64,000 nucleotides of DNA, from positions 14,632,110 to 14,696,109 of the forward strand of contig NC_134030.1 of the NCBI RefSeq assembly GCF_964204645.1, written 5' to 3'. The DNA comes from Tubulanus polymorphus. Its lineage: Eukaryota; Animalia; Nemertea. Within the stretch, counting starts at the first letter, position 1, and each line of letters opens with the position of its first letter. The position numbers were made by a program, and so were the translations under genes. Positions 1-64,000 of the stretch are shown here, piece after piece. Under the pieces are notes generated by a model. It worked only from the letters and a program-made list of their open reading frames with translations. It was not told the DNA's origin and did no database searches.

Positions 1-904
1 CCGGTATTGTCTTTCATTCTCAGATTGCCTCCCGGACAACTGCCCCAGACGTTGAAACACTGTACATGAATTTCTTTAGATTTTCATTGGTTGTCATTGT
101 TGTGTTTTTTCATCGAGAAATGTGAGGAGGGGGCGATTCATATCATATATCATATCATATATCATTATTTACCATCAAAGAGGGCCATAGGACTATATAC
201 AGACAGCCTCTTAGTTTAGATATTGAATGTGCTTTGTTATGTAGGTACTAAAAGTACATCTCTTAAATTGTTCTTTAAGAAGGGTGCCGCTATAGAATAA
301 GGTCTACTTTATGTCTCATGGTTCTGTCTAAAAGTTTCAATAAAAATAAGTTTTTCTCTTGTTGAAAAATATCAGTTCTTGCTGTATCGATTTTTTTGCA
401 CTTTAAAGTTGCCCTGGTTGTTTTGTCAAAACTGTACACAAATGCTTGATCATATTATGTATATGTTCCCTTAGATCCGCACACTCACCTACAACCGGAG
501 TTAGAAGGGAAACTGATGATACAGATGATATATGTACTAGCTTAGAAACGTAAGTCCTTCCAAATAAATACGTATCACATGTGTTTCTAAATATTTAATT
601 TTGATTACGATTTTTATGCATTATTGGTAAATAGGTAAACAATCTGCATTCCTCATGATTCCTGTCCATCAGACTTAAATAAATCTAAAGAATGAAAGTG
701 TTTGAAATCATATTTCATCGGGATATAGCAAATGCCGAGTACAAAAACATGATGTCAGTTTTGTGAATTATTACCAATCTAAAATTAAAATTCTCATTCC
801 AGAAATATGGAAGAGAACTGTAAAGAGATTGAGTAAGTATATAGGTCTATATGAGAAATGTTTTAGCTTTGGGTATTTGAAATCCATGACGTTCAGCGTA
901 CCAT

Positions 905-3463
905 ATGTATCTATCATATCTCTCAATTTCTTACAGACATTTGCATAATGATGCGATGATACCAATATTTTCCAAAGAGAAGTATTGCGACCTAGATAAG
1001 AACTGTCGTGCATTGCTCACTACAAAACAGGAACTTCAATGTAAGAAAGTACCATATAATATATCCGGGAATGTGTCTTTTGTGGTAGATTTAGAAAGCG
1101 TTTCTCTGGCTGACCGGCCATGTGACGGTATTGGTGTTTACATCAACAACAGCACATCCAGAAGATATATCGAGTTGGTAGATGGGAAATATGTCATGAA
1201 AAAATCATCAACCGGGTTACTTTTAAAGAAAACGTACTATCGACATAAAAAGGAGAGTGACTTAAAGAAGCAGATCAGCTATATCGTTGACAAAGCTGGA
1301 AATGTTGTCAATAAACAAGCGTTTGTACAGTATATTTTTGAAGGGGAAGAACATGAGGTAATAGTAGGCAAACATGGGAACAGCAAAACGAGTAGGAAGC
1401 CCTATAGTCGGGTAAAAGAAAGTATAAGTTCAGTCTTAAAATCTAATATGCTTGGACAAAGTACATCTGAGGCAGTATCGTCAGTTGTTTCTTCTCAGGG
1501 GGGTTCTATGTCAATTTCATCTTTGGCTGATATTCCTACTCGCCGAATGGCATATAATATTGCTCACAGTAGCATCATTCAAAAAGCAATGATGAAGTCT
1601 CGTCTCTTCTCGATATGGCAAAGCAGGGAAAATTCAAAAATTTCATCAGAGATATGAGAGTGCACCCTCATTTGGCAGCAGTAATTTCATTTGGCAGCAG
1701 TAATTTCGACAGATGAAACTATCAGTGATATTGTTAAGTTTTGTTCTGACCCAATAGATATGTCCCCTATTTCTTTTGATCCTACCTTCAAATTTGGCCA
1801 GTTTGATGTCACGCCTATAACCTACAGGCACTTACATTTAGTGAGTAAACGTACTGGAAAAAGTCCTATATTTACAGGACCTGTCTTGATACATTTCAAC
1901 AAAACTACTGATGTTTATAAACAATTGTTTGACTCCAGTTGTCGAATATCACCAGATATTCATAACATTCTCTGTTTTGGTACAGATGGTGAAAGTGCAC
2001 TGAGTGATGCTGCTCACCAATATTTTCCCAGTGCACTTCATTTAAGATGTACACGTCACTTCGAGCAAAATTTGAAAGATCAATTAAAATCAGTTAATCT
2101 CCCACTTGAAATGAAATGTCATATTGTTAAACAGATAATCGGAGATCGCAATGGTACTGGATTGATAGATGCAGATGTAAATATTTTTGACCAGAAATTT
2201 GAAGAAATAGTAGAGTCATGGTCAGTGTATGGTGATGAATTAAACGAATTTGTTGAGTACTTGAGACATCAGTGCAAAATGATTAAAGAATCAATGATTT
2301 CAAATATAAGGTCAGCTTCAGGATTGGGTTCGCCACCAAAAAAATTCTACACCAATATATCAGAAAGTACGAACGCTAAGTTAAGGCGATGGGCGCAAAA
2401 CCGTGAAATGGGATTGTGTGCATTTATCGAGTCATTACATAATCTCATGCAAGCAGAAAGAGATAACATAAATTTAGCATACCTTGGAACCTCTGAGTTG
2501 TATGAGATAAGAGAAGACTTTAGGTATCTTCTCTGTGTACCAAATTCCTTGAATTTATCCATTCCCCAAAGGCAGAAACATTTCAAGCAGGCACTTTCTT
2601 ACACGATGCACGAATTACACAATTCCTCAAAAAAAACATCTCTTCTGTTGAGCCTAATATTTCCATCACCACTTCAGTAGCAAGAAGTCAATTTCAAATA
2701 AATGTATCTGAACCTGTGTTACGGGGAATTTGGCAAAAGGCCGCTAACCTTTTGCATGATAATAATGCAATAGCTGCTGCTCCTAGTAATGACGTGAACC
2801 TAATGAAGTTTAGTGTTATCAGTTACCAGTCAGCGCTAAACAATCAGGTTGATTTTTGTCTAAAAAATAATAAATGTACGTGCACTTGTCAGCAGTATAA
2901 TTAAATGGCATTCTTTGTGTTCGCACAGTATAGCAGTAACTGAAAAAAATGGATTTTTGAAGCAATTCCTTCTATGGTATAAATCTGCAAAAAAATCTAC
3001 TAATCTCTCAAAGCTTGCCACCAGTGGTTTGAATTTGTCAGCTGCTGGCATGAAGGGAAAACGATGTCGTCGGAAACGCACTTATGATGAGTCCAATATT
3101 TCCACTCCTTCATGTCCTACAGGAAAAAACCGTGAAAATGGTTTTTTCTTAACATTTTTACAGGGACGAATTAAAACTTGCTATGGATGTCGAGTAGATT
3201 TCATTGAAAATGATTGGAAACCACCAAAAGATTTTGTCATTAGGAAATTAGATTTCAGATCGTATTTCAATCAATCCGGGGATTTAGTAAGGTCAGAAAA
3301 ACCACAGAATACCTATTACCACCCAAGACAATCATGTGTGTTAAAGCGTTATCCAAGTTTTACTCCCAACGATTTGCAGGTCTCCGCTGAAATACGAGGC
3401 AGTATGACTCGTGAACATTTTCTTAAATTACAAGAATTCCTAAATAGTGGTGTTATGACTTGA
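905..3463 (+). pseudogene. Decayed Mutator/MULE-like transposase (MULE DDE core, SWIM zinc finger, C-terminal CxxC...H...C finger), split over four ORFs
   Basis: ORF 1691-2680 has FDPTF, FGTDGE and HLRCTRH (CxxH) motifs and TNISES. A SWIM-like CTCTC...CSH spans a break at ~2904-2915. The ORFs are collinear with stops and frameshifts between them. Confidence 0.75.
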
Positions 3464-3710
3464 ATTTGCCTCAGTCAGTGTATCATTATTACGTGTTAGC
3501 GGAACAAACAAAGTACATAGCACTCGACATAACGTATATGTATGTAATGCATTTTCACCGGGATTAATTGCTAAGGAAATACATTTTCTTCGCGGCAAAG
3601 TATTCCTTGAGAAATTTCTCGAAGAAAATTTGTTCTCCTTAGTAATTTTTCCCTGTAATTTTTACTGCATGTAGCTTATTATTCGGCTGTATTATGTAAG
3701 TGGTTTTTTG

Positions 3711-4231
3711 TTTTCGTCTGACATCGTTCTTTTTGGGATATTTCTCTTGATCTTTACACACATACTTCAAATTGGTCTTAGTATGACCAGTGAAACTGTG
3801 CATTCTAAGTAAACCATCGTTTTTATATACATTTTACACTGTATTGAAGCATTGCCAAATACTCTTAATTTTCTCATGTGTAAATGAGAAAGATCAGCCA
3901 TTTTTGAATTTTCTAATATATGTTTCATCATGTGTTTCCGTGCCTAGGAAGCATGATTTTTATGATTTGAAAATATTTTCAAATGGCAGGCATGGAAAAT
4001 ATTGATCTACTTCATAAAATGGAGTCTCTTTTTTCTGAGTTGAAGAAGAGCTTCAATACAGCGTAAAATGGATATAAACACGGTGGTCTATTTAGACTGC
4101 ACAGTTTCACTGGCCGTACTATCATAAGACCAATCTGAGGCGGATATAGTGTTTTATCAATCGTACCAATCTGAGGTATGTGTTTAAAAGATCAAGATAA
4201 ATATCCAAAAATGATCGATGTCAGACGAAAA
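3711..4231. mobile_element. Foldback/MITE-like element with ~140-180 bp imperfect inverted arms
   Basis: TTTTCGTCTGACATCG...GTATTGAAGC (3711-3850) is mirrored by GCTTCAATAC...CGATGTCAGACGAAAA (4050-4231). Confidence 0.65.
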
Positions 4232-5227
4232 TTAATAGACATTATGTATATTTCATTCTGGCTTAGGATTGTTCATGCGTGTTGTGTTTCTACATTGTTG
4301 TTATAAGCGAATGTGGTTTATTTTTTAGAATTAAATGATATGAAAGATTATAAAATGGTTTCATTTTTTTTAATGTTTACTTTGTGATTGCTATAACATA
4401 CATGTTCCTATGCTGATTATTTGGATCAAAAGAATCGTATTGGTACCGGTACTAAACGGCCGTAAAATTATAATAATTTCAATGGAATTTGAACCAGTAC
4501 TTGTTTGGTCGTAGGATTTCATGTTTGCAACCATCTACAACTACGGTCCGACACCGCGAACGTGCTCAATATGTATCTGATAATATTCGTTTCTGAAGTT
4601 CTCAAAAAGTCGATGAACTTCGATAACCGAAGTTTGCCTAGTAGAAATAGACATTAGGTGCCTGGTCTCTTTCACCCCACTTGATTCTGACTTCTACAGG
4701 TGGCAGGCAGTCAACGGTATCGTAATATAATAATTCCATATAAAATTGCCTGCAAATAATGGGATTCGAACCTAACTCGTTGCATCGATCGGTCCGGTGC
4801 CCTGTCCGACAGTGGGTATCCCCGTGGGAAAACCCGTTTACTATTTATAGAAAAAATGAAGAAATTCCGCGTTTTTGGAAAATTCCGCGATTCCGTCTTT
4901 CCGCGATATGACAACACCGTAGTACGGGCGTGTGTTTGGAATGTGACCATTTCGTTTCGTATTTCGGTTCGTATTTTAGCACAACTGGCAAAAAATTTCC
5001 ATTTCGTAATTTCGTAGTTTCTTAATTTCGTAATTTCGTTCCATATTTCGTAATTTCGTTTCATATTTCGTAATTTCGTAGTTTCGTACTTTAGCAGGAC
5101 CCATCTTAAGTTGTCTTCTGTCTAATGTCCTGACAAATGACATACACAGTAATCCAAAATATACCAGACCGAGTAAATTTCCAAAACAACCTTAACACAC
5201 TGTTCGACGAAAAAACTTAATGTTCCG

Positions 5228-5516
5228 ACAAAACCAAAATTATGAATTATCGCGGGTGACAAAACCAAAATATTGAATTGTCACGGGCGACAAAACAAAA
5301 ATAATGAATTTTCGCGGGCGATAAAACCAAAATAATGAATTGTCACGGGCGATAAAACCACAATAATGAATTGTCGCGGGCGTTAAAACCAAAATATTGA
5401 ATTGTCGCGGGCGATAAAACCAAAATAATGAATTGTCACGGACGACAAAAACAAAATATTGAATTGTTGCGTGCGACAAAACCAAAATAATGAATTGTCG
5501 CGGGCGACAAAACCAA
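5228..5516. repeat. 31-bp tandem satellite, left part (consensus GAATTGTCGCGGGCGAYAAAACCAAAATAAT)
   Basis: About 9 head-to-tail copies, with no spacers between them. Confidence 0.9.
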
Positions 5517-6776
5517 ACTAGGGGTCCAGGGACACCATGCTCACTTGGGAAGTGGTTTCAAATGCTCAACAATCTAACAATTTCAATACATAACGCCCTC
5601 TAGTGACCATATACAAAAACCAATGACCTTGAAACCCACCACAATCATAGAACATGTGAGCAGCTTTGATTTTGTAATTGATTGTGACTAATTTAATATG
5701 ACTGTTACCAATTTAATATGGAAATACTAAGCCATTCTACTATTCAACGCCCCCTGGTGACTATATGGAATAACTAATGTCCTTAAAAACTCACCACAAT
5801 CATAGACGATGTCATGAACTACAACTTTGCAATGGATCATGGTAACAAACTATGCCTAGGTACCAATCTAATAAGGAAAAACTAAGCTTTTCTACTATTC
5901 AACGCCCCCTGGTGACTATATGGAATAACTTATGTCCTTAAAAATCACCACAATCATAAACGATGTCATGAACTACAATTTTGCAATTGATCATGGTAAC
6001 AAAAAATGCCTTGCTACAAATATAATATAGCAATACTAAGTTATAGTATTATTCAACGCCCCCTGATGGCCACATACTAAAACCAATGACCTTGAAACTC
6101 ACCAAAATCATACAACACCTTTTGGGCTACAACTTTCCAATTGAATATAGTAACACAATATGCTTAGGTATCGATTTAATGTGGAAAAACCTTTTCCCAC
6201 CTACGAATTAGTACTGATGACACCAAGATGGCCGCCAATTGCGTCATAATTGGCTGATCAAAAATACCTGTCCCAGGTATAAAACATCCCTCTCTAAAGA
6301 ATACCCATCAGCAATTGCAATGAGAAATGGCAAACCAGTAGGAAGCTACAGGACCTAGAATTCTGGCCAAAATTGACATTTTTCGGCACTAAAAAGGTCA
6401 TAGGACGGCCATCTTGAGTCAGATCGACCCAATTATCATATGCTGATGGGCCTTTGGTAGATTCAAATATGAACGAAAGATCAAGGTAATTGATCAAAGC
6501 GTCTTCAAAATTTCCCACGAAAACTTCGAAAATGTTTAAAAAGTGCTGATTTTGGCAAACAACAATGGCTGCCAGTCGGCCATCTTGAATGTGACTGGGC
6601 CAGTTTTTGGGCTGACGATGTGTCTATGGTAGATACATGTATAAACCAAATATCAAGACATTACCTTGAAGCGTCTTCAAAACTTCCCAAAATAACTGGA
6701 TTCCGTCTATGGACGGCGACCGGACGAAAAGTGAACACAATAGCCCGCTGGGACTTAAGTCCCAAGTTGACTGAAA
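5517..6776 (-). mobile_element. Helentron-type non-autonomous element (HINE-like) with internal ~155-bp tandem repeats, inserted into the satellite
   Basis: The minus strand starts in a T-run with a GGGAC-TTAA-GTCCC hairpin and ends ...GTCCCTGGACCCCTAGT-TT. It has subterminal inverted repeats (CACTTGGG/CCCAAGT), about 4 internal units containing TATTCAACGCCCCCTGGTGAC, and no TSD (A/T-run target). The family recurs in this window. Confidence 0.7.
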
Positions 6777-6777
6777 A

Positions 6778-7890
6778 AGAATTGTCGCGGGCGACAAAAC
6801 CAAACTAATGGATTGTCGCGGGCGATAAAACCAAACTAATGAATTGTCGCGGGCGATAAAACAAAAATATTGAATTGTCTCGGGCGATAAAACCAAAATA
6901 ATGAATTGTCGCGGGTGATAAAAGCTAAATAATGAATTGTCTCGGGCGACAAAACCAAAATAATGAATTGTCGCGGACGATAAAAACAAAATATTGAATT
7001 GTCGCGGCCGATAAAACCAAAATAATGAATTATCGCGGGTGATAAAACCAAAATATTGAATTGTCGCGGGCGATAAAACCAAAATAATGAATTGTCGCGA
7101 GCGAAAAAACCAAAATATTGAATTGTCGCGGGCGATAAAACCAAAAACAAGAATTGTAGCGGGCGACAAAACCAAAATAATGAATTGTCACTGGAGATAA
7201 AACCAAAGTAATGAATTATCGCGGGCGATAAAAACAAAATATTGAATTGTCGCGGGCGACAAAACCAAACTAATGAATTGTCGCGGGCGATAAAACCAAA
7301 ATAATGAATTGTCGCGGGCGACAAAACCAAAATGGTGAATTGTCCAGGCGACAAAATCAAAATGGTGAATTGTCGGGGGCGACAAAACCAAAATATTGAA
7401 TTGTCGCGGGCGATAAAACTAAAATAATGAATTGTCTCGGGCGACAAAACCAAAATAATGAATTGTCGCGGGCGATAAAACCAAAATAATGAATTATCGC
7501 GGGCGATAAAACCAAAATATTGAATTGTCGCGGGTGATAAAACCAAAATAATGAATTGTCGCGGGCGACAAAACCAAAATATTGAATTGTCGCGGGCGAT
7601 AAAACCAAAATAATGAATTGTCGCGGGCGACAAAACCGTAATAATGAATTGTCGCGGGCGATAAAACCAAAATAATGAATTTTCTCAGGCGACAAAACCA
7701 CAATAATGAATTATCGCGGGCGATAAAACCAAAATATTGAATTGTCTCGGGCGACAAAACCAAAAAGAAGAATTGTCGCTGGCGACAAAAACAAAATAAG
7801 GCATTGTCGCTGGCGATAAAACCAAAGTAATGAATTGTCGTGGGCGATAAAACCAAAATAATGAATTGTCGCGGGCGACAAAATCAAAAT
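6778..7890. repeat. 31-bp tandem satellite, main array (~35 copies)
   Basis: Same unit as 5228-5516, with an internal hairpin TTGTCGC-GG-GCGACAA. Confidence 0.92.
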
Positions 7891-7998
7891 CATTGTTTTC
7901 TCGCGTTATTTTAGTTTTGTCGTTTTGTCGTAATGTCGCCCTTATTTGCATATTCGTGTTTTTTTATCTTATCAGCCACCATACTAAAGCTTTAAGGT

Positions 7999-9316
7999 CG
8001 CGTAAAACTCGATAAACACTTCAAGCGACACAGCGAACGATCTCCTTTCCCCACAGCGAACGCTTACTCCGAATGTCAAGTGTGAGTCCAGCATACGGAT
8101 AGGAGTGTGTTATATACTTGTATTTAGTAAATACCTTGTGGATTTGACAATGATCGGTATGTAATGTAGGAAATATAGAGTATTGATGGTATTGATATAG
8201 AGGGCCGCGGCCGAATAAAGTAATATATTCTTTATTTTGATACCTCGTCGACATAACAGCTTTTCTCCGCTATATCTCTTCGGCGTGTTTAGTTTAGGCC
8301 TACGACTCCCCGGTACACTTATGATTTATCTTAGTAAAAACACGGTAAATTTGGTAAAGAAAAATAGGTATTGCTTAATTAACTGCTTGACGCCCGCAGC
8401 CAAATCACTGGTAGTAATAAATTAATTTGTACTCGATTTGATTCTCAGGATGAGGAGAAACTCGCAGCTGATTCCCGGAACGACGATGAAGTGACACACG
8501 TCGATTTGTCGATGTTTACGGCTCGACAGTGCTTTAAAAATCTAAAGTAGTAAATTTCCTGTGTATCAGTAATATAATTTGATGAGGAAAATGGGTTACT
8601 GTTAAAATTAGTTTTTAAAAACCGCGACAGAATGTGCAATCTTTCGGTAATAAATTTGTTAATTTATGCTTGAATTGATAATCGATGTGACAAGAAACGT
8701 GCGGTAGATTTCGGAAAGACGACTTAGAAAAACATGTCGGCTCTTTAAATGGGGCTCAATTTTCGATGTTTACGGCCCGACAGTGCTTTTGTAACGTTGA
8801 TTCTTCAAAATTCGCACGGAGTATTTGTAGATCGAACTGAGCTGAATGATATCAGGCGGATTGTATCGGCAACAGCGGTAATGTAATAAAGCCTATGTAC
8901 TTTTGACAAAAAATGTGTGGAAAAAAATAATAATAAATATAGCTGCAAAGCAGCGATAACGGGTTTTCTACACAGTCTTAGAATCCTGTTCAACGGTGGA
9001 TTTCGACAAAGCATTTGATAAGGCACAACATCAGCCATTACTAAACAGGCTATTAGGAAACAGTATCAATGATAGGTCGCCCAAATGGCTTAGCAGTTAT
9101 CTCTGAACGAAAAATTGTAGCCGAAATCGACGGAACGCCTCATCTTGGAACAAGTCAGTCTAACTAGTGGAGTCACGCAAGGTAGTATCCTAAGTCGTCT
9201 TCTGTTTAATGCCCTGACAAATGACATACACAGTAATCCAAAATATACCAGACCGAGTAAATTTCCAAAAAACGAACTTAACACGCTGTTCGACCAAAAA
9301 ACTTAATGTTCCGACA
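7999..9316 (+). repeat. ~1.3-kb direct duplication, copy 1 (copy 2 at ~10589-11895)
   Basis: Near-identical sequence from GCGTAAAACTCGATAAACAC to TTAATGTTCCGACAA in both places. Confidence 0.9.
8995..9232 (+). pseudogene. Non-LTR (CR1/L2-like) reverse transcriptase fragment; repeated at ~11575-11810 and partly at ~5101-5150
   Basis: Translates to VDFDKAFDK and GVTQGSILSRLLFNALTNDI, matching the LDFxKAFD and GVPQGSILGPLLF RT motifs. Confidence 0.65.
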
Positions 9317-9851
9317 AGAATATCTTGTTCAAGTAAAAACAATTCAGTTTGATCGAACAATACGCTTTTTGTTTGAATCAAAACTTACTTCATTCTGACA
9401 AAAACATGTGATCGAATGAAAAGCTATGTTATTGTTGAAATGAAAAACATTTTGTCCCGTCAAAAATATTTGGTTGAGCGAAAACAATTTTTTCGAACGA
9501 ATGTTTGAATGAAAACAATTCTGTTTGATTGAATGAAATACTTAATACTTTTGGTTCGGAGAAAAAACTTTTTACAATATGCTTGTTTGAATAAAAAACT
9601 TAAAATTTTGTTCAAATTAAAACGATTCTGTTCGATCGAACGATTGTTCGAACGAAAAACATTTCGTTTGGACAAAAAAAAGTTTGTTCAACTTTGTTCT
9701 AACGATTTTTTCAAATTTGTTCAATCGAAAAGAATATTATTGGTTGGAACGAAATAAATTTTGTTCCGACGAAAGAATTTTCAAGCGAAAAAGGTCTTTT
9801 GAACGAAAAAAAAAGATATTTCTTGGGCTCCGCAGTAACTTATCGCTGGAC

Positions 9852-10144
9852 GTAGGTCGGCCTTGTGATGTATCGCAAGTTTCGGTGCAAGTCTGTTGCG
9901 ATACGATTGTCACTGACTGTGTGCGACTAGTTTCTGCCAGTCGCAAGACCGCGTCGGTTGGTTGTGACAGTCGTGTCGCGTCGCAGAAAGTTGAATACGT
10001 GCGACTCCTTGTGACTGGCGTTGCTGAAAGTCGCAACCCGTCGCAAGGGAGCGTAGGTCGATGAGTCGTTGCGACACAATTGTCGCTGGCGGTCGCAGTG
10101 ATTGGCGTCGCAGTGAGTAACAAGCCGTCGCAAGGCCGACCTAC
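9852..10144. mobile_element. Small MITE-like element with terminal inverted repeats
   Basis: GTAGGTCGGCCTTG at the left end and CAAGGCCGACCTAC at the right end, with GTCGCA-rich internal repeats. Confidence 0.6.
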
Positions 10145-10588
10145 ACCCTGCTTAAGTCATTAGGAATTAATGAAATACCAGTTTCATTTATGATGAAAAA
10201 ACTCAAATGAAAAGTCTGGCTTATAAAGCTGTCTGCTGAGACGAAATTTTCAAAAAAATCTTCATTTTTGGCAATAAAATTGATAATTGTGATTGATCGT
10301 TGCAAGTCACAACCAGTTAATCACTAATTAACATGCATTTTAATAAATCTGATTCCTCCTTTACAGTGAACTTAGCTTTAACCTAGTAGAGGCTACTAGC
10401 CTTTGTAGGCCTATGTATATGCGTAGGCCTAACATCCGGACAGATTGGTCGTAGGCCTATTGAATAACAACCCACCTAAATATCGTAAATTTAGTTTTGA
10501 AGTTCAATCCAATGAGTCCGTTAATAAACGCAACAATTATACCGTGTTTGTTTGAGACAGTAAAGCTCAGTACCGGTAGGCCTTAAGC

Positions 10589-11895
10589 CGCGTAAAACTC
10601 GATAAACACTTCAAGCGACACAGCGAACGATCTCCTTTCCCCCACAGCGAACGCTTACTCCGAATGTCAAGTGTGAGTCCAGCATACGGATAGGAGTGTG
10701 TTATATACTTGTATTTAGTAAATACCTTGTGCATTTGACAATGATCTGTATGTACTGTAGGAAATATAGAGTATTGATGGTATTGATATAGAGGTTGAAG
10801 CCCGCGGCCGAATAAAGTAATATATTCTTTTATTTTGATACCTCGTCGACATAACAGCTTTTCTCCGCTATTTCTCTTCGGCGTGTTTACTTTAGGCCTA
10901 CGACTCCCCGGTACACTTATGATTTATCTTAGTAAATACACGGTTAATTTGGTAAAGAAAAATAGGTATTGCTAAATTAACTGCTTGAGGCCCGCAGCCA
11001 AATCACTGGTAGTAATGAATTAATTTGTACTCGATTTGATTCTCAGCCCCGGAACGACGATGTAGTGACACACGTCGATTTGTCGATGTTAACGGCTCGA
11101 CAGTGCTTTTAAAATCTAAAGTAGTAAATTTCCTGTGTATCAGTAATATAATTTGATGAGGAAAATGGGTTATTGTTAAAATTAGTTTTTAAAAACCGCG
11201 ACAGAATGTGCAATCTTTCGGTAATAAATTTGTTAATCTATGCTTGAATTGATAATCGATGTGACAAGAAACGTGCGGTAGATTTCGGAAAGACGACTTA
11301 GAAAAACATGTCGGCTCTTTGAATGGGGCTCAATTTTCGATGTTCACGGCCCGACAGTGCTTTTGTAACGTTGATTCTTCAAAATTCGCACGGAGTATTC
11401 GTAGATCGAAGTGAGCTGAATGATATCAGACGGATTGTATCGGCAACAGCGGTAATGTAAAAAAGCCTATGTACTTTTGACAAAAAATGTGTGGAAAAAA
11501 ATAATAATAATAATAAATATAGCTGCAAAGCAGCGATAACGGGTTTTCTGCACAGTCTTAGAATCCCGTTCAACGGTGGATTTCAACAAAGCATTTGATA
11601 AGGCTCAACATCAGCCATTACTAAACAGGCTATTAGGAAACAGTATCAATGATAGGTCGCCCAAATGGCTCAGCAGTTATCTCTGAACGGAAACTTGTAA
11701 CCGAAGTCAACAGAACTCCTCATCTTGGAATGAGACGGTCTAACTAGTGGAGTCACGCAAGGTAGTATCCTAAGTCGTCTTCTATTTAATGTCCTGACAA
11801 ATGACATAGACAGTAATCCAAAATATACCAGACCGAGTAAATTTCCAAAACGACCTTAACACACTGTTCGACCAAGAAACTTAATGTTCCGACAA
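10589..11895 (+). repeat. ~1.3-kb direct duplication, copy 2
   Basis: Matches 7999-9316. Confidence 0.9.
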
Positions 11896-11962
11896 AACAA
11901 AATATTGAATTGTTTCGTGCGACAAAACCCAAATAATGAATTGTCGCGGGCGACAAAACCAA

Positions 11963-12467
11963 ACTAGGGGTCCAGGGTCACCATGCTCACTTGGGAAGTG
12001 GTTTCAAATGCTCAACAATCTAACAATTTCAATACATAACGCCCTCTAGTGACCATATACAAAAACCAATGACCTTGAAACCCACCACAATCATAGAACA
12101 TGTGAGCAGCTATGATTTTGTAATTGATTGTGATAACAAAATATGCCTCGTTACCAATTTAATATGGAAATACTAAGTTATTCTACTATTCAACGCCCCC
12201 TGGTGACCATATGCAAACCCCAATGACCTTAAAACTCACCACAATCGTAGTACATGTCATGAAATACAACTTGCAATTGATCATAGTAACAAAATATGCC
12301 TAGGTTCCAATCTAATAAGGAAATACTAAGCCATTCTACTATTCAACGCCCCCTGGTAACTATATGGAATAACTAATGTCCTTAAAAACTCACCACAATC
12401 ATAGACGATGTCATGAACTACAACTTTGCAATGGATCATGGTAACAAACTATGCCTAGGTACCAATC
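11963..12467 (-). mobile_element. HINE-like element, truncated at a deletion junction with Polinton copy A
   Basis: Starts ACTAGGGGTCCAGGG in the same satellite context as 5517 and switches abruptly to AT-rich Polinton coding sequence at ~12470. Confidence 0.75.
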
Positions 12468-12474
12468 AAATAAG

Positions 12475-13490
12475 ATTATTATATTGATATCTCTTATAAA
12501 AAACAAGAAAAAATATAAGCAGAATCAACTTTGCTTAAGTTAGACCTATCTAGAATTAAAAGAATAAGAAATAGTAATGAACCAGAAGATGTAACACAAG
12601 AAGAAATTATTAAAAATGAAAGAGTATTTAAACAAAGAATTAATAAATTATTTGAAACAATCGATAATAATTTAGAACCAGAAACAACTTCTGATCAGAA
12701 TAAAACTTCCAAAACTAGTAAACTTAAATCAAAAGTTCCAATTGAAAAACTTTTACTGATAATGCAATAAGAGAAATTATTAGTACAAGAAATGAAGCTG
12801 ATAAAATTGCGCATGATAAAAGTATAAGAGATTTAAAAATTAGAACTTTAGAAGATGAATTATTTAAATCAAGAAAAGAATCAGAACAATTAAAATTAGA
12901 TAGAGATAATAAAGTTATTGAAGAAATTGAGTTTAAAAAAAGAAATGCATATTTAGAAAAAGAAATTGATAATTTAGAATATAACATAGAATTTCAGAAA
13001 GAAGAAATTAAATTATTTAAAGAATCATATAATTATTGTATTAATAGATTAAAAGTTGTTCTTAAAGATTTAATAATTAAACCAAATTCTGAAATATCAT
13101 TGAAAGATAGAATAAAATTATTATTTAAGTTTGAAGGAATCACAATTCTTTCAATTCTAACAGCTGTAACTATGGTATTTACAACAATAGGTTTAGCTAT
13201 ATCAAAATCACTGAAATCTTCTCCTACTCCAAATAAACCAGATAAACCCCCAGATAATAATTCAATACAAGATAATGTTAAAGATGGTTTAAAGAAATTA
13301 GCAAAATATTTATGGGAACTATCTAAAAAATCTGCTGCAGCATTGCCAGGAGTTATTGCATCAATTGTTGGTTTTAATTGAAATCTGCAGGGAATATTAT
13401 TAACTTTGCTGCTGAACATATTATTTTATTTTTAATTACAGTTGTAAAGTGCAATTATTTTTGGGTTAGTGAATATGATAAAAAATGAAT
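12475..13490 (+). pseudogene. Remnant of the Polinton coiled-coil/C-terminal membrane protein (homolog of 35033-36640)
   Basis: Shares LKDRIKLLFKFEGITILSILTAV...KKSAAALPGVIAS with copy B; contains stops and frameshifts. Confidence 0.8.
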
Positions 13491-13512
13491 AATTAATCTT
13501 TTTGTTAAATAA

Positions 13513-14760
13513 ATGAGTGGGAGTTATATAAGTCCTTCGAAGAATCATAGAATATCTAATGCTATTAAAGCAGAAAGATCACATCATATAATTACTCATA
13601 ACCCTTCTAATATTAATCCCGATGAAACTTTATATGTTAGAATTCCGAGATTAACACAAAATACTTTTTACGTTCCAAATAGTATTTATTTATCTGCCGA
13701 TATAAAAGTAATCGGTTATAATAATAATTATGTTGTTGATAATGTTGGAAGATATTTGATTAAAAAATTAACTATAAAGATTGGTCCAGAAACAGTTTTC
13801 TCATTAGATGATTATAATTTATTTATGCATTATAAAGATTTATGGTTAACTAAAGAAAATAGAAATAATATGATATTTCAAGGCATCCAATCAGAAAACC
13901 AAAATAAATTAAGATCACAAGCTAATAGCGCAATATAAACTAATGCTGTAGATAAATTGATAAAAAGTATATATGGAAGCAAATATAAAATTCCATTAGA
14001 CTTTGAATTGATAAATAACAATGCACCTTTATAAAAATACGCAATTCAAGAAGACGTTATATTCGAAATAACATTTGCTCCTGTAAATGAAATTGTAATA
14101 TCTAGCGTTAATAAAGATATGAGTTATAAATTATCGAATATATGTTTAGAATATGACACAGTAACTGATGAAAATATTTCAAGTATAATTCAAACTCAAT
14201 ACAATCAAGGATTTTCATTATTATATGATTATATTGATAAATTTAAAACTGTAACTATTAATGCAAATGATGAAATTATTAATGAGAATATTAACTTCCC
14301 AAGAAGATCTATTAAAGATATATTAATATTTTTTACCATTGCAACATATACTAATGGAGCAATAAATGTTGATAATTATTATAATCCTGAAATAACAAAA
14401 GTAGAAATAACTATCGAAGGAATAGCATATAAAATATTTTGTCAAGGAATGAGAATGATTGATCAATGGCCAGAAATTAGAAAACATTTTATGAATGAAA
14501 AAGTGAAATCATCTGAAAATTGTAACGTTATTCAAATTGATTATTATACCGGTAATAAATATGCATTATGGTTAGATTTTAGAACAACAGAGGATAATTC
14601 ATTACATGGTTCTGGAAAAAAACTACAGAACACTAAAGATGGAATACAATTATTCATGACAAAGAATAAAGGAATCAAGAATTTCAAAATGCACATTTAT
14701 ATCATATCTGACGCGCAATTAAATATTGTAAATTCTCAATTGAATAGTGTTATGTATTAA
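13513..14760 (+). pseudogene. Major capsid protein (double jelly-roll, hexon-like), interrupted by premature stops
   Basis: Collinear with the intact 415-aa ORF 36713-37960; in-frame TAA at ~13936 and ~14032. Confidence 0.8.
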
Positions 14761-14793
14761 AATTTTAACTTTAATAAAATATTTATATAATAA

Positions 14794-15678
14794 ATGGAAG
14801 GAGGTAAAGTATATAAACATATTCCATACATCGATACACATGAAAATAATGATGGTTTATATTATGTAATACCTTGTAATATAGCTTTGATATTTGATCC
14901 TATTTTCAAAATTTATAAAACTAAACTAATAGAAATCGATAATAATAAAAGTGGTGTTGTTGATAATTTAAGTAATGTAATTGATAATAATGTAATACCT
15001 TCTACATCTAATAATGTAATACCTTCTACATCTAATAATGCAATACCTTCTACATCTAATAATGCAATACCTTCTACATCTAATAATGCAATACCTTCTA
15101 CATCTAATAACGTAATACCTTCTACATCTAATAATGTAATACCCTCTACATCTAATAATGAAATAATATTAAATGTTAGTGAAAATAGAAATTATTGTGG
15201 ATATTGTAAAAGTGAATTTTCAAACGCTACATCAAATTGGAATAAACATATGAATACAAGGGTACATATAAATAATGTTATAGAACGTGTTGGTTTAAAA
15301 GAATTTATAGAACACCCATTTAGATATGTTACAAAGTTTGTTTCAAATCAAAAAAGTAAATAGTGAAAAGATATATGAAGATTTATTATTAGCAACACCT
15401 AATAAAGATGAATTAGATCTAACCGATGCTAATGAAATATTAGGATCAAACACTGTAAATGAAATATTAGGAGCAAACACTAATAAAGATTCTATGAAAC
15501 ATAAAGTAGAAAATAACGATAAATTTGATTGGATGAATAAGCATAACAATGAAACAACTATTGATGATGCGGTAAAAAGGTGAAAAATAAGTATAAAAAT
15601 AATAGAGAATTTGAAGAAGAAAATTCGGTAGAGAATTTGAATAAATTGTTAGGGGGGTCTGATAGTGAAAGCGATTAA
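14794..15678 (+). pseudogene. Polinton hypothetical protein with NNVIPSTS tandem repeats and a C2H2-like finger, frameshifted near 15360
   Basis: 24-bp unit repeated about 7 times (~14985-15160); CGYC...HMNTRVH motif; homolog at 37993-38962. Confidence 0.65.
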
Positions 15679-16223
15679 GATATTAATTATATTTAACTCA
15701 AAAAAGAATAAGGGTTGAAAATTGTATAAAATAATAGTAAATAAAAAAGGGGGTTTTAAGTATTTAAGGTATTTACGGTATCTAATACATATCTAATACA
15801 ATCTAATACATAAAATATCTTATTTTATAAACTGATATTCATATGGAAATTGAAACCTTAGTAATAATAAATAACCTTTATTATTTTCAAACATATTCAT
15901 ATATTAGTTGAAAAAATAAAAATAAATTGGTTGAAAATTGTATAAATAATATTTATTTTTAAAAAGAGGGTTTTAAGTATTTAAGGTATCCAATATGGTA
16001 TCAGGTATTAGGGTATCTAATAGGGTATCTAATAGGGTATCTAATAGGGTATCTAATACATAGGTAAATTTTAAACATATTTCAATATTTATATTTGTAT
16101 GAGTTAGATTTTTAAACATTAAAAGTGTTAGTAAAGTTTTATTGAAATAATTCATATATATTCATGAATAACATATAAATGAATAACTTCTAAAATCAAT
16201 TTAGTAAAAAATATGTATAATAA

Positions 16224-16877
16224 ATGGAACCAGAACAACCACAAATTATCAATATTACAAATAACACTGGTGTTATAAATATATATTACAAGAAGTGTTC
16301 TAAATGTGAATTAGATAAATTAGCTATAACAGAATTTAATAAGCGTAAGATTAGCAAAGATGGTTTTCATTATTGCTGTAAAACTTGTACTAAACTATAT
16401 ACCAAACAATATCGAGAAGATAATAGAGAAGCTTATAATGATTATATGACAGAATATATGAGAGAAAGATATCAAACAGATCTTAATTTTAGATTGAAAC
16501 AATGCTTAAGATCTAGATTAACACAATTATTCAACAAAGAAACACATTCAGAAACACTATCTAATTTATTGGGTTGTTCAGATGAATTTTTCATATCATG
16601 GATAATATATCAATTCGATGATAAAATGAATATAGATAATTATGGTGAATACTTTCATATTGATCATGTGTTACCAATATCTAAATTTAACATGAATGGT
16701 GAATACAATAAAAAACTTATTTGGAGTTGGAAAAATTTAAGACCTTTAGAAAAGAAGGAAAACATAATTAAATCTAATAAACTAGATATACAGTTATATT
16801 TAGATCAACTGGATAAAGCAAAGACATTTGTTGAATTATGGAACTCAACACATAATGAAAAATACGTTGAAGCTTGA
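16224..16877 (+). CDS. HNH endonuclease-like protein with N-terminal Cys zinc finger (resembles giant-virus-type HNH proteins)
   Basis: CSKC...CCKTC and LLGCS...NYGEYFHIDHVLP...NLRPL...EN..KSNK motifs. Confidence 0.7.
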   Translation: MEPEQPQIINITNNTGVINIYYKKCSKCELDKLAITEFNKRKISKDGFHYCCKTCTKLYTKQYREDNREAYNDYMTEYMRERYQTDLNFRLKQCLRSRLTQLFNKETHSETLSNLLGCSDEFFISWIIYQFDDKMNIDNYGEYFHIDHVLPISKFNMNGEYNKKLIWSWKNLRPLEKKENIIKSNKLDIQLYLDQLDKAKTFVELWNSTHNEKYVEA

Positions 16878-18021
16878 GCGCTTAGAAAACCGGTTACTCT
16901 CGATCTATGTCAAACCGCCTATATGTAATTGTATTAGGTTGTTTACAAAAGCATCTGTCGCACGTTATATTCAGTTGAATAGGGTGTATCTCATTTGAAT
17001 ATTGATCGAATGTGCTATTTCAGTTGAAAAGGATTAATCAATTACATCACAAAGGATGGAACATATGTTGCTCAGACAGTGTTTAGCTAGTGAATAACTG
17101 GCGTTATAAGGGCGCAGCACATAAGCATAGGAACGCATAGGATATTCTCTCTATAAACACAATTTTAGGAGTTTACAGTTATAAATGTAAGTACTGTTTT
17201 TGTTGTTATTAAGGCGTTGGGAAACGTTAAACATGTAAAACTTATCCTGGTAAGATGCGCCACGAATGGCTATGTTTAAGTGCTGTAATTAATATTTTAC
17301 AACTACAACTTCAAGTTAGTTTTATTCTACGTTAGATATTTATCTTTTAGATAACAAAATGAAGGCCATTGAATCAAGAAAGTGAAGATAGATGGATGTG
17401 GAATCAGAAATAATGGATATTTCAACTCATGAGAGTGTAGCAGTTTAGCCATACTGTATAGGCTTCCAATGCATTACGTTTGTCGGAATTTCAATTGCGT
17501 CATTAAGCTGTTGTTAATGTCACACAGTGACAGATGTTGTATTGTATTTTATTGATTCCTGCATTCCACGCATACCTTACCGCTCATAAAATGCGCGGCT
17601 TGGAATGTGGAAATCGATAATGATTGTAGAATAAAATATATGTGTTTATGAAATAGTATTTCCACCAGTCGTTTCTTTGAATTTATTTTCAGTTTTAGGA
17701 TTTATTATCGAGAATCCGAAATGACTTATCTGGACAGTTATAATTACTGCTCCTATAGATAAACAATAGTAGTGAGATAATCTAAATCCTAATTTAAATA
17801 AAAAGTATTTAAAAAACAATAACTTCAACTAGCTAGTGAATTCTATTATATTTTTAATATTTTCTTTTCAAAAGAGAATACTTTATATTTTGAATAGATT
17901 CAAATAGAAATTCTTTAAATTCAAATAGCTAGTACCAGTAGTCAATACTAGAATTCTTTAACTTTAACTATCTAGTATCAGAATACTTATAATATTTTTT
18001 TATTAAATTTCTCTAATATAA

Positions 18022-18624
18022 ATGTCAAAGAAATCTAATAAGAATAGTATTGATATTGAAAAAACATTAGATGATTTGGGCATAAATGATAATAAAGATA
18101 CAGTTGTTTCTAATTCTATTCAAGTTAATAACAATATTGATTATGAATACTATTTATATTGTAAGCATCATCTTCAATTATTAATTGCTGGCGGGATATC
18201 TAAGGATTTCTTAGGAAAATTTTTAACTTATCAAGAACTAGATGCTATGAAACCAGATAAAGTAATAAAATATTTTAAGATTTATGAAGAAGCTAGATTA
18301 GCCCGAATAAATGATTCTATTTCAGATGGTATTGTCAAATGTTACTCTAAGTTATGTAACCGGTTAATACCATTTGATGATGAAAATAAATTATATAGTG
18401 ATTTGAAAAATGACTACTTAGTTATGACTGAATTACAAAAATGGGTCGGATATGCTTCATTCCAATTAGGATCGGTTATGACATTAATTTCTACTGGTGT
18501 CATAACTTTTTCGAATATCAAGCCTATGGAATATAAATCAGGTAAGAACGAAACAGATGTACTACAACCAAACGTCGAAACAGAAAATGAATCAGAACAA
18601 AAATTAACTAAAATAAATGAGTGA
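18022..18624 (+). CDS. Polinton hypothetical protein with a hydrophobic segment
   Basis: Intact 200-aa ORF conserved with 41272-41856. Confidence 0.7.
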   Translation: MSKKSNKNSIDIEKTLDDLGINDNKDTVVSNSIQVNNNIDYEYYLYCKHHLQLLIAGGISKDFLGKFLTYQELDAMKPDKVIKYFKIYEEARLARINDSISDGIVKCYSKLCNRLIPFDDENKLYSDLKNDYLVMTELQKWVGYASFQLGSVMTLISTGVITFSNIKPMEYKSGKNETDVLQPNVETENESEQKLTKINE

Positions 18625-18976
18625 TGGCGTAAAGAAAAAGGCTAGATCAGAGAAACAAATTAAATGGGCAAGAGAATTAGGTAAAAGATCTTCAGAATTA
18701 AAAAAAGCTAAGAAAAAGAAATTAACTGATATAAATGAATCACCTGATATTGATTCAAATAATAATCCATCTGATTCTTCTAATGCTGGAAGTAATTATA
18801 AATTATATATTACAATTGGATTAGTAACAGTTATTATATTATCCGGTGTAATATATAAATCAAAATTCAAATCTGATGATAAAGATGATTCCAATGATGA
18901 TAAACCTATTATACCAGAAAATAAGTCAAATCATAAAGCCATTGAAACTAAATCTAAATTATTATTAATGGATTAA
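18617..18976 (+). CDS. Small basic single-pass membrane protein
   Basis: Basic N-terminus and TM segment YITIGLVTVIILSGVIY; conserved with 40884-41279. Confidence 0.7.
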   Translation: MSDGVKKKARSEKQIKWARELGKRSSELKKAKKKKLTDINESPDIDSNNNPSDSSNAGSNYKLYITIGLVTVIILSGVIYKSKFKSDDKDDSNDDKPIIPENKSNHKAIETKSKLLLMD

Positions 18977-18982
18977 AATAAG

Positions 18983-20095
18983 ATGAAAAAAGAACAATAT
19001 TTAAGAGATTTATATTATAACCCAGAAAGTGAAGTATCATATTCTAACGTTTCAGAATTATGGAATAAAATTAAATCTGATAATGAAAATGGTGCCGTAC
19101 GGCACCCACATGGTGGTATAAAATATAGTGAATTAAAATCATGGTTACAAAATCAACCAACATATCAAATCCACAAGAAAATGGATAAAACTTATTTAAC
19201 AAGAAAAGTTATGGTTTCATATATTGATCAACAATGGCAAGCAGATTTAATTGACATGAAGAATTTAGAGGAATACAACAAAGGATATTTCTGGATATTA
19301 AATGTTATAGACATATTCAGTAGATACGCATGGTCAATTCCAATCAAAAATAAAACTGGTATAGAAGTGACAAATGCTTTTAAATTTATATTTAAAGAAG
19401 CTATTCCAGATAAGATACAATTTGATGAAGGTAAGGAATTTTATAACAAACATTTTAAAAAACTATTATCTGATAACGATGTAGATAATTTTTCAACACA
19501 TTCAGATAAAAAAACATCTATTTTAGAAAGATTTAATAAAACATTGAAAACTAGAATGTGGAAATATTTTACTGCTAATGAAACATATAAATATATCGAT
19601 GTGTTAGACGATTTAGTGAAAGGTTATAATAATTCTAAACATTCAAGTATTGGTATGAAACCTATACAAGCTAGAAAAGAAGATAATTCAGAAATAGTTT
19701 GGAATAATTTATATGGCGCATTTGTTACACATGATTTCGGTGAACCTAAATTTAAAATAGGACAACACGTTAGAATATCTAAATATAGAAAAACATTTTA
19801 TAAAGGTTATACCCCTAATTTTACAGAAGAAATATTCAAGATTAAAATGATAATATTAACTAAACCTTTTGTTTATAAACTAGAAGATCTAAAAGATGAA
19901 GAAATATTAGGTTATTTTTATGAACAAGAATTATCACTTGTACCAAACCCAGATGAAATAGAATACAAAATAGAAAAAGTATTGAAAACAAAAACTCTTA
20001 AAGGAAAAAAGTATTCTTTGGTGAAATATAAAGGATACGATGATAAATTTAATGAATGGATTTTATCTAGTAAAATTAAAAGAATAAATGAATAA
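18983..20095 (+). CDS. Polinton retroviral-like (RVE) integrase with C-terminal chromodomain
   Basis: WQADLID, VIDIFSRYAW, IQFDEGKEF and ERFNKTLK (DDE core); YKIEKVLK...VKYKGYDDKFNEW (chromo-like). Confidence 0.92.
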   Translation: MKKEQYLRDLYYNPESEVSYSNVSELWNKIKSDNENGAVRHPHGGIKYSELKSWLQNQPTYQIHKKMDKTYLTRKVMVSYIDQQWQADLIDMKNLEEYNKGYFWILNVIDIFSRYAWSIPIKNKTGIEVTNAFKFIFKEAIPDKIQFDEGKEFYNKHFKKLLSDNDVDNFSTHSDKKTSILERFNKTLKTRMWKYFTANETYKYIDVLDDLVKGYNNSKHSSIGMKPIQARKEDNSEIVWNNLYGAFVTHDFGEPKFKIGQHVRISKYRKTFYKGYTPNFTEEIFKIKMIILTKPFVYKLEDLKDEEILGYFYEQELSLVPNPDEIEYKIEKVLKTKTLKGKKYSLVKYKGYDDKFNEWILSSKIKRINE

Positions 20096-20699
20096 AGATT
20101 TATTTATATTTGAACCGCATAATATGTTAGTTACTGGAGTAACCAATTGTGGTAAAACACATTTCATATTAGATTTGTTAGAAACTATTTATAAGAATCA
20201 TTTTGATAATATGATATTATTCTGTCCTACTTATGAAATGAATGAAACATATAATAGAGATATAGTTAAGATGAAAAAGTTTATTATATTCGACCCTAAA
20301 ACAGTAAAAGAAAATTTAGATAATTGTATAAAAATAGCAATTGATACTTATAAAGGATCAAATAAATTATTCATTATAGATGATTGTGCAAATTTACATG
20401 ATTCAAAAGTGAGAGAAAGTGAGTTATGTTATTTAGCTTTCTCTGGGAGACATTTTGGGATAACAACATGGGTTTTAAATCAAAAATATAATTCAATTGT
20501 TAAAGAGTTTAGGGAGAATATAAGATTTCTAGTTTTATTTTATAACAAAGATAAAAAATCTATGCAACAATCATTGGAAGAAAATCAAATTATACCCACT
20601 GAATTACATGATGAATATATGAATAAATTAAAGAATAATAAAGGTTCAAAATTATTACTGAGACTACAATTTCCATATGAATATAAATTTATAAAATAA
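20088..20699 (+). CDS. A32/FtsK-like DNA packaging ATPase
   Basis: Walker A GVTNCGKT, Walker B FIIDD, and GRH...Q motif. Confidence 0.9.
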   Translation: MNKDLFIFEPHNMLVTGVTNCGKTHFILDLLETIYKNHFDNMILFCPTYEMNETYNRDIVKMKKFIIFDPKTVKENLDNCIKIAIDTYKGSNKLFIIDDCANLHDSKVRESELCYLAFSGRHFGITTWVLNQKYNSIVKEFRENIRFLVLFYNKDKKSMQQSLEENQIIPTELHDEYMNKLKNNKGSKLLLRLQFPYEYKFIK

Positions 20700-20789
20700 C
20701 TATCTATATATCTATTCTATAAGAGCTTACACTTTTATATTGAATAATCTGTCAATTTAAATGTTATTCATTTACATGAATATTTTAAG

Positions 20790-21199
20790 AGTAATAGGGG
20801 TAATTGGCTTTCAGGTTAAAGGTTGAATGGTCGAGTTCATTAAAAACAAATATTAAAAGTAATTTAAAACTATAATATATTTTCATAACCGTGTGTATTT
20901 CAGTTGAATAATAGAATTATTATTATTATTTGAATATATTTGATTATATGAATTTGTGTATTGTAAATAAATCAATTGGTCGCGAAGCGGAGCGGTAGCG
21001 AAGTGGAGCGACCAATTGATTTAATACAATATGCTTTTAAAATTTAAATTATTGATATCTTAGAATAAATATTTAGTTATAATATAAAATACACACGGTT
21101 ATGAAAATATATTATAGTTTTAAATTACTTTGAATGTTTTGTTTTTTAATGAGCTCGACCCTTCGACCTTTGGCCTGAAAGCCCATTACCCCTATTACT
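20790..21199. repeat. Palindromic terminus of Polinton copy A (~410-bp imperfect palindrome)
   Basis: AGTAATAGGGGTAAT...ATTACCCCTATTACT with central stem AAATCAATTGGTCGC/GCGACCAATTGATTT. Confidence 0.93.
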
Positions 21200-24100
21200 C
21201 ACCTATGGACAGATGGGTGGTCACTTGACCAATCCCTCAGCAGTGAGGGGGATTTGGGTCAGCTTACTCGACCCCCGGAGGTGTCTGTCACACATGTGGA
21301 CTACCCTCAGACATCTGCTGACATTGGGATACCGGAAATAGATATGTCAGACTCGGACCTTTCCCCATCACAGAAAGCGAAACTTCTTGAACTAATACGA
21401 TCGTATCGGGACATTTTTGCACGAACACCGGACGAACTTGGTAAAACTGACTTAGTCAAACACGTCATTGACACAGGGGACGCGGCCCAAATTCGGAAAA
21501 GGCATTATAGAGCCTCTCCGGCCATGCAAGAAGTTATTGACACGCATGTCAAACAGATGTTAGACATGGGGATAGTTCAGCATAGTACTAGCCCATGGGC
21601 TGCCCCGGTCGTTCTCGTTCGGAAAAAGAGCCCGGACGGAGATGTCAAGTGGAGATTCTGTGTTGACTATCGGGGATTGAATGCTGTCACCTGTTCAGAC
21701 TCCCCTGAGAGACTCCCCTGAGACTTTCCCCTGCCTAGAATCGATGATCTCTTGGGTCAGGTTGGTCAAGCGGCACCTACATTCTTTAGCTCACTTGATT
21801 TTCTGAGTGGCTACTGGCAAGTTGAAGTTGACGAGGCCAGTAGGGATAAGACTGCTTTTATAACACAGTCGTCTTTTTTGGAATTTAAGGTACTCCCATT
21901 TGGTCTGAAATCGGCGCCATCTACCTTTCAGAGGTTGACTGGTGGTCTGCTGAGAGACTTGGTTGGGAAATTTTGTCTAGTATATTTGGACGATATTATC
22001 TGTTACTCGAATTCTTTTGATGGTCATTTAATTCACCTGGCTCAAATTTTCGATCGATTTCGTGAGTCAGGCCTTCGCCTAAATCCCAAGAAATGTCGGT
22101 TTGCTGTCAAAACCAGTGAATTCCTTGGACATCGAATATCAAAGGATGGGATCGCTACTGATCCGGAAAAGGTAGCTGCTGTACAGGAATGGCCTATTCC
22201 CACAAACCTCAAGGAACTACGCAGTTTTCTGGGTTTTACAAATTAATATAGGCGATTTTGTAGAGGTTACAGCTCTATCGCCGCCCCTTTACACCAGTTG
22301 ACTAAGAAAGGCGTGGCGTATACATGGGATGCTTCCTGTTAGCAGGCTTTTGACACCCTTAAGCAAGCTATGCTCGAAGCCCCAGGTTTGGCCTTTCCCA
22401 TTTATGGGGCCTCGCCATTCTTATTATATACCGATGCATCAGATGATGGAATCGGTATGGTGTTGGCGCAGGTCCAGGATGGACAGGAAAGGGCAATTGC
22501 CTATGCCGGCCGTGGATTAAATAGGGCAGAAAGGAATTATTCCACAACCGACCGTGAACTCTTAGCTGTTGCGGCGGGGGTCAAAAAGTTTGAACCCTAC
22601 TTACGGGGATATCATTTTGAGATTATCACAGACCACAGTTGCTTACGGTACTTCAGACCATGAAAACACTTTCGGGTCGTGTTGGCCGTATTGCACTCTA
22701 CTAATAGCAATTTGACTACTCCATATCGCATCGTCCAGGCAAGGCAAACGGGAACGCCGATGGGCTCTCTCGTCGCCCGTATCCCATTTCTGATCGTATG
22801 GAAGACACTATCGACACGTGTGCTCTCGAGGCTGACAATGAGCGGCCTGTGCCCGTCAACATGGGCGAGCTCCAGCGGTCTGATTTACAATTAGTGTGTC
22901 TTTTAGACTATTTACTTGATGGTACCTTGCCAGATGATGACAAGGAAGCCCGGAGAATTATCTTGCAGTCAGACTACTTCTTTGTTAATGATGATGGAGT
23001 TCTTTACCATGTAGACTCTAAAAAGAAAATTGAGGCTGATGGGCCTCGCCAGTTGGTCATCCCTAAAAGAATGTATGCGGAAATGTTAGAGGCTGGTCAT
23101 GATTCAATGACTGGCGGTCACTTGGGTCACAAACGGACCTACGAAACCTTGCGAGCAAGGTATTATTGGCCTGGTATGTATCGAGATGTTGAAAATTGGA
23201 TTATATCCTGTAAGGACTGTGCGACTAAGAATCAGCCAGGGAAGCCCATTAGGGCCCCGGTTAACCCCATAGCTGTCACAGGGCCGTGGGATAGAGTCTC
23301 AATGGATGTCTGTGGTCCTCTCCAACAACGGACTCGGGAAATAAATACATATTGGTCTTTGTCGACTATCTTACAAAGTGGGTTGAAGCTTTTGCTATGC
23401 CTAATCAAGAAGCCACGACGGTCGCTACGATCTTCTATGAACAAATCATTTGTCGCCATGGGGCGCCCTCTGTCTTGCAGAGCGATCGCGGAACAAATTT
23501 CCTGAGTAAATTAGTCAGCGAGGTTTCGCGGCTATGTAATACGCCACGGGCACGGTCCAGTGCGTATAGACCACAAACTCAGGGACAAGTCGAGCACATG
23601 AATCTTGTGATTGTCAAGGCTCTGAGCATGTACTGCAATGAACGCCAAACCGATTGGGACGAATACCTTTACCCCATTCTATTTGCATATCGGGTAAGTC
23701 CAGCTTCGGATACGTCGCAATACTCGCCATTCTACCTCATGTATAGCCGAGAACCGAGGTTGCCGATGGGCGTTGCTTTACTTAATCCGAGGGACGTTTA
23801 CTTTGATGCAGGAGGCTTTGTCCAAGCAATGTTGCCAAAGTTGAAAGAGGCCAGAAAGTTAGCCAAGGCTAATATCAAAAAGGCGCAGGGGAAGATGAAG
23901 GAACGTTTCGACAGGACTGCCGTTCCTCCAAATTTCGCAGTAGGTGATCAAGTGTTGCTATTCACTCCAAAGAAAATAAAGAGGCTTAGTAAGAAATTGC
24001 TTCATCAATGGACGGGCCCTTATCGAATTGTCCGACAGATTTCTCCTGTATCTTTCATTTTGGAGAATGAGAGGAATCAAGAGTTGGCCGCCCAATACAT

Positions 24101-24484
24101 TGTAATAGAATGAAGCATTTCTTTTCAACGGACATTAGGCCGCTTGAGGACGACATACCTGAGAATCCACCTATTGACAGGGAGGACAGGGATCAACCTG
24201 AGGAGGGGCCTGTGCTCGCACCGGATGATCCGGGCGATCAAAATCAGCCTGCGAATCCGGTTGAGCCAATCTATTACGTAGAACGAGTGATTCGTCACAA
24301 AAAAGAGAAAGGCATTCTGAAATATCTTATAAAATGGGTTGGCTATGACGATAGTGAGAACACGTTTGAGCCAGCCGAAAACCTGCCTCCTGAAATCATT
24401 CGAGCCTATTGGGATGACCATGCCGCTAAAGTGAAGCGAAAAACTCGTAAAAATAAGAAGAGACGTCGAGAAAGAGACGACTAG
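21200..24484 (+). pseudogene. pol: Gypsy/Ty3 (Metaviridae) pol: PR-RT linker, RT, RNase H, integrase, GPY/F and chromodomain, disrupted
   Basis: SPWAAPVVLV..WRFCVDYRGLN, YLDD, YTDAS...ERNYSTTDRELLA, H...H...C..C zinc finger, SDRGTNF, WTGPY and YLIKWVGYDDSENTFEP. Several frameshifts, including a 13-bp duplication at ~21698-21724. Confidence 0.93.
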
Positions 24485-24498
24485 TACGTGGTTTCTAG

Positions 24499-24529
24499 AT
24501 TACTGATTCTTGCTATCCCTATTTTTCAG
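24499..24529 (+). promoter_or_regulatory. Putative splice acceptor for a subgenomic env mRNA
   Basis: CTGAT branch-point-like motif, pyrimidine tract and TTTTTCAG immediately before G-ATG at 24531. Confidence 0.55.
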
Positions 24530-24530
24530 G

Positions 24531-26608
24531 ATGCAAATTGTCGTAATCTTGGTGGCCATATGGTCGTCGGCCTATTGTCTGATGCCCTCGACGGTCTTGA
24601 GGCCAAACTATGGTGTCGCCTTACATCGGATTGGAGGAGTCCATAATGGCGACAGTGCCTGGTTTCACACGTTCGCTATACCGTGGCTAGTTGTTAATGA
24701 CCCCCCGAGTAAAGGCTTGCGGCTACGCTGTTCTCTTGTCCAGCCAGAACTTCGTTCTCAGTGCTCCGGCTATTTGGAAATGTTTCGTGAGGCGCATCGC
24801 CTACAGTTAGACACGTTGACCCATATCAGGGGACAATTGGCTGATATGAGACGAATGATACCTGATGCTGCAGATACCGACTCACGAAAGAAACGACACG
24901 CCAGTGGGCGCAGGGTCAAACGTGCACCACTTTCATTTATCGGATCGATTTCGTCTTCCTTGGTCGGTACTGCTACCGAAGATGAAGTTCAGCAAGTAGA
25001 AAATCACGTCGAAAAAGTAGAAAAAATAGTCAAGTTGAATTCGGATCAAATCACCCACATACAGGGGACACTCTCTTCATTTATTAATGCGACTGACAAA
25101 CGAATCAGCAGCCTGACCTCTGCATACGTGGCCAATTCAAAAGAACTTAAATCAATTCGAGCGACACTGCTAAGGCAAAGTGTCGATGCGAGTATGCTAG
25201 CATTAGCGTCTGACATGACAATAAGAAATATCATCCTAGTGGAACGACTGACGGCAGTTTCCAGTGAGTGGTTGCAGGGGGTTGAAAAGTTATTGGAGGG
25301 ATATTTGCCTAGAGCCCTGGTTAATCCAAAAATGGTTTCGAAGGTTCTTGACGATGTGTCCGAAAAATTAAATAGGATGCATTCTGGGTTTTCAATAGCT
25401 AATAGGGATGTAGGCTATTATTACGTAGTTAAGGATGTGTGTTTTTCGATCAAAATCCCCTTGCAATCTAGTCAGACATATTTTGATTTATACTCGGTTG
25501 TCTTAATGCCAGTGCCAATAAACGCAACGTCCTATAACACTTCAATGATTGTTGGTACAGCCCCTTATTTTGGCGCTACTAGGGACGGTAGTTACTACAC
25601 TAAAATGGGTCACGATATATTTGCTACTTGTCATGGTACCGACGTGATGACTTGCCGGCAGCGCGTGTCCATGCGCGAAATAACCGTGGAATCTTGCCTT
25701 AGTAGTCTATTCTTCGACAAACCCTCACAGGTGCTAGCGTTATGCCACATACGGTATGAGGTCCAGGGCCTGGCCGAACTGGCAGTCGACGTAGGGGATG
25801 GCTACTTTGTTGTTTCAGGCACTGACGATTTTTGGACTCTCGCCTGCCCTGGCAAGTCACTAAAAGCAATAAAAGCATGTCGTTTTTATTTGGTAAAAAT
25901 TGGGTGTGCATGTGCATTGCGTGGATCAAAATTTTTTGTGCCCGGTAGAATTAACAAATGTATTAAGCAAGACACGGTGACCATTGCGCACGCTGTTAAT
26001 TTACCGGTCCTACATAGTTTCTTTTCAAAGAATGTAGCAACAATGTTCCAGGGAACGCCATACGCACCGCTGCCTAGTCTTGATTTCAAGGCTAATAACT
26101 GGTCAAAAGTGGCTGCGGTGGACACTAAATTTAGCATAGATTTCAAAAAGTTAGCAAGAACCGTTCAAACTGACGCTAAACTGTACCGATCGCAAGCAGA
26201 CGCTTTATTTGATCATTCTGAACCTGTTATTTCGTCTGGAACCGGTACAGGGTGGCTCACTTGGCTTGCTATTGGTCTCTCGGCGGGCAGCATGTTGCTT
26301 TCGATATTTGTTTTACTTAAGTCGCAATGATCCTTATCAATTCTGGGAGCAGGACTTCTTCCGACCGCTGAGGCCATGGTGATTGTTCACCCCGCTATTC
26401 ATGATTTACAGCGAGGGGGCTGGAATAATACAGTCATTCGGGAAGTTGTCATGGCTAAAAATGTGCGCATCGATGTCGTCCTGTTCTTAGTTATTGTAGT
26501 AGGTAAAGTTATAATTGTGTTCAGAACTTTATTGCGTGCTATGCGCTACAGGTGCCGACACTGTTTGCCTGCACCTTGTTCACTGGGAAAATATCCGGTT
26601 AGGCTAAC
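24531..26608 (+). pseudogene. env: Envelope glycoprotein (baculovirus-F/errantivirus env-like class I fusion protein); premature stop at 26328-26330 and interrupted by Polinton B
   Basis: Signal peptide MQIVVILVAIWSSAYC; furin site RRVKR followed by fusion-peptide-like APLSFIGSISSSLVGTAT; heptad region; Cys-rich region; TM WLTWLAIGLSAGSMLLSIFVLL. Confidence 0.8.
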
Positions 26609-27210
26609 AGTAATAGGGGTAATGGGCTTTCATACCAAAGGTCGAACGGTCGAGCCCATTAAAAAACAAAATATTAAAAGTAATTAAAAAACTATAATAT
26701 ATTTTCATAACCGCGTGCATTTTATATCAAAACTAAATATTTATTCTAAGATATCAATAATATAAAAAGCATATTGTATTAAATCAATTGGTCGCTCCAC
26801 TTCGCTACCGCTCCGCTCCGCGACCAATTGATTTAATTACAATACACAAATTCAAATAATCAAATATATTCAAATGATAATAATTATTCTATTATTCAAC
26901 TGAAATGCACGCGGTTATGAAAATATATTATAGTTTTTTAATTACTTTTAATATATGTTATTAATGAACTCGATCATTAAACCTTTGATATGAAAGCCCA
27001 TTACCCCTATTACTCTTAAAATATTCATATATATATGAATAACATTTAAATCATTGAACTTCTAAAATCAATTTTAATAAAAAATTTAGTATTAAAATGG
27101 AAGCAAATAAATACTACTGCCCAACATGTAATATCGATATAGATAAATCCCAAAAAGCAAGACACAATAAAACTAGAACACATTTAGAGAATAAATTGAA
27201 ACTAGAATAT
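26609..27210 (+). repeat. Left TIR of Polinton B (406-bp palindrome 26609-27014, then promoter and first 38 codons of pPolB)
   Basis: Reverse complement of 44278-44881; by eye the only difference is a TA-repeat length. Confidence 0.93.
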
Positions 27211-30200
27211 AAAGATGATATATTAGAAACTAAATTAGATGAATTAAAGAATGAAAAAGAAGCATACAAATGTGATACATGTAATCAATCATTCAGTGAT
27301 AAAAGATATTATAAAGTACATTTAAAATCTATAAGTCATATTAGAAATAAGAATAATGATATTTTAGGTGAAGATTATTTTGATAATGATAACGATAAGA
27401 AACAGAAGACAATTAAAAGAATAAAAAATAAATTAAACAATAAAAGACCATATATGGAAGATGTAAGAAATTATATTAATTCATTAGATAATAAAAAAGA
27501 TATAGAGATAACCGAAGCATTTATAAGTGATATTGGTCCAGCAGCTATCGAGTTTAAATTTCATAAAAGTAAAACAATAGAAGAAAATAAAAAACATTTA
27601 GAAAATATGAAAGAAATAATAAAAATAATTACAGATGTTGAATATCCTAAAATTAGTATATCAGTTAAAGTAAAGTTTATAAAATCTGAAGATAAACCAA
27701 TATATAATATAAATTCTCATTCACAACATATTATATCTAAACAACATATAGATGATAAATTAGATAAATGTTATAATGAAGTAAAAACTAAAATAGAAGA
27801 GAAATATTTTGAAGGATCTGGTTTAATATTTGATGAGATAATATTTATAACTTTACATGTTTATAACACAAAATATAATAAGTTAACTAAATCAAAACCA
27901 ATTGATGAAAATAATTTATCATATTATAAAGAACCCGATATTGAAGCATCAAGTTATATTAAACTACCATTTAAAACTAATGCTGTAATAAATATACAAA
28001 ATGAAGATGATAAATGTTTTCTATGGGTTATAATAAGTTGTTTACATCCATCAGAAGATATTACACATAGTTTTAGATTAACTCATTATAAACAATTTGA
28101 AAATAATTATAAGATAGATAAGTATCCTGTTAGAATTAAAAACATCCCAAAAATAGAAAGAGATAATAATTTAAAGATAAATGTATTTGATTTAATCAAA
28201 TTACCAAATACAAAAGGTAACAACATAAAACATTATACATTAGAACCTTTATACCTATCAAAAGATTATGATTCAAATGATGTTATAGATATACTATATT
28301 ATGAAAATCATTACATGTGGATTAAACAAATCGATTTATTTTTCAAATCAGAAAATGATCACCATAAAATATATCTATGTAGAAAATGTTTACATAAATT
28401 TAGTAATGAAAGTACATTATTAAATCATAAACAACTATGTGATAATCATGATTATTGTAAATTAAATTTACCAAATGAAAAAGATAAAATATTAGAATTC
28501 AAAAAATATGATTACAAAAATAAAGTACCATTTGTAATATATGGAGATTTTGAATCATTAAATAAAGAATTAACAGATAAAGATAGAAAAGATATATATT
28601 ATAAAAGAAAGTAATTAAATTCTAATGAAAGTGATTATTCAGAAGAACCACCAAAAACAAATACTATTAAAAAGATTCATCAATCAGCTGCAGCTTTCGG
28701 GTTATATATTAAATCTAATTATCCAGAACTAATTAAAAGTGAATATTATAATTATAGAAATGAAAATGTTATCAATCATTTTTGTGACTTATTAATTGAA
28801 TATGAAATAAGATTTAATGAAAAGTTAAATAAAAATATAGAAATTATAATGACAGAAGAAGATAAAGAAGAATTTGAGTTTGCAGATAAATGTTATTATT
28901 GTGAAAAGATATTTAATTATAAAGATAAAAAAGTAAGAGACCATGATCATTTGAATGGAAAGTTTAGAGGCGCTGCACATGAGAATTGTAACTTACAAGC
29001 TAAGAAAATTAACTTTGTACCAGTTATATTTCACAATTTATCGGGGTATGACGCGCATTTATTTATCAAACAGTTATGCCATAAAATAGAAGAAATCAAT
29101 AATGAAATAGAAATATTAAATTCAAATAGATCAAAAGATAAAATACCAACTTATAAATTTAGAATGTTAGCTAAAACATCTGAGAATTATATATCATTCC
29201 AATTTGGGTGTCTAAGATTTATAGATTCATATAGATTTTTAAATAGTTCATTAGATAACTTATCAAAATCATTAGTTGATGATGAATTAAAAATATTAAA
29301 AGAATATTACCCAAATAATGATGATTTCCAATTAATGAGATATAAAGGAGCGATTCCATATTCTTTCTATAAAAATCATAATGATTTTAAAATAACTGAA
29401 TTATTGAAAGAACAATTTTATGATGAATTAAAAAATGAATATGTTAAAGATGAAGTCTATAATAGAACATTGAATATTTGGAATCATTTCAAAATAGAAA
29501 ATCATGGTCAATTAGTAGATTTATATTTAAAATCAGATGTATTATTATTAACCGATATATTCGAAAGGTTTAGAGATGTAAACCTAAAATATTTCAATAT
29601 TGATCCATGTCATTGTTATTCTAGCCCAGGATTAACATGGGATTGTGGATTAAAATTTACAGATATAAAAATGGATTTGTTAACAAATATAGATCAATTA
29701 CTATTATTTGAAAAATCTATAAGAGGAGGTGTTTCAGGTGTATTGGGTGATAGATATTTCAATGTAAATGATAATCCTGGATATAAATTATTATACATAG
29801 ATGCAAATAATCTTTATGGTTGGGCAATGATGGAACCACAACCTTATGGGATGTTTGAAATAACTGAAGTTTTACAAATTGATAAATTTGATTGGAAGAA
29901 AAGAATCCTAGATATTGCAGATGATTCAGATACTGGTTACTTCTTCGTTGTAGATTTAGAATACCCTGAAAATATTAAATTCAAATCTAGAAATCTAGCA
30001 TATTGTCCCGAACATAAAACTGTTAAACATGAAGAATTATCAAATTATCAAAAAAGAATTAAACCCGATAATCATATTCATACTGAAAAGTTAATGGTAA
30101 CTCAAGAAGATAAATATAATTACGTTGTGCATTATAGAATGTTGAAGTTTTATTTGAGACAAGGAATGATATTAAAAAAAGTACATAGATATATTTCATT

Positions 30201-30982
30201 CAGTCAATCTAAATGGTTAGAAAAATATATAGATTTTAATACTACACAGAGAACTAAATCTAAAACTGATTTTGAAAAAGATTTTTTTAAGTTAATGAAT
30301 AATGCGTTCTATGGAAAAACTTGTGAAAACATAAGAAATAGAAATGATATTGAGTTAGTTAGTAATGGTAAAAGGATAAGGCATTTACAATCATATCCTA
30401 AGTTTATAGGTAACAGAATATTTGATGAAAATTTAGCTGCAGTTAAAATGAGGAGAACTTCTATGAAGTTCAATAAACCTATATTTATTGGTTCGACTGT
30501 TTTGGAAATTTCAAAATTATTGATGTATAATTTTTATTATAATGTTTTACAACCCCATTTTGGGGAAAAACACATAGAAATCTTATATTTTGATACAGAT
30601 TCTTACATATTAAAGATAAAAACTGATAACATAACAGATGATTTAAAAACATTAAAACATCATTTTGATTTCAGTAACTATCCTAAAGATCATGAATTGT
30701 TTGAAAGTTGTTGAAAAGAATATTCATTTCAAAGATTACATCAATTGTATATTTAATGAAGAAGTTAGAAAACATAAGATGAAATGTTTAAGATCTGAAG
30801 ATCATGAAATGTTTATTGAAGAAATAGAGAAGATAAGTTTGAATCCATTTGATGATAAAAGATATATTTTAGATGATGGAATCCACACAGTCGCCTATGG
30901 TTGCAATTTAGATGAATATATAAAATTCAAAAGAGAAGAAACAAAAGAAAATGAGATTATGAAAAGGATTCTAGCGTGTTAA
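27097..30982 (+). pseudogene. polB: Protein-primed family B DNA polymerase with N-terminal C2H2 fingers, TP/vOTU-like region and EndoVII-like insertion; in-frame stop at 28612-28614 and a deletion/frameshift at ~30710
   Basis: ExoI VIYGDFES, ExoII FHNLSGYD, ExoIII YLKSDV; Pol A YIDANNLYGWAM, Pol B KLMNNAFYGK, Pol C YFDTDS; INIQNEDDKCFLW...HY (vOTU-like); CYYC...VRDHDHLNGKFRGAAHENCN (EndoVII-like). Confidence 0.93.
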
Positions 30983-31010
30983 TCAATTTCAATAAAAATT
31001 TGTATAATAA

Positions 31011-31352
31011 ATGGAGAGTAAACAAGTACACAGTGAATTCTTAGATAGAATTAAAGATACTTCAAGCGTCAAATCTGTAGATTATAAATTCAAAAAGTTA
31101 ACAGAATTAACAATCCTTAAGAAATATCTAATTACAAATATTGTTACAGTTACTAATAAATATGGAGATAAATTAGTAATTCATTTAGAATATGAAGGAT
31201 TAAAAGGAAATAAATATAAATTCAGAACATATTTACCAGATAGATTTCATAGATTATCAAGTGAAGATTTAGAAGAATTATGTTCTGGAGATTTCTATTT
31301 CGTATACAAAGGTAAGAATGAAAAAGGGCACCATGAAATAGATTTCGAATGA
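31011..31352 (+). CDS. Small beta-rich protein, possible OB-fold ssDNA-binding protein
   Basis: Intact 113-aa ORF directly downstream of polB with pattern KKLTEL...KYG...LP.RF; function is inferred only. Confidence 0.45.
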   Translation: MESKQVHSEFLDRIKDTSSVKSVDYKFKKLTELTILKKYLITNIVTVTNKYGDKLVIHLEYEGLKGNKYKFRTYLPDRFHRLSSEDLEELCSGDFYFVYKGKNEKGHHEIDFE

Positions 31353-31369
31353 GAAAATATGTAAAATAA

Positions 31370-32129
31370 ATGGTGGAATTAAAAGAATACAGAATATTTG
31401 TTGATTCTAGAAAACTTACAAATTATAAATCTCATAATTTATTAGTACAATTAGATAGAGAATTTAAGAATTGTGTAGATTTAAAATTAGTAAATATAAG
31501 TTTATGTAATTCTTTTTACAATGTATCGGATAAGTCTATTGAACATAGAGTCTTTTTAATTCATGATAGAAATAAAAGTAAATGGTTTCATCTTTATCTT
31601 AAACCAGGATTATATAATTTAGAAACATTAGCTCAAGAAAATTAATAGAAGAGCTCGGTTAAAAATGGGTGCATCTGCTGGATTTGGATTAAGACTGATT
31701 AAAAGTGATAGTTCTGATAAAATAAGAATAAAATTAGGTAATGAAGATCAACATCAATTTCTAGTTAAAAAACCCTTAGCTAAAATTTTAGGAATAACCC
31801 CAGATGTAAGGATACGCAATGCTGATGCTACACCAAATATAATGCCTTTTACACGTTTTTGTATTTATTGCAATTTAATCGATCCTACAAAAACATTCGA
31901 AGCAACTAAAGATATAACTTGTAATTCTGGTTTACTAAACATTTTACCATTGAAGAATGTTAAAGAATTTGGAACGCAAATAAATTATAATTTAACAGAA
32001 TGTGATTTCAAACTATGCATTCCTCGTTTTAATAATTTTAGATTAGAAATTAGAAATCATAATGGATACTTAATTGATTTAAATAATTTCCCTGTAATTT
32101 ATGAATTAGTTATAAGATGTAAAGAGTAA
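31370..32129 (+). pseudogene. Minor capsid protein (penton, single jelly-roll), frameshifted near 31640
   Basis: IFVDSR...NSFYNV...PGLYN...IYCNLI...LLNILP...LEIRNHNGYLIDLNN matches the Polinton penton pattern. Confidence 0.75.
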
Positions 32130-32145
32130 TTTTTTCATTATATAA

Positions 32146-32487
32146 ATGAATATAACTGTTGGACCGAGTATATGTTTTGGATTTGATTTTAAACATGGTA
32201 AAGAAATGAGAATTAAACTAAATGATGTAATTACTGATATAAAAAGTAAATCATTTAACAATGCATCAATGATTGATAAAGAAAATTATAATATAGAAAA
32301 AGTAATTGATTTAATTAAATCACCTTTAGAATATTATGAATTAAATGAAGATGGAATTATTGATGATATCAAAAACATATTATCCAAAATATATGATAAT
32401 CATAAAACTAGTAATGAAATAAATGTTGAAATAATCATAAATAAGTTAACGAAATATTTTGAAGATAGTAATTTTTTTGATAAATAA
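32146..32487 (+). CDS. Polinton hypothetical protein
   Basis: Intact ORF with TAAATG start within the gene array. Confidence 0.55.
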   Translation: MNITVGPSICFGFDFKHGKEMRIKLNDVITDIKSKSFNNASMIDKENYNIEKVIDLIKSPLEYYELNEDGIIDDIKNILSKIYDNHKTSNEINVEIIINKLTKYFEDSNFFDK

Positions 32488-32709
32488 ATGAGTGATAATA
32501 AGTGGATAATAACTGGATTATATAATGGCGCATTACTATCAGTTGGAACTGTTGGTTATTCAATGGTATTAAAAAAAGTATTCAAAATGGGAAGTGTTAA
32601 TGTTGATAGATTTGATATAAATGATATTTTAAAGTTAACATTAGCAGTTACTTTATCTAATTTAACTATTGATTATTTGGAAAAACAAAAATATATTCCT
32701 CCCATATAA
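32488..32709 (+). CDS. Small hydrophobic Polinton protein
   Basis: Two hydrophobic helices; stop-start coupled to the previous ORF. Confidence 0.6.
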   Translation: MSDNKWIITGLYNGALLSVGTVGYSMVLKKVFKMGSVNVDRFDINDILKLTLAVTLSNLTIDYLEKQKYIPPI

Positions 32710-32733
32710 ATGCATAATTGTTTTGCTAAATAA

Positions 32734-33156
32734 ATGGCTTCTGCAATTATAACTATTATAGGATCGGCAATTGTTAACGCTTTAGCATTTACTGGTGGTG
32801 GTTATTTATTTAAACATATTGATAAAAATAGTTCATTAGGAGAACAAAGAAGACATAACTTAGCGTTAGAGAAATACAATAAAGCTGCAGAAGAATATAG
32901 AGAAAAGAGACAAAACTATATGGATTACATCAATAAAGAATTATATAATCAGAAGATTTCACACAGAGATTTTCAATCAGTTGATGATGCAATGAGTTTA
33001 TATAACGGAGTAACAAATAAAGAAAAATTACATCTATACAAACCTAAATTATCAGATTATTATACCCCAAGTAAAGAACAACAGAAATATGAAATAATAT
33101 GGATTTTAGGTGGAACTGTTATTGTTATATTTGTTGCTTATAAGTTTACTAATTAG
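32734..33156 (+). CDS. Polinton membrane protein (hydrophobic N-terminus, coiled coil, C-terminal TM)
   Basis: MASAIITIIGSAIVNALAFTGGGYLF; EQRRHNLALEKY; C-terminal IIWILGGTVIVIFVAY. Confidence 0.65.
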   Translation: MASAIITIIGSAIVNALAFTGGGYLFKHIDKNSSLGEQRRHNLALEKYNKAAEEYREKRQNYMDYINKELYNQKISHRDFQSVDDAMSLYNGVTNKEKLHLYKPKLSDYYTPSKEQQKYEIIWILGGTVIVIFVAYKFTN

Positions 33157-33175
33157 TAATTTTTATTCTAAATAA

Positions 33176-33610
33176 ATGGAAGATAAAGTTGATAGTATTG
33201 ATATTATTCCTCATGATATAAATAAAACTAAATTAAAAACATATTTAGAAAAACAAATATTAGAATTTGAAAGTGACTTGAAGATAAAAAAGAAAAAATA
33301 TTTAAAAAGTAAAATTATATATTATTTGATTATAAGTGGTTCGGTTACAATTAGTTCTGTAATAACATTTTTAGCAATATTCAGTCCATTAACACCTTTA
33401 GCTATATCAATTGGTGTGTTAGGATTAAGTTCAAGTGTTTTAACTGGTATAAGTTCAAAATTAAATATAAAAAGTAATAAAGAAAAAATTAAAACTAATA
33501 TAAAAGAAATTAATAAATTAAAGAATACACTAGATTATATAATAAGTTTAAATGGTCATATAACAGTTGAAGAACAAGATAAATTATTAAAAGAATTAAT
33601 AAATTATTAA
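33176..33610 (+). CDS. Two-TM coiled-coil Polinton protein
   Basis: Two central hydrophobic helices flanked by Lys-rich coils. Confidence 0.65.
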   Translation: MEDKVDSIDIIPHDINKTKLKTYLEKQILEFESDLKIKKKKYLKSKIIYYLIISGSVTISSVITFLAIFSPLTPLAISIGVLGLSSSVLTGISSKLNIKSNKEKIKTNIKEINKLKNTLDYIISLNGHITVEEQDKLLKELINY

Positions 33611-33627
33611 TTTTTTTAATTATATAA

Positions 33628-35016
33628 ATGGTAGATAGTTTTCCAAAAGCTTTCCAATATAATAAATCAATTAAATATAATATTCCAGCAATAGATTTTA
33701 ATAAAGATATTACATATAGAAATGAAGTTTTAGATTCATTAATTGATTTATATATTTATGTTACTGAAACTAATAATTTTAATGCAAAGATGGAAAATAT
33801 ATTTCATGTATATTTAATTAATTTTAAAAAATTGAAAGATGAAAAACAATGGTTATTAAAATCTAATATGAAGTATTGGCAGAATCAATTAAATTTTGCT
33901 GTTTATTGTGCAACAACAGGTTGTGGAATTAGTTGGAATGATCATTTGAATAATTCTAAATATAAATTAATTCAAAGTTTATTTAGATTTCATACATACT
34001 TTCAAATAAGAATAATATTAAATGAATTAGAGTGCGCTTTACCAGGATCTAGGTATTTTAAAGAATTAGATAATAATATTAATTTATCTAAGTTTTATAA
34101 AATTTGCAATGAATTTAATATAGATATAAATAATTCTGATTTTAGAACAAAAATTGGAACAATAAGATCACTTCCTTGCCCTAGAAAGATTGCAGAATAT
34201 TGTGCACTTCCCATACCATCTAATAGTTTTTATAATATCTATAATAATAAATTAGGTTATGGTAAAATAGAAACAAAGGATTTAGAAACATTAAATTTCA
34301 ATAAATTACCGAAATTTTATGATAATTTAAAACAAGAAAACAATAATGGTTGGGTATATTTTATTTTAGAAAATAGTGAAGGTTTTACTAAATCAGGTAT
34401 AGAAAGAATAAATCAATCTATTAGAACTTATTTGATTTGTATTCTAGGTGCGCAAGTTGAAACAAGATCACCGATAATTGGAAATTTGAATACATCATTC
34501 GATACACAAAAACAATTTAAAGTTTTATTTGAAGATTCCATACATAATGATAAAAATAGATCGATTCCAGAAAACATTATAAGATATCAAAATTATTTAG
34601 ATAAATCTCATGTAAGACTTAATTATTGTATAGGCCCTAATCTATTAATTATTTCTAATGATTTAGTATTAAAGATGGGAAATATAATTGGTTATAATAA
34701 TCTAATTAAAACTGCAACAATAAATAATTCATTTGGATTGAATGATATAAATAAAAAGATTATTACTGCTCCAAAATTAATGGAAGGTGAAAAAAATAAA
34801 AAACATATTCAATCAACTGAAACTAAAACTAATAATATTAAATTGGTTAATGATTCTAAAATAAAAGATTACAATACATCAGAAAATAATAGAACTGATA
34901 TTATTCAACATGATATAATTAAAACTGATGATGATAATAAATCCCATGAAAATACTAAATTAGCTATAACTTGTATAGGAATTGTAATCGGAGGAATATT
35001 ATATTTTAAATTTTAA
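33628..35016 (+). CDS. Polinton hypothetical protein (462 aa) with C-terminal TM anchor
   Basis: Long intact ORF; QNQLNFAVYCATTGCGIS...FRFHTYFQIR; C-terminal AITCIGIVIGGILYF. Confidence 0.7.
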   Translation: MVDSFPKAFQYNKSIKYNIPAIDFNKDITYRNEVLDSLIDLYIYVTETNNFNAKMENIFHVYLINFKKLKDEKQWLLKSNMKYWQNQLNFAVYCATTGCGISWNDHLNNSKYKLIQSLFRFHTYFQIRIILNELECALPGSRYFKELDNNINLSKFYKICNEFNIDINNSDFRTKIGTIRSLPCPRKIAEYCALPIPSNSFYNIYNNKLGYGKIETKDLETLNFNKLPKFYDNLKQENNNGWVYFILENSEGFTKSGIERINQSIRTYLICILGAQVETRSPIIGNLNTSFDTQKQFKVLFEDSIHNDKNRSIPENIIRYQNYLDKSHVRLNYCIGPNLLIISNDLVLKMGNIIGYNNLIKTATINNSFGLNDINKKIITAPKLMEGEKNKKHIQSTETKTNNIKLVNDSKIKDYNTSENNRTDIIQHDIIKTDDDNKSHENTKLAITCIGIVIGGILYFKF

Positions 35017-35032
35017 TTTTTTTATTATGTAA

Positions 35033-36640
35033 ATGGATGTAGAAGGTGGAGAAGATATTCCATTGGATGACATGGGAAATAATAATGAAGGATATATTGA
35101 TAATGATTATAATGATGCAGGCGCTAATATTTATAATGATGATGAATCAGCATATAATACTAATTTAGCAGATAGTGGTTCTAAAGCCCCATCAACAGAT
35201 GAATTTGATAGAAGAACTAGATCGAGAATACCTACTGAAAATTTAGACCCAGGTTTATCAAAAGAAGATATAGAAAATAGTAAATTTATATATAAGTTCC
35301 AACCTGTATTTGAAAGATCTGGATATAATATAAATGACAGAGGGGCCAGACTTTTAGTAGAAAATTTAAAATCTTTAGATAATGAATATTATTATCATTT
35401 GAAAGATGATTATTATATTAATATCACTAATCAAAGTACAAAACTAAGTAAAATATTAGCAGAATCAACTTTGCTTAAGTTAGAACCAGATAGAATTAAG
35501 AGAATAAGTAATAGTAATGAAATAACTGATGTTACACAAGAAGAAAGAAATAATAATATAAGAGTATTTAGTGAAAGAATTGATAACTTATTTAAAATAA
35601 TCGATAATAATTTAGAAACAGAAATGGAAGAGAATAGAGATCGATTAGATAAATTAAGATCTTCAACACCCGAAACATCTAGAAGAGATATTCAACAAAT
35701 TGATAATGATTCAAATCAATTACAATTAGGAAAACATTTTGATAGCATGTTAGATGCAATTCATTCATTTGACGAAGAGATGAATAGTATTTTAGATACA
35801 CCCGGTACTGAAACTGGAATAAATCGAATACAATCTTTACTAGAAAAAGGATTATTTGATTTAACTGATGATGAATTAGAAGCATTTCCTGAACAAGCAC
35901 GTAGAGAAATTAAAGGTATGCAAGAATCAGCTGATAAAATTGCGCATGAAAAAAGTAAAAGAGATATTAAAATTAGATTTTTAGAAAAAGATAGAACTGA
36001 TAAAAATAAAAAAATAGAACAATTAAAATTAGATAGAGATAATAAAGTTATTGAAGAAATTGAATTTAAAAAAAGAAATGCATATTTAGAAAAAGAAATT
36101 GATGATTTAGAATATAACATAGAATTACAAAAAGAAGAAATTAAATTATTGTTCAAATCATATGATTATAATATTAATAGATTAAAAGTTATTTTTAAAG
36201 ATTTGTTGATTAAACCAAATTCTGAAATATCATTAAAAGACAGAATAAGATTATTATTTAAATTAGAAGGAATAACAATTCTTTCAATTCTAACAGCTGT
36301 AACTATGTTATTTACAACAATTGGTTTAGCAATATCAAATGCTTTAAAATCTACTCCTACTCCCACTCCCAATAAACCAGATAAACCTCCAGGTAATAAT
36401 TCTATACAAGATAAAGTTAAGGATGGTTTAAAGAAATTAGCAAAATATTTATGGGAACTATCAAAGAAATCTGCTGCAGCTTTACCAGGAGTTATTGCAT
36501 GCTTCAATTGTTGGTTTTATATTGAAATCTGCAGGAAACATTATTAACTTTGCTGCTGAACATATTATTTTATTTTTAATTACAATTGTAAGTGCTATTA
36601 TTTTTGGTTTAGTAAATATGATATCAAAAAATATCAAGTA
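35033..36640 (+). pseudogene. Coiled-coil protein with C-terminal membrane/amphipathic helices, frameshifted near 36500
   Basis: Acidic N-terminus, long coiled coil, TM ITILSILTAVTMLFTTIGLAI; a 4-nt duplication (GCATGCTT) shifts the frame relative to copy A. Confidence 0.7.
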
Positions 36641-36712
36641 AACATGATATCAAAAAATATCAAGTAAACCATGATATCAAAAAATAAATAATTAATTTTT
36701 TTTGTTAAATAA

Positions 36713-37960
36713 ATGAGTGGGAGTTATATAAGTCCTTCGAAGAATCATAGAATATCTAATGCTATTAAAGCAGAAAGATCACATCATATAATTACTCATA
36801 ACCCTTCAAATATTAATCCCGATGAAACTTTATACGTTAGAATTCCTAGATTAACACAAAATACTTTTTATGTTCCAAATAGTATTTATTTATCAGCCGA
36901 TATAAAAGTAATCGGTAATAATAATAATTATGTTGTTGATAATGTTGGAAGATATTTGATTAAAAAGTTAACAATAAAGATTGGTCCAGGAACAGTTTTC
37001 TCATTAGATGATTATAATTTATTTTCACATTATAAAGATTTATGGTTAACTAAAGAAAATAGAAATAATATGATATTTCAAGGAATTCAATCAGAAAACC
37101 AAAATAAATTAAGATCAGAAGCTAATAGCGCAATATTAACAAATGATGTAGATAAATTGATAAAAAGTATATATGGAAGCAAATATAAAATTCCATTAGA
37201 CTTTGAATTGATAAATAATAATGCACCTTTATATAAATACGCAATTCAAGAAGATATTATATTTGAGATAACATTTGCTCCTGTAAATGAAATTGTATTA
37301 TCTAGCGTTAATAAAGATATGAGTTATAAATTATCGAATATATGTTTAGAATATGATACAGTAACTGATGAAAATATTTCAAGTATAATTCAAACTCAAT
37401 ACAATCAAGGGTTTTCATTATTATATGATTATATTGATAAATTTAAAACTGTAACTATTAATGCAAATGATGAAATAATTAATGAGAATATTAACTTCCC
37501 AAGAAGATCTATTAAAGGTATATTAATATTTTTTACCATTGGAACGTATACTAATGGCGCAATAAATGTTGATAATTATTATAATCCTGAAATAACAAAA
37601 GTAGAAATAACTATCGAAGGTATAGCGAATAAAATATTTTGTCAAGGAATGAGAATGATAGATCAATGGGTAGAAATTAAAAAACATTTTATGAATGAAA
37701 AAGTAAAATCATCTGAAAATTGTAACATTAATCAAATTGATTATTATGCCGGTAATAAATATGCATTATGGTTAGATTTTAGAACAACTGAAGATAATTC
37801 ATTTCATGGTTCTGGAAAAAAACTACAGAACACTAAAGATGGAATACAATTATTCATGACAAAGAAAAAGGGAATCAAAAATTTTAAAATGCACATTTAT
37901 ATTATATCTGACGCACAATTAAATATTGTAAATTCACAATTAGATAGTGTTATGTATTAA
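36713..37960 (+). CDS. Major capsid protein (double jelly-roll, hexon-like)
   Basis: Intact 415-aa beta-rich ORF, highly conserved between the copies; size and position fit a Polinton MCP. Confidence 0.8.
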   Translation: MSGSYISPSKNHRISNAIKAERSHHIITHNPSNINPDETLYVRIPRLTQNTFYVPNSIYLSADIKVIGNNNNYVVDNVGRYLIKKLTIKIGPGTVFSLDDYNLFSHYKDLWLTKENRNNMIFQGIQSENQNKLRSEANSAILTNDVDKLIKSIYGSKYKIPLDFELINNNAPLYKYAIQEDIIFEITFAPVNEIVLSSVNKDMSYKLSNICLEYDTVTDENISSIIQTQYNQGFSLLYDYIDKFKTVTINANDEIINENINFPRRSIKGILIFFTIGTYTNGAINVDNYYNPEITKVEITIEGIANKIFCQGMRMIDQWVEIKKHFMNEKVKSSENCNINQIDYYAGNKYALWLDFRTTEDNSFHGSGKKLQNTKDGIQLFMTKKKGIKNFKMHIYIISDAQLNIVNSQLDSVMY

Positions 37961-37992
37961 AATTTTAACTTTAATAAAAATATATATAATAA

Positions 37993-38962
37993 ATGGAAGG
38001 AGGTAAAGTATATGAAAGAATCAAAGCTGATAAAGAAATCAATGATAATTTGTATTATGTAATACCTTATAAAAGAATAAATGAATATATTGGAACATTT
38101 TTATTAAATGAATTAAATCAATACAAAGAATATTTAATTGAACGTAATAATAATAAAAGTGGTGTTGTTAATAATAGTGTAATTGATAATAATGTAATAC
38201 CTACTACATCTGTAATACCTACTACATCTGTAATACCTACTACTACATCTGTAATACCTACTACATCTGTAATACCTACTACATCAAATAATGTAATACC
38301 TACTACATCTGTAATACCCTCTACATCAAATAATGTAATACCTTCTACATCTAATAATAAAATAATATTAGATGTTAGTGAAAATAGAAATTATTGTGGT
38401 TATTATAATGGTGAATTTTCAAACGCTCCATCAAATTGGAATAAACATATGAATACAAATTCACATATTACTAATGTTATAGAACGTGTTGGTTTATGAG
38501 AATTTATAGAACACCCATTTAGATATGTTACAAAATTTGTTTCAAATAAAAAAGTAAATGGTAAAGAATTATATGAAGATTTTTTATTAACAACACCTAA
38601 TAAAGATGAATTAGATTTAACCGATGCTAATGAAATATTAGGATCAAATATTGTAAATGAAATATTAGGATCAAACACTAATAAAGATGATAATGAAAAT
38701 GATGCCATACGCCCACATGGTGATAAAGTTACAGATAAGCATATTGATAATAAAGATTCTATAAAACTTAAAGTAGAAAATAATGATAAATTTGATTGGA
38801 TCAATAAGCTTAACAATAAAACAACTATTGATGATTCGGTAAAAAAGGTGAAAAAAAATTATAAAGATGTTGATGTAGATTCGGTAGAGCAGTTAAATAT
38901 GTTGTTAGGGCCGTCTGATAGTGAAAGTGATTCAGAAATTAATTATCTAACACTCGAATAAT
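37993..38962 (+). pseudogene. Hypothetical protein with VIPTTS mucin-like repeats; premature TGA at 38497-38499
   Basis: Homolog of 14794-15678; 18/24-bp tandem repeats at ~38190-38355. Confidence 0.6.
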
Positions 38963-39017
38963 AAAGGTTGAAAATTGTATAAAATAATAGTAAATAAAAA
39001 AAGGGTTTTAATTATTT

Positions 39018-39172
39018 AAGGTATCTAATAGGGTATCAGGTATAAGGGTATCAGGTATTAGGGTATCTAATGGGGTATTAGAGGTATTAGGGTATCTAAT
39101 AGGGTATCAGGTATTAGGGTATCAGGTATAAGGGTATCTAATGGGGTATTAGGTATAAGGGTATCTAATACA
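39018..39172. repeat. GGGTATC(TAATA/AGGTATTA) short tandem repeats at the convergence of the two transcription units (also ~15985-16060)
   Basis: Repeats are directly visible between the end of the plus-strand array and the ATPase stop. Confidence 0.8.
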
Positions 39173-39187
39173 TAGGTATACAAATAG

Positions 39188-39799
39188 TTATTTTATAAAT
39201 TTATATTCATATGGAAATTGTAATCTCATAAGTAATTTGGAACCTTTATTATTCTTTAATTTATTCATATATTCATCATGTAATTCAGTAGGTATAATTT
39301 GATTTTCTTCCAATGATTGTTGCATAGATTTTCTATCTTTGTTATAAAATAAAACTAGAAATCTTATATTCTCCCTAAAATCTTTCACAATTGAATTATA
39401 TTTCTGATTTAAAACCCATGTTGTTATCCCAAAATGTCTACCAGAGAAAGCTAAATAACATAACTCACTTTCTCTAATTTTAGAATCATGTAAATTTGCG
39501 CAATCGTCGATAATAAATAATGTATTAGATCCTTTATAAATATCTAATGCAATTTTTATACAATTATCTAAATTATCTTTTACTGTTTTAGGATCTAATA
39601 TAATAAACTTTTTTATCTTAACTATATCTCTATTATATGTTTTATTCATTTCATAAGTAGGACAGAATAATATTATATTACCAAAATGATTCTTATAAAT
39701 AGTTTCTAACAAATCTAATATGAAATGTGTTTTACCACAATTGGTTACACCAGTAACTAACATATTATGAGGTTCAAATATAAATAAATCTTTATTCAT
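39188..39799 (-). CDS. A32/FtsK-like DNA packaging ATPase
   Basis: GVTNCGKT, FIIDD and GRH motifs; intact. Confidence 0.92.
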   Translation of the reverse strand: MNKDLFIFEPHNMLVTGVTNCGKTHFILDLLETIYKNHFGNIILFCPTYEMNKTYNRDIVKIKKFIILDPKTVKDNLDNCIKIALDIYKGSNTLFIIDDCANLHDSKIRESELCYLAFSGRHFGITTWVLNQKYNSIVKDFRENIRFLVLFYNKDRKSMQQSLEENQIIPTELHDEYMNKLKNNKGSKLLMRLQFPYEYKFIK

Positions 39800-40877
39800 T
39801 TATTCTTTTAATTTTACTAGATAAAATCCATTCATTAAATTTATCATCATATCCTTTATATTTCACCAGAGAATACTTTTTTCCTTTAAGAGTTTTTGTT
39901 TTCAATACCTTTTCTATTTTGTATTCTATTTCATCTGGATTTGGTACTAATGATAATTCTTGTTCATAAAAATAACCTAATATTTCTTCATCTTTTAAAT
40001 CAAACAATTTATAAACAAATGGTTTAGTTAATATTATCTTTTTAATTTTAAATATTTCTTCAGTAAAATTTGGGGTATAACCTTTATAAAATGTTTTTCG
40101 ATATTTAGAAATTCTAACATGTTGTCCTATTTTAAATTTAGGTTCTCCAAAATCATGTGTAACAAATGCTCCATATAAATTATTCCAAACTATTTCTGAA
40201 TTTTCTTCTTTTCTAGCTTGTATAGGTTTCATATTTATAGAACTATGTTTAGAATTATTATAACCTTTAACTAAATCATCTAATACATTGATATATTTAT
40301 ATGTTTCATTAGCGGTGAAATATTTCCACATTCTAGTTTTCAATGTTTTATTAAATCTTTCTATAACAGATGCTTTTTTATCTGAATGTGTTGAAAAATA
40401 TTCTACATCGTTATCAGTTAATAGTTTTTTAAAATGTTTGTTATAAAATTCTTTACCTTCATCAAATTGTATTTTATCTGGAATAGCTTCTTTAAATATT
40501 AATTTGAAAGAATTTGTAACTTCTATACCGGTTTTATTTTTAATCGGGATACTCCATGCGTATCTACTGAATATATCTATAACATTTAGTATCCAAAAAT
40601 ATCCTTTGTTATATTCTTCTAAGTTCTTCATGTCAATTAAATCTGCTTGCCATTGTTGATCGATATATGAAACCATTACTTTTCTTGTTAAATATTTTTT
40701 ATCCATCTTTTTATGAATTTGATATGTTGGTTGATTTTGTAACCATGATTTTAATTCACTATATTTTATATTGCTATTATCAGATTTAATTTTATCCCAT
40801 AATTCCGAAACACTTGAATATGAAACTTCGCTTTCTGGGTTGTAATATAACGCTCTTAAATATTGTTCTTTTTTCAT
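39792..40877 (-). CDS. Polinton RVE integrase with C-terminal chromodomain
   Basis: DDE core motifs and chromo-like C-terminus; intact. Confidence 0.93.
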   Translation of the reverse strand: MKKEQYLRALYYNPESEVSYSSVSELWDKIKSDNSNIKYSELKSWLQNQPTYQIHKKMDKKYLTRKVMVSYIDQQWQADLIDMKNLEEYNKGYFWILNVIDIFSRYAWSIPIKNKTGIEVTNSFKLIFKEAIPDKIQFDEGKEFYNKHFKKLLTDNDVEYFSTHSDKKASVIERFNKTLKTRMWKYFTANETYKYINVLDDLVKGYNNSKHSSINMKPIQARKEENSEIVWNNLYGAFVTHDFGEPKFKIGQHVRISKYRKTFYKGYTPNFTEEIFKIKKIILTKPFVYKLFDLKDEEILGYFYEQELSLVPNPDEIEYKIEKVLKTKTLKGKKYSLVKYKGYDDKFNEWILSSKIKRINE

Positions 40878-40883
40878 CTTATT

Positions 40884-41279
40884 TTAATCCATTAATAATA
40901 ATCTTGGTTTATTTTCAATGACTTTATCATTTGACTTATTTTCTGGTATGATAGGTTTATTGTCATTGGAATCATCTTTATCATTAGATTTGAATTTATG
41001 TTTATATATTACACCGGAGAATATAATAATTGTGATTAACCCAATTGTTATATATAAGTAATTATTTCTTCCACTATTAGAAGAATCAGATGGATTATTA
41101 TTTGAATTAATACCACCGTGTGGGTGCCGTACGGCATCATCAGATAATTTCTGTGATTCATTTATATCAGTTAATTTCTTTTTCTTAGCTTTTTTTAATT
41201 CTGATGATCTTTTACCTAATTCTCTTGCCCATTTAATTTGTTTCTCGGATCTAGCCTTTTTCTTAACGCTATCACTCAT
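40884..41279 (-). CDS. Small basic single-pass membrane protein
   Basis: Homolog of 18617-18976. Confidence 0.7.
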   Translation of the reverse strand: MSDSVKKKARSEKQIKWARELGKRSSELKKAKKKKLTDINESQKLSDDAVRHPHGGINSNNNPSDSSNSGRNNYLYITIGLITIIIFSGVIYKHKFKSNDKDDSNDNKPIIPENKSNDKVIENKPRLLLMD

Positions 41280-41856
41280 TTATTTTAGTTAATTTTTGTT
41301 CTGATTCATTTTCTGTTTCGACGTTTGGTTGTAGTACATCTGTTTCGTTCTTACCTGATTTATATTCCATAGGTTTGATGTTCGAAAATGTAATGACACC
41401 AGTAGAAATTAATGTCATAACCGATCCTAATTGAAATGAAGCATATCCAACCCATTTTTGTAATTCAGTCATAACTAAATAGTCATTTTTCAAATCATTA
41501 TATAATTTATTTTCATCATCAATTGGTATTAACTGGTTACATAACTTAGAATAACATTTTACAATACCATCTGAAATAGAATCCTTTATTTTAGATAATC
41601 TTGCCTCTTCATAAATCTTAAAATATTTTATTACTTTTTCTTTATTCATATTATCTAATTCTTGAAAAGTTATTGTTTTACCAATAAACTCTTTAGTTTT
41701 TCCACTCGCAATCAATAGTTCTAGATGATGCTTACAATATAAATAGTATTCATAATCTATAGAATTAGAAACAACTGTATCTTTATTATCACTTATACCC
41801 AAATCATCTAATGTTTTTTCAATATCAATACTATTCTTATTCGATTTCTTAGACAT
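41272..41856 (-). CDS. Polinton hypothetical protein
   Basis: Homolog of 18022-18624. Confidence 0.7.
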   Translation of the reverse strand: MSKKSNKNSIDIEKTLDDLGISDNKDTVVSNSIDYEYYLYCKHHLELLIASGKTKEFIGKTITFQELDNMNKEKVIKYFKIYEEARLSKIKDSISDGIVKCYSKLCNQLIPIDDENKLYNDLKNDYLVMTELQKWVGYASFQLGSVMTLISTGVITFSNIKPMEYKSGKNETDVLQPNVETENESEQKLTKINE

Positions 41857-43394
41857 TTATATTAGAGAAATTTAATAAGAATAGTATTATAAGTATTCTT
41901 CAAATGATACTAGATAGTTAAAGTTAAAGAACTCTAGTATTGACTACTGATACTAGCTATTTGAATTTAAAGAATATCTATTTGAATCTATTCAAAATAT
42001 AAAGTATTCTCTTTTGAAAAGAAAGTATTAAAAATATAATAGAATTCACTAGCTAGTTGAAGTTATTGTTTTTTTATTATATTTTATTTGAATTAGGATT
42101 TAATATCTCACTACTATTGTCTATCTATAGGAGCGGTAACTATAACTGTCCAGATAAGTCATTTCGGATTCTCGATAATAAATCCTAAAACTGAAAATAA
42201 ATTCAAAGAAACGACTGGTGGAAATATTATTTCATAAACACATATATTTATTATGTAAATTTTAGCGATCGATAATAGAACAATGGAGAACAATAGAAAT
42301 GTGGTCCAATCGGACCGGTTATTGCGCAATACACAGTTATATTTTTATTCTGTAAACTACAACATTCACACATAGAAATGTAACCAATCAATATTGAGCA
42401 GCTGTTTCAGTCAACAACGATCAATAATAGAACAATGGAGAACAATAGAAATGCGGTCCAATCGGACCGGTTATTGCGCAATACTTAGTTAACAGTAAAC
42501 AATACAATATTAAAACAGATATATACAATCGAGATTACATTTTTGATATCTATATTACAAAGACTTTCAGTGTTATAATCTATAATTTTGTCTAGAATTC
42601 TTTAATTACTGGATTGTTTCCAATCATTTCTTCAATTTCTGGTAAATATCTTACTACTTCACTAAATGTTAATCCTAATATTTTGAATTTTTCATATTTT
42701 ATTAATCTACCTACTCTTCTCAGTTTTGAAAGAAAACCGGCACTGATATCTCCACTCATTTTCTTAGTTTTCGATTATTTGAGTCCCAACAGCAATTTAA
42801 GTCGCGTTGCTGGTAATTTTGGTAATTGTAGTTCGCGCGGTAATTGTTTATTATGTATTACATCACTCAGAGTTTTCACCATTTCTTGATGATAGTCCAA
42901 ATGTTCTTATAATTTTGTGAAGTTTGTTCGTCAATTACGAGAGTTTCATCCTCCATTTCTATTGATTCCTGAGTTTCACTATCCAGTAGCAATCGTTCCT
43001 CATCCGTTAGTTGGCTTAGAATTTCTGGTTGATCTTTGTGTTCCATTTTAATCTAAAAGATATCGTGAAAATGAATTACTGTACTTAAATATGTTTAAAG
43101 GTTTCCCTACTTCATAATAACTACAAAAAACGGTACTTACATTTAGATTTAGAACTGTAAACTGTGTTTTGAGAGAGAATATCCAATACGTACTATGTAT
43201 GTGAAAGTTGATTTCTAACTGCCGACGTGGCGCACGTTCGACCAAACTAATTACTTCTGCACAGATGTTCTTTATGATGAAGTTAATTAACTCTTTAGAA
43301 TTGAAAACAAGATATATTTGGCAACATATGTTTTAGTAGTAAGCAAAAGCTATGTATTATATACATACAAAGCTCAAATAGAATTGCCAGCTTT

Positions 43395-44060
43395 CTAACC
43401 ACTAATCAAAACCTCAGAATGCGGTTGATTCTGTGAAATACTATTCCATAATTCAACAAATGTCTTTGCTTTATCCAGTTGATCTAAATATAACTGTAAA
43501 TCTAGTTTATTGGATTTAATAATGTTTTCCTTCTTTTCTAAAGGTCTTAGATTCTTCCAATTCCAAATAAGTTTTTTATTGTATTCATCGTTCATGTTAA
43601 ATTTAGAAATCGGAAACACATGATCAATATGAAAGTATTCACCATAATTATCTATATTCATTTTATCATCGAATTGATATATTATCCATGATTTGAGAAA
43701 TTCATCTGAACAACCCAATAAATTAGATAATGTTTCTGAATGTGTTTCTTTGTTGAATAATTGTGTTAATCTAGACCGTAAACATTGTTTTAATCTAAAA
43801 TTAAGATCTGTTTGATATCTTTTTCTCATATATTCTGCCATATAATAATTATAATGTTCTATATTATCTTCTCGGTATTGTTTGGTGTATAGTTTAAAAC
43901 AAGTTTTACAGCAATATTGAAAACCATCTTTGCTAATCTTACGCTTACTAAATTCTGTTAATGATTTATCTAATTCACATTTAGAACACTTCTTGTAGTA
44001 TATGTTTATAACGCCAGTGTTATTTGTAATATTGATAATTTGTGGTTGTTCTGGTTCCAT
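43395..44060 (-). CDS. HNH endonuclease-like protein with Cys zinc finger
   Basis: Homolog of 16224-16877; HIDHVFP...NLRPL...N motif. Confidence 0.7.
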   Translation of the reverse strand: MEPEQPQIINITNNTGVINIYYKKCSKCELDKSLTEFSKRKISKDGFQYCCKTCFKLYTKQYREDNIEHYNYYMAEYMRKRYQTDLNFRLKQCLRSRLTQLFNKETHSETLSNLLGCSDEFLKSWIIYQFDDKMNIDNYGEYFHIDHVFPISKFNMNDEYNKKLIWNWKNLRPLEKKENIIKSNKLDLQLYLDQLDKAKTFVELWNSISQNQPHSEVLISG

Positions 44061-44139
44061 TTATTATACGTATTTTTTTACTAAATTGGTTAATAATTTT
44101 AGAATCCTCTTCCATTTCTTCGACCAACGTCATCCTTTT

Positions 44140-44391
44140 TCATTCCTCGCTGCTTTTGATAAGTTGTTTCGATTCCTTGATATCAAATTCCTCAACGTAT
44201 TGTTCATTATTTGGATCATTATTCCATAATTCAATAAATTTCTTTCCCTTTGTTAACTGTTCTGAATATAACTGTAAATATTCTAGTTTCAATTTATTCT
44301 CTAAATGTGTTCTAGTTTTATTGTGTCTTGCTTTTTGGGATTTATCTATATCGATATTACATGTTGGGCAGTAGTATTTATTTGCTTCCAT
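44140..44391 (-). CDS. Chimeric ORF: pPolB N-terminal C2H2 finger fused to an HNH-ORF-like C-terminal tail
   Basis: First 38 aa are identical to pPolB; the remainder LQLYSEQLTKGKKFIELWN resembles LQLYLDQLDKAKTFVELWN. Confidence 0.55.
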   Translation of the reverse strand: MEANKYYCPTCNIDIDKSQKARHNKTRTHLENKLKLEYLQLYSEQLTKGKKFIELWNNDPNNEQYVEEFDIKESKQLIKSSEE

Positions 44392-44881
44392 TTTAATACT
44401 AAATTTTTTATTAAAATTGATTTTAGAAGTTCAATGATTTAAATGTTATTCATATATATATATGAATATTTTAAGAGTAATAGGGGTAATGGGCTTTCAT
44501 ATCAAAGGTTTAATGATCGAGTTCATTAATAACATATATTAAAAGTAATTAAAAAACTATAATATATTTTCATAACCGCGTGCATTTCAGTTGAATAATA
44601 GAATAATTATTATCATTTGAATATATTTGATTATTTGAATTTGTGTATTGTAATTAAATCAATTGGTCGCGGAGCGGAGCGGTAGCGAAGTGGAGCGACC
44701 AATTGATTTAATACAATATGCTTTTTATATTATTGATATCTTAGAATAAATATTTAGTTTTGATATAAAATGCACGCGGTTATGAAAATATATTATAGTT
44801 TTTTAATTACTTTTAATATTTTGTTTTTTAATGGGCTCGACCGTTCGACCTTTGGTATGAAAGCCCATTACCCCTATTACT
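44278..44881 (-). repeat. Right TIR of Polinton B (palindrome 44476-44881)
   Basis: Reverse complement of 26609-27210. Confidence 0.93.
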
Positions 44882-45230
44882 GCTAACCATAAGGCTTAAG
44901 AATGGTATTCAGACATTGGACTTGCCTCTACTAACATTGTCTGGTTGCGAAACGAGATGTCGTTTTGAGCCTCCAGCTCTCACTACAGTCGCGTTACGAG
45001 TCATTTGTGGAGTCGCCCGCTTGAACTTAACCTGGCAGGCTAAGCAACTGACTTGTTCGCAGGGAACGATGTACAATCTGCCGACTGCTTGCTCGGTGCC
45101 CCTACGGGTTAGTCTCTTCACAATGAGACAGCTCGTATCGGTTCCGAGTAAGGTTGTGCTTGTCGCGGTGTATCGTTCTTTTAGTACTGAATTACGAGAA
45201 GCGACTCAGCTGACAGTTTCGTCAGTGTAG
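44882..45230 (+). pseudogene. env: C-terminal continuation of the Gypsy env ORF after the Polinton B insertion
   Basis: Removing the element and one TSD copy restores the frame: GKYPVRLT|IRLKNGIQTLDLPLL...TVSSV*. Confidence 0.85.
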
Positions 45231-48218
45231 CCCGAGATCGTAGTAATAGATGATGAGGCCCAGACTGAACGTGGGCCCGGTGTACTGGCACTCACAGCTC
45301 CTCCTGGTGATGGGCTGTTGCCTCCGGATTATTCGGTAGGAATTCCCAGGAATTCTATGTTGGCTGATACCAGTAGACTGCATCCATATTTGTATTGAAA
45401 TTAAAATTCAAATATTATGACGAGGGCGCCCGGGTGCGCTCCGTGTCAAAATTGAATTAGTTGTATTATTAGTCGTAAGTATAATCTAATTAATAGTTGA
45501 ATCAGGATGCGTATGTCCTGTTGAATTATCGCAAAGTTTTGATTTATAGTAGATATCATTACATAAGAAATATGAAAATTTAGTATCATAATACTTAGTT
45601 CGCCAGTGAGTGAACTCATGGCCTGGTCATGAGTTACAGAAATAAGGAAAATCGTGACAATTGCTGATATTAATAATTGTAATTGACATGACATCGGCTT
45701 TAGCCTGACTATTAAAGAATCCGGTACTTATTATCGATAGTTTAAAGAGAAGTCATTAATTATCATTGCGAAAAAAAGAAGTTATTGTTAATAATAACAA
45801 TAAAACAAATACTGTTTGAATAAATACTGTTTGTTCGTTATGTTCGTTATGTATGAATAATCTCTGTATTATTATGATGTTAATTGTAGCATACCCGTAT
45901 CGGATGAGTTGGAATGAGACCGCCGAAGATACGATAGCACTAAGATGGAAGAATGCCTTCTTCTGTCGACCGCAATAGATGTTGATGGGTACCCCCTGAT
46001 AGTGACCATATGGAGATGGGGACTTGTTGGGAGGTATCCTAAAACTCTATTCGACGCAACTGATGGTTTGAAAAACCAGCAACTGGTATGCTCTGGCCGA
46101 GATGGGTGATATTAATTCACCGAAAAAGGAACAACTATATACAGCCTACAACAACGATCTAGGGCGTTGCCGTTTCAACGGGATGGAATCATGCTCGGTG
46201 ATTAGTCATGCGATTCTGGCCATTGTTAGTGGTGTTTGTCACTCTCGAAGACCTGTTATATACTCACAAACTTAAGTGATGAAGGGTGGACAAAGACACC
46301 TGGCCAATGCAATACGAAATATGAAGAAAAGTAATAATTTCCGTAGACATTTTAGCGGAGTAAAGCCGAGTGTGTTCAAGATGGCTCCCGTGTAGTTACA
46401 TTAACATTCGATGGAATGTTGTTCGCTCAAGCCGTAAGATGCGAATGCATTACTGTTATATACTAGCTGTGGAGAAAAGACTCCGATATTCACCATAGAA
46501 CTGTAACGTCTATGTGTACCAGTGAGCGTGTATTAGTAAAGAAATAATGCGGATTGCCGTACTGAACGATTTAGCGGTATGAGTTGCGGGAACTGCGGTG
46601 GATGACGTCATTCGTCCGTCCATGACGTACCTTGTTGTGTCTGGTAGCTGTTGCGTCACTTCGCGGTAAATTCTAAACTCAAACTGAGAACTGTTTTGTG
46701 CTTAACTTTCGACTGTTTAGTGTGCGGGGACAGTCGTCTCGAATGAACTTTTTTCCGATTGGGTATCCAGAACTTTAAAAGCGGTTTTATGATAAACTAT
46801 ATCATGAACTTTAATATGCGTTGTAGTGTCGAACTCTAAGAAATAGTTACTCGTTATAATGAATTGTTTACTAATGTTCTTTTTCAGGATTTGTTCTAGA
46901 GGTATCAGCGGGATTCACGAGTTGGTTTAAATTCAAAATTTCGGGACGAAATTTAAATTGGATAGGGAGTGTTGATCCACAGCTAGATTTTCGTAGTATT
47001 TGAAAATGTTTCGTAGTATTTAGAAATGTTCTTAATGTTGTTTCCGTATGCGTGGGGGTTACGTTAAAGCCGTCAGACAAGAACGTACTAGTAGTAAGAA
47101 TTACGAAAGTTCTTGTTTGATGCTTTCATCTACCAACGCAAACCATAAATCAGTCTGTAAACAACAATTTTTTCTCGGTTCTTCTGCTGTGAGATCTGGC
47201 AAACATTCAGAAAATCTTTATTTAAAACTTTTAAATAGTTGGAACCATATTTGGTTGGGTCGGAACAATGGAGTGTATTTATAATGAGGCTCGTGAAGGG
47301 ATCACGCTGATACTTGATGATATTCCCGGCTACTTTCCGTAAAAGGAAAAACCGGAAGTTTAGGAAGATGTGGTTTTGTTTTGCTTATCCTGTATTTAAA
47401 TAGAATTAGTTAAATTGTAGATAAAATAATTAGGATAAGTATTCCAAATAATTTAAGAATTGATAATCAATCACAATGTATTCCGAATCGTAGTTAATTA
47501 TAATAATTAAAAAAGAAACAATGAATTTGTACTGTAATTAGAAAAGAAAACAAAGTTTTGAAAAGATATTTAATTTGAGTAATCTAGATGTTGTTTAAGA
47601 ACAAATTGTTAATAATCGCTAATGTTTTAGAAAAATTATTTGTGTTAAATGTTAAAACTAGCTGTCTGAAGTTTCTGTTGTCTGTATGCGCTCGTTGGTA
47701 ATTCACAGACAATAGCTGCTCTCTCAACAACGACTAGCAAGGAGTGAGTAAATCACAACGCGTCATGACAGGAGGGTTGGAAGAAAAAGTTTATATCAGC
47801 AAATCAGTTTCTAAAAAACCTTTAGATCAGCAAATGAGTAGGGCTAAATTTTTAGTAACTAAAAACGGTCATGAAAGTTGGGTAGCTGCTCCTTGCCAAA
47901 AAGCGGAAGACCCTGCGTGGGAGAATCGGAATTCTGAGAATGCCGGTTCTTTCTACAAAAGGGGGCCGCTATCGAGAGAGAGAGGAGAGAATCTGTACCT
48001 TAGTAAGACGAGTGTCGACAGCAGGACAGGAGAACCTTCGGAACGATAGGGATTCATATACAATAGGGATTAGGAAAATCAATCTTTGTTCAAGGTAAAT
48101 AAAATATATTATCTTCAATATTATCATCCGGTATTTATTCATTCGGATTTGTGCACGGACACGTTCTCTCGCCAGGGCCTTACTCAAGTATTTTATAGAT
48201 AACGATTAAAGAGAGGAT

Positions 48219-48374
48219 TGTGACCGGTGTATCAATACCCTATTGCTGCTCTAATTTTATTGAGTACTTTAATTCAAGTTTGTATTTTCTATTTCTGCCT
48301 GAGAGATTTGATTTTGAGTTAACCATGGGCGAAAAAAGATTTTGTAATTTTTCTATCTGCTCCTGACGGTCACA
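48219..48374 (+). repeat. Possible short LTR (TG...CA) preceded by a polypurine tract
   Basis: TGTGACCG...CGGTCACA 8-bp inverted ends; AAAGAGAGGA just upstream; no second copy in the window. Confidence 0.35.
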
Positions 48375-49199
48375 AGTGGCGATTAAATAAAACAGTCAAA
48401 TTTGAAATCAGAATGCCTTTGGAAATTTCACCAAAAAAAATAATAAAACGAAATATAGCTGCGGGCAACAGGTTTTCCTACAGCTGCCACATGAGTATTC
48501 GAAATTGTTGGGTTGAAGGATTGCCATATCTCCATATAGTTTACTGTCATCCACAAAAGTATAAAATTAGTAGAAGCTATGAATCTCTCAGAGATATCGT
48601 TGATTGAAATTAGAAAAGGCGCAGAGTCTTAAGGAACCCCACTTAACATCAGACATAGCAGATATGGCCTTCCCAATTTGTCATCATCTTTCTTTCAGAA
48701 AATTTAATATCAAAAAGTGTATTATTGCAAAATGATGTTTTCAGGCCAGAGTAGGAGAGTACTACTCGTCCGCACTCCTAATCTTTTTCTATATAAATGG
48801 GAAACAGAAAGACATTCATGGCATCAATAGATAACGGAGTAAAACCTTCAAAACAACAATTTGAAATTATTTGATTAGTTGATGTTTCACAAGAAATTGA
48901 ACATAAGATATTAAAATTAGAAAAAATATAAACTAAATATAGTGAAAAAATATCAGCAAATGTAAATTATTGTAGTGTAAATCGGTATAGTTTTAACCAA
49001 AAAAAATGCTTCTCAACGTTACAAAAAGTCAGTCACACCACTTTTGAATGCTACCAAAAGAAGAATAATGTGCTCCAGTTCCAACTGTTTCTTTTAATGT
49101 ATAGCAGCTCCCTCTTAGATTGTATGTAATTAAAATCTTTATCAGACTGAAATGTTTTAACATATCTACAATGATTTCCTCTCGAGGATTTGCTAAAAA

Positions 49200-49800
49200 C
49201 TGTAACGTCAGTCACATGGAATAGCCCAAAACCAAATTTTCAACTGTCCTATATGAGGTGTCAGGGTTTTTAAGCTTTCCTGACTGTTTCAACATATTTC
49301 CGTCGATGGGAAAATCTCTATTTCTTTTCTGCAAGGTCTTATGTTTTTTACCCATCTGTGACTACAGTAATATACAGCATAGTGTTTAATTCAAGTAACA
49401 TTTTCATAATCTTCTCAACGTGCAGGGGTCTCATCGAAAAAGAATACATACACTTTTCAAATTGTTACATATGTCCCAACCAGTTGCTTGTACTTCAGTA
49501 GCAATTTGTGCAGCAACATCCAGCAGCTTCTGACCATCAAACTCCAGATTATTTCTATCTTGTAGCTTTTCAAAAGTTGACCAATTAACATTTAGCCCAT
49601 CCATTGACAGCCGCAAGAAGTTACGATATCCAAAACTGGGTTCCACTGTATTTACAAAAGCAATGCAAGTGAATATCACACTGTTTTTTGGAGCTTCTTA
49701 TCTATTAAGCTTTTATCAAACAAAAGTACATACCCATCAGCTTTTTTGTCTTTACCTCTATAAGAGTGGCAAATGCTGAAGCATGAAACCTACATCTATC
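49200..49800 (-). pseudogene. Heavily decayed hAT-like transposase fragment
   Basis: LSMDGLNVNW motif (cf. SMDGPNVN) in ORF 49431-49679. Confidence 0.45.
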
Positions 49801-50696
49801 AAATTTCTGTGCATGAAAATGTTTTTGCAATCTCACTATCTGCATACTACTGACCATCAATCAATCCTTTAATTTTGTTAGACAAGACAAATTTCAATTA
49901 TTACTAGTATTTTAAAGGTATTTCCAAAAGCTAATATATACTTGTCATGTGAGTTTCTTGGTTATAAGGATCATAAAATTCGAGAAATAGATTTGTATTC
50001 AATGATTATTTTTACTATTCCACATATAACTGGCATTATTGAAGCAGTTTAAACTTGCCACACACTGTCAATATTTTAATTATTTCTTACAAGTTATTTG
50101 TAATCAATCAATGAGTATTCTTCCCAAAACACCAGGAAAACTGAATTTATAGGTATTGTTACATCACTTTGTGGGCTGACTGACTGCAGGCGCGGATCCA
50201 GACTATCACACATGCAGCACGTGCAGTAGTCGCAGTTTTCATATGCCGTTGAAAAATTTTTTCAAAATGTGAATAAAATAAATTGCTCAAAATCAAAAAA
50301 GACAATTTTAGGCATTTTCCTTTACTCAAAAGGGTACTATTCTAAAAGACATTATTGTTGGTCTATAAATTAAATCGAAAAGGACAAATTTCGCCAAAAA
50401 TCTAAAATAAATTGCCTATGGGCAAAGTGTGGTTTACCTTGAAAGCTAGAGGTTGTTTGGAGTAAGGGCATTGCTTAAAAATCTTTTTACCTAATTCGTG
50501 ACATCAAAATTCCACAAGTTTACATTGTATTTTATCTTTCTTTAAGAATTATTTTGTAGTCAAATAAGACCAAAGATATATATTTGGTTACGGTCCACGT
50601 CCAAAAGTTTGTAGGGTACAGGTAGACGTGGCAGGGAAATTATTTTATATTTTCGAAAAAAATATGTTTCACAATATGAGAAAAATATTCAAATAA

Positions 50697-51266
50697 GGCC
50701 ATCCCAAAATAATTGTCTGTTTGCCGTAACACCGATTCAACTTTTCAGGATGAGTCGGTAGGTAAGAAAAAATTTTTTTTGCTAAATTTTTGGGCCCAAA
50801 AAACAAATTTATCACATTTTTACATGGAAACAATATCGCAAAAATCATCTACGTTGTTCACGGGAAATTTGTCTAATAGCGTAGATTTCGAGAATTATTC
50901 TAAAATTATAACTTCGTCCAGAGCGTCATCTCTGTGTTAAAAATGAAACAGTACATTGAATATGTGCCCGGTTTTACGTTACCAGCTTTGATGTAGTCAC
51001 TATGAGAATGAATGTCAGCTTATTGGAACACTGCCAGTTTCCTAGAAAACTTAAATTAGGCCACATTGACAAGGCATGTTTTCACACGATGCACACTTGA
51101 ATTCAAACATATATAATACGTAGCTCATACGTAGGCAGTGGGTCGGTCGGCCGTTTTTGTCAAAAATAAAATTTATTTCAATGAACCCCAGAAAAAAAGT
51201 TTTCACGGTACCTTTGAAGTCGGGTCGGTCGGGTTACGGCAAACAGACCGTTAATATGGGATGGCC
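50697..51266. mobile_element. PIF/Harbinger-like MITE
   Basis: TIRs GGCCATCCCA...TGTTTGCCGTAAC and GTTACGGCAAACA...TGGGATGGCC, flanked by a TAA TSD on both sides. Confidence 0.7.
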
Positions 51267-51507
51267 TAAAATTCATATGATGTCACACATCAGAGGGTGG
51301 CTGAATATTGAGTCATGGAAACCTCTTCCAATGTTGGCCGCGGAAGTTAAAATACCGGTACAGAAGAAATCGGTTATTAGATCGTTTTAAATCCTGGAAT
51401 TTACGACTACAATATTCAGACCTCGACCTATACTTTTAGTTTGCTGCTTAATATTTTCAGGTCACAAGTAATTACAATTTATTATGCAAGCTGCTTATGA
51501 AAAGTCA

Positions 51508-51732
51508 TCAGCTAAACGATTTTGGGTTATCTGGTATAGGAGGCCAAGCCTCAGTCATTTCACCGACCCTGTTATCCTGATCGATGGGCAGGCTAGCTTC
51601 TTGTTTCAACAGATGTAATTGTCCAAGTTTTTCTCCATCTAATGTTTCTATAATGTCTTCCTCTAGATTTTTGCCATATTGCTGCAATTTACTACGCTTA
51701 ACGAGCTGTTTAGACATGATGTGGACATAATT
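51508..51732 (-). CDS. SDHAF3: SDHAF3 (ACN9) exon 2
   Basis: Acceptor TTTTGTAG|AAT in phase 0; NYVHIMSKQ...GKNL...EKLGQLHLLKQEA matches the SDHAF3 C-terminal pattern. Confidence 0.8.
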   Translation of the reverse strand, partial: NYVHIMSKQLVKRSKLQQYGKNLEEDIIETLDGEKLGQLHLLKQEASLPIDQDNRVGEMTEAWPPIPDNPKSFS

Positions 51733-53222
51733 CTACAAAATGAAAACAGAAATAGATGTTTAGAAGTTTGTGGCATCTATGTACATGTATTGCTAAAATT
51801 TTAGCATATTTAAAACCCTAGGTATCCAACATTCTCAAAGTATCGATATATATATATGTGTTGTTAAAATGTTGGCATACTAAACTAGGGGTCCAGGGAC
51901 ACCATGCCCACTTGGGAAGAATTTTCAAATGCTCAACAATTTCAATATTCAATGCCCCCTAGTGACCATATACTAAAACCAAAGATGCCTGCATGATATT
52001 CTCTGTAATTAGTAATAGTATACTGTGCATAGTTCGTATCTTTTCATGTCATTTCTTGAAAAGGACTCGAAGAGATGAGTCGAAATCGATCGAAACGTTT
52101 GAACATGTAAATAAACTCAATTTCATCATGAAGATTGTGATAGTTGCATTTTTATTATTTTTTAACTAACTGGATACTCTTCTGAAATTATAAAACCAAA
52201 GACCTTGAAACTCACTAGGTGCAGGCCTCGAAGTTACCAGCAGCAGCGGCGGCATTTGTCGTTTGTTACACAACAACTGCTGCCCGTTGGTCTCGTTACC
52301 GGCAGCAGAAATGCCGTCGGTAAATTCATTTCTATTATTGCTGCAGGTGATATAAATAAACTGCGGCACAACTGGCTCACAATAAAGGTCAGTCATCAAT
52401 CAACTGCAGTTCTTGACGCTGCATTATAAAAGCGCTGCCACTTGACCTATCTATCTAACTTCAGTCAGAGAGCTCCCTCCAGATTTACTGATAAGAAAAC
52501 CAGCATACATTTTGAAGAAATATGGCATTAGCAGTGAGCCGCGTATGTCAAAAGATGTTTCTCTTCTATTTTGTAGTTATTTAAACTCTGCTATCTTTAA
52601 TAAAATTCTGTACATTTATTCTGTCCCTCAAGACCAACCAAAATTCAAGGCCATTTGAGATGCACATTCAAGGCTTTCTACCCCCATGAAAAATTTTTTT
52701 TACGGTAATATGTCCTCGCTTCATCCATTCAAAAACAATCAAAACAGGGTTCGTTGTGCCACTGCTGACCCGAATTCACCGATATTGACTGACACAGCCA
52801 ACTACAGCTACTTTTAAGAAATTTAATAATTTTGAGCCACTGACCTACACTAATGACGTTTTAATTAGTTGAAGTACAAATTTTTCTCGAAAATAACGGA
52901 AAAAAATAAGTGTGAAAATTGTATTCGGTTGAATTCAAATGATGGGAGAAAACTTACTTTTTGCAAGTACTTAAGATGAAAATATCAAGCAAAAAATCAT
53001 TTCTTATTAAATCTGATGAAAACACCACCCAGATGATTTTGGCGGGATTTCAGAGGGGATCCATGGTCCAAGTCAATTGACACCATATCCGTCAAAAGCG
53101 CTAATACATGAAGCCATAACACATAACTGAGTGATGATTCATCATGAATGTACATAGCATTGGGTTTCCCAAATGACTCAAATAGACAGTTACTGTACAA
53201 CATAGGTCTCCAAGGATATGAA

Positions 53223-54488
53223 ACTAGGGGTCCAGGGACACCATGCCCACTTGGGAAGTGGTTTCAAATGCTCAACAATCTAACAATTTCAATATTCAAC
53301 GCCCTCTGGTGACTATATACAAAAACCAATGACCTTAAACTCAATACAATCATAAAACATGTCAGCAGCTACGATTTTGTAATTGATTGTGATAACAAAA
53401 AATGTCTCGTTACCAATTTAATATGGAAATACTAAGTTATTCTACTATTCGACGCACCCTGGTGACCATATTCAAAACCCAATAACCTTGTAACTCACCA
53501 TATTCATAGAAAATGTCATGAACTACAACTTTGCAATTGATCATGGTCACAAAATATGCCTAGGTACCAATATAATAAGGAAATACCAGGTTATTCTACT
53601 ATTCAAAGCCCCCTGGTGACCATATAGAATAACTAATTTCCTTAAAACTCACCACACTAAAGATGATGTCATGAGCTAGAACTTTGCAATTGATTACGGT
53701 AACAAAATATGTATTGGTACAAATATAATATAGAAATACTAAAATATTGTATTATTCAACGCCCCCTGGTGGCCATATACAAAAAACAATGAACTTGAAA
53801 CTCAACCCAATCATAGAACACGTTATACGCTACAAGGTTGTAATTCATTATTGTAACAAAATATGCTTAGGTATCAATATAATGTCGAAAAACTTTTTCC
53901 CACCTACGAATGAGTACTAATGACACCAAGATGGCCGCCAATTGCGTCATAATTGGCGGATCAAAAATACCTGTCACAGGTATAAAACATCCCTTTACAA
54001 AGAATACCCATCACAAATTGCAATGAGAAATGGCTAACCAATAGGAAGCTACAGGACCTAGAATTCTGGCCAAAATTGACATTTTTGGGCACTAAAAAGG
54101 TCATAAGACGGCCATCTTGAGTCAGATGGACCCAATTTTTCGCATGCTGATGGGCGCTTGGTAGATCAAAATATAATCGAAAGATCAAGGTAATTGATCA
54201 AAGTGTCTTCAAAATTTCCCTCGTAAACTTCGAAAATGCGTAAAAAGTGCTGATTTTGGCGAACAACAATGGCTGCCAGTCCGCCATCTTGATTCTAACA
54301 GGGCCAGTTTTTGGGCTGAAGATGTGTCTAGGGTAGATACATGTATGAACCAAATATCAAGACATTACCTTGAAGCGTCTTCAAAACTTCCCAAAATAAC
54401 TGGATTCCGTCTACGGACGGACAAACGCTACGATGGACGAAAAGTGAACGTAATAGCCCGCTGGGACTAAAGTCCCAAGTGGGCTAAA
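53223..54488 (-). mobile_element. Complete HINE-like (Helentron-type) non-autonomous element
   Basis: Both ends present (ACTAGGGGTCCAGGGACACC and GCCCGCTGGGACTAAAGTCCCAAGTGGGCTAAAAA), with four internal ~155-bp units. Confidence 0.75.
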
Positions 54489-55001
54489 AAGAAATCAATA
54501 CGATTTATATACCATGCAGTAGACATTGTCACTCTGTTATCCATCAAATTTCCATCATTACAAAAAAATCATAAATCTACAGATTTGCAACATTTTCGAA
54601 ATTCAAGGCCCTAAAATCTACTTTCAAGACCTTAGTGCTTTTCAAGGCCTTGAATTTCCTTTTGACAATTCAAGGCTATTCAAGGATTTCAAGGCCCGCT
54701 ACAAACCCTGATTTTTGCCGTAGGTTTTCACAATTACGGAGGCCAGTTGGGATTCTAAAATGCTGATGGTCTTTGGTAAAATGCTGTCAGTTGCTTTAGC
54801 AACCCACAGCATTTTGAACTTTTGCTGCAGGTCTGATTTATCCAATTTCGAGGCCTGAGGTACCGATATAATATAGAAATACTAGATTATTCTACTATTC
54901 AACGCCCCCTGTTGACCATATGCAAAACCCAATAACCTCCACAATTATAGGACATGTCATAAGCTACTTTGCAATTGATCATGGTAACAAAATATGCCTG
55001 A

Positions 55002-57145
55002 AGTCTGTCTCAGTCCAGTTTGCCGCGGCACATCAAAGCTTTACTATCATAACATTGCCTGATTCCTGTGGTTACTGCATGGCAACTACGATCTCCACAG
55101 CAGGATATCTGGCAGCTGTATCCAAGAGTGCATATTATGTAGGTATCTTACTGACCAGTATATGTGTAGCCTTCATACCATAAACACGTCTTCGAAAAGT
55201 TATAAAAATGTTATCATTTTATTCCTGCGGATTTGTATTTTTCCTGTTTTTGTTCTACATGATGCCTGCGACACCATCTACTTCTTCTGGATTGAAAAAA
55301 ACATTCTTAATGGACACCGATTATTTCTAAAGAAAGAACTATATTTTGAAAGTTTGGAACTATTTTCGAGAAAAATACAAGAAATTAACTGTAGAAAAAG
55401 TGGATATTGAAACTGGAAGGCAACAGGGGTAAGCGAGCGATCAGTTCGTAATATATGGAAACAAATGAAGGACACTGGACGAGTTAAAACACCGCGAAAA
55501 CCTTAAGATTTAAAACCCCAGTATGGTAAAAATATAGCCGGTCTGGATGGTATGGTACTTTCGAACATCCGTCGTATAGTTCATGACTTCTTCCGCATAA
55601 ATGAACCACTGACTCTCAACAAAATTTTGCAGAAATGCAAAGATGGTGACGATATCCCCAAAATATCCAGGGCCACACTTCACAGAATTTTGAGGGATAT
55701 TGGATTCAAGTTTAGCGTAAAAGAGAGCGCAAAATTGTTTGTTGATAGAAAAATATGAAATCGTTAGCTGTCGCAACAAGTATTTGCTAGGAATTAAAAA
55801 GTAGCGCAAACAAGGAAGGCCAATTTTTAACCTGGATGAAACTTGGCTTAATGCTGGGTCAGTCCTTGATAGTATCACGGTGGATATGAACATTAAAAGC
55901 CGTAAAAGTGCCTGGTTAGATGGATTGACAACAGGCCTTAAAGATCCAACCGGCAAAGTTGACTGGCTAATAATTCTACATGTTGGTAGCAAAGATGGTT
56001 TTTTGTAAGGTGGCAAACTAATTTTTAAATTAGGAGGGAAAAATGCCAATTACCACAATGATATGAACGGAGAAAACTTTGAAAAGTGGTTCAAAGACAC
56101 ATTTTTTACCTAAGTTGCCTCCTAATTCAGTGATCGTCATGGACAATGCGAGTTACCACTCCGTGAGAATGGAAAGCATTCCAACTTCGAATTCACTGAA
56201 AGAGGATATGGAGGTCTGGTTGAGCCAGAAAAGCATATTTTGGTCACCTGACATTCTTCAGCACAAACCGCGTTATCTTTCGTACAAAGTGGATGTTTTG
56301 GCGGAAGAAAATGGCCATTCAGTTTTGAGGTTGCCCCCATACCACTGTGATTGAGATGTTATGGGCCAACATCAAAGGATGCGCAGCTGCGAACAATAAA
56401 ACCTTTAAGCTGGATGATGTAAAATTACTTTCAATTGATGCCATGTCTCGTGTCACTGCCGATCATTGGAAGAACTATATAGCCCATGTCATAAAAGTGG
56501 AGGATAAAATGATCGAGATAGAGGGCATCATGGACAATGTCATAGAACAAATTGTTATCAACCTCGGAGACGATAGTGATTACTCAGATCAATCGAAATC
56601 AGACGACAGTGATTGGGGTGAATCCTGGGAGATGGACTATGATTATGATATCAATGCGCTTTGATTTGGATCTCTGGTGGATTAATTTATTTGTATTGAA
56701 TAAATAACAAATATTGTGTGTCTCCTGAAGTGATATTTTTACATTTTACTTATTTATTTGCCTCTCCAGCTGTGTTGTATGTTCTAAATCTTAACAGATT
56801 CCAGGAAATTGGTCCATCAAAACACCCCTGACAACTTCAAAACAAACATGAAAACTGTGTATAAAAGTTATGCACTTTTGGATACTCCAAGAACTGAAAA
56901 TTCATGAAGTCATTCTAAGATATAGCTGACATGCAACAAGGTAGTAAAGCATAACTAGATTCGTTTGCATTCTTGCTCCTGTTACCCACTCATTACGGTT
57001 ACTATAGCAACAGTCAGCTGATTTTGCTGACTCACTGAATCTTTGCACGAGGTCCAGCCACTTCAGCTGTCAGTACTAATTAACATGCGTACATTTGATC
57101 TCCTTTGCCTAACAAATGCCGCGGCAAACTGGGCTGAGACAGACT
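55002..57145 (+). mobile_element. IS630/Tc1-superfamily DNA transposon with decayed transposase (~55300-56664, long D-E spacer, possibly Sailor-like), nested in a HINE fragment
   Basis: TIRs AGTCTGTCTCAGTCCAGTTTGCCGCGGCA and TGCCGCGGCAAACTGGGCTGAGACAGACT; motifs LDETW, VIVMDNASYHS and LRLPPYHC..IEMLW; HINE units on both sides. Confidence 0.8.
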
Positions 57146-57656
57146 TAAGGTACCAATATAATAAGAAATACTAAGTTATTCTACTATTCAATGCCCCCTG
57201 GTGACCATATAGAATATCTAATAACTCTGAAACTCACCACAATCAGACCATGTCATGAGTAAAAACTTTGCAATTGATTGTGGTAGGCTAACAAAATATG
57301 TATAGGTACCAATATAATATAGAGATACAAAGTTATTGTATTATTCAACGCCCTCTGGTCGCCATATAGAATAACTGATGACCTTGAAACTCACCACAAT
57401 GATAGAACATGCTAGGAGCTACAACTTCACAATTGATTGTGGTAACAAAATATGCTAAGTTATCAATATAATGTGGAAAACCATTTTTCCACCTACGAAT
57501 GACTACTGATAACACCAAGATGGCCGCCAATTGTGTGATCATTGGCTGACCAAAAATACCTGTCTAAGGTATTAAAGAACCCTTTCGAAAGAATACCCAT
57601 TCTCACAAACTGTTTGATCATAATCTGATAAGTAGGGGTTTAACTTGTAGCTCTAC

Positions 57657-58520
57657 TGTTGTCGAAGTGTACTGTACTGTAATCCCCTTTTTACGCTACA
57701 AATTTCCTGCAATAAAACTCGTTCGCATAGCATGTTCTTGTCGCATTACGCCACCAGCCTACTTGACGGGTGGATCTTAATTCATAGTTTGCAAACGAAG
57801 TTATAAGTAGTTATACATATGTAATACATAGATCAATATCTGAGTAATTCAACGTCGTTTATTTGTTTGATCTGATATGTTATTTGTATTTTCAGTTAAC
57901 GGAAGTTCAATAAAGCATTCCTGTAAAAACTGTTTTCCACAGTTACTTTTATGTTATCTTGAGGGTTCTGTCCCTGACTTAGAAAGAGTTAAAACTTTTT
58001 CATCCATCATGGAAGACCTAGATGAGAATGTTCTAGCGCCTACCTCGAGCATTGCGGATTTGAAAGCTAATCTGAGGCTTATGCTGGATGGCTCACGAAG
58101 AATATCAATTCGTGTGAAGCGTTACTCGGGACTGCGAAATCGTCTACCGTCCTGTCCTGCGAGTGCGATTGTTTATTGAATTCGCTTGAGAATTTACGTC
58201 GTTCTCATAACACGTACGAGCCTTTACTCACCGATGAGTTAGTTGAACTATCCGAAGAATCCTGGTTTGAAGAATATTATGCATCCGTGATGGTCGTAAT
58301 CAAGAAGCTCGAATCTAAAATTCACGAATTGAGGGAGCGAAGTGTAGCCGGTTCCGTTACAGGTTCAGCCGGTAAATGCTCTCAACGACCATCCGTGCCG
58401 TCAGATGATGCTTTGAAGTAAGCACTATTGAACGTCGAGTTAGCCAAGTTGACAATTAGTCAAACTCAGCGTCGGGTTGAGTTGACACAAGAGATTTCAC
58501 AGTGCCACAGGTTGAAACAA
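57657..58520 (+). mobile_element. Possible truncated BEL/Pao LTR plus gag N-terminal remnant
   Basis: LTR-like segment with AATAAA followed by broken coiled-coil ORFs (WFEEY...RSVAGSVTGS...ELAKL); weak recognition only. Confidence 0.35.
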
Positions 58521-58754
58521 TAAGTTGAAACACTACCGGTACGTCAATAATTGTATAAATAGCGTGAGCCAGACAAAACTTCACACCATATAAACTTATT
58601 ACCTATCGACATACCTAGCGACCGATCTGACGGAAAGTTGGCTCCCTTGTCTTTTTATATAGTACCTAGGATACTGGGGTCAAAATCCTTTTGTGTCAAG
58701 TTCCTGTGTGTGATTTGAAACCGTATTTAAGGATAATCCAAAAAGTCTTCCTTG

Positions 58755-58905
58755 AAAGGGGTTATAAAGCGAAAAGTGACTCCGTGATTTGAAAGTTTTA
58801 ACAATATGTTATCATGCCTACATACTAAACTTCAGTTGGTAGGCATGGAAACATATTGTTTAACTTTCAAATCATGGAGTCTCTTTTCTCTCACGAACCC
58901 CTTTT
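58755..58905. repeat. Short foldback/MITE-like palindrome
   Basis: GACTCCGTGATTTGAAAGT...AACAATATGTT..CATGCCTAC is mirrored by GTAGGCATG..AACATATTGTT...ACTTTCAAATCATGGAGTC. Confidence 0.6.
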
Positions 58906-59101
58906 AAAAACGTGAATTTCAAATCTGAAGATGATGATTTCTCTAGGTTATGGTATTCCCAAGACTTCGTTGTCTAATTTAATATAACCAATTGGGTTTG
59001 AGTTGTGCGGCAGACGAAAAAAATGTCAGGGCAGTTTCAGGTGGCTTGAACAGTGCTAATGGATTAACTCAATTTTGATTAGAACTGAAACTGAGACTTA
59101 C

Positions 59102-59290
59102 CTTCCAGCCATTAATAAACTGATCCACTTCAGTTTCATTGACTGTTTTATGTTTTTTGAATTCATCTTTTACGTATTGGTCGCCCATTGCTCTCATTTC
59201 AATTGGTAAACCACGGTGTAATTGTAGAATTTGTTTATATAACTGCCGCACTTGACGGAATCGAGCTTTACTCACGGTACTCATCTTCAT
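59102..59290 (-). CDS. SDHAF3: SDHAF3 (succinate dehydrogenase assembly factor 3, LYR family) exon 1
   Basis: LYKQILQLHRGLP...GDQYVKDEFKKHK...W signature; donor AAG|GTAAGT; joins exon 2 to give 137 aa. Confidence 0.88.
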
Positions 59291-59332
59291 TCCAAGATTA
59301 TCTAGATCTAATCATAAATACCTTAAAAAAAT

Positions 59333-59369
<37 letters not shown>

Positions 59370-60689
59370 TTACGATTTAAATTATCAATAAGGAGCCTAT
59401 CGGCTTATATAGCTCCGCTGTGTGATTTGAAGAAATAGAAGCTGCATACCTAGGGGGTGCCCCCTTGTGGCCAAATCCAAGAAGGGCTCTGTACTTTGTA
59501 GGTATTGGTCCATAGAACATTCAACCAAATTTGGAATTGATTGGATTAAAACTAGGCCAGTTCCGAACACGCACTCTACTGAACGTTAGTCCAGCATGTT
59601 CACCGCAGCGCTACCGGGTCAGTTCACAAGCCGGTTCATAGAGCTATTATATATTAGAATTCCATGAAGCTTAGATATTAGGTTCACTCCTACGTACATT
59701 CTTGTTCGCTCTTCTGACCTGGATAAATTCTTTTACGTGATATTAATTCATAATAAATTACCATACACAAATTCGAAACGATCAGACGATGAGTTATATT
59801 TTTCTCTTAATTGAAAATTACGTTTATAAGCTGTTAGTAGGCGAATCTGAGAGGAGATACATTTTATGAAAAAGAACTGTATGGAAAGTGAAGGAATAAT
59901 CACGAGAATTACAATATGGCTTCTGCAAAGCAGCTGAAACCCTAAATTCATTTTGGGATTCAAACCTAATAGAAACGGAAACATTGGAGTCATCAAAACA
60001 CACGCTCATTATGCGTACTGACATGACCCAGTTTTGAAAGTTCTGACACGTAGTGACGCCTGCGCACTAGAGAATTTTGGAATAGAGAATTTCTCCAACA
60101 CTAACTAATGTGCATGCGTTAAAAACGAAGACATTGGAAACATAACGTTTTTTGCAGTCGCATGAAAAAATAGTTGAAGTGAAGCAACATAACAATATGG
60201 CAACTTTTTGTGCATGATAAAAGGTAAATTATGGATTCGGACTTGAACTTGGACTGACATTGATGCCAAAGCAGATATTATTCTCGTTTCAAATTCTTAA
60301 GGTAAAATTCACCGAAATGAATTTTATTAACAAAAAATAACATTTAGAGTAATTCTTGGTAAAAGAGCAGATCCGCACCTCTCGTGAATGGTTCAGTCAA
60401 TTACATTAAATATCACTGTATCAGAATCAAAATTTCATCAGCAATTCAGAACAGTGGTTTATTTTATGATATCTTCACTAGAAAGTAAATTTTCGGCCTG
60501 GATTTTGTCTCGAGATAGTCACCATTTTTTTAACCAGAGGCCATATTGAATGGGTATTATATCTAAAGTGAAGATCTGTTTAGAATATTTGTTGAAACAA
60601 TGAACCATTCAATTTGAGGAAGAAAAATAAAATTTCTTGTCAATTCACGCGCATAGCAACGTAAAAATGGTAAGTCAGACCAAAAAATA

Positions 60690-61330
60690 ACTAGGGGTCC
60701 AGGGACACCATATGCCCACTTAGGAAGTGGATTCTAATGCTCAACAATCTAACAATTTCAATATTCAATGTCCCTGGTGAACAAAAAAACCCAATGACTT
60801 TGAAACTCACCACAATCATAGAACATGTCATGAACGACAACTTTGCAATTGATCATGGTAACAAAATATGCCTAGGTACCAATCTAATGAGGAAATACTA
60901 AGTTATTCTACTATTCAACGCCCCTTGGTGGCCATATACAAAACCAATGACCTTGAAAACACCAATATCATAGAACATGTTATGAGCTACAACTTTCCAA
61001 TTGATTGTGGTAACACAACATGCTTAGGTATCAATATAATATGGAAAAACTTTTTCCAACCTACACCTGAGTACTGATGACACAAAGATGGCCACCAATT
61101 GCCTCATAATTGGCCGATCAAAAATACCTGTTTCAGGTATAAACATCCCTGTCCAAAGAATCCATCACAAATTTCGATGCGAAATGGCAAACCAGTCAGA
61201 AGCTACAGGACTCAGAATTAGGGTCAAAATATACATTTTTGGGCACTAAAAAGGTCATAGGACGATCATCTTGAGTCCGATCGACCAAATTTTTCTTATG
61301 CTGATTCATATAAATACAAAAGATCAATAT
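60690..61330 (-). mobile_element. HINE-like element, partial
   Basis: Same ACTAGGGGTCCAGGGACACC end and internal units as the other copies. Confidence 0.7.
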
Positions 61331-63532
61331 CATATATTATCATTCAATTCATAGGGCCAGGGAGATTAAAAGACAAATATCCCTGACATGAACTTCTGTG
61401 GGTCCCTGAGAAAACTGTTTTTTTAAAGGTTATTCTGGAGCATTTCCTGGACCAAATAGATGTAAAATCAATAACAAGAGCCCAAAGGGGCACTATGGCC
61501 AGCCCGTCAGCTTTTCATAAAATGGCAAATGACGCATTCTGTGGGTTACATTTGTCCAAATACACTCCCAGCCCATAGACTTAGTCAATCCCAGGCTAAT
61601 ATTGTGTTTTCATAAGTAGCACAGACAGCAACTGGAGCTGGCAGGAACAAATACCTCAAATAAATCTTTTTCCTTGGTCTTATTGATTTGAATGCAGAAT
61701 AGAACTGAATTTTCTAAAATTTGTTCAATAAAACAAAATTGAATCGGATAGTTTTATTGCAGAATAAAATTTGATTGAATTTGCAGTTTGAGCACATGGC
61801 TAATTGGCGTATCAAGGTCATCCATCCGATTTGAGAAAAAGCTATTTTTCACGAACTTTGGACAATTGTCAATGATATTTTCTTTAGTGCAAATAAAAAT
61901 ATTCCTCCCAAAAATCAAATCAACTAAATATTTCAGAGAAATCGATATTGAAATACAATTTTAGATCTTAAAATAAAACCCAGAAGTAACACGGTAGACG
62001 TACCGCGGGTTCACCCACGTGAACACCCGCTGATCTCTGCGGCTAAGCCAATCATAGAGGAGTCTTTGCTTTCTGATTGGTTTTTTAAAACGGATATTTT
62101 TGCGAAAAAGCTCATATAAATTTTAACGAGCCCCTCTTTCAAAATTCAGCTTCATAGAGGATGGAGAACGGATAATGCTCTAATGAATGATTTGTATGAA
62201 TTTATGCTCAGTTTCACAGTCAAAGAGCCTTAGCTCTGGCAACCATGTCATTTAAATTTGCTCCATTTGTATGGTTATAGGCTCAGTCTATGGCTGGCCT
62301 AAAAATCAAGGGTTTTTATTATATTCAGAATGGAGAATGGATTTTATTCTATCAATACTGTTACTAGCATTAACACATTCAAAACTCTTGAGTGAAAGAA
62401 ATAAACAAACAATTTACTGAGAAAGCAATTCACTGACCTGATGTAATCATATTGCATCAAAACAAATACATGTACCAGGACACAATTAAGCAAGGTGTTA
62501 CTTTAGGGTAGTGAATTGATAATTTTCTATTACACAATATTCCATTGATTGTTATGTATTAGTCAAAAATATTAACTCTATACTAATTTCAGCAGCAAAA
62601 ATACAGGTAAAGATTTATATATTGCAAAGTTTTGATAAACACACAATATTTCATTGATTAGTTAAATACATCTAGTCTATACACATTTCAGCAGCAAGTA
62701 AATTATTGATTTACGAATTGTAAATTTTTGATTTACACAATATTTCATTGATTTTTATGTATTAGTTTAAAAAATTGTAACTTAGTCTTTACTTACAGTA
62801 AGTAAACTATTTACACAGGTATACCAGCAGTAGAATAACCCAAATTGCAATTCTTTGGTGAACACAATATTTCATTCGCTAACTACAGACAATAACATTA
62901 TAACCATCACTTATAGGGGTCATGAAGAGGTTTTTGAGATATGGCTAAAAGTATTTTTTATCATCAATCATAACTTATTGATTGATTTAGTGGTCAAGAA
63001 ATTAATTTTCAATTCTTCAATTAGTGTTAAAACGAGACTTTCGATTGGCCGCGCTGATGCCTTCCCAACCCGGAAGTGTGAAGTCATTCTGAGAACCCAA
63101 ACCATAACAACATGGTGAAGTGTATTGAAACAAACAGCGATTAAAGTGCAAAATAGTGACTCAAATACATCAGATTCCAATCAAACGTCTAAAGTTTAAG
63201 AAGCCAACTGTTCATCATTCCATTTAATTTGGACCTGATGCCTCAGAACAAAGCAACTTGTGACTATAGTACAGCACATTTCTACGTCAAGAAGCAGCGA
63301 GCATTCGTCATCATTTAAGTCATTCCCTCTATGTAAAAACCATGCGGAGGGGATGACTGATATAGACATCGCAGATATTTCTGTGGGTAGAGATATTTTT
63401 ATCCAGTACTGAACCATAAAAGCGTCCTGATAAAATAACACTACCCGGTATGCTTTCAAAACAGCACGAGACAGACAAATTAAATTGGGATCAGTTATGA
63501 AAACAAGATGTTTAGCTACCAAAGTACTGACT

Positions 63533-64000
63533 TCAGATATCCCTCACAGCAATAAACTCTGATGCAACTGATTCAGCAGACAAGGAGTCAGTGACGTCGT
63601 TGTGCACGTGCAAGAGCATTAGATGATTCAGCCGCTGCCGAGTCATAGTTGACCGCAGGTAAGCTTTCAGTAAACAGAGAGCACTGAAGGATCTTTTTGA
63701 AACCGCGTTTTTGGCTGGCATAGCAACTAACAACACAGTAACACAGTAACTATTTCTGATAAGAATTCTTTTTCTGCTGAGGTGCGCATCTAAACCTTTT
63801 TAATCACATCTCGAATCGTAATTCAAGCTTAAAAGATCTGCTGAACCTCCAGTCAATTTGCCTGAACATCACCGGATGGAGTGATGTCCTTATCACACTG
63901 TCTAATTCATCCTTATAGCATAAGCCAGTAGCAGCTTTCAGTAACAACTGCTCGACATTTTGATAAATTGTATACCCTGGCTGCTCAAACCTGGAAAAAC
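63533..64000 (-). pseudogene. hAT transposase C-terminal dimerisation domain remnant
   Basis: MPA..AVS.RSFSAL..LK.YLRSTM...RLNHLMLLHVH motif. Confidence 0.8.

Follow-up and report, generated by a model that had tools for sequence, protein, structure and literature searches.

The window, the whole stretch of 64,000 nucleotides that was analysed, contains an 18,273-bp (18.3-kb) Polinton of a high-copy family at positions 26609-44881 (element B, or copy B) and a truncated second copy (copy A). The features used below are as follows.

12468..21199, no strand assigned: truncated Polinton copy A, from the capsid gene to the right end, with a single end kept
20790..21199, minus strand: terminal fold-back of truncated copy A, 410 bp, 91% identical to that of B
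26603..26608, no strand: left TSD of element B, GCTAAC, with the same six bases at 44882-44887
26609..27210, plus strand: left TIR of element B, 602 bp, comprising the hairpin, an upstream region and the first polymerase codons
26609..27014, plus strand: left terminal fold-back of element B, 406 bp
27097..30979, plus strand: pPolB gene, with terminal-protein, vOTU, EndoVII-like and polymerase domains
27454..27870, plus strand: predicted terminal-protein (D1) domain of pPolB, LF/PAD-like fold, Ser241 being the predicted linking residue
28849..29034, plus strand: endonuclease VII-like domain inside pPolB, with CxxC, DHxH and CN kept
36713..37960, plus strand: ORF of element B, with a weak Capsid_N match on its paralog in copy A
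39188..39799, minus strand: A32-like packaging ATPase (PF04665, E 4e-11)
39792..40877, minus strand: retroviral-type integrase with chromodomain (PF00665, E 8e-9)
44476..44881, minus strand: right terminal fold-back of element B, identical to the left one
44882..44887, no strand: right TSD of element B, GCTAAC

Element B and its truncated relative

Element B is flanked by a perfect 6-bp TSD, and its TIRs begin AGTAAT, in keeping with the AG start and 6-bp TSD of Polintons; the left TIR is 99.7% identical to 44278-44881. A double jelly-roll (DJR) major capsid protein, likewise expected of a Polinton, is encoded in the element. The pPolB gene was recognized by PF03175 (E 3e-15) and has intact relatives at 80-82% identity; in copy B it is interrupted by a stop codon in frame (28612-28614) and shifts frame near 30703. 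No adenovirus-like maturation protease was detected in element B by Pfam or by tblastn using the putative protease ORF of a related Polinton (L035), searches that a divergent or broken gene could escape.

The block running from a zinc-finger gene to the integrase and ATPase genes is inverted in copy A relative to B (16142-20790 versus 39016-44475); at its boundary, 16142-16232 duplicates sequence from immediately inside the hairpin. Sequencing reads often carry the A-type junction (526 loose-end reads at 27051), which indicates that TIR length differs (about 443 versus 602 bp). Both copies carry an array of repeats of about 10 bp between their two gene blocks (15770-16060 and 39016-39170). Between the end of copy A and the left end of copy B (21200-26608) lie fragments of a Gypsy-type retroelement (RT, integrase and chromodomain), and an ORF at 24510-26330 resembles baculovirus F/env, with look-alikes that are mostly from arthropods; the repeats around the Polintons would fit an invertebrate host. 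Elsewhere, we observed a MULE transposase fragment (905-2680), 31-bp tandem arrays (5100-7600) and a dispersed 154-bp satellite (5552-6260, 11998-12480 and 53258-61140) that adjoins the truncated start of copy A.

The termini are long imperfect palindromes

A first-pass annotation of this DNA had described the three termini as imperfect palindromes, and its coordinates proved exact: each palindrome measures 406-410 bp and runs from base 1 of the element, directly adjoining the TSD. Since 26609-27014 is the reverse complement of 44476-44881 with no difference, the window holds only two independent sequences, A and B. Folding the termini as DNA, a check which that annotation had proposed, gave -117.1 kcal/mol for B (z -23.7) and -120.3 kcal/mol for A (z -21.6), and in neither case were any of 100 shuffled sequences as stable. 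The B terminus is built as follows.

26609..26722 (about), plus strand: outer arm; the element end, probably the integrase end and presumed origin; nt 27-68 carry fixed outer/inner mismatches
26723..26771, plus strand: short side of the bubble, AT-rich, unpaired
26772..26844, plus strand: inner stem of about 24 bp (26772-26795/26820-26844) and 24-nt loop (26796-26819)
26845..26902, plus strand: long side of the bubble, unpaired
26903..27014 (start approximate), minus strand: inner arm, an inverted copy of the terminal 112 bp

In B, the outer and inner arms pair without a mismatch over nt 1-26 and about 69-113; the stretch between these blocks holds about nine mismatches and a 2-nt gap. The bubble had been called large and asymmetric; it is indeed unpaired, but the asymmetry in length is only mild, at about 50 nt (56 in A) against 59 nt. 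In all three termini, the same arm lies on the outside.

Mirrored change between the two arms

The proposal that the arms evolve in concert had been based on three paired differences between A and B, all of which are present. In a four-arm alignment of A and B, six columns were mirrored, corresponding to four events (one dinucleotide, one indel with a substitution, and two transitions). A further six columns carried a fixed outer-versus-inner difference that was the same in A and B, and 12 had changed in a single arm, two of them at the alignment edge. Given 10 and 12 changes in 112 positions, the chance of at least six shared columns is 7e-5; at the level of events, for which the counts are rough, it is about 0.003. 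Concerted evolution is thus borne out by the mirrored columns and also by the matching allele frequencies in reads described below.

Between A and B, 10/113 and 12/111 positions differed in the stem arms and 3/59 on the long bubble side, as against 2/73 in the inner stem with its loop, the most conserved part of the terminus. Because both arms of the stem diverge at least as fast as the bubble, and two-step compensation should be slower, we infer copying between the arms, which would also produce mirrored indels more easily. Where selection or arm-to-arm copying had both been offered as the force that keeps the fold-back, the alignment therefore points to copying as the likelier proximate cause.

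Other copies of the terminus in raw reads

Other copies were sampled through public Illumina WGS reads from the same species label (run X6, about 12% of the run); all the evidence comes from integrated copies and short reads, among which neither a free molecule nor a single-stranded form was observed. Reads from X6 spanned the whole hairpin at about 950-1,700x; the terminus was barely touched by reads of run X5 (organism B). At 26608/26609, 2,549 reads had unrelated flanks (agreement 0.33-0.35), indicating many insertion sites that end exactly at that base. At seven paired sites, the outer and inner allele frequencies were 33/34, 53/51, 51/49, 13/13 (a 1-nt insertion), 26/24, 34/24 and 57/27%, and five of the seven agreed within 3 points, the seven being those with both partners among the variants listed (40 of 190; 40 of 81). 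Three of them lie in the first 57 bp, where reads from other subfamilies may go to either arm, and two of these three compare two separate read alignments with different thresholds. Many bubble variants also stood near 25%, so that the frequencies reflect few lineages or subfamilies and about 5-6 independent events, not hundreds.

The many insertion sites and the matching outer and inner frequencies argue against an assembly artefact. A fold-back created by assembly or sequencing, which the first-pass annotation had named as one way in which its reading could fail, can practically be dismissed in view of the continuous raw-read cover, the perfect 6-bp TSD and the presence of an imperfect, structured palindrome at three ends in two diverged versions. 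Read depth over the hairpin was only about 1.2-1.3 times that of the adjacent gene, not 2 times, a shortfall due either to library bias or to family members with other ends.

A look for flip/flop isomers had also been suggested. No 50:50 forms were found: orientation is fixed in the three termini, and arm-swapped reads made up about 2% of local depth. Isomers in equal proportion, as in AAV or poxviruses, are thus absent from the integrated copies, with which asymmetric resolution is compatible. Strand-switch joints at exactly symmetric positions (sum 41987) were seen in at least 58 reads in the four joints listed (with 17 further joints) out of 8,140 reads, and a second read alignment gave at least 13 further such reads among the joints listed; inversions at low frequency, conversion tracts and chimeras formed in the library are all conceivable sources. 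The six loose ends with the best support included neither a solo-hairpin end nor an inner-arm end with diverse flanks (<223 reads, against 2,096 at the outer end).

Reads on 20834-21156 and 26644-26980 also revealed short fold-back relatives of about 96 and 122 bp, which share the same terminal 45-57 bp and have a different self-complementary interior; they are either mini-elements or the ends of other subfamilies. In several hundred reads, the match broke off past nt 57 or ahead of the last 35 bp, which suggests that another end type is also abundant.

Strand asymmetry of the fold

Eight of nine transition-type arm mismatches are G·T when read on the strand that has its 3' end at the element terminus (two-sided p 0.04), the nine sites being hand-counted from the four-arm alignment together with one read polymorphism, without which p is 0.07. 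The strongly discordant read site (57% versus 27%) is also G·T on this strand, which in both copies folds 5-6 kcal/mol more stably than the other. On the same (minus) strand, the 24-nt loop reads as a tandem GC-GNA-GC array with three GC-GNA/GNNA-GC motifs and one near-motif, and the other strand has none; GNA triloops lie outside the model of the folding program. Two loop variants in reads touch these motifs: one at 20985 (97%) alters the N position, which leaves the motif intact, and one at 21004 (35%) completes a further motif.

In Streptomyces replicons capped by a terminal protein, 3' telomere overhangs form GNA loops with sheared G·A pairs, and fold-back templates the repair of truncated ends, as described in PMC5449611; GCGXAGC is named as a terminal-protein recognition motif in PMC6863802. 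Together, the wobbles and the GNA motifs are suggestive, and only suggestive, of a fold on the 3' strand. The wobble bias is weak and could come from mutation bias, and the GNA array may be nothing more than a simple repeat of 5 nt.

The polymerase retains predicted protein-priming residues

The N-terminal piece of pPolB contains the terminal-protein and vOTU domains expected of Polintons, and its predicted fold had a mean pLDDT of 76. For the terminal-protein domain, the best PDB matches were Y-family polymerases, apparently via their little-finger domain; the alignment covered about 112 columns, and the best E value, 2.6e-3, did not reach 1e-3. An LF/PAD-like fold has been reported for Polinton terminal proteins in PMC11161782, from which our residue criteria were taken. 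Ser241, which is Gly-flanked and lies between helix 2 and strand 4, was invariant in 67/67 aligned polymerases, and the vOTU residues Cys307 and His405 were each kept in 66/67. Conservation of the predicted linking serine and of the vOTU Cys and His suggests that the hairpin likely accompanies protein priming and does not replace it. The contrast drawn in the first-pass annotation between hairpin ends and protein priming is therefore wrong for element B.

A profile of 54 motif-selected EndoVII-like domains had T4 endonuclease VII as its best PDB match (E 8e-5, residues 9-64), aligned over D40, H41, H43 and N62, that is, over the Zn-binding and catalytic core. The match stops at residue 64 of 157, short of the C-terminal dimer/DNA-binding part. 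The CxxC/DHxH/CN residues were invariant in 54/54 aligned domains, which had been picked by that motif, and a PDB search with the domain as a single sequence gave chance-level matches only. With the motif present in 119/121 related polymerases, the domain was rejected as a marker of hairpin-ended elements. Among the 40 ORFs scanned with Pfam, no HUH/Rep nickase-helicase was found.

Survey of related loci

We surveyed 113 related loci, comprising the best 80 of 552 metagenome matches and all 33 viral matches. None had a whole-end fold-back, and paired repeats were recognizable at four (L035, L107, L110 and L112, those of L107 perhaps not being true ends); the survey is a weak negative because most contigs lack ends. 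To judge from these contigs, relatives with the same kind of polymerase may do without a whole-end fold-back. A scan of the viral contig collection with the single capsid-protein sequence gave no relative, and no match to the terminal 24-mer was found there.

Palindromes of other kinds were seen among these loci. One contig that carries a related but fragmented pPolB opens with a 90-bp hairpin (L018:1-90, z -12) about 90 bp before an ORF and is possibly a second hairpin-ended element, at a contig end with no TSD. L035 is a complete-looking Polinton with AGTAGT ends and TTAGGG runs in its TIRs (L035:1-720), the left of which holds a subterminal 166-bp palindrome (250-415). In L098, a nested 184-bp palindrome (4657-4840), either a MITE or an end junction, lies about 140 bp upstream of the pPolB gene. 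Palindromes upstream of pPolB were also seen in L081, L059, L103 and L024; in these five loci, L098 included, no element end could be assigned.

A folded 3' end as a tentative explanation

The geometry, the mirrored change, the fixed orientation and the conserved priming residues were observed directly. To account for them we tentatively favor, at somewhat short of an even chance, a terminus that acts as a folded 3' single-stranded telomere whose arms are kept alike by template-switch copying. When a free Polinton strand is single-stranded, freed through strand displacement by pPolB or possibly through single-strand excision, the last 406 nt at its 3' end would double back on the inner arm. 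Folding would make an origin with the terminal sequence double-stranded locally, so that TIRs 18 kb apart would not have to pair, and the 3' end would be shielded. Protein priming would start on the folded end, by which orientation would be preserved, and refilling of nibbled 3' ends together with template switching would homogenize the two matching blocks, nt 1-26 and 69-113. Between them, nt 27-68 stay mismatched, which may stop the inner copy from acting as an origin or integrase end. The paired 3'-OH could also self-prime, which such a telomere would have to suppress.

Several observations speak for this still uncertain account: the exact register with the element end and the TSD, the matching read frequencies at five of seven sites, the G·T strand bias, the GNA loop motifs, the TP/vOTU residues and the shorter fold-backs that share the tip. 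Against it stand a stem no more conserved than the bubble, one paired site that is off (34% versus 24%), the small number of independent events, a hairpin read depth below twice that of the adjacent gene, data confined to integrated copies and short reads, and relatives that do without the structure.

Alternative explanations

Quasi-palindrome correction is a process that keeps palindrome arms alike, and the fold-back might be no more than its neutral product: a one-off duplication of the end, kept alike by template-switch correction or gene conversion, functionless, and amplified with a successful family. We consider this unlikely, but still to be taken seriously. The mirrored dinucleotide and indel changes resemble copying, the stem arms diverge as fast as the unpaired parts, the rare strand-switch reads at exactly symmetric places would be arm exchange unless they are library artefacts, and whole-end fold-back was not found in related Polintons (four of 113 loci having recognizable paired TIRs). 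However, a neutral duplication does not account for the exact start at base 1, the second stem held in register across an unrelated bubble, or the inner stem plus loop being the most conserved part (2/73 columns differ). Nor does it explain the strand-specific wobbles and GNA motifs, the length variants that remain folded, or the mismatch block that persists between two homogenized blocks.

It is improbable, in our estimate, that the palindrome serves cruciform excision, in which the duplex palindrome would extrude where host and element meet, and the four-way junction would be cut by the EndoVII-like domain of pPolB, freeing a provirus with folded ends. The cruciform base would sit exactly at the insertion boundary, and the candidate nuclease has T4 endonuclease VII as its best PDB match and an invariant CxxC/DHxH/CN core. 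That motif is nevertheless nearly universal among the related polymerases and so marks no hairpin family, the match leaves the C-terminal part uncovered, and comparable inserts have been published as homing-nuclease or intein remnants (PMC11161782, PMC10748475). Extrusion should be hindered by the central 24-nt loop and 50-nt bubble, a cruciform does not predict a one-strand bias, and the six best-supported loose ends included no solo-hairpin end. In its wider form, which we hold to be equally improbable, the palindrome would be the exit signal of an integrated Polinton: a cruciform or single-strand fold at the host junction would be cut by the EndoVII-like nuclease, and the folded end then copied by terminal-protein priming. 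If true, this would explain how viruses with a retroviral-type integrase exit from their host DNA, and it would connect the mismatched hairpin telomeres found in large DNA viruses with ends that are protein-primed.

Self-priming is a further candidate that we doubt. In such a rolling-hairpin scheme, the folded 3' end would be extended as a DNA primer with asymmetric end resolution, as happens at parvovirus termini of single orientation and has been suggested for Halocafeteria virophages (bioRxiv 10.64898/2026.07.28.741278). The predicted fold has the 3'-OH perfectly paired over 26 nt on the favored strand, as expected of a long terminal hairpin; a nuclease domain is present in pPolB; and some parvovirus termini occur in one form only (PMC8242256). 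The conserved terminal-protein Ser and vOTU dyad argue against it, as do the lack of an HUH/Rep gene or helicase among the ORFs scanned and of 50:50 isomers, and the same preprint ties palindromes mostly to non-pPolB elements.

Finally, it is very unlikely that the inner arm offers the integrase a second end to bind, by which each terminus would be a mini-transposon able to move alone in a composite organization: the unit is bounded by inverted terminal motifs, and reads contain units of roughly 96 and 122 bp bounded by both arms, but no inner-arm end with diverse flanks was among the six best loose ends, and the inner stem and strand bias would go unexplained.

Novelty and comparison with known systems

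The TIR-panhandle model behind Polinton replication and chromosome release is untested. A high-copy family with a long, co-evolving, strand-biased fold-back and retained terminal-protein residues gives studies of priming, end protection and excision a defined DNA to work on. We regard the fold-back as a real feature and a new form of Polinton terminus, with a function that we infer; terminal palindromes as such have already been reported in protist virophages and PLVs. No account of such a terminus, a long fold-back with two stems and co-evolving arms in a pPolB Polinton, emerged from a literature search whose scope left out Kapitonov and Jurka 2006, Pritham 2007, the adintovirus paper, Repbase entries and supplements (those of the preprints may list longer palindromes). 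The terms "hairpin" and "palindrom" are absent from the main text of PMC8097293 and PMC10748475, and 33 matches to "hairpin" in bioRxiv 10.1101/2022.05.25.493380 are protein beta-hairpins, not DNA.

Element B resembles the Polintons/Mavericks (Polintoviricetes), as described in PMC8097293 and PMC10748475, in its pPolB with TP and vOTU domains, rve integrase, A32 ATPase, DJR capsid, 6-bp TSD and AG-starting TIR. It differs in that the TIR itself is a 406-bp fold-back from base 1, in starting with AGTAAT instead of (AGT)2, and in that no maturation protease was detected. Some casposons, which are also self-synthesizing transposons, hold internal palindromes in their TIRs (PMC4046053); unlike element B, they are prokaryotic and use a Cas1 integrase.

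Among viral hairpin ends, those of poxviruses are likewise AT-rich and incompletely paired, with mismatches that matter for function (PMC8956199). They are, however, covalently closed and come in two complementary forms, whereas in element B the two arms are part of linear, integrated DNA, with one form dominant. Parvoviruses share a long imperfect terminal hairpin with a bubble, and some of their ends have a single orientation (PMC8242256), but they have an ssDNA genome and an HUH nickase, and no such nickase was found in element B.

Streptomyces/Rhodococcus-type telomeres combine a palindromic 3' strand, GNA loops, the GCGXAGC motif, a 5' terminal protein and fold-back repair (PMC5449611, PMC6863802), to which element B would be comparable through the motifs on its 3'-end strand and its predicted TP. 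They differ in having several short palindromes in a 3' overhang left by replication from an internal origin, in using Tap/Tpg and in not being integrated, and they serve here as a working analogy only.

The virophages of Halocafeteria seosinensis and PLV subtype 4, which integrate by rve, carry terminal palindromes beside the TSD, for which a hairpin-priming model has been put forward (bioRxiv 10.64898/2026.07.28.741278). As in element B, the palindrome lies inside the TIR next to the TSD. In the subtype drawn in that preprint it measures 52 nt and the palindromes occur preferentially in non-pPolB elements; we saw no covariation or isomer analysis there. Element B, in contrast, has 406 bp, two stems, a pPolB with TP residues, mirrored evolution and a fixed orientation, and thereby carries the record of terminal palindromes beyond protist virophages, mostly without pPolB, to a Polinton that has one.

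Follow-up and report, generated by a model that had tools for sequence, protein, structure and literature searches.

The window, i.e. the whole stretch of 64,000 nucleotides of Tubulanus polymorphus DNA analyzed here, contains a Maverick/Polinton of 18,273 bp at 26609-44881 with the outer bases AG...CT, at exactly the coordinates given in an earlier note made from the sequence alone. Like other Maverick/Polintons (Polintoviricetes), the 18-kb element encodes pPolB, an rve integrase and a double jelly-roll capsid protein with an A32 ATPase, and has long TIRs and a 6-bp target-site duplication (TSD). An empty-site allele, in which the joint skips 18,279 bp, was recovered 40 times among the reads of run X7 and once among the contigs of run X1. 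The insertion is polymorphic, and the recurrence of its exact ends in many insertions indicates a multi-copy family. The two TIRs align with 0 mismatches and 2 gap columns over 604, and the first 406 nt of each give a branched hairpin of -117 kcal/mol (z=-24.6 against 40 dinucleotide shuffles). The ends, the TSD GCTAAC, the empty site and these hairpins bear out the palindrome-ended element of the earlier note, and its high AT content was also correctly called (GC 0.243, i.e. 76% AT, against 0.33-0.48 in the flanks outside a second copy described below). The palindromes probably rebuild a double-stranded terminus or form a cruciform during replication. The terminal hairpin has the same orientation in 3/3 ends within the window, a sample of three ends only for flip/flop, and a vaccinia concatemer-resolution pattern is absent from the TIR. 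The features of the ends and the non-coding part of the element are:

26603..26608, no strand, left copy of the target-site duplication (6 bp, GCTAAC), supported by the empty site
44882..44887, no strand, right copy of the target-site duplication (6 bp, GCTAAC), supported by the empty site
26609..27210, plus strand, left TIR of 602 bp, holding the pPolB promoter and the first 38 pPolB codons
44278..44881, minus strand, right TIR of 604 bp, with its hairpin at 44476-44881
26609..27014, no strand, left branched terminal palindrome of 406 nt, three-armed, its terminal 22 nt repeated inverted at the inner end
39016..39187, no strand, tandem repeat array between converging genes, with a unit resembling the terminal sequence of the element

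The genes, from left to right, are listed below; the start is TAAATG unless given otherwise.

27097..30982, plus strand, pPolB with zinc fingers and an EndoVII-like domain, start TAAAATG, broken here
31011..31352, plus strand, 113-aa protein, weak lead to phi29-type single-strand binding proteins (score 0.85)
31370..32129, plus strand, conserved gene of ~250 aa, candidate minor capsid protein, split in the window copy
32146..32487, plus strand, second 113-aa protein
32488..32709, plus strand, 73-aa protein, conserved family-wide
32734..33156, plus strand, 140-aa protein, family-wide, two hydrophobic segments
33176..33610, plus strand, 144-aa two-helix membrane protein, weak SLATT match (E=0.004)
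33628..35016, plus strand, 462-aa protein, family-wide, hydrophobic C-terminal tail
35033..36629, plus strand, ~500-aa protein, family-wide, hydrophobic segment, frame change near 36510 here
36713..37960, plus strand, major capsid protein, double jelly-roll, frame open
37993..38799, plus strand, clade-specific gene, interrupted by a stop at 38497-38499
39188..39799, minus strand, A32-type packaging ATPase (Pox_A32, E=3.8e-11)
39792..40877, minus strand, rve integrase with chromodomain (rve, E=7.9e-9), no TAAATG, TAAAA 5-9 nt upstream of the ATG
40884..41279, minus strand, 131-aa protein, one hydrophobic segment
41272..41856, minus strand, 194-aa protein, conserved family-wide
42592..43046, minus strand, broken gene in three pieces, start TAAAATG
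43395..44060, minus strand, HNH endonuclease of a family common to giant viruses and phages

pPolB matches DNA_pol_B_2 (Pfam, E=5.5e-16) and, as had been claimed, contains an EndoVII-like domain (Endonuclease_7, E=7e-5, narrowly under the curated cut-off), which is annotated in 35 of the 120 pPolB relatives listed. The window copy of this gene is damaged by an in-frame stop at 28612-28614 and by a deletion with a frame change near 30705. The capsid protein gave a model with pLDDT 87 whose top structural match is the PBCV-1 capsid (E=6e-17); PBCV-1 and iridovirus capsids rank above that of mavirus (rank 46). The product of 31370..32129 belongs to a conserved family of ~230-250 aa that returned no match in a PDB profile search, and going by the usual Polinton gene sets it is probably the minor capsid protein (penton). 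PDB profile searches with three conserved protein families matched nothing. The 462-aa protein was considered as a hidden protease; its model is mainly helical (pLDDT 67) without a known fold match, which neither marks a new fold nor excludes a protease, and a search of the ESM Atlas gave no usable match for it. Gene 42592-43046 was suspected to be an RNA polymerase subunit, for which neither Pfam nor PDB gave support.

The earlier note had argued for a helper virus from several independent traits that occur together in one element. A simple hydropathy scan found five proteins with hydrophobic segments, in agreement with the membrane proteins it listed, and its statement that adenain is missing holds, as a custom profile detected it neither in the window nor in any of 80 capsid-related loci (best E 1.2). 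Of 22 pPolB-related contigs, the profile, whose seed was checked against ASFV S273R, recognises adenain in 12, among them 6 non-seeds; Pfam was dropped as a protease test because it missed the adenain of a distant Polinton, L141. The argument itself fails, since protease loss, EndoVII and membrane proteins are all family-wide and their co-occurrence is therefore no pointer to a helper. The membrane-protein families also occur in relatives without TAAATG, and all 80 capsid-related loci are protease-less, including two TIR-bounded elements without TAAATG. Protease loss is an older family trait that lies outside the mechanism proposed below, and it is not new either, because a protease is found in just 74% of Polintons (Krupovic 2014, PMC4028283). 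The description of the HNH gene as giant-virus-type is correct in part: its motif is conserved and its closest relatives on viral contigs lie beside NCLDV capsid/VLTF3 genes, but others occur in phages.

The distinctive trait of the element is its start signal. TAAATG stands at 14 of 16 element genes, the number of starts counted in the earlier note, against 56 of 720 ATGs overall (7.8%; binomial p=3e-14); the exact hexamer is missing at the integrase and pPolB starts. A T lies 12 nt upstream of the ATG in 14/14 start TAAATGs versus 16/42 internal ones in the element, and in 48/51 versus 30/84 in the clade, with an A-rich peak at -18/-17. Read from these letters, the putative promoter is bipartite, T-N8-TAAATG, like poxvirus late/intermediate promoters. 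The hexamer heads 46 of 51 genes in the capsid clade, as defined by a quick tree, versus 1 of 218 in other relatives; the AT-rich ones among the latter have it at 1 of 40 (Fisher p=5e-19, with clade genes that are not independent), and it is kept at a GC content of 0.40-0.44 (3/4 in both L007 and L008). A purine occupies -3 at 7 of 67 starts versus 162 of 218 in relatives. TAAATG is clade-restricted, independent of GC content and anti-Kozak. The same signal is found in L037 (9/9) and in L141 (6/6), which combines a branched palindrome and the same promoter with a retained adenain, so that the two-part signal is seen in at least two separate lineages.

According to the available text on vaccinia, late promoters have TAAATG with a conserved T ten nt upstream, and intermediate promoters have TAAA preceded, at 15-19 nt, by an AT-rich tract and then a T (PMC11980589). 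Taking the first A as +1, as in the available part of PMC12917281, places the T of the element at -10, the vaccinia T being located within one base only. T-N8-TAAATG matches these late/intermediate descriptions as far as the excerpts go, in a comparison with published text and not with a helper sequence. The likeness comprises the TAAATG over the start codon, the upstream T, an A/T tract at about -19 to -14 and a G/A after the ATG (available text of PMC11980589, PMC12917281 and PMC5294985). Unlike poxviruses, the element yielded neither an RNA polymerase nor transcription factors, and its genes have no early-type promoters: Pfam, which had missed the adenain of L141 and left several proteins unannotated, detected no RNA polymerase or VLTF3 family in the element or the scanned clade ORFs, and the gene starts of the element have no poxvirus early-type motif.

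We consider it somewhat more probable than not (roughly 55%) that the element is a provirus whose genes are transcribed once a cytoplasmic large DNA virus infects the same cell; this virus would be pox-like and not necessarily a poxvirus. The signal is common to the closest relatives and missing in distant ones, so that transcription of the element by helper enzymes is likely; the helper need not be a poxvirus, as non-pox giant-virus contigs, chosen by pattern search, also show TAAATG on part of their genes (6/10, 5/17 and 6/21). The provirus would stay quiet until the helper infects the cell; the post-replicative machinery of the helper would then initiate within AAA and add a poly(A) leader. 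With this leader the T at -3 would give way to an A, and the translation context would be good again. For copying, packaging and re-integration the element would rely on its own pPolB, capsid and integrase. Of the earlier proposal of pox-like promoters and a pox/asfar-like helper, the promoter part is supported by the bipartite, clade-restricted signal; helper dependence goes a step beyond it, neither a helper nor a transcript having been found, and an asfarvirus fits less well because ASFV-like late promoters have TATATA. To reach its many chromosomal sites the element must enter the nucleus, which counts against the co-infection model.

Could TAAATG simply result from AT richness, from stop-start coupling, from an overlapping AATAAA poly(A) signal or from trans-splice acceptors? 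The AT content of the element speaks for this, as do the 30 of 67 starts that read AATAAATG; the other 37 differ, the AT-rich relatives lack the hexamer almost throughout, its TAA is the upstream stop in only 3 of 51 tandem cases (within the element solely at 32488..32709), divergent genes carry it too (12/14), AG lies within 12 nt at only 8 of 61 starts, and the T at -12 is left unexplained. AATAAA frequencies in coding strands do not discriminate (O/E 0.98 in TAAATG loci, 0.86 in relatives, not significant). Neither AT bias and Kozak context nor coupling to an upstream stop or overlap with a poly(A) signal accounts for TAAATG, and the start-context counts and the T at -12 largely refute a by-product, which we find scarcely credible. 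It is highly improbable, too, that the promoters are left over from an earlier helper link in a family that is now transposon only or dying. The window copy has TIRs without mismatches and yet at least five broken genes, which suits such a history, and so does a second copy, truncated and rearranged; the earlier note missed both the damage and this copy:

12468..21199, plus strand, left-truncated second copy, ~91% identity (84-94% by segment)

The HNH-to-ATPase block of the second copy is inverted, its single hairpin end lies at 20755-21199, and 6 of the 7 starts checked have TAAATG. Against decay stand relatives at 81-84% identity with intact polymerases of 1319-1365 aa, and the conservation of the signal across capsids of just 51-76% identity, since such a motif would erode without selection.

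An autonomous nuclear Polinton, whose compact promoter is read by host RNA polymerase II, maybe with an element-encoded factor, and resembles that of poxviruses by convergence, would be in keeping with the many chromosomal copies, exact ends and polymorphic insertion, with the element's own polymerase, capsid, ATPase and chromodomain integrase, and with the ordinary A-rich Kozak starts of most relatives that have the same gene set. Some unannotated protein could be a transcription factor, and the loci scanned contained no helper. However, initiation inside TAAA would leave almost no 5' leader, and upstream initiation would put a pyrimidine at -3 in 60 of 67 genes. The two-part signal in separate lineages and the lack of TAAATG in L027, the single relative with a VLTF3-like gene, also argue against autonomy, and we regard it as unlikely. 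The polymerase might instead belong to a resident partner, for example an endogenous giant virus or another element of the cytoplasm (the arrangement of yeast pGKL1/pGKL2), and not to an incoming lytic virus. pGKL1/pGKL2 are not known to have a capsid or an integrase. In the available description they are linear and AT-rich like the element, with TIRs, terminal proteins and TAAAN initiators that are read by their own pox-related polymerase with slippage poly(A) leaders; unlike the element, pGKL2 encodes that polymerase, and there is an early-type upstream motif (PMC6211774). As neither the element nor the scanned clade ORFs yielded a polymerase subunit, a resident partner seems improbable to us.

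The search for the helper of the co-infection model covered several routes. None of 46 HNH-related viral loci is dominated by TAAATG (best 5/13 and 2/3), the dNK of L003 led to 1 locus with TAAATG at 1/16, and a promoter-pattern scan gave 21 loci, none of them, from the ORF starts inspected, a Polinton of the TAAATG clade (best 6/10). Capsid searches of viral contigs found no relative; distant copies, without TAAATG, occur in three bacterial/archaeal MAG contigs.

Mavirus-type virophages integrate by an rve integrase, persist as proviruses in protist hosts and use a CroV-type motif. The element differs from virophages proper (Virophaviricetes) in that it is protease-less and its capsid model is nearer to PBCV-1/iridovirus than to mavirus, and its lack of adenain sets it apart from adintoviruses as defined by Starrett 2021 and from group 1 Polintons. 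It probably belongs to the variable group 2 Maverick-Polintons, as placed by the available description and not by the authors' profiles; that text has a helicase-type gene instead of pPolB in this group, as in L016, a capsid-related relative of the element (Bellas and Sommaruga 2026, 10.64898/2026.06.19.733378). As a precedent for a poxvirus link, Barth et al. 2024 (PMC11296320) describe PLVs from the occlusion bodies of entomopoxviruses. In the available text these are likewise small and capsid-coding, and one relative sits in an animal chromosome, but they are ~12 kb long, all encode a cysteine protease, and no rve integrase is described. Their link is co-occurrence in occlusion bodies, whereas that of the element is promoters only, and the word 'promoter' is absent from the main text and supplement in the form available (PMC11296320). 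Virophage promoters are described, in the accessible part of 10.64898/2026.07.28.741278, as resembling the giant-virus late motif of the helper, and some Halocafeteria virophage/PLV subtypes, mostly non-pPolB elements, as having 52-nt palindromes at the TIR tips. Terminal palindromes are thus already published for other virophages/PLVs; unlike in the mavirus and Halocafeteria types, the palindrome here is 406 nt long, branched and on a pPolB element. The Polinton type, the absence of a protease and terminal palindromes are known, and what sets the element apart from the Maverick/Polintons so far described is the two-part TAAATG signal on nearly all genes together with whole-end branched palindromes on a pPolB element.

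No virions of animal Maverick/Polintons have been observed so far. The promoter signature sets one clade apart from otherwise similar relatives and so offers a direct test of helper-dependent transcription without virus isolation. With it, helper-dependent Polintons could also be screened for cheaply, and their hosts are predicted to have large DNA viruses not seen so far. If our reading is true, the provirophage life style known from protists would extend to an animal host, an identity to which the flanking DNA and the nearest named relatives point as well. One may speculate, tentatively and at somewhat less than even odds, that integrated animal Polintons are true virophages of pox-like viruses, that at least two lineages independently rewired nearly all genes to the post-replicative promoter of the helper and carry branched palindromes, and that these promoters are a fingerprint of unsequenced large DNA viruses.

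In favour of the co-infection model, T5NT is depleted in the coding strands of TAAATG loci (O/E 0.35); against it, other pPolB contigs are depleted as well (0.64) and the window only weakly so (0.60, z=-1.6). Also against it, the split of upstream tracts into A-rich and T-rich ones follows gene function no more than loosely (2.6 A / 2.9 T for the capsid, over 14 starts).

The provirus in this stretch represents an integrating, capsid-coding family of Maverick/Polinton elements with a two-part, poxvirus-like start signal specific to one clade, namely the window copy and the fetched loci L001-L013. The features are as follows.

26609-44881: Polinton element, 18,273 bp, GC 0.243, starts with AG and ends with CT
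Both sides of 26609-44881: GCTAAC directly flanking the element
About 12468-21199: second copy, truncated

The genes identified include a protein-primed family B DNA polymerase (pPolB) with an EndoVII-like domain, an A32 ATPase and an rve integrase with a chromodomain, and the capsid model is a double jelly-roll (pLDDT 87) whose best match is PBCV-1 (E=6e-17). The named matches, which are distant (bivalve capsid, 38%; insect polymerase, 40%), and the repeat-rich flanks suggest an animal host. The copy at 26609-44881 is broken in pPolB, the penton-like gene, a gene of ~500 aa, the gene at 37993 and that at 42592-43046; full-length polymerases (1319-1365 aa) occur among relatives, at 81-84% identity. 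Clade member L003 carries a deoxynucleoside kinase gene with a TAAATG start (10340-10981, E=1.7e-31), and, of two relatives that lack TAAATG, L027 has a VLTF3-like gene (5082-5579, E=3.6e-5) and L016 a helicase-type gene where pPolB would stand (9967-13596). Precomputed domains in pPolB relatives include PF14890 (proteins P0146 and P0170) and PF14528 (also in P0146), which we take to be intein and LAGLIDADG families. A poxvirus-type RNA polymerase subunit was looked for in the element and in the scanned clade ORFs, and none turned up.

The earlier note had reported TAAATG starts on 14 genes, and this held: 14 of the 16 real genes have one, against 56 of 720 ATGs overall, and the remaining two have TAAA within nine bases. 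The capsid and ATPase phylogenies that it had proposed group the window with L001-L013 at a support of 99 (50 capsid rows from the best 80 of 153 capsid-related loci, a quick method with SH-aLRT only, 31 loci with short capsid ORFs excluded), with which the seven ATPase rows agree (support 95). Among the same 80 loci, TAAATG occurs at 46/51 homologous clade genes and at 1/218 in other relatives, with L014, L025, L063 and L037 excluded from both groups; a looser grouping gives 58/66 versus 1/219, although L037 is assigned there by its motif. AT-rich relatives outside the clade have it at 1 of 40 starts (best 80 of 153 loci), and clade loci with a GC of 0.40-0.44 retain it. A second part lies upstream, as a T 12 nt before the ATG accompanies 14/14 start TAAATGs versus 16/42 internal TAAATGs of the element, and 48/51 versus 30/84 across the clade; an A-rich peak sits at -18/-17. 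The start signal, TAAATG plus upstream T, is real. Since related genes are not independent, p-values for the motif overstate the evidence, and it is the contrast between clades that matters.

Simple explanations do not account for this pattern. Stop-start coupling was rejected because, of 51 tandem cases, just 3 have a TAA that ends the gene upstream, and because the motif also heads 12 of 14 ORFs in divergent positions; the rarity of an upstream AG (8/61) speaks against a trans-splice acceptor. No more than 30 of 67 starts have the sequence AATAAATG, which also counts against such explanations. A purine at -3 is found at 7/67 starts versus 162/218 in relatives (best 80 of 153 loci), so that the motif offers a poor context for translation unless mRNAs start inside the AAA and gain A residues. 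Poly(A) leaders are described as arising by slippage on AAA both for vaccinia and for the pGKL elements of yeast (PMC6211774). In vaccinia, late promoters are reported to carry a TAAATG that overlaps the start codon, the tenth nucleotide upstream being a conserved T; intermediate promoters are reported to carry TAAA and, 15-19 nt upstream, an AT-rich tract with a T after it (PMC11980589). Counting the first A of the motif as +1 (PMC12917281), the element's T lies at -10, or at the ninth base from the motif's own T, so the match to the published vaccinia description is within one base.

We consider it somewhat better than an even bet (about 0.55) that the element is transcribed by the cytoplasmic polymerase of a co-infecting large DNA virus, after which replication, packaging and re-integration would be carried out by its own products. 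The pox-like side of the helper proposed in the earlier note gains from the promoter likeness, whereas an asfarvirus fits less well since the ASFV-like late motif is reported as TATATA (PMC11788076). Giant-virus-type contigs among 21 pattern-selected loci have TAAATG on some ORFs (L170, 6/10; L160, 5/17; L163, 6/21), so the helper need not be a poxvirus. Against the helper reading, no helper virus was found among viral loci sharing the HNH family or among the pattern-selected loci, none of the runs listed as RNA contains the element, no early-type promoters were found in the element, the AATAAA result is uninformative and the T5NT result only partly specific. Its chief competitor is an autonomous nuclear element whose promoter came to resemble the poxvirus type by convergence; we regard this as unlikely. 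Upstream tracts are A-rich in pPolB, ATPase and three other families, T-rich in several membrane/structural families and mixed A/T in the capsid gene, so that a two-class promoter cascade is only suggested.

The element is a Polinton that likely functions like an integrating virophage, although it falls outside the virophages proper; its group assignment could change with the capsid profiles of a recent framework (Bellas and Sommaruga 2026, 10.64898/2026.06.19.733378). The word "promoter" is absent from the accessible main text of that preprint, of the egovirus preprint and of the coral polintovirus paper (PMC11131425), and from the accessible text and supplement of the entomopoxvirus polinton-like virus (PLV) paper (Barth et al. 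2024, PMC11296320). Polinton, promoter and TAAATG together retrieved only a Guarani virophage report, in a coverage outside which most subscription journals lie.

Other traits that the earlier note had taken as signs of a helper fared less well. Pfam was rejected as a protease test as it missed the adenain (cysteine protease) of the contig L141, and we therefore built a custom profile, whose seed matched ASFV S273R (E=1e-4). With it, adenain shows up in 12 of 22 pPolB-related contigs and is found neither in the window nor in any capsid-related locus (best E 1.2; best 80 of 153, most of them partial and 11 reaching 10 kb). Adenain is thus indeed missing, but L020 and L033, which are bounded on either side by terminal inverted repeats (TIRs) and do not have TAAATG, also lack it, so that its loss belongs to the family as a whole; in L141, TAAATG and adenain occur together. 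A protease is reported in 74% of Polintons (Krupovic 2014, PMC4028283). Among the matches listed, 35 of 120 polymerases have an EndoVII annotation, as do L020 and L031, HNH insertions in pPolB are already published (PMC10748475), and the giant-virus-type HNH family is common to giant viruses and phages; neither trait points to a helper. Nor do the membrane proteins, since five conserved families, of which three have hydrophobic members in the window, are present in 19-29 non-TAAATG loci (best 80 of 153), and membrane-active and SLATT proteins are reported for this virus group (PMC8502044; 10.64898/2026.10.13.758929).

The motif recurs outside the clade. L037, a long branch beside rows without TAAATG, has it on 9/9 homologous genes, which may reflect a separate gain or retention. 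L141 (1-9034), distant from the element in ATPase and pPolB trees, has TAAATG on 6/6 ORFs, with T at -12 in four; among the remaining 21 pPolB-related viral contigs, such starts number 0-2 per contig. In L141, adenain is fused to integrase (2740-4251), and a branched palindrome of ~200 nt lies between divergent genes at about 4650-4850.

At each end, the outermost 406 nt fold as a long stem that bears three arms (z=-24.6). Across 161 paired positions compared between the two copies, 144 are unchanged, nine changed on one side and four on both sides, all four of which keep pairing; the arms have thus been co-corrected, by selection or by copying of one arm onto the other. Clade hairpins were examined at the window's three ends, where their orientation is identical, with no sign of flip/flop isomers; the ends of L020 and L033 have only short internal hairpins. 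Palindromic ends, one of the traits listed in the earlier note, have a published counterpart in the TIR-tip palindromes of Halocafeteria virophages and PLVs (10.64898/2026.07.28.741278). Most likely, the displaced strand end would fold on its neighbour and so rebuild a duplex terminus or cruciform; self-priming is possible. Palindromes also lie just 3' of the ATPase gene in L001 (3787-3822), L002 (3143-3178), L005 (3183-3255) and L003 (9082-9359), between converging genes in three of these four clade members, and are possibly 3'-end signals.

An empty site exists, as 26602 is joined to 44882 in 40 raw reads of sequencing run X7 and one contig of run X1. Loose read ends in X7 fall at exactly 26609 (442) and 44881 (924) with mixed flanks (agreement 0.35), which indicates a family inserted at many sites. 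The TIRs (26609-27210 and 44278-44881) differ by no substitutions and two gap columns in 604. This near-identity alongside at least five broken genes suggests movement in trans of a template that was defective already, or else homogenisation of the ends by assembly. In the second copy, the HNH-to-ATPase block is inverted relative to 39172-44474, with one breakpoint at the hairpin's inner end and the other at a tandem repeat array. Each of the two copies adjoins or interrupts one and the same decayed retrotransposon of Gypsy type (21200-26608 and beyond 44887), whose features include a chromodomain integrase and an env-like ORF of 599 aa (24531-26330) for which Pfam gave no match. Over 26000-45500, the element-to-flank depth is ~4-8 in X7 raw reads and, as summed contig depth, which is no copy number, ~300-400 in X1; the excess could fit episomal amplification, and equally enrichment or a population difference. 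At 42275-42925, the summed contig depth in X1 is about ten times below that of the rest of the element.
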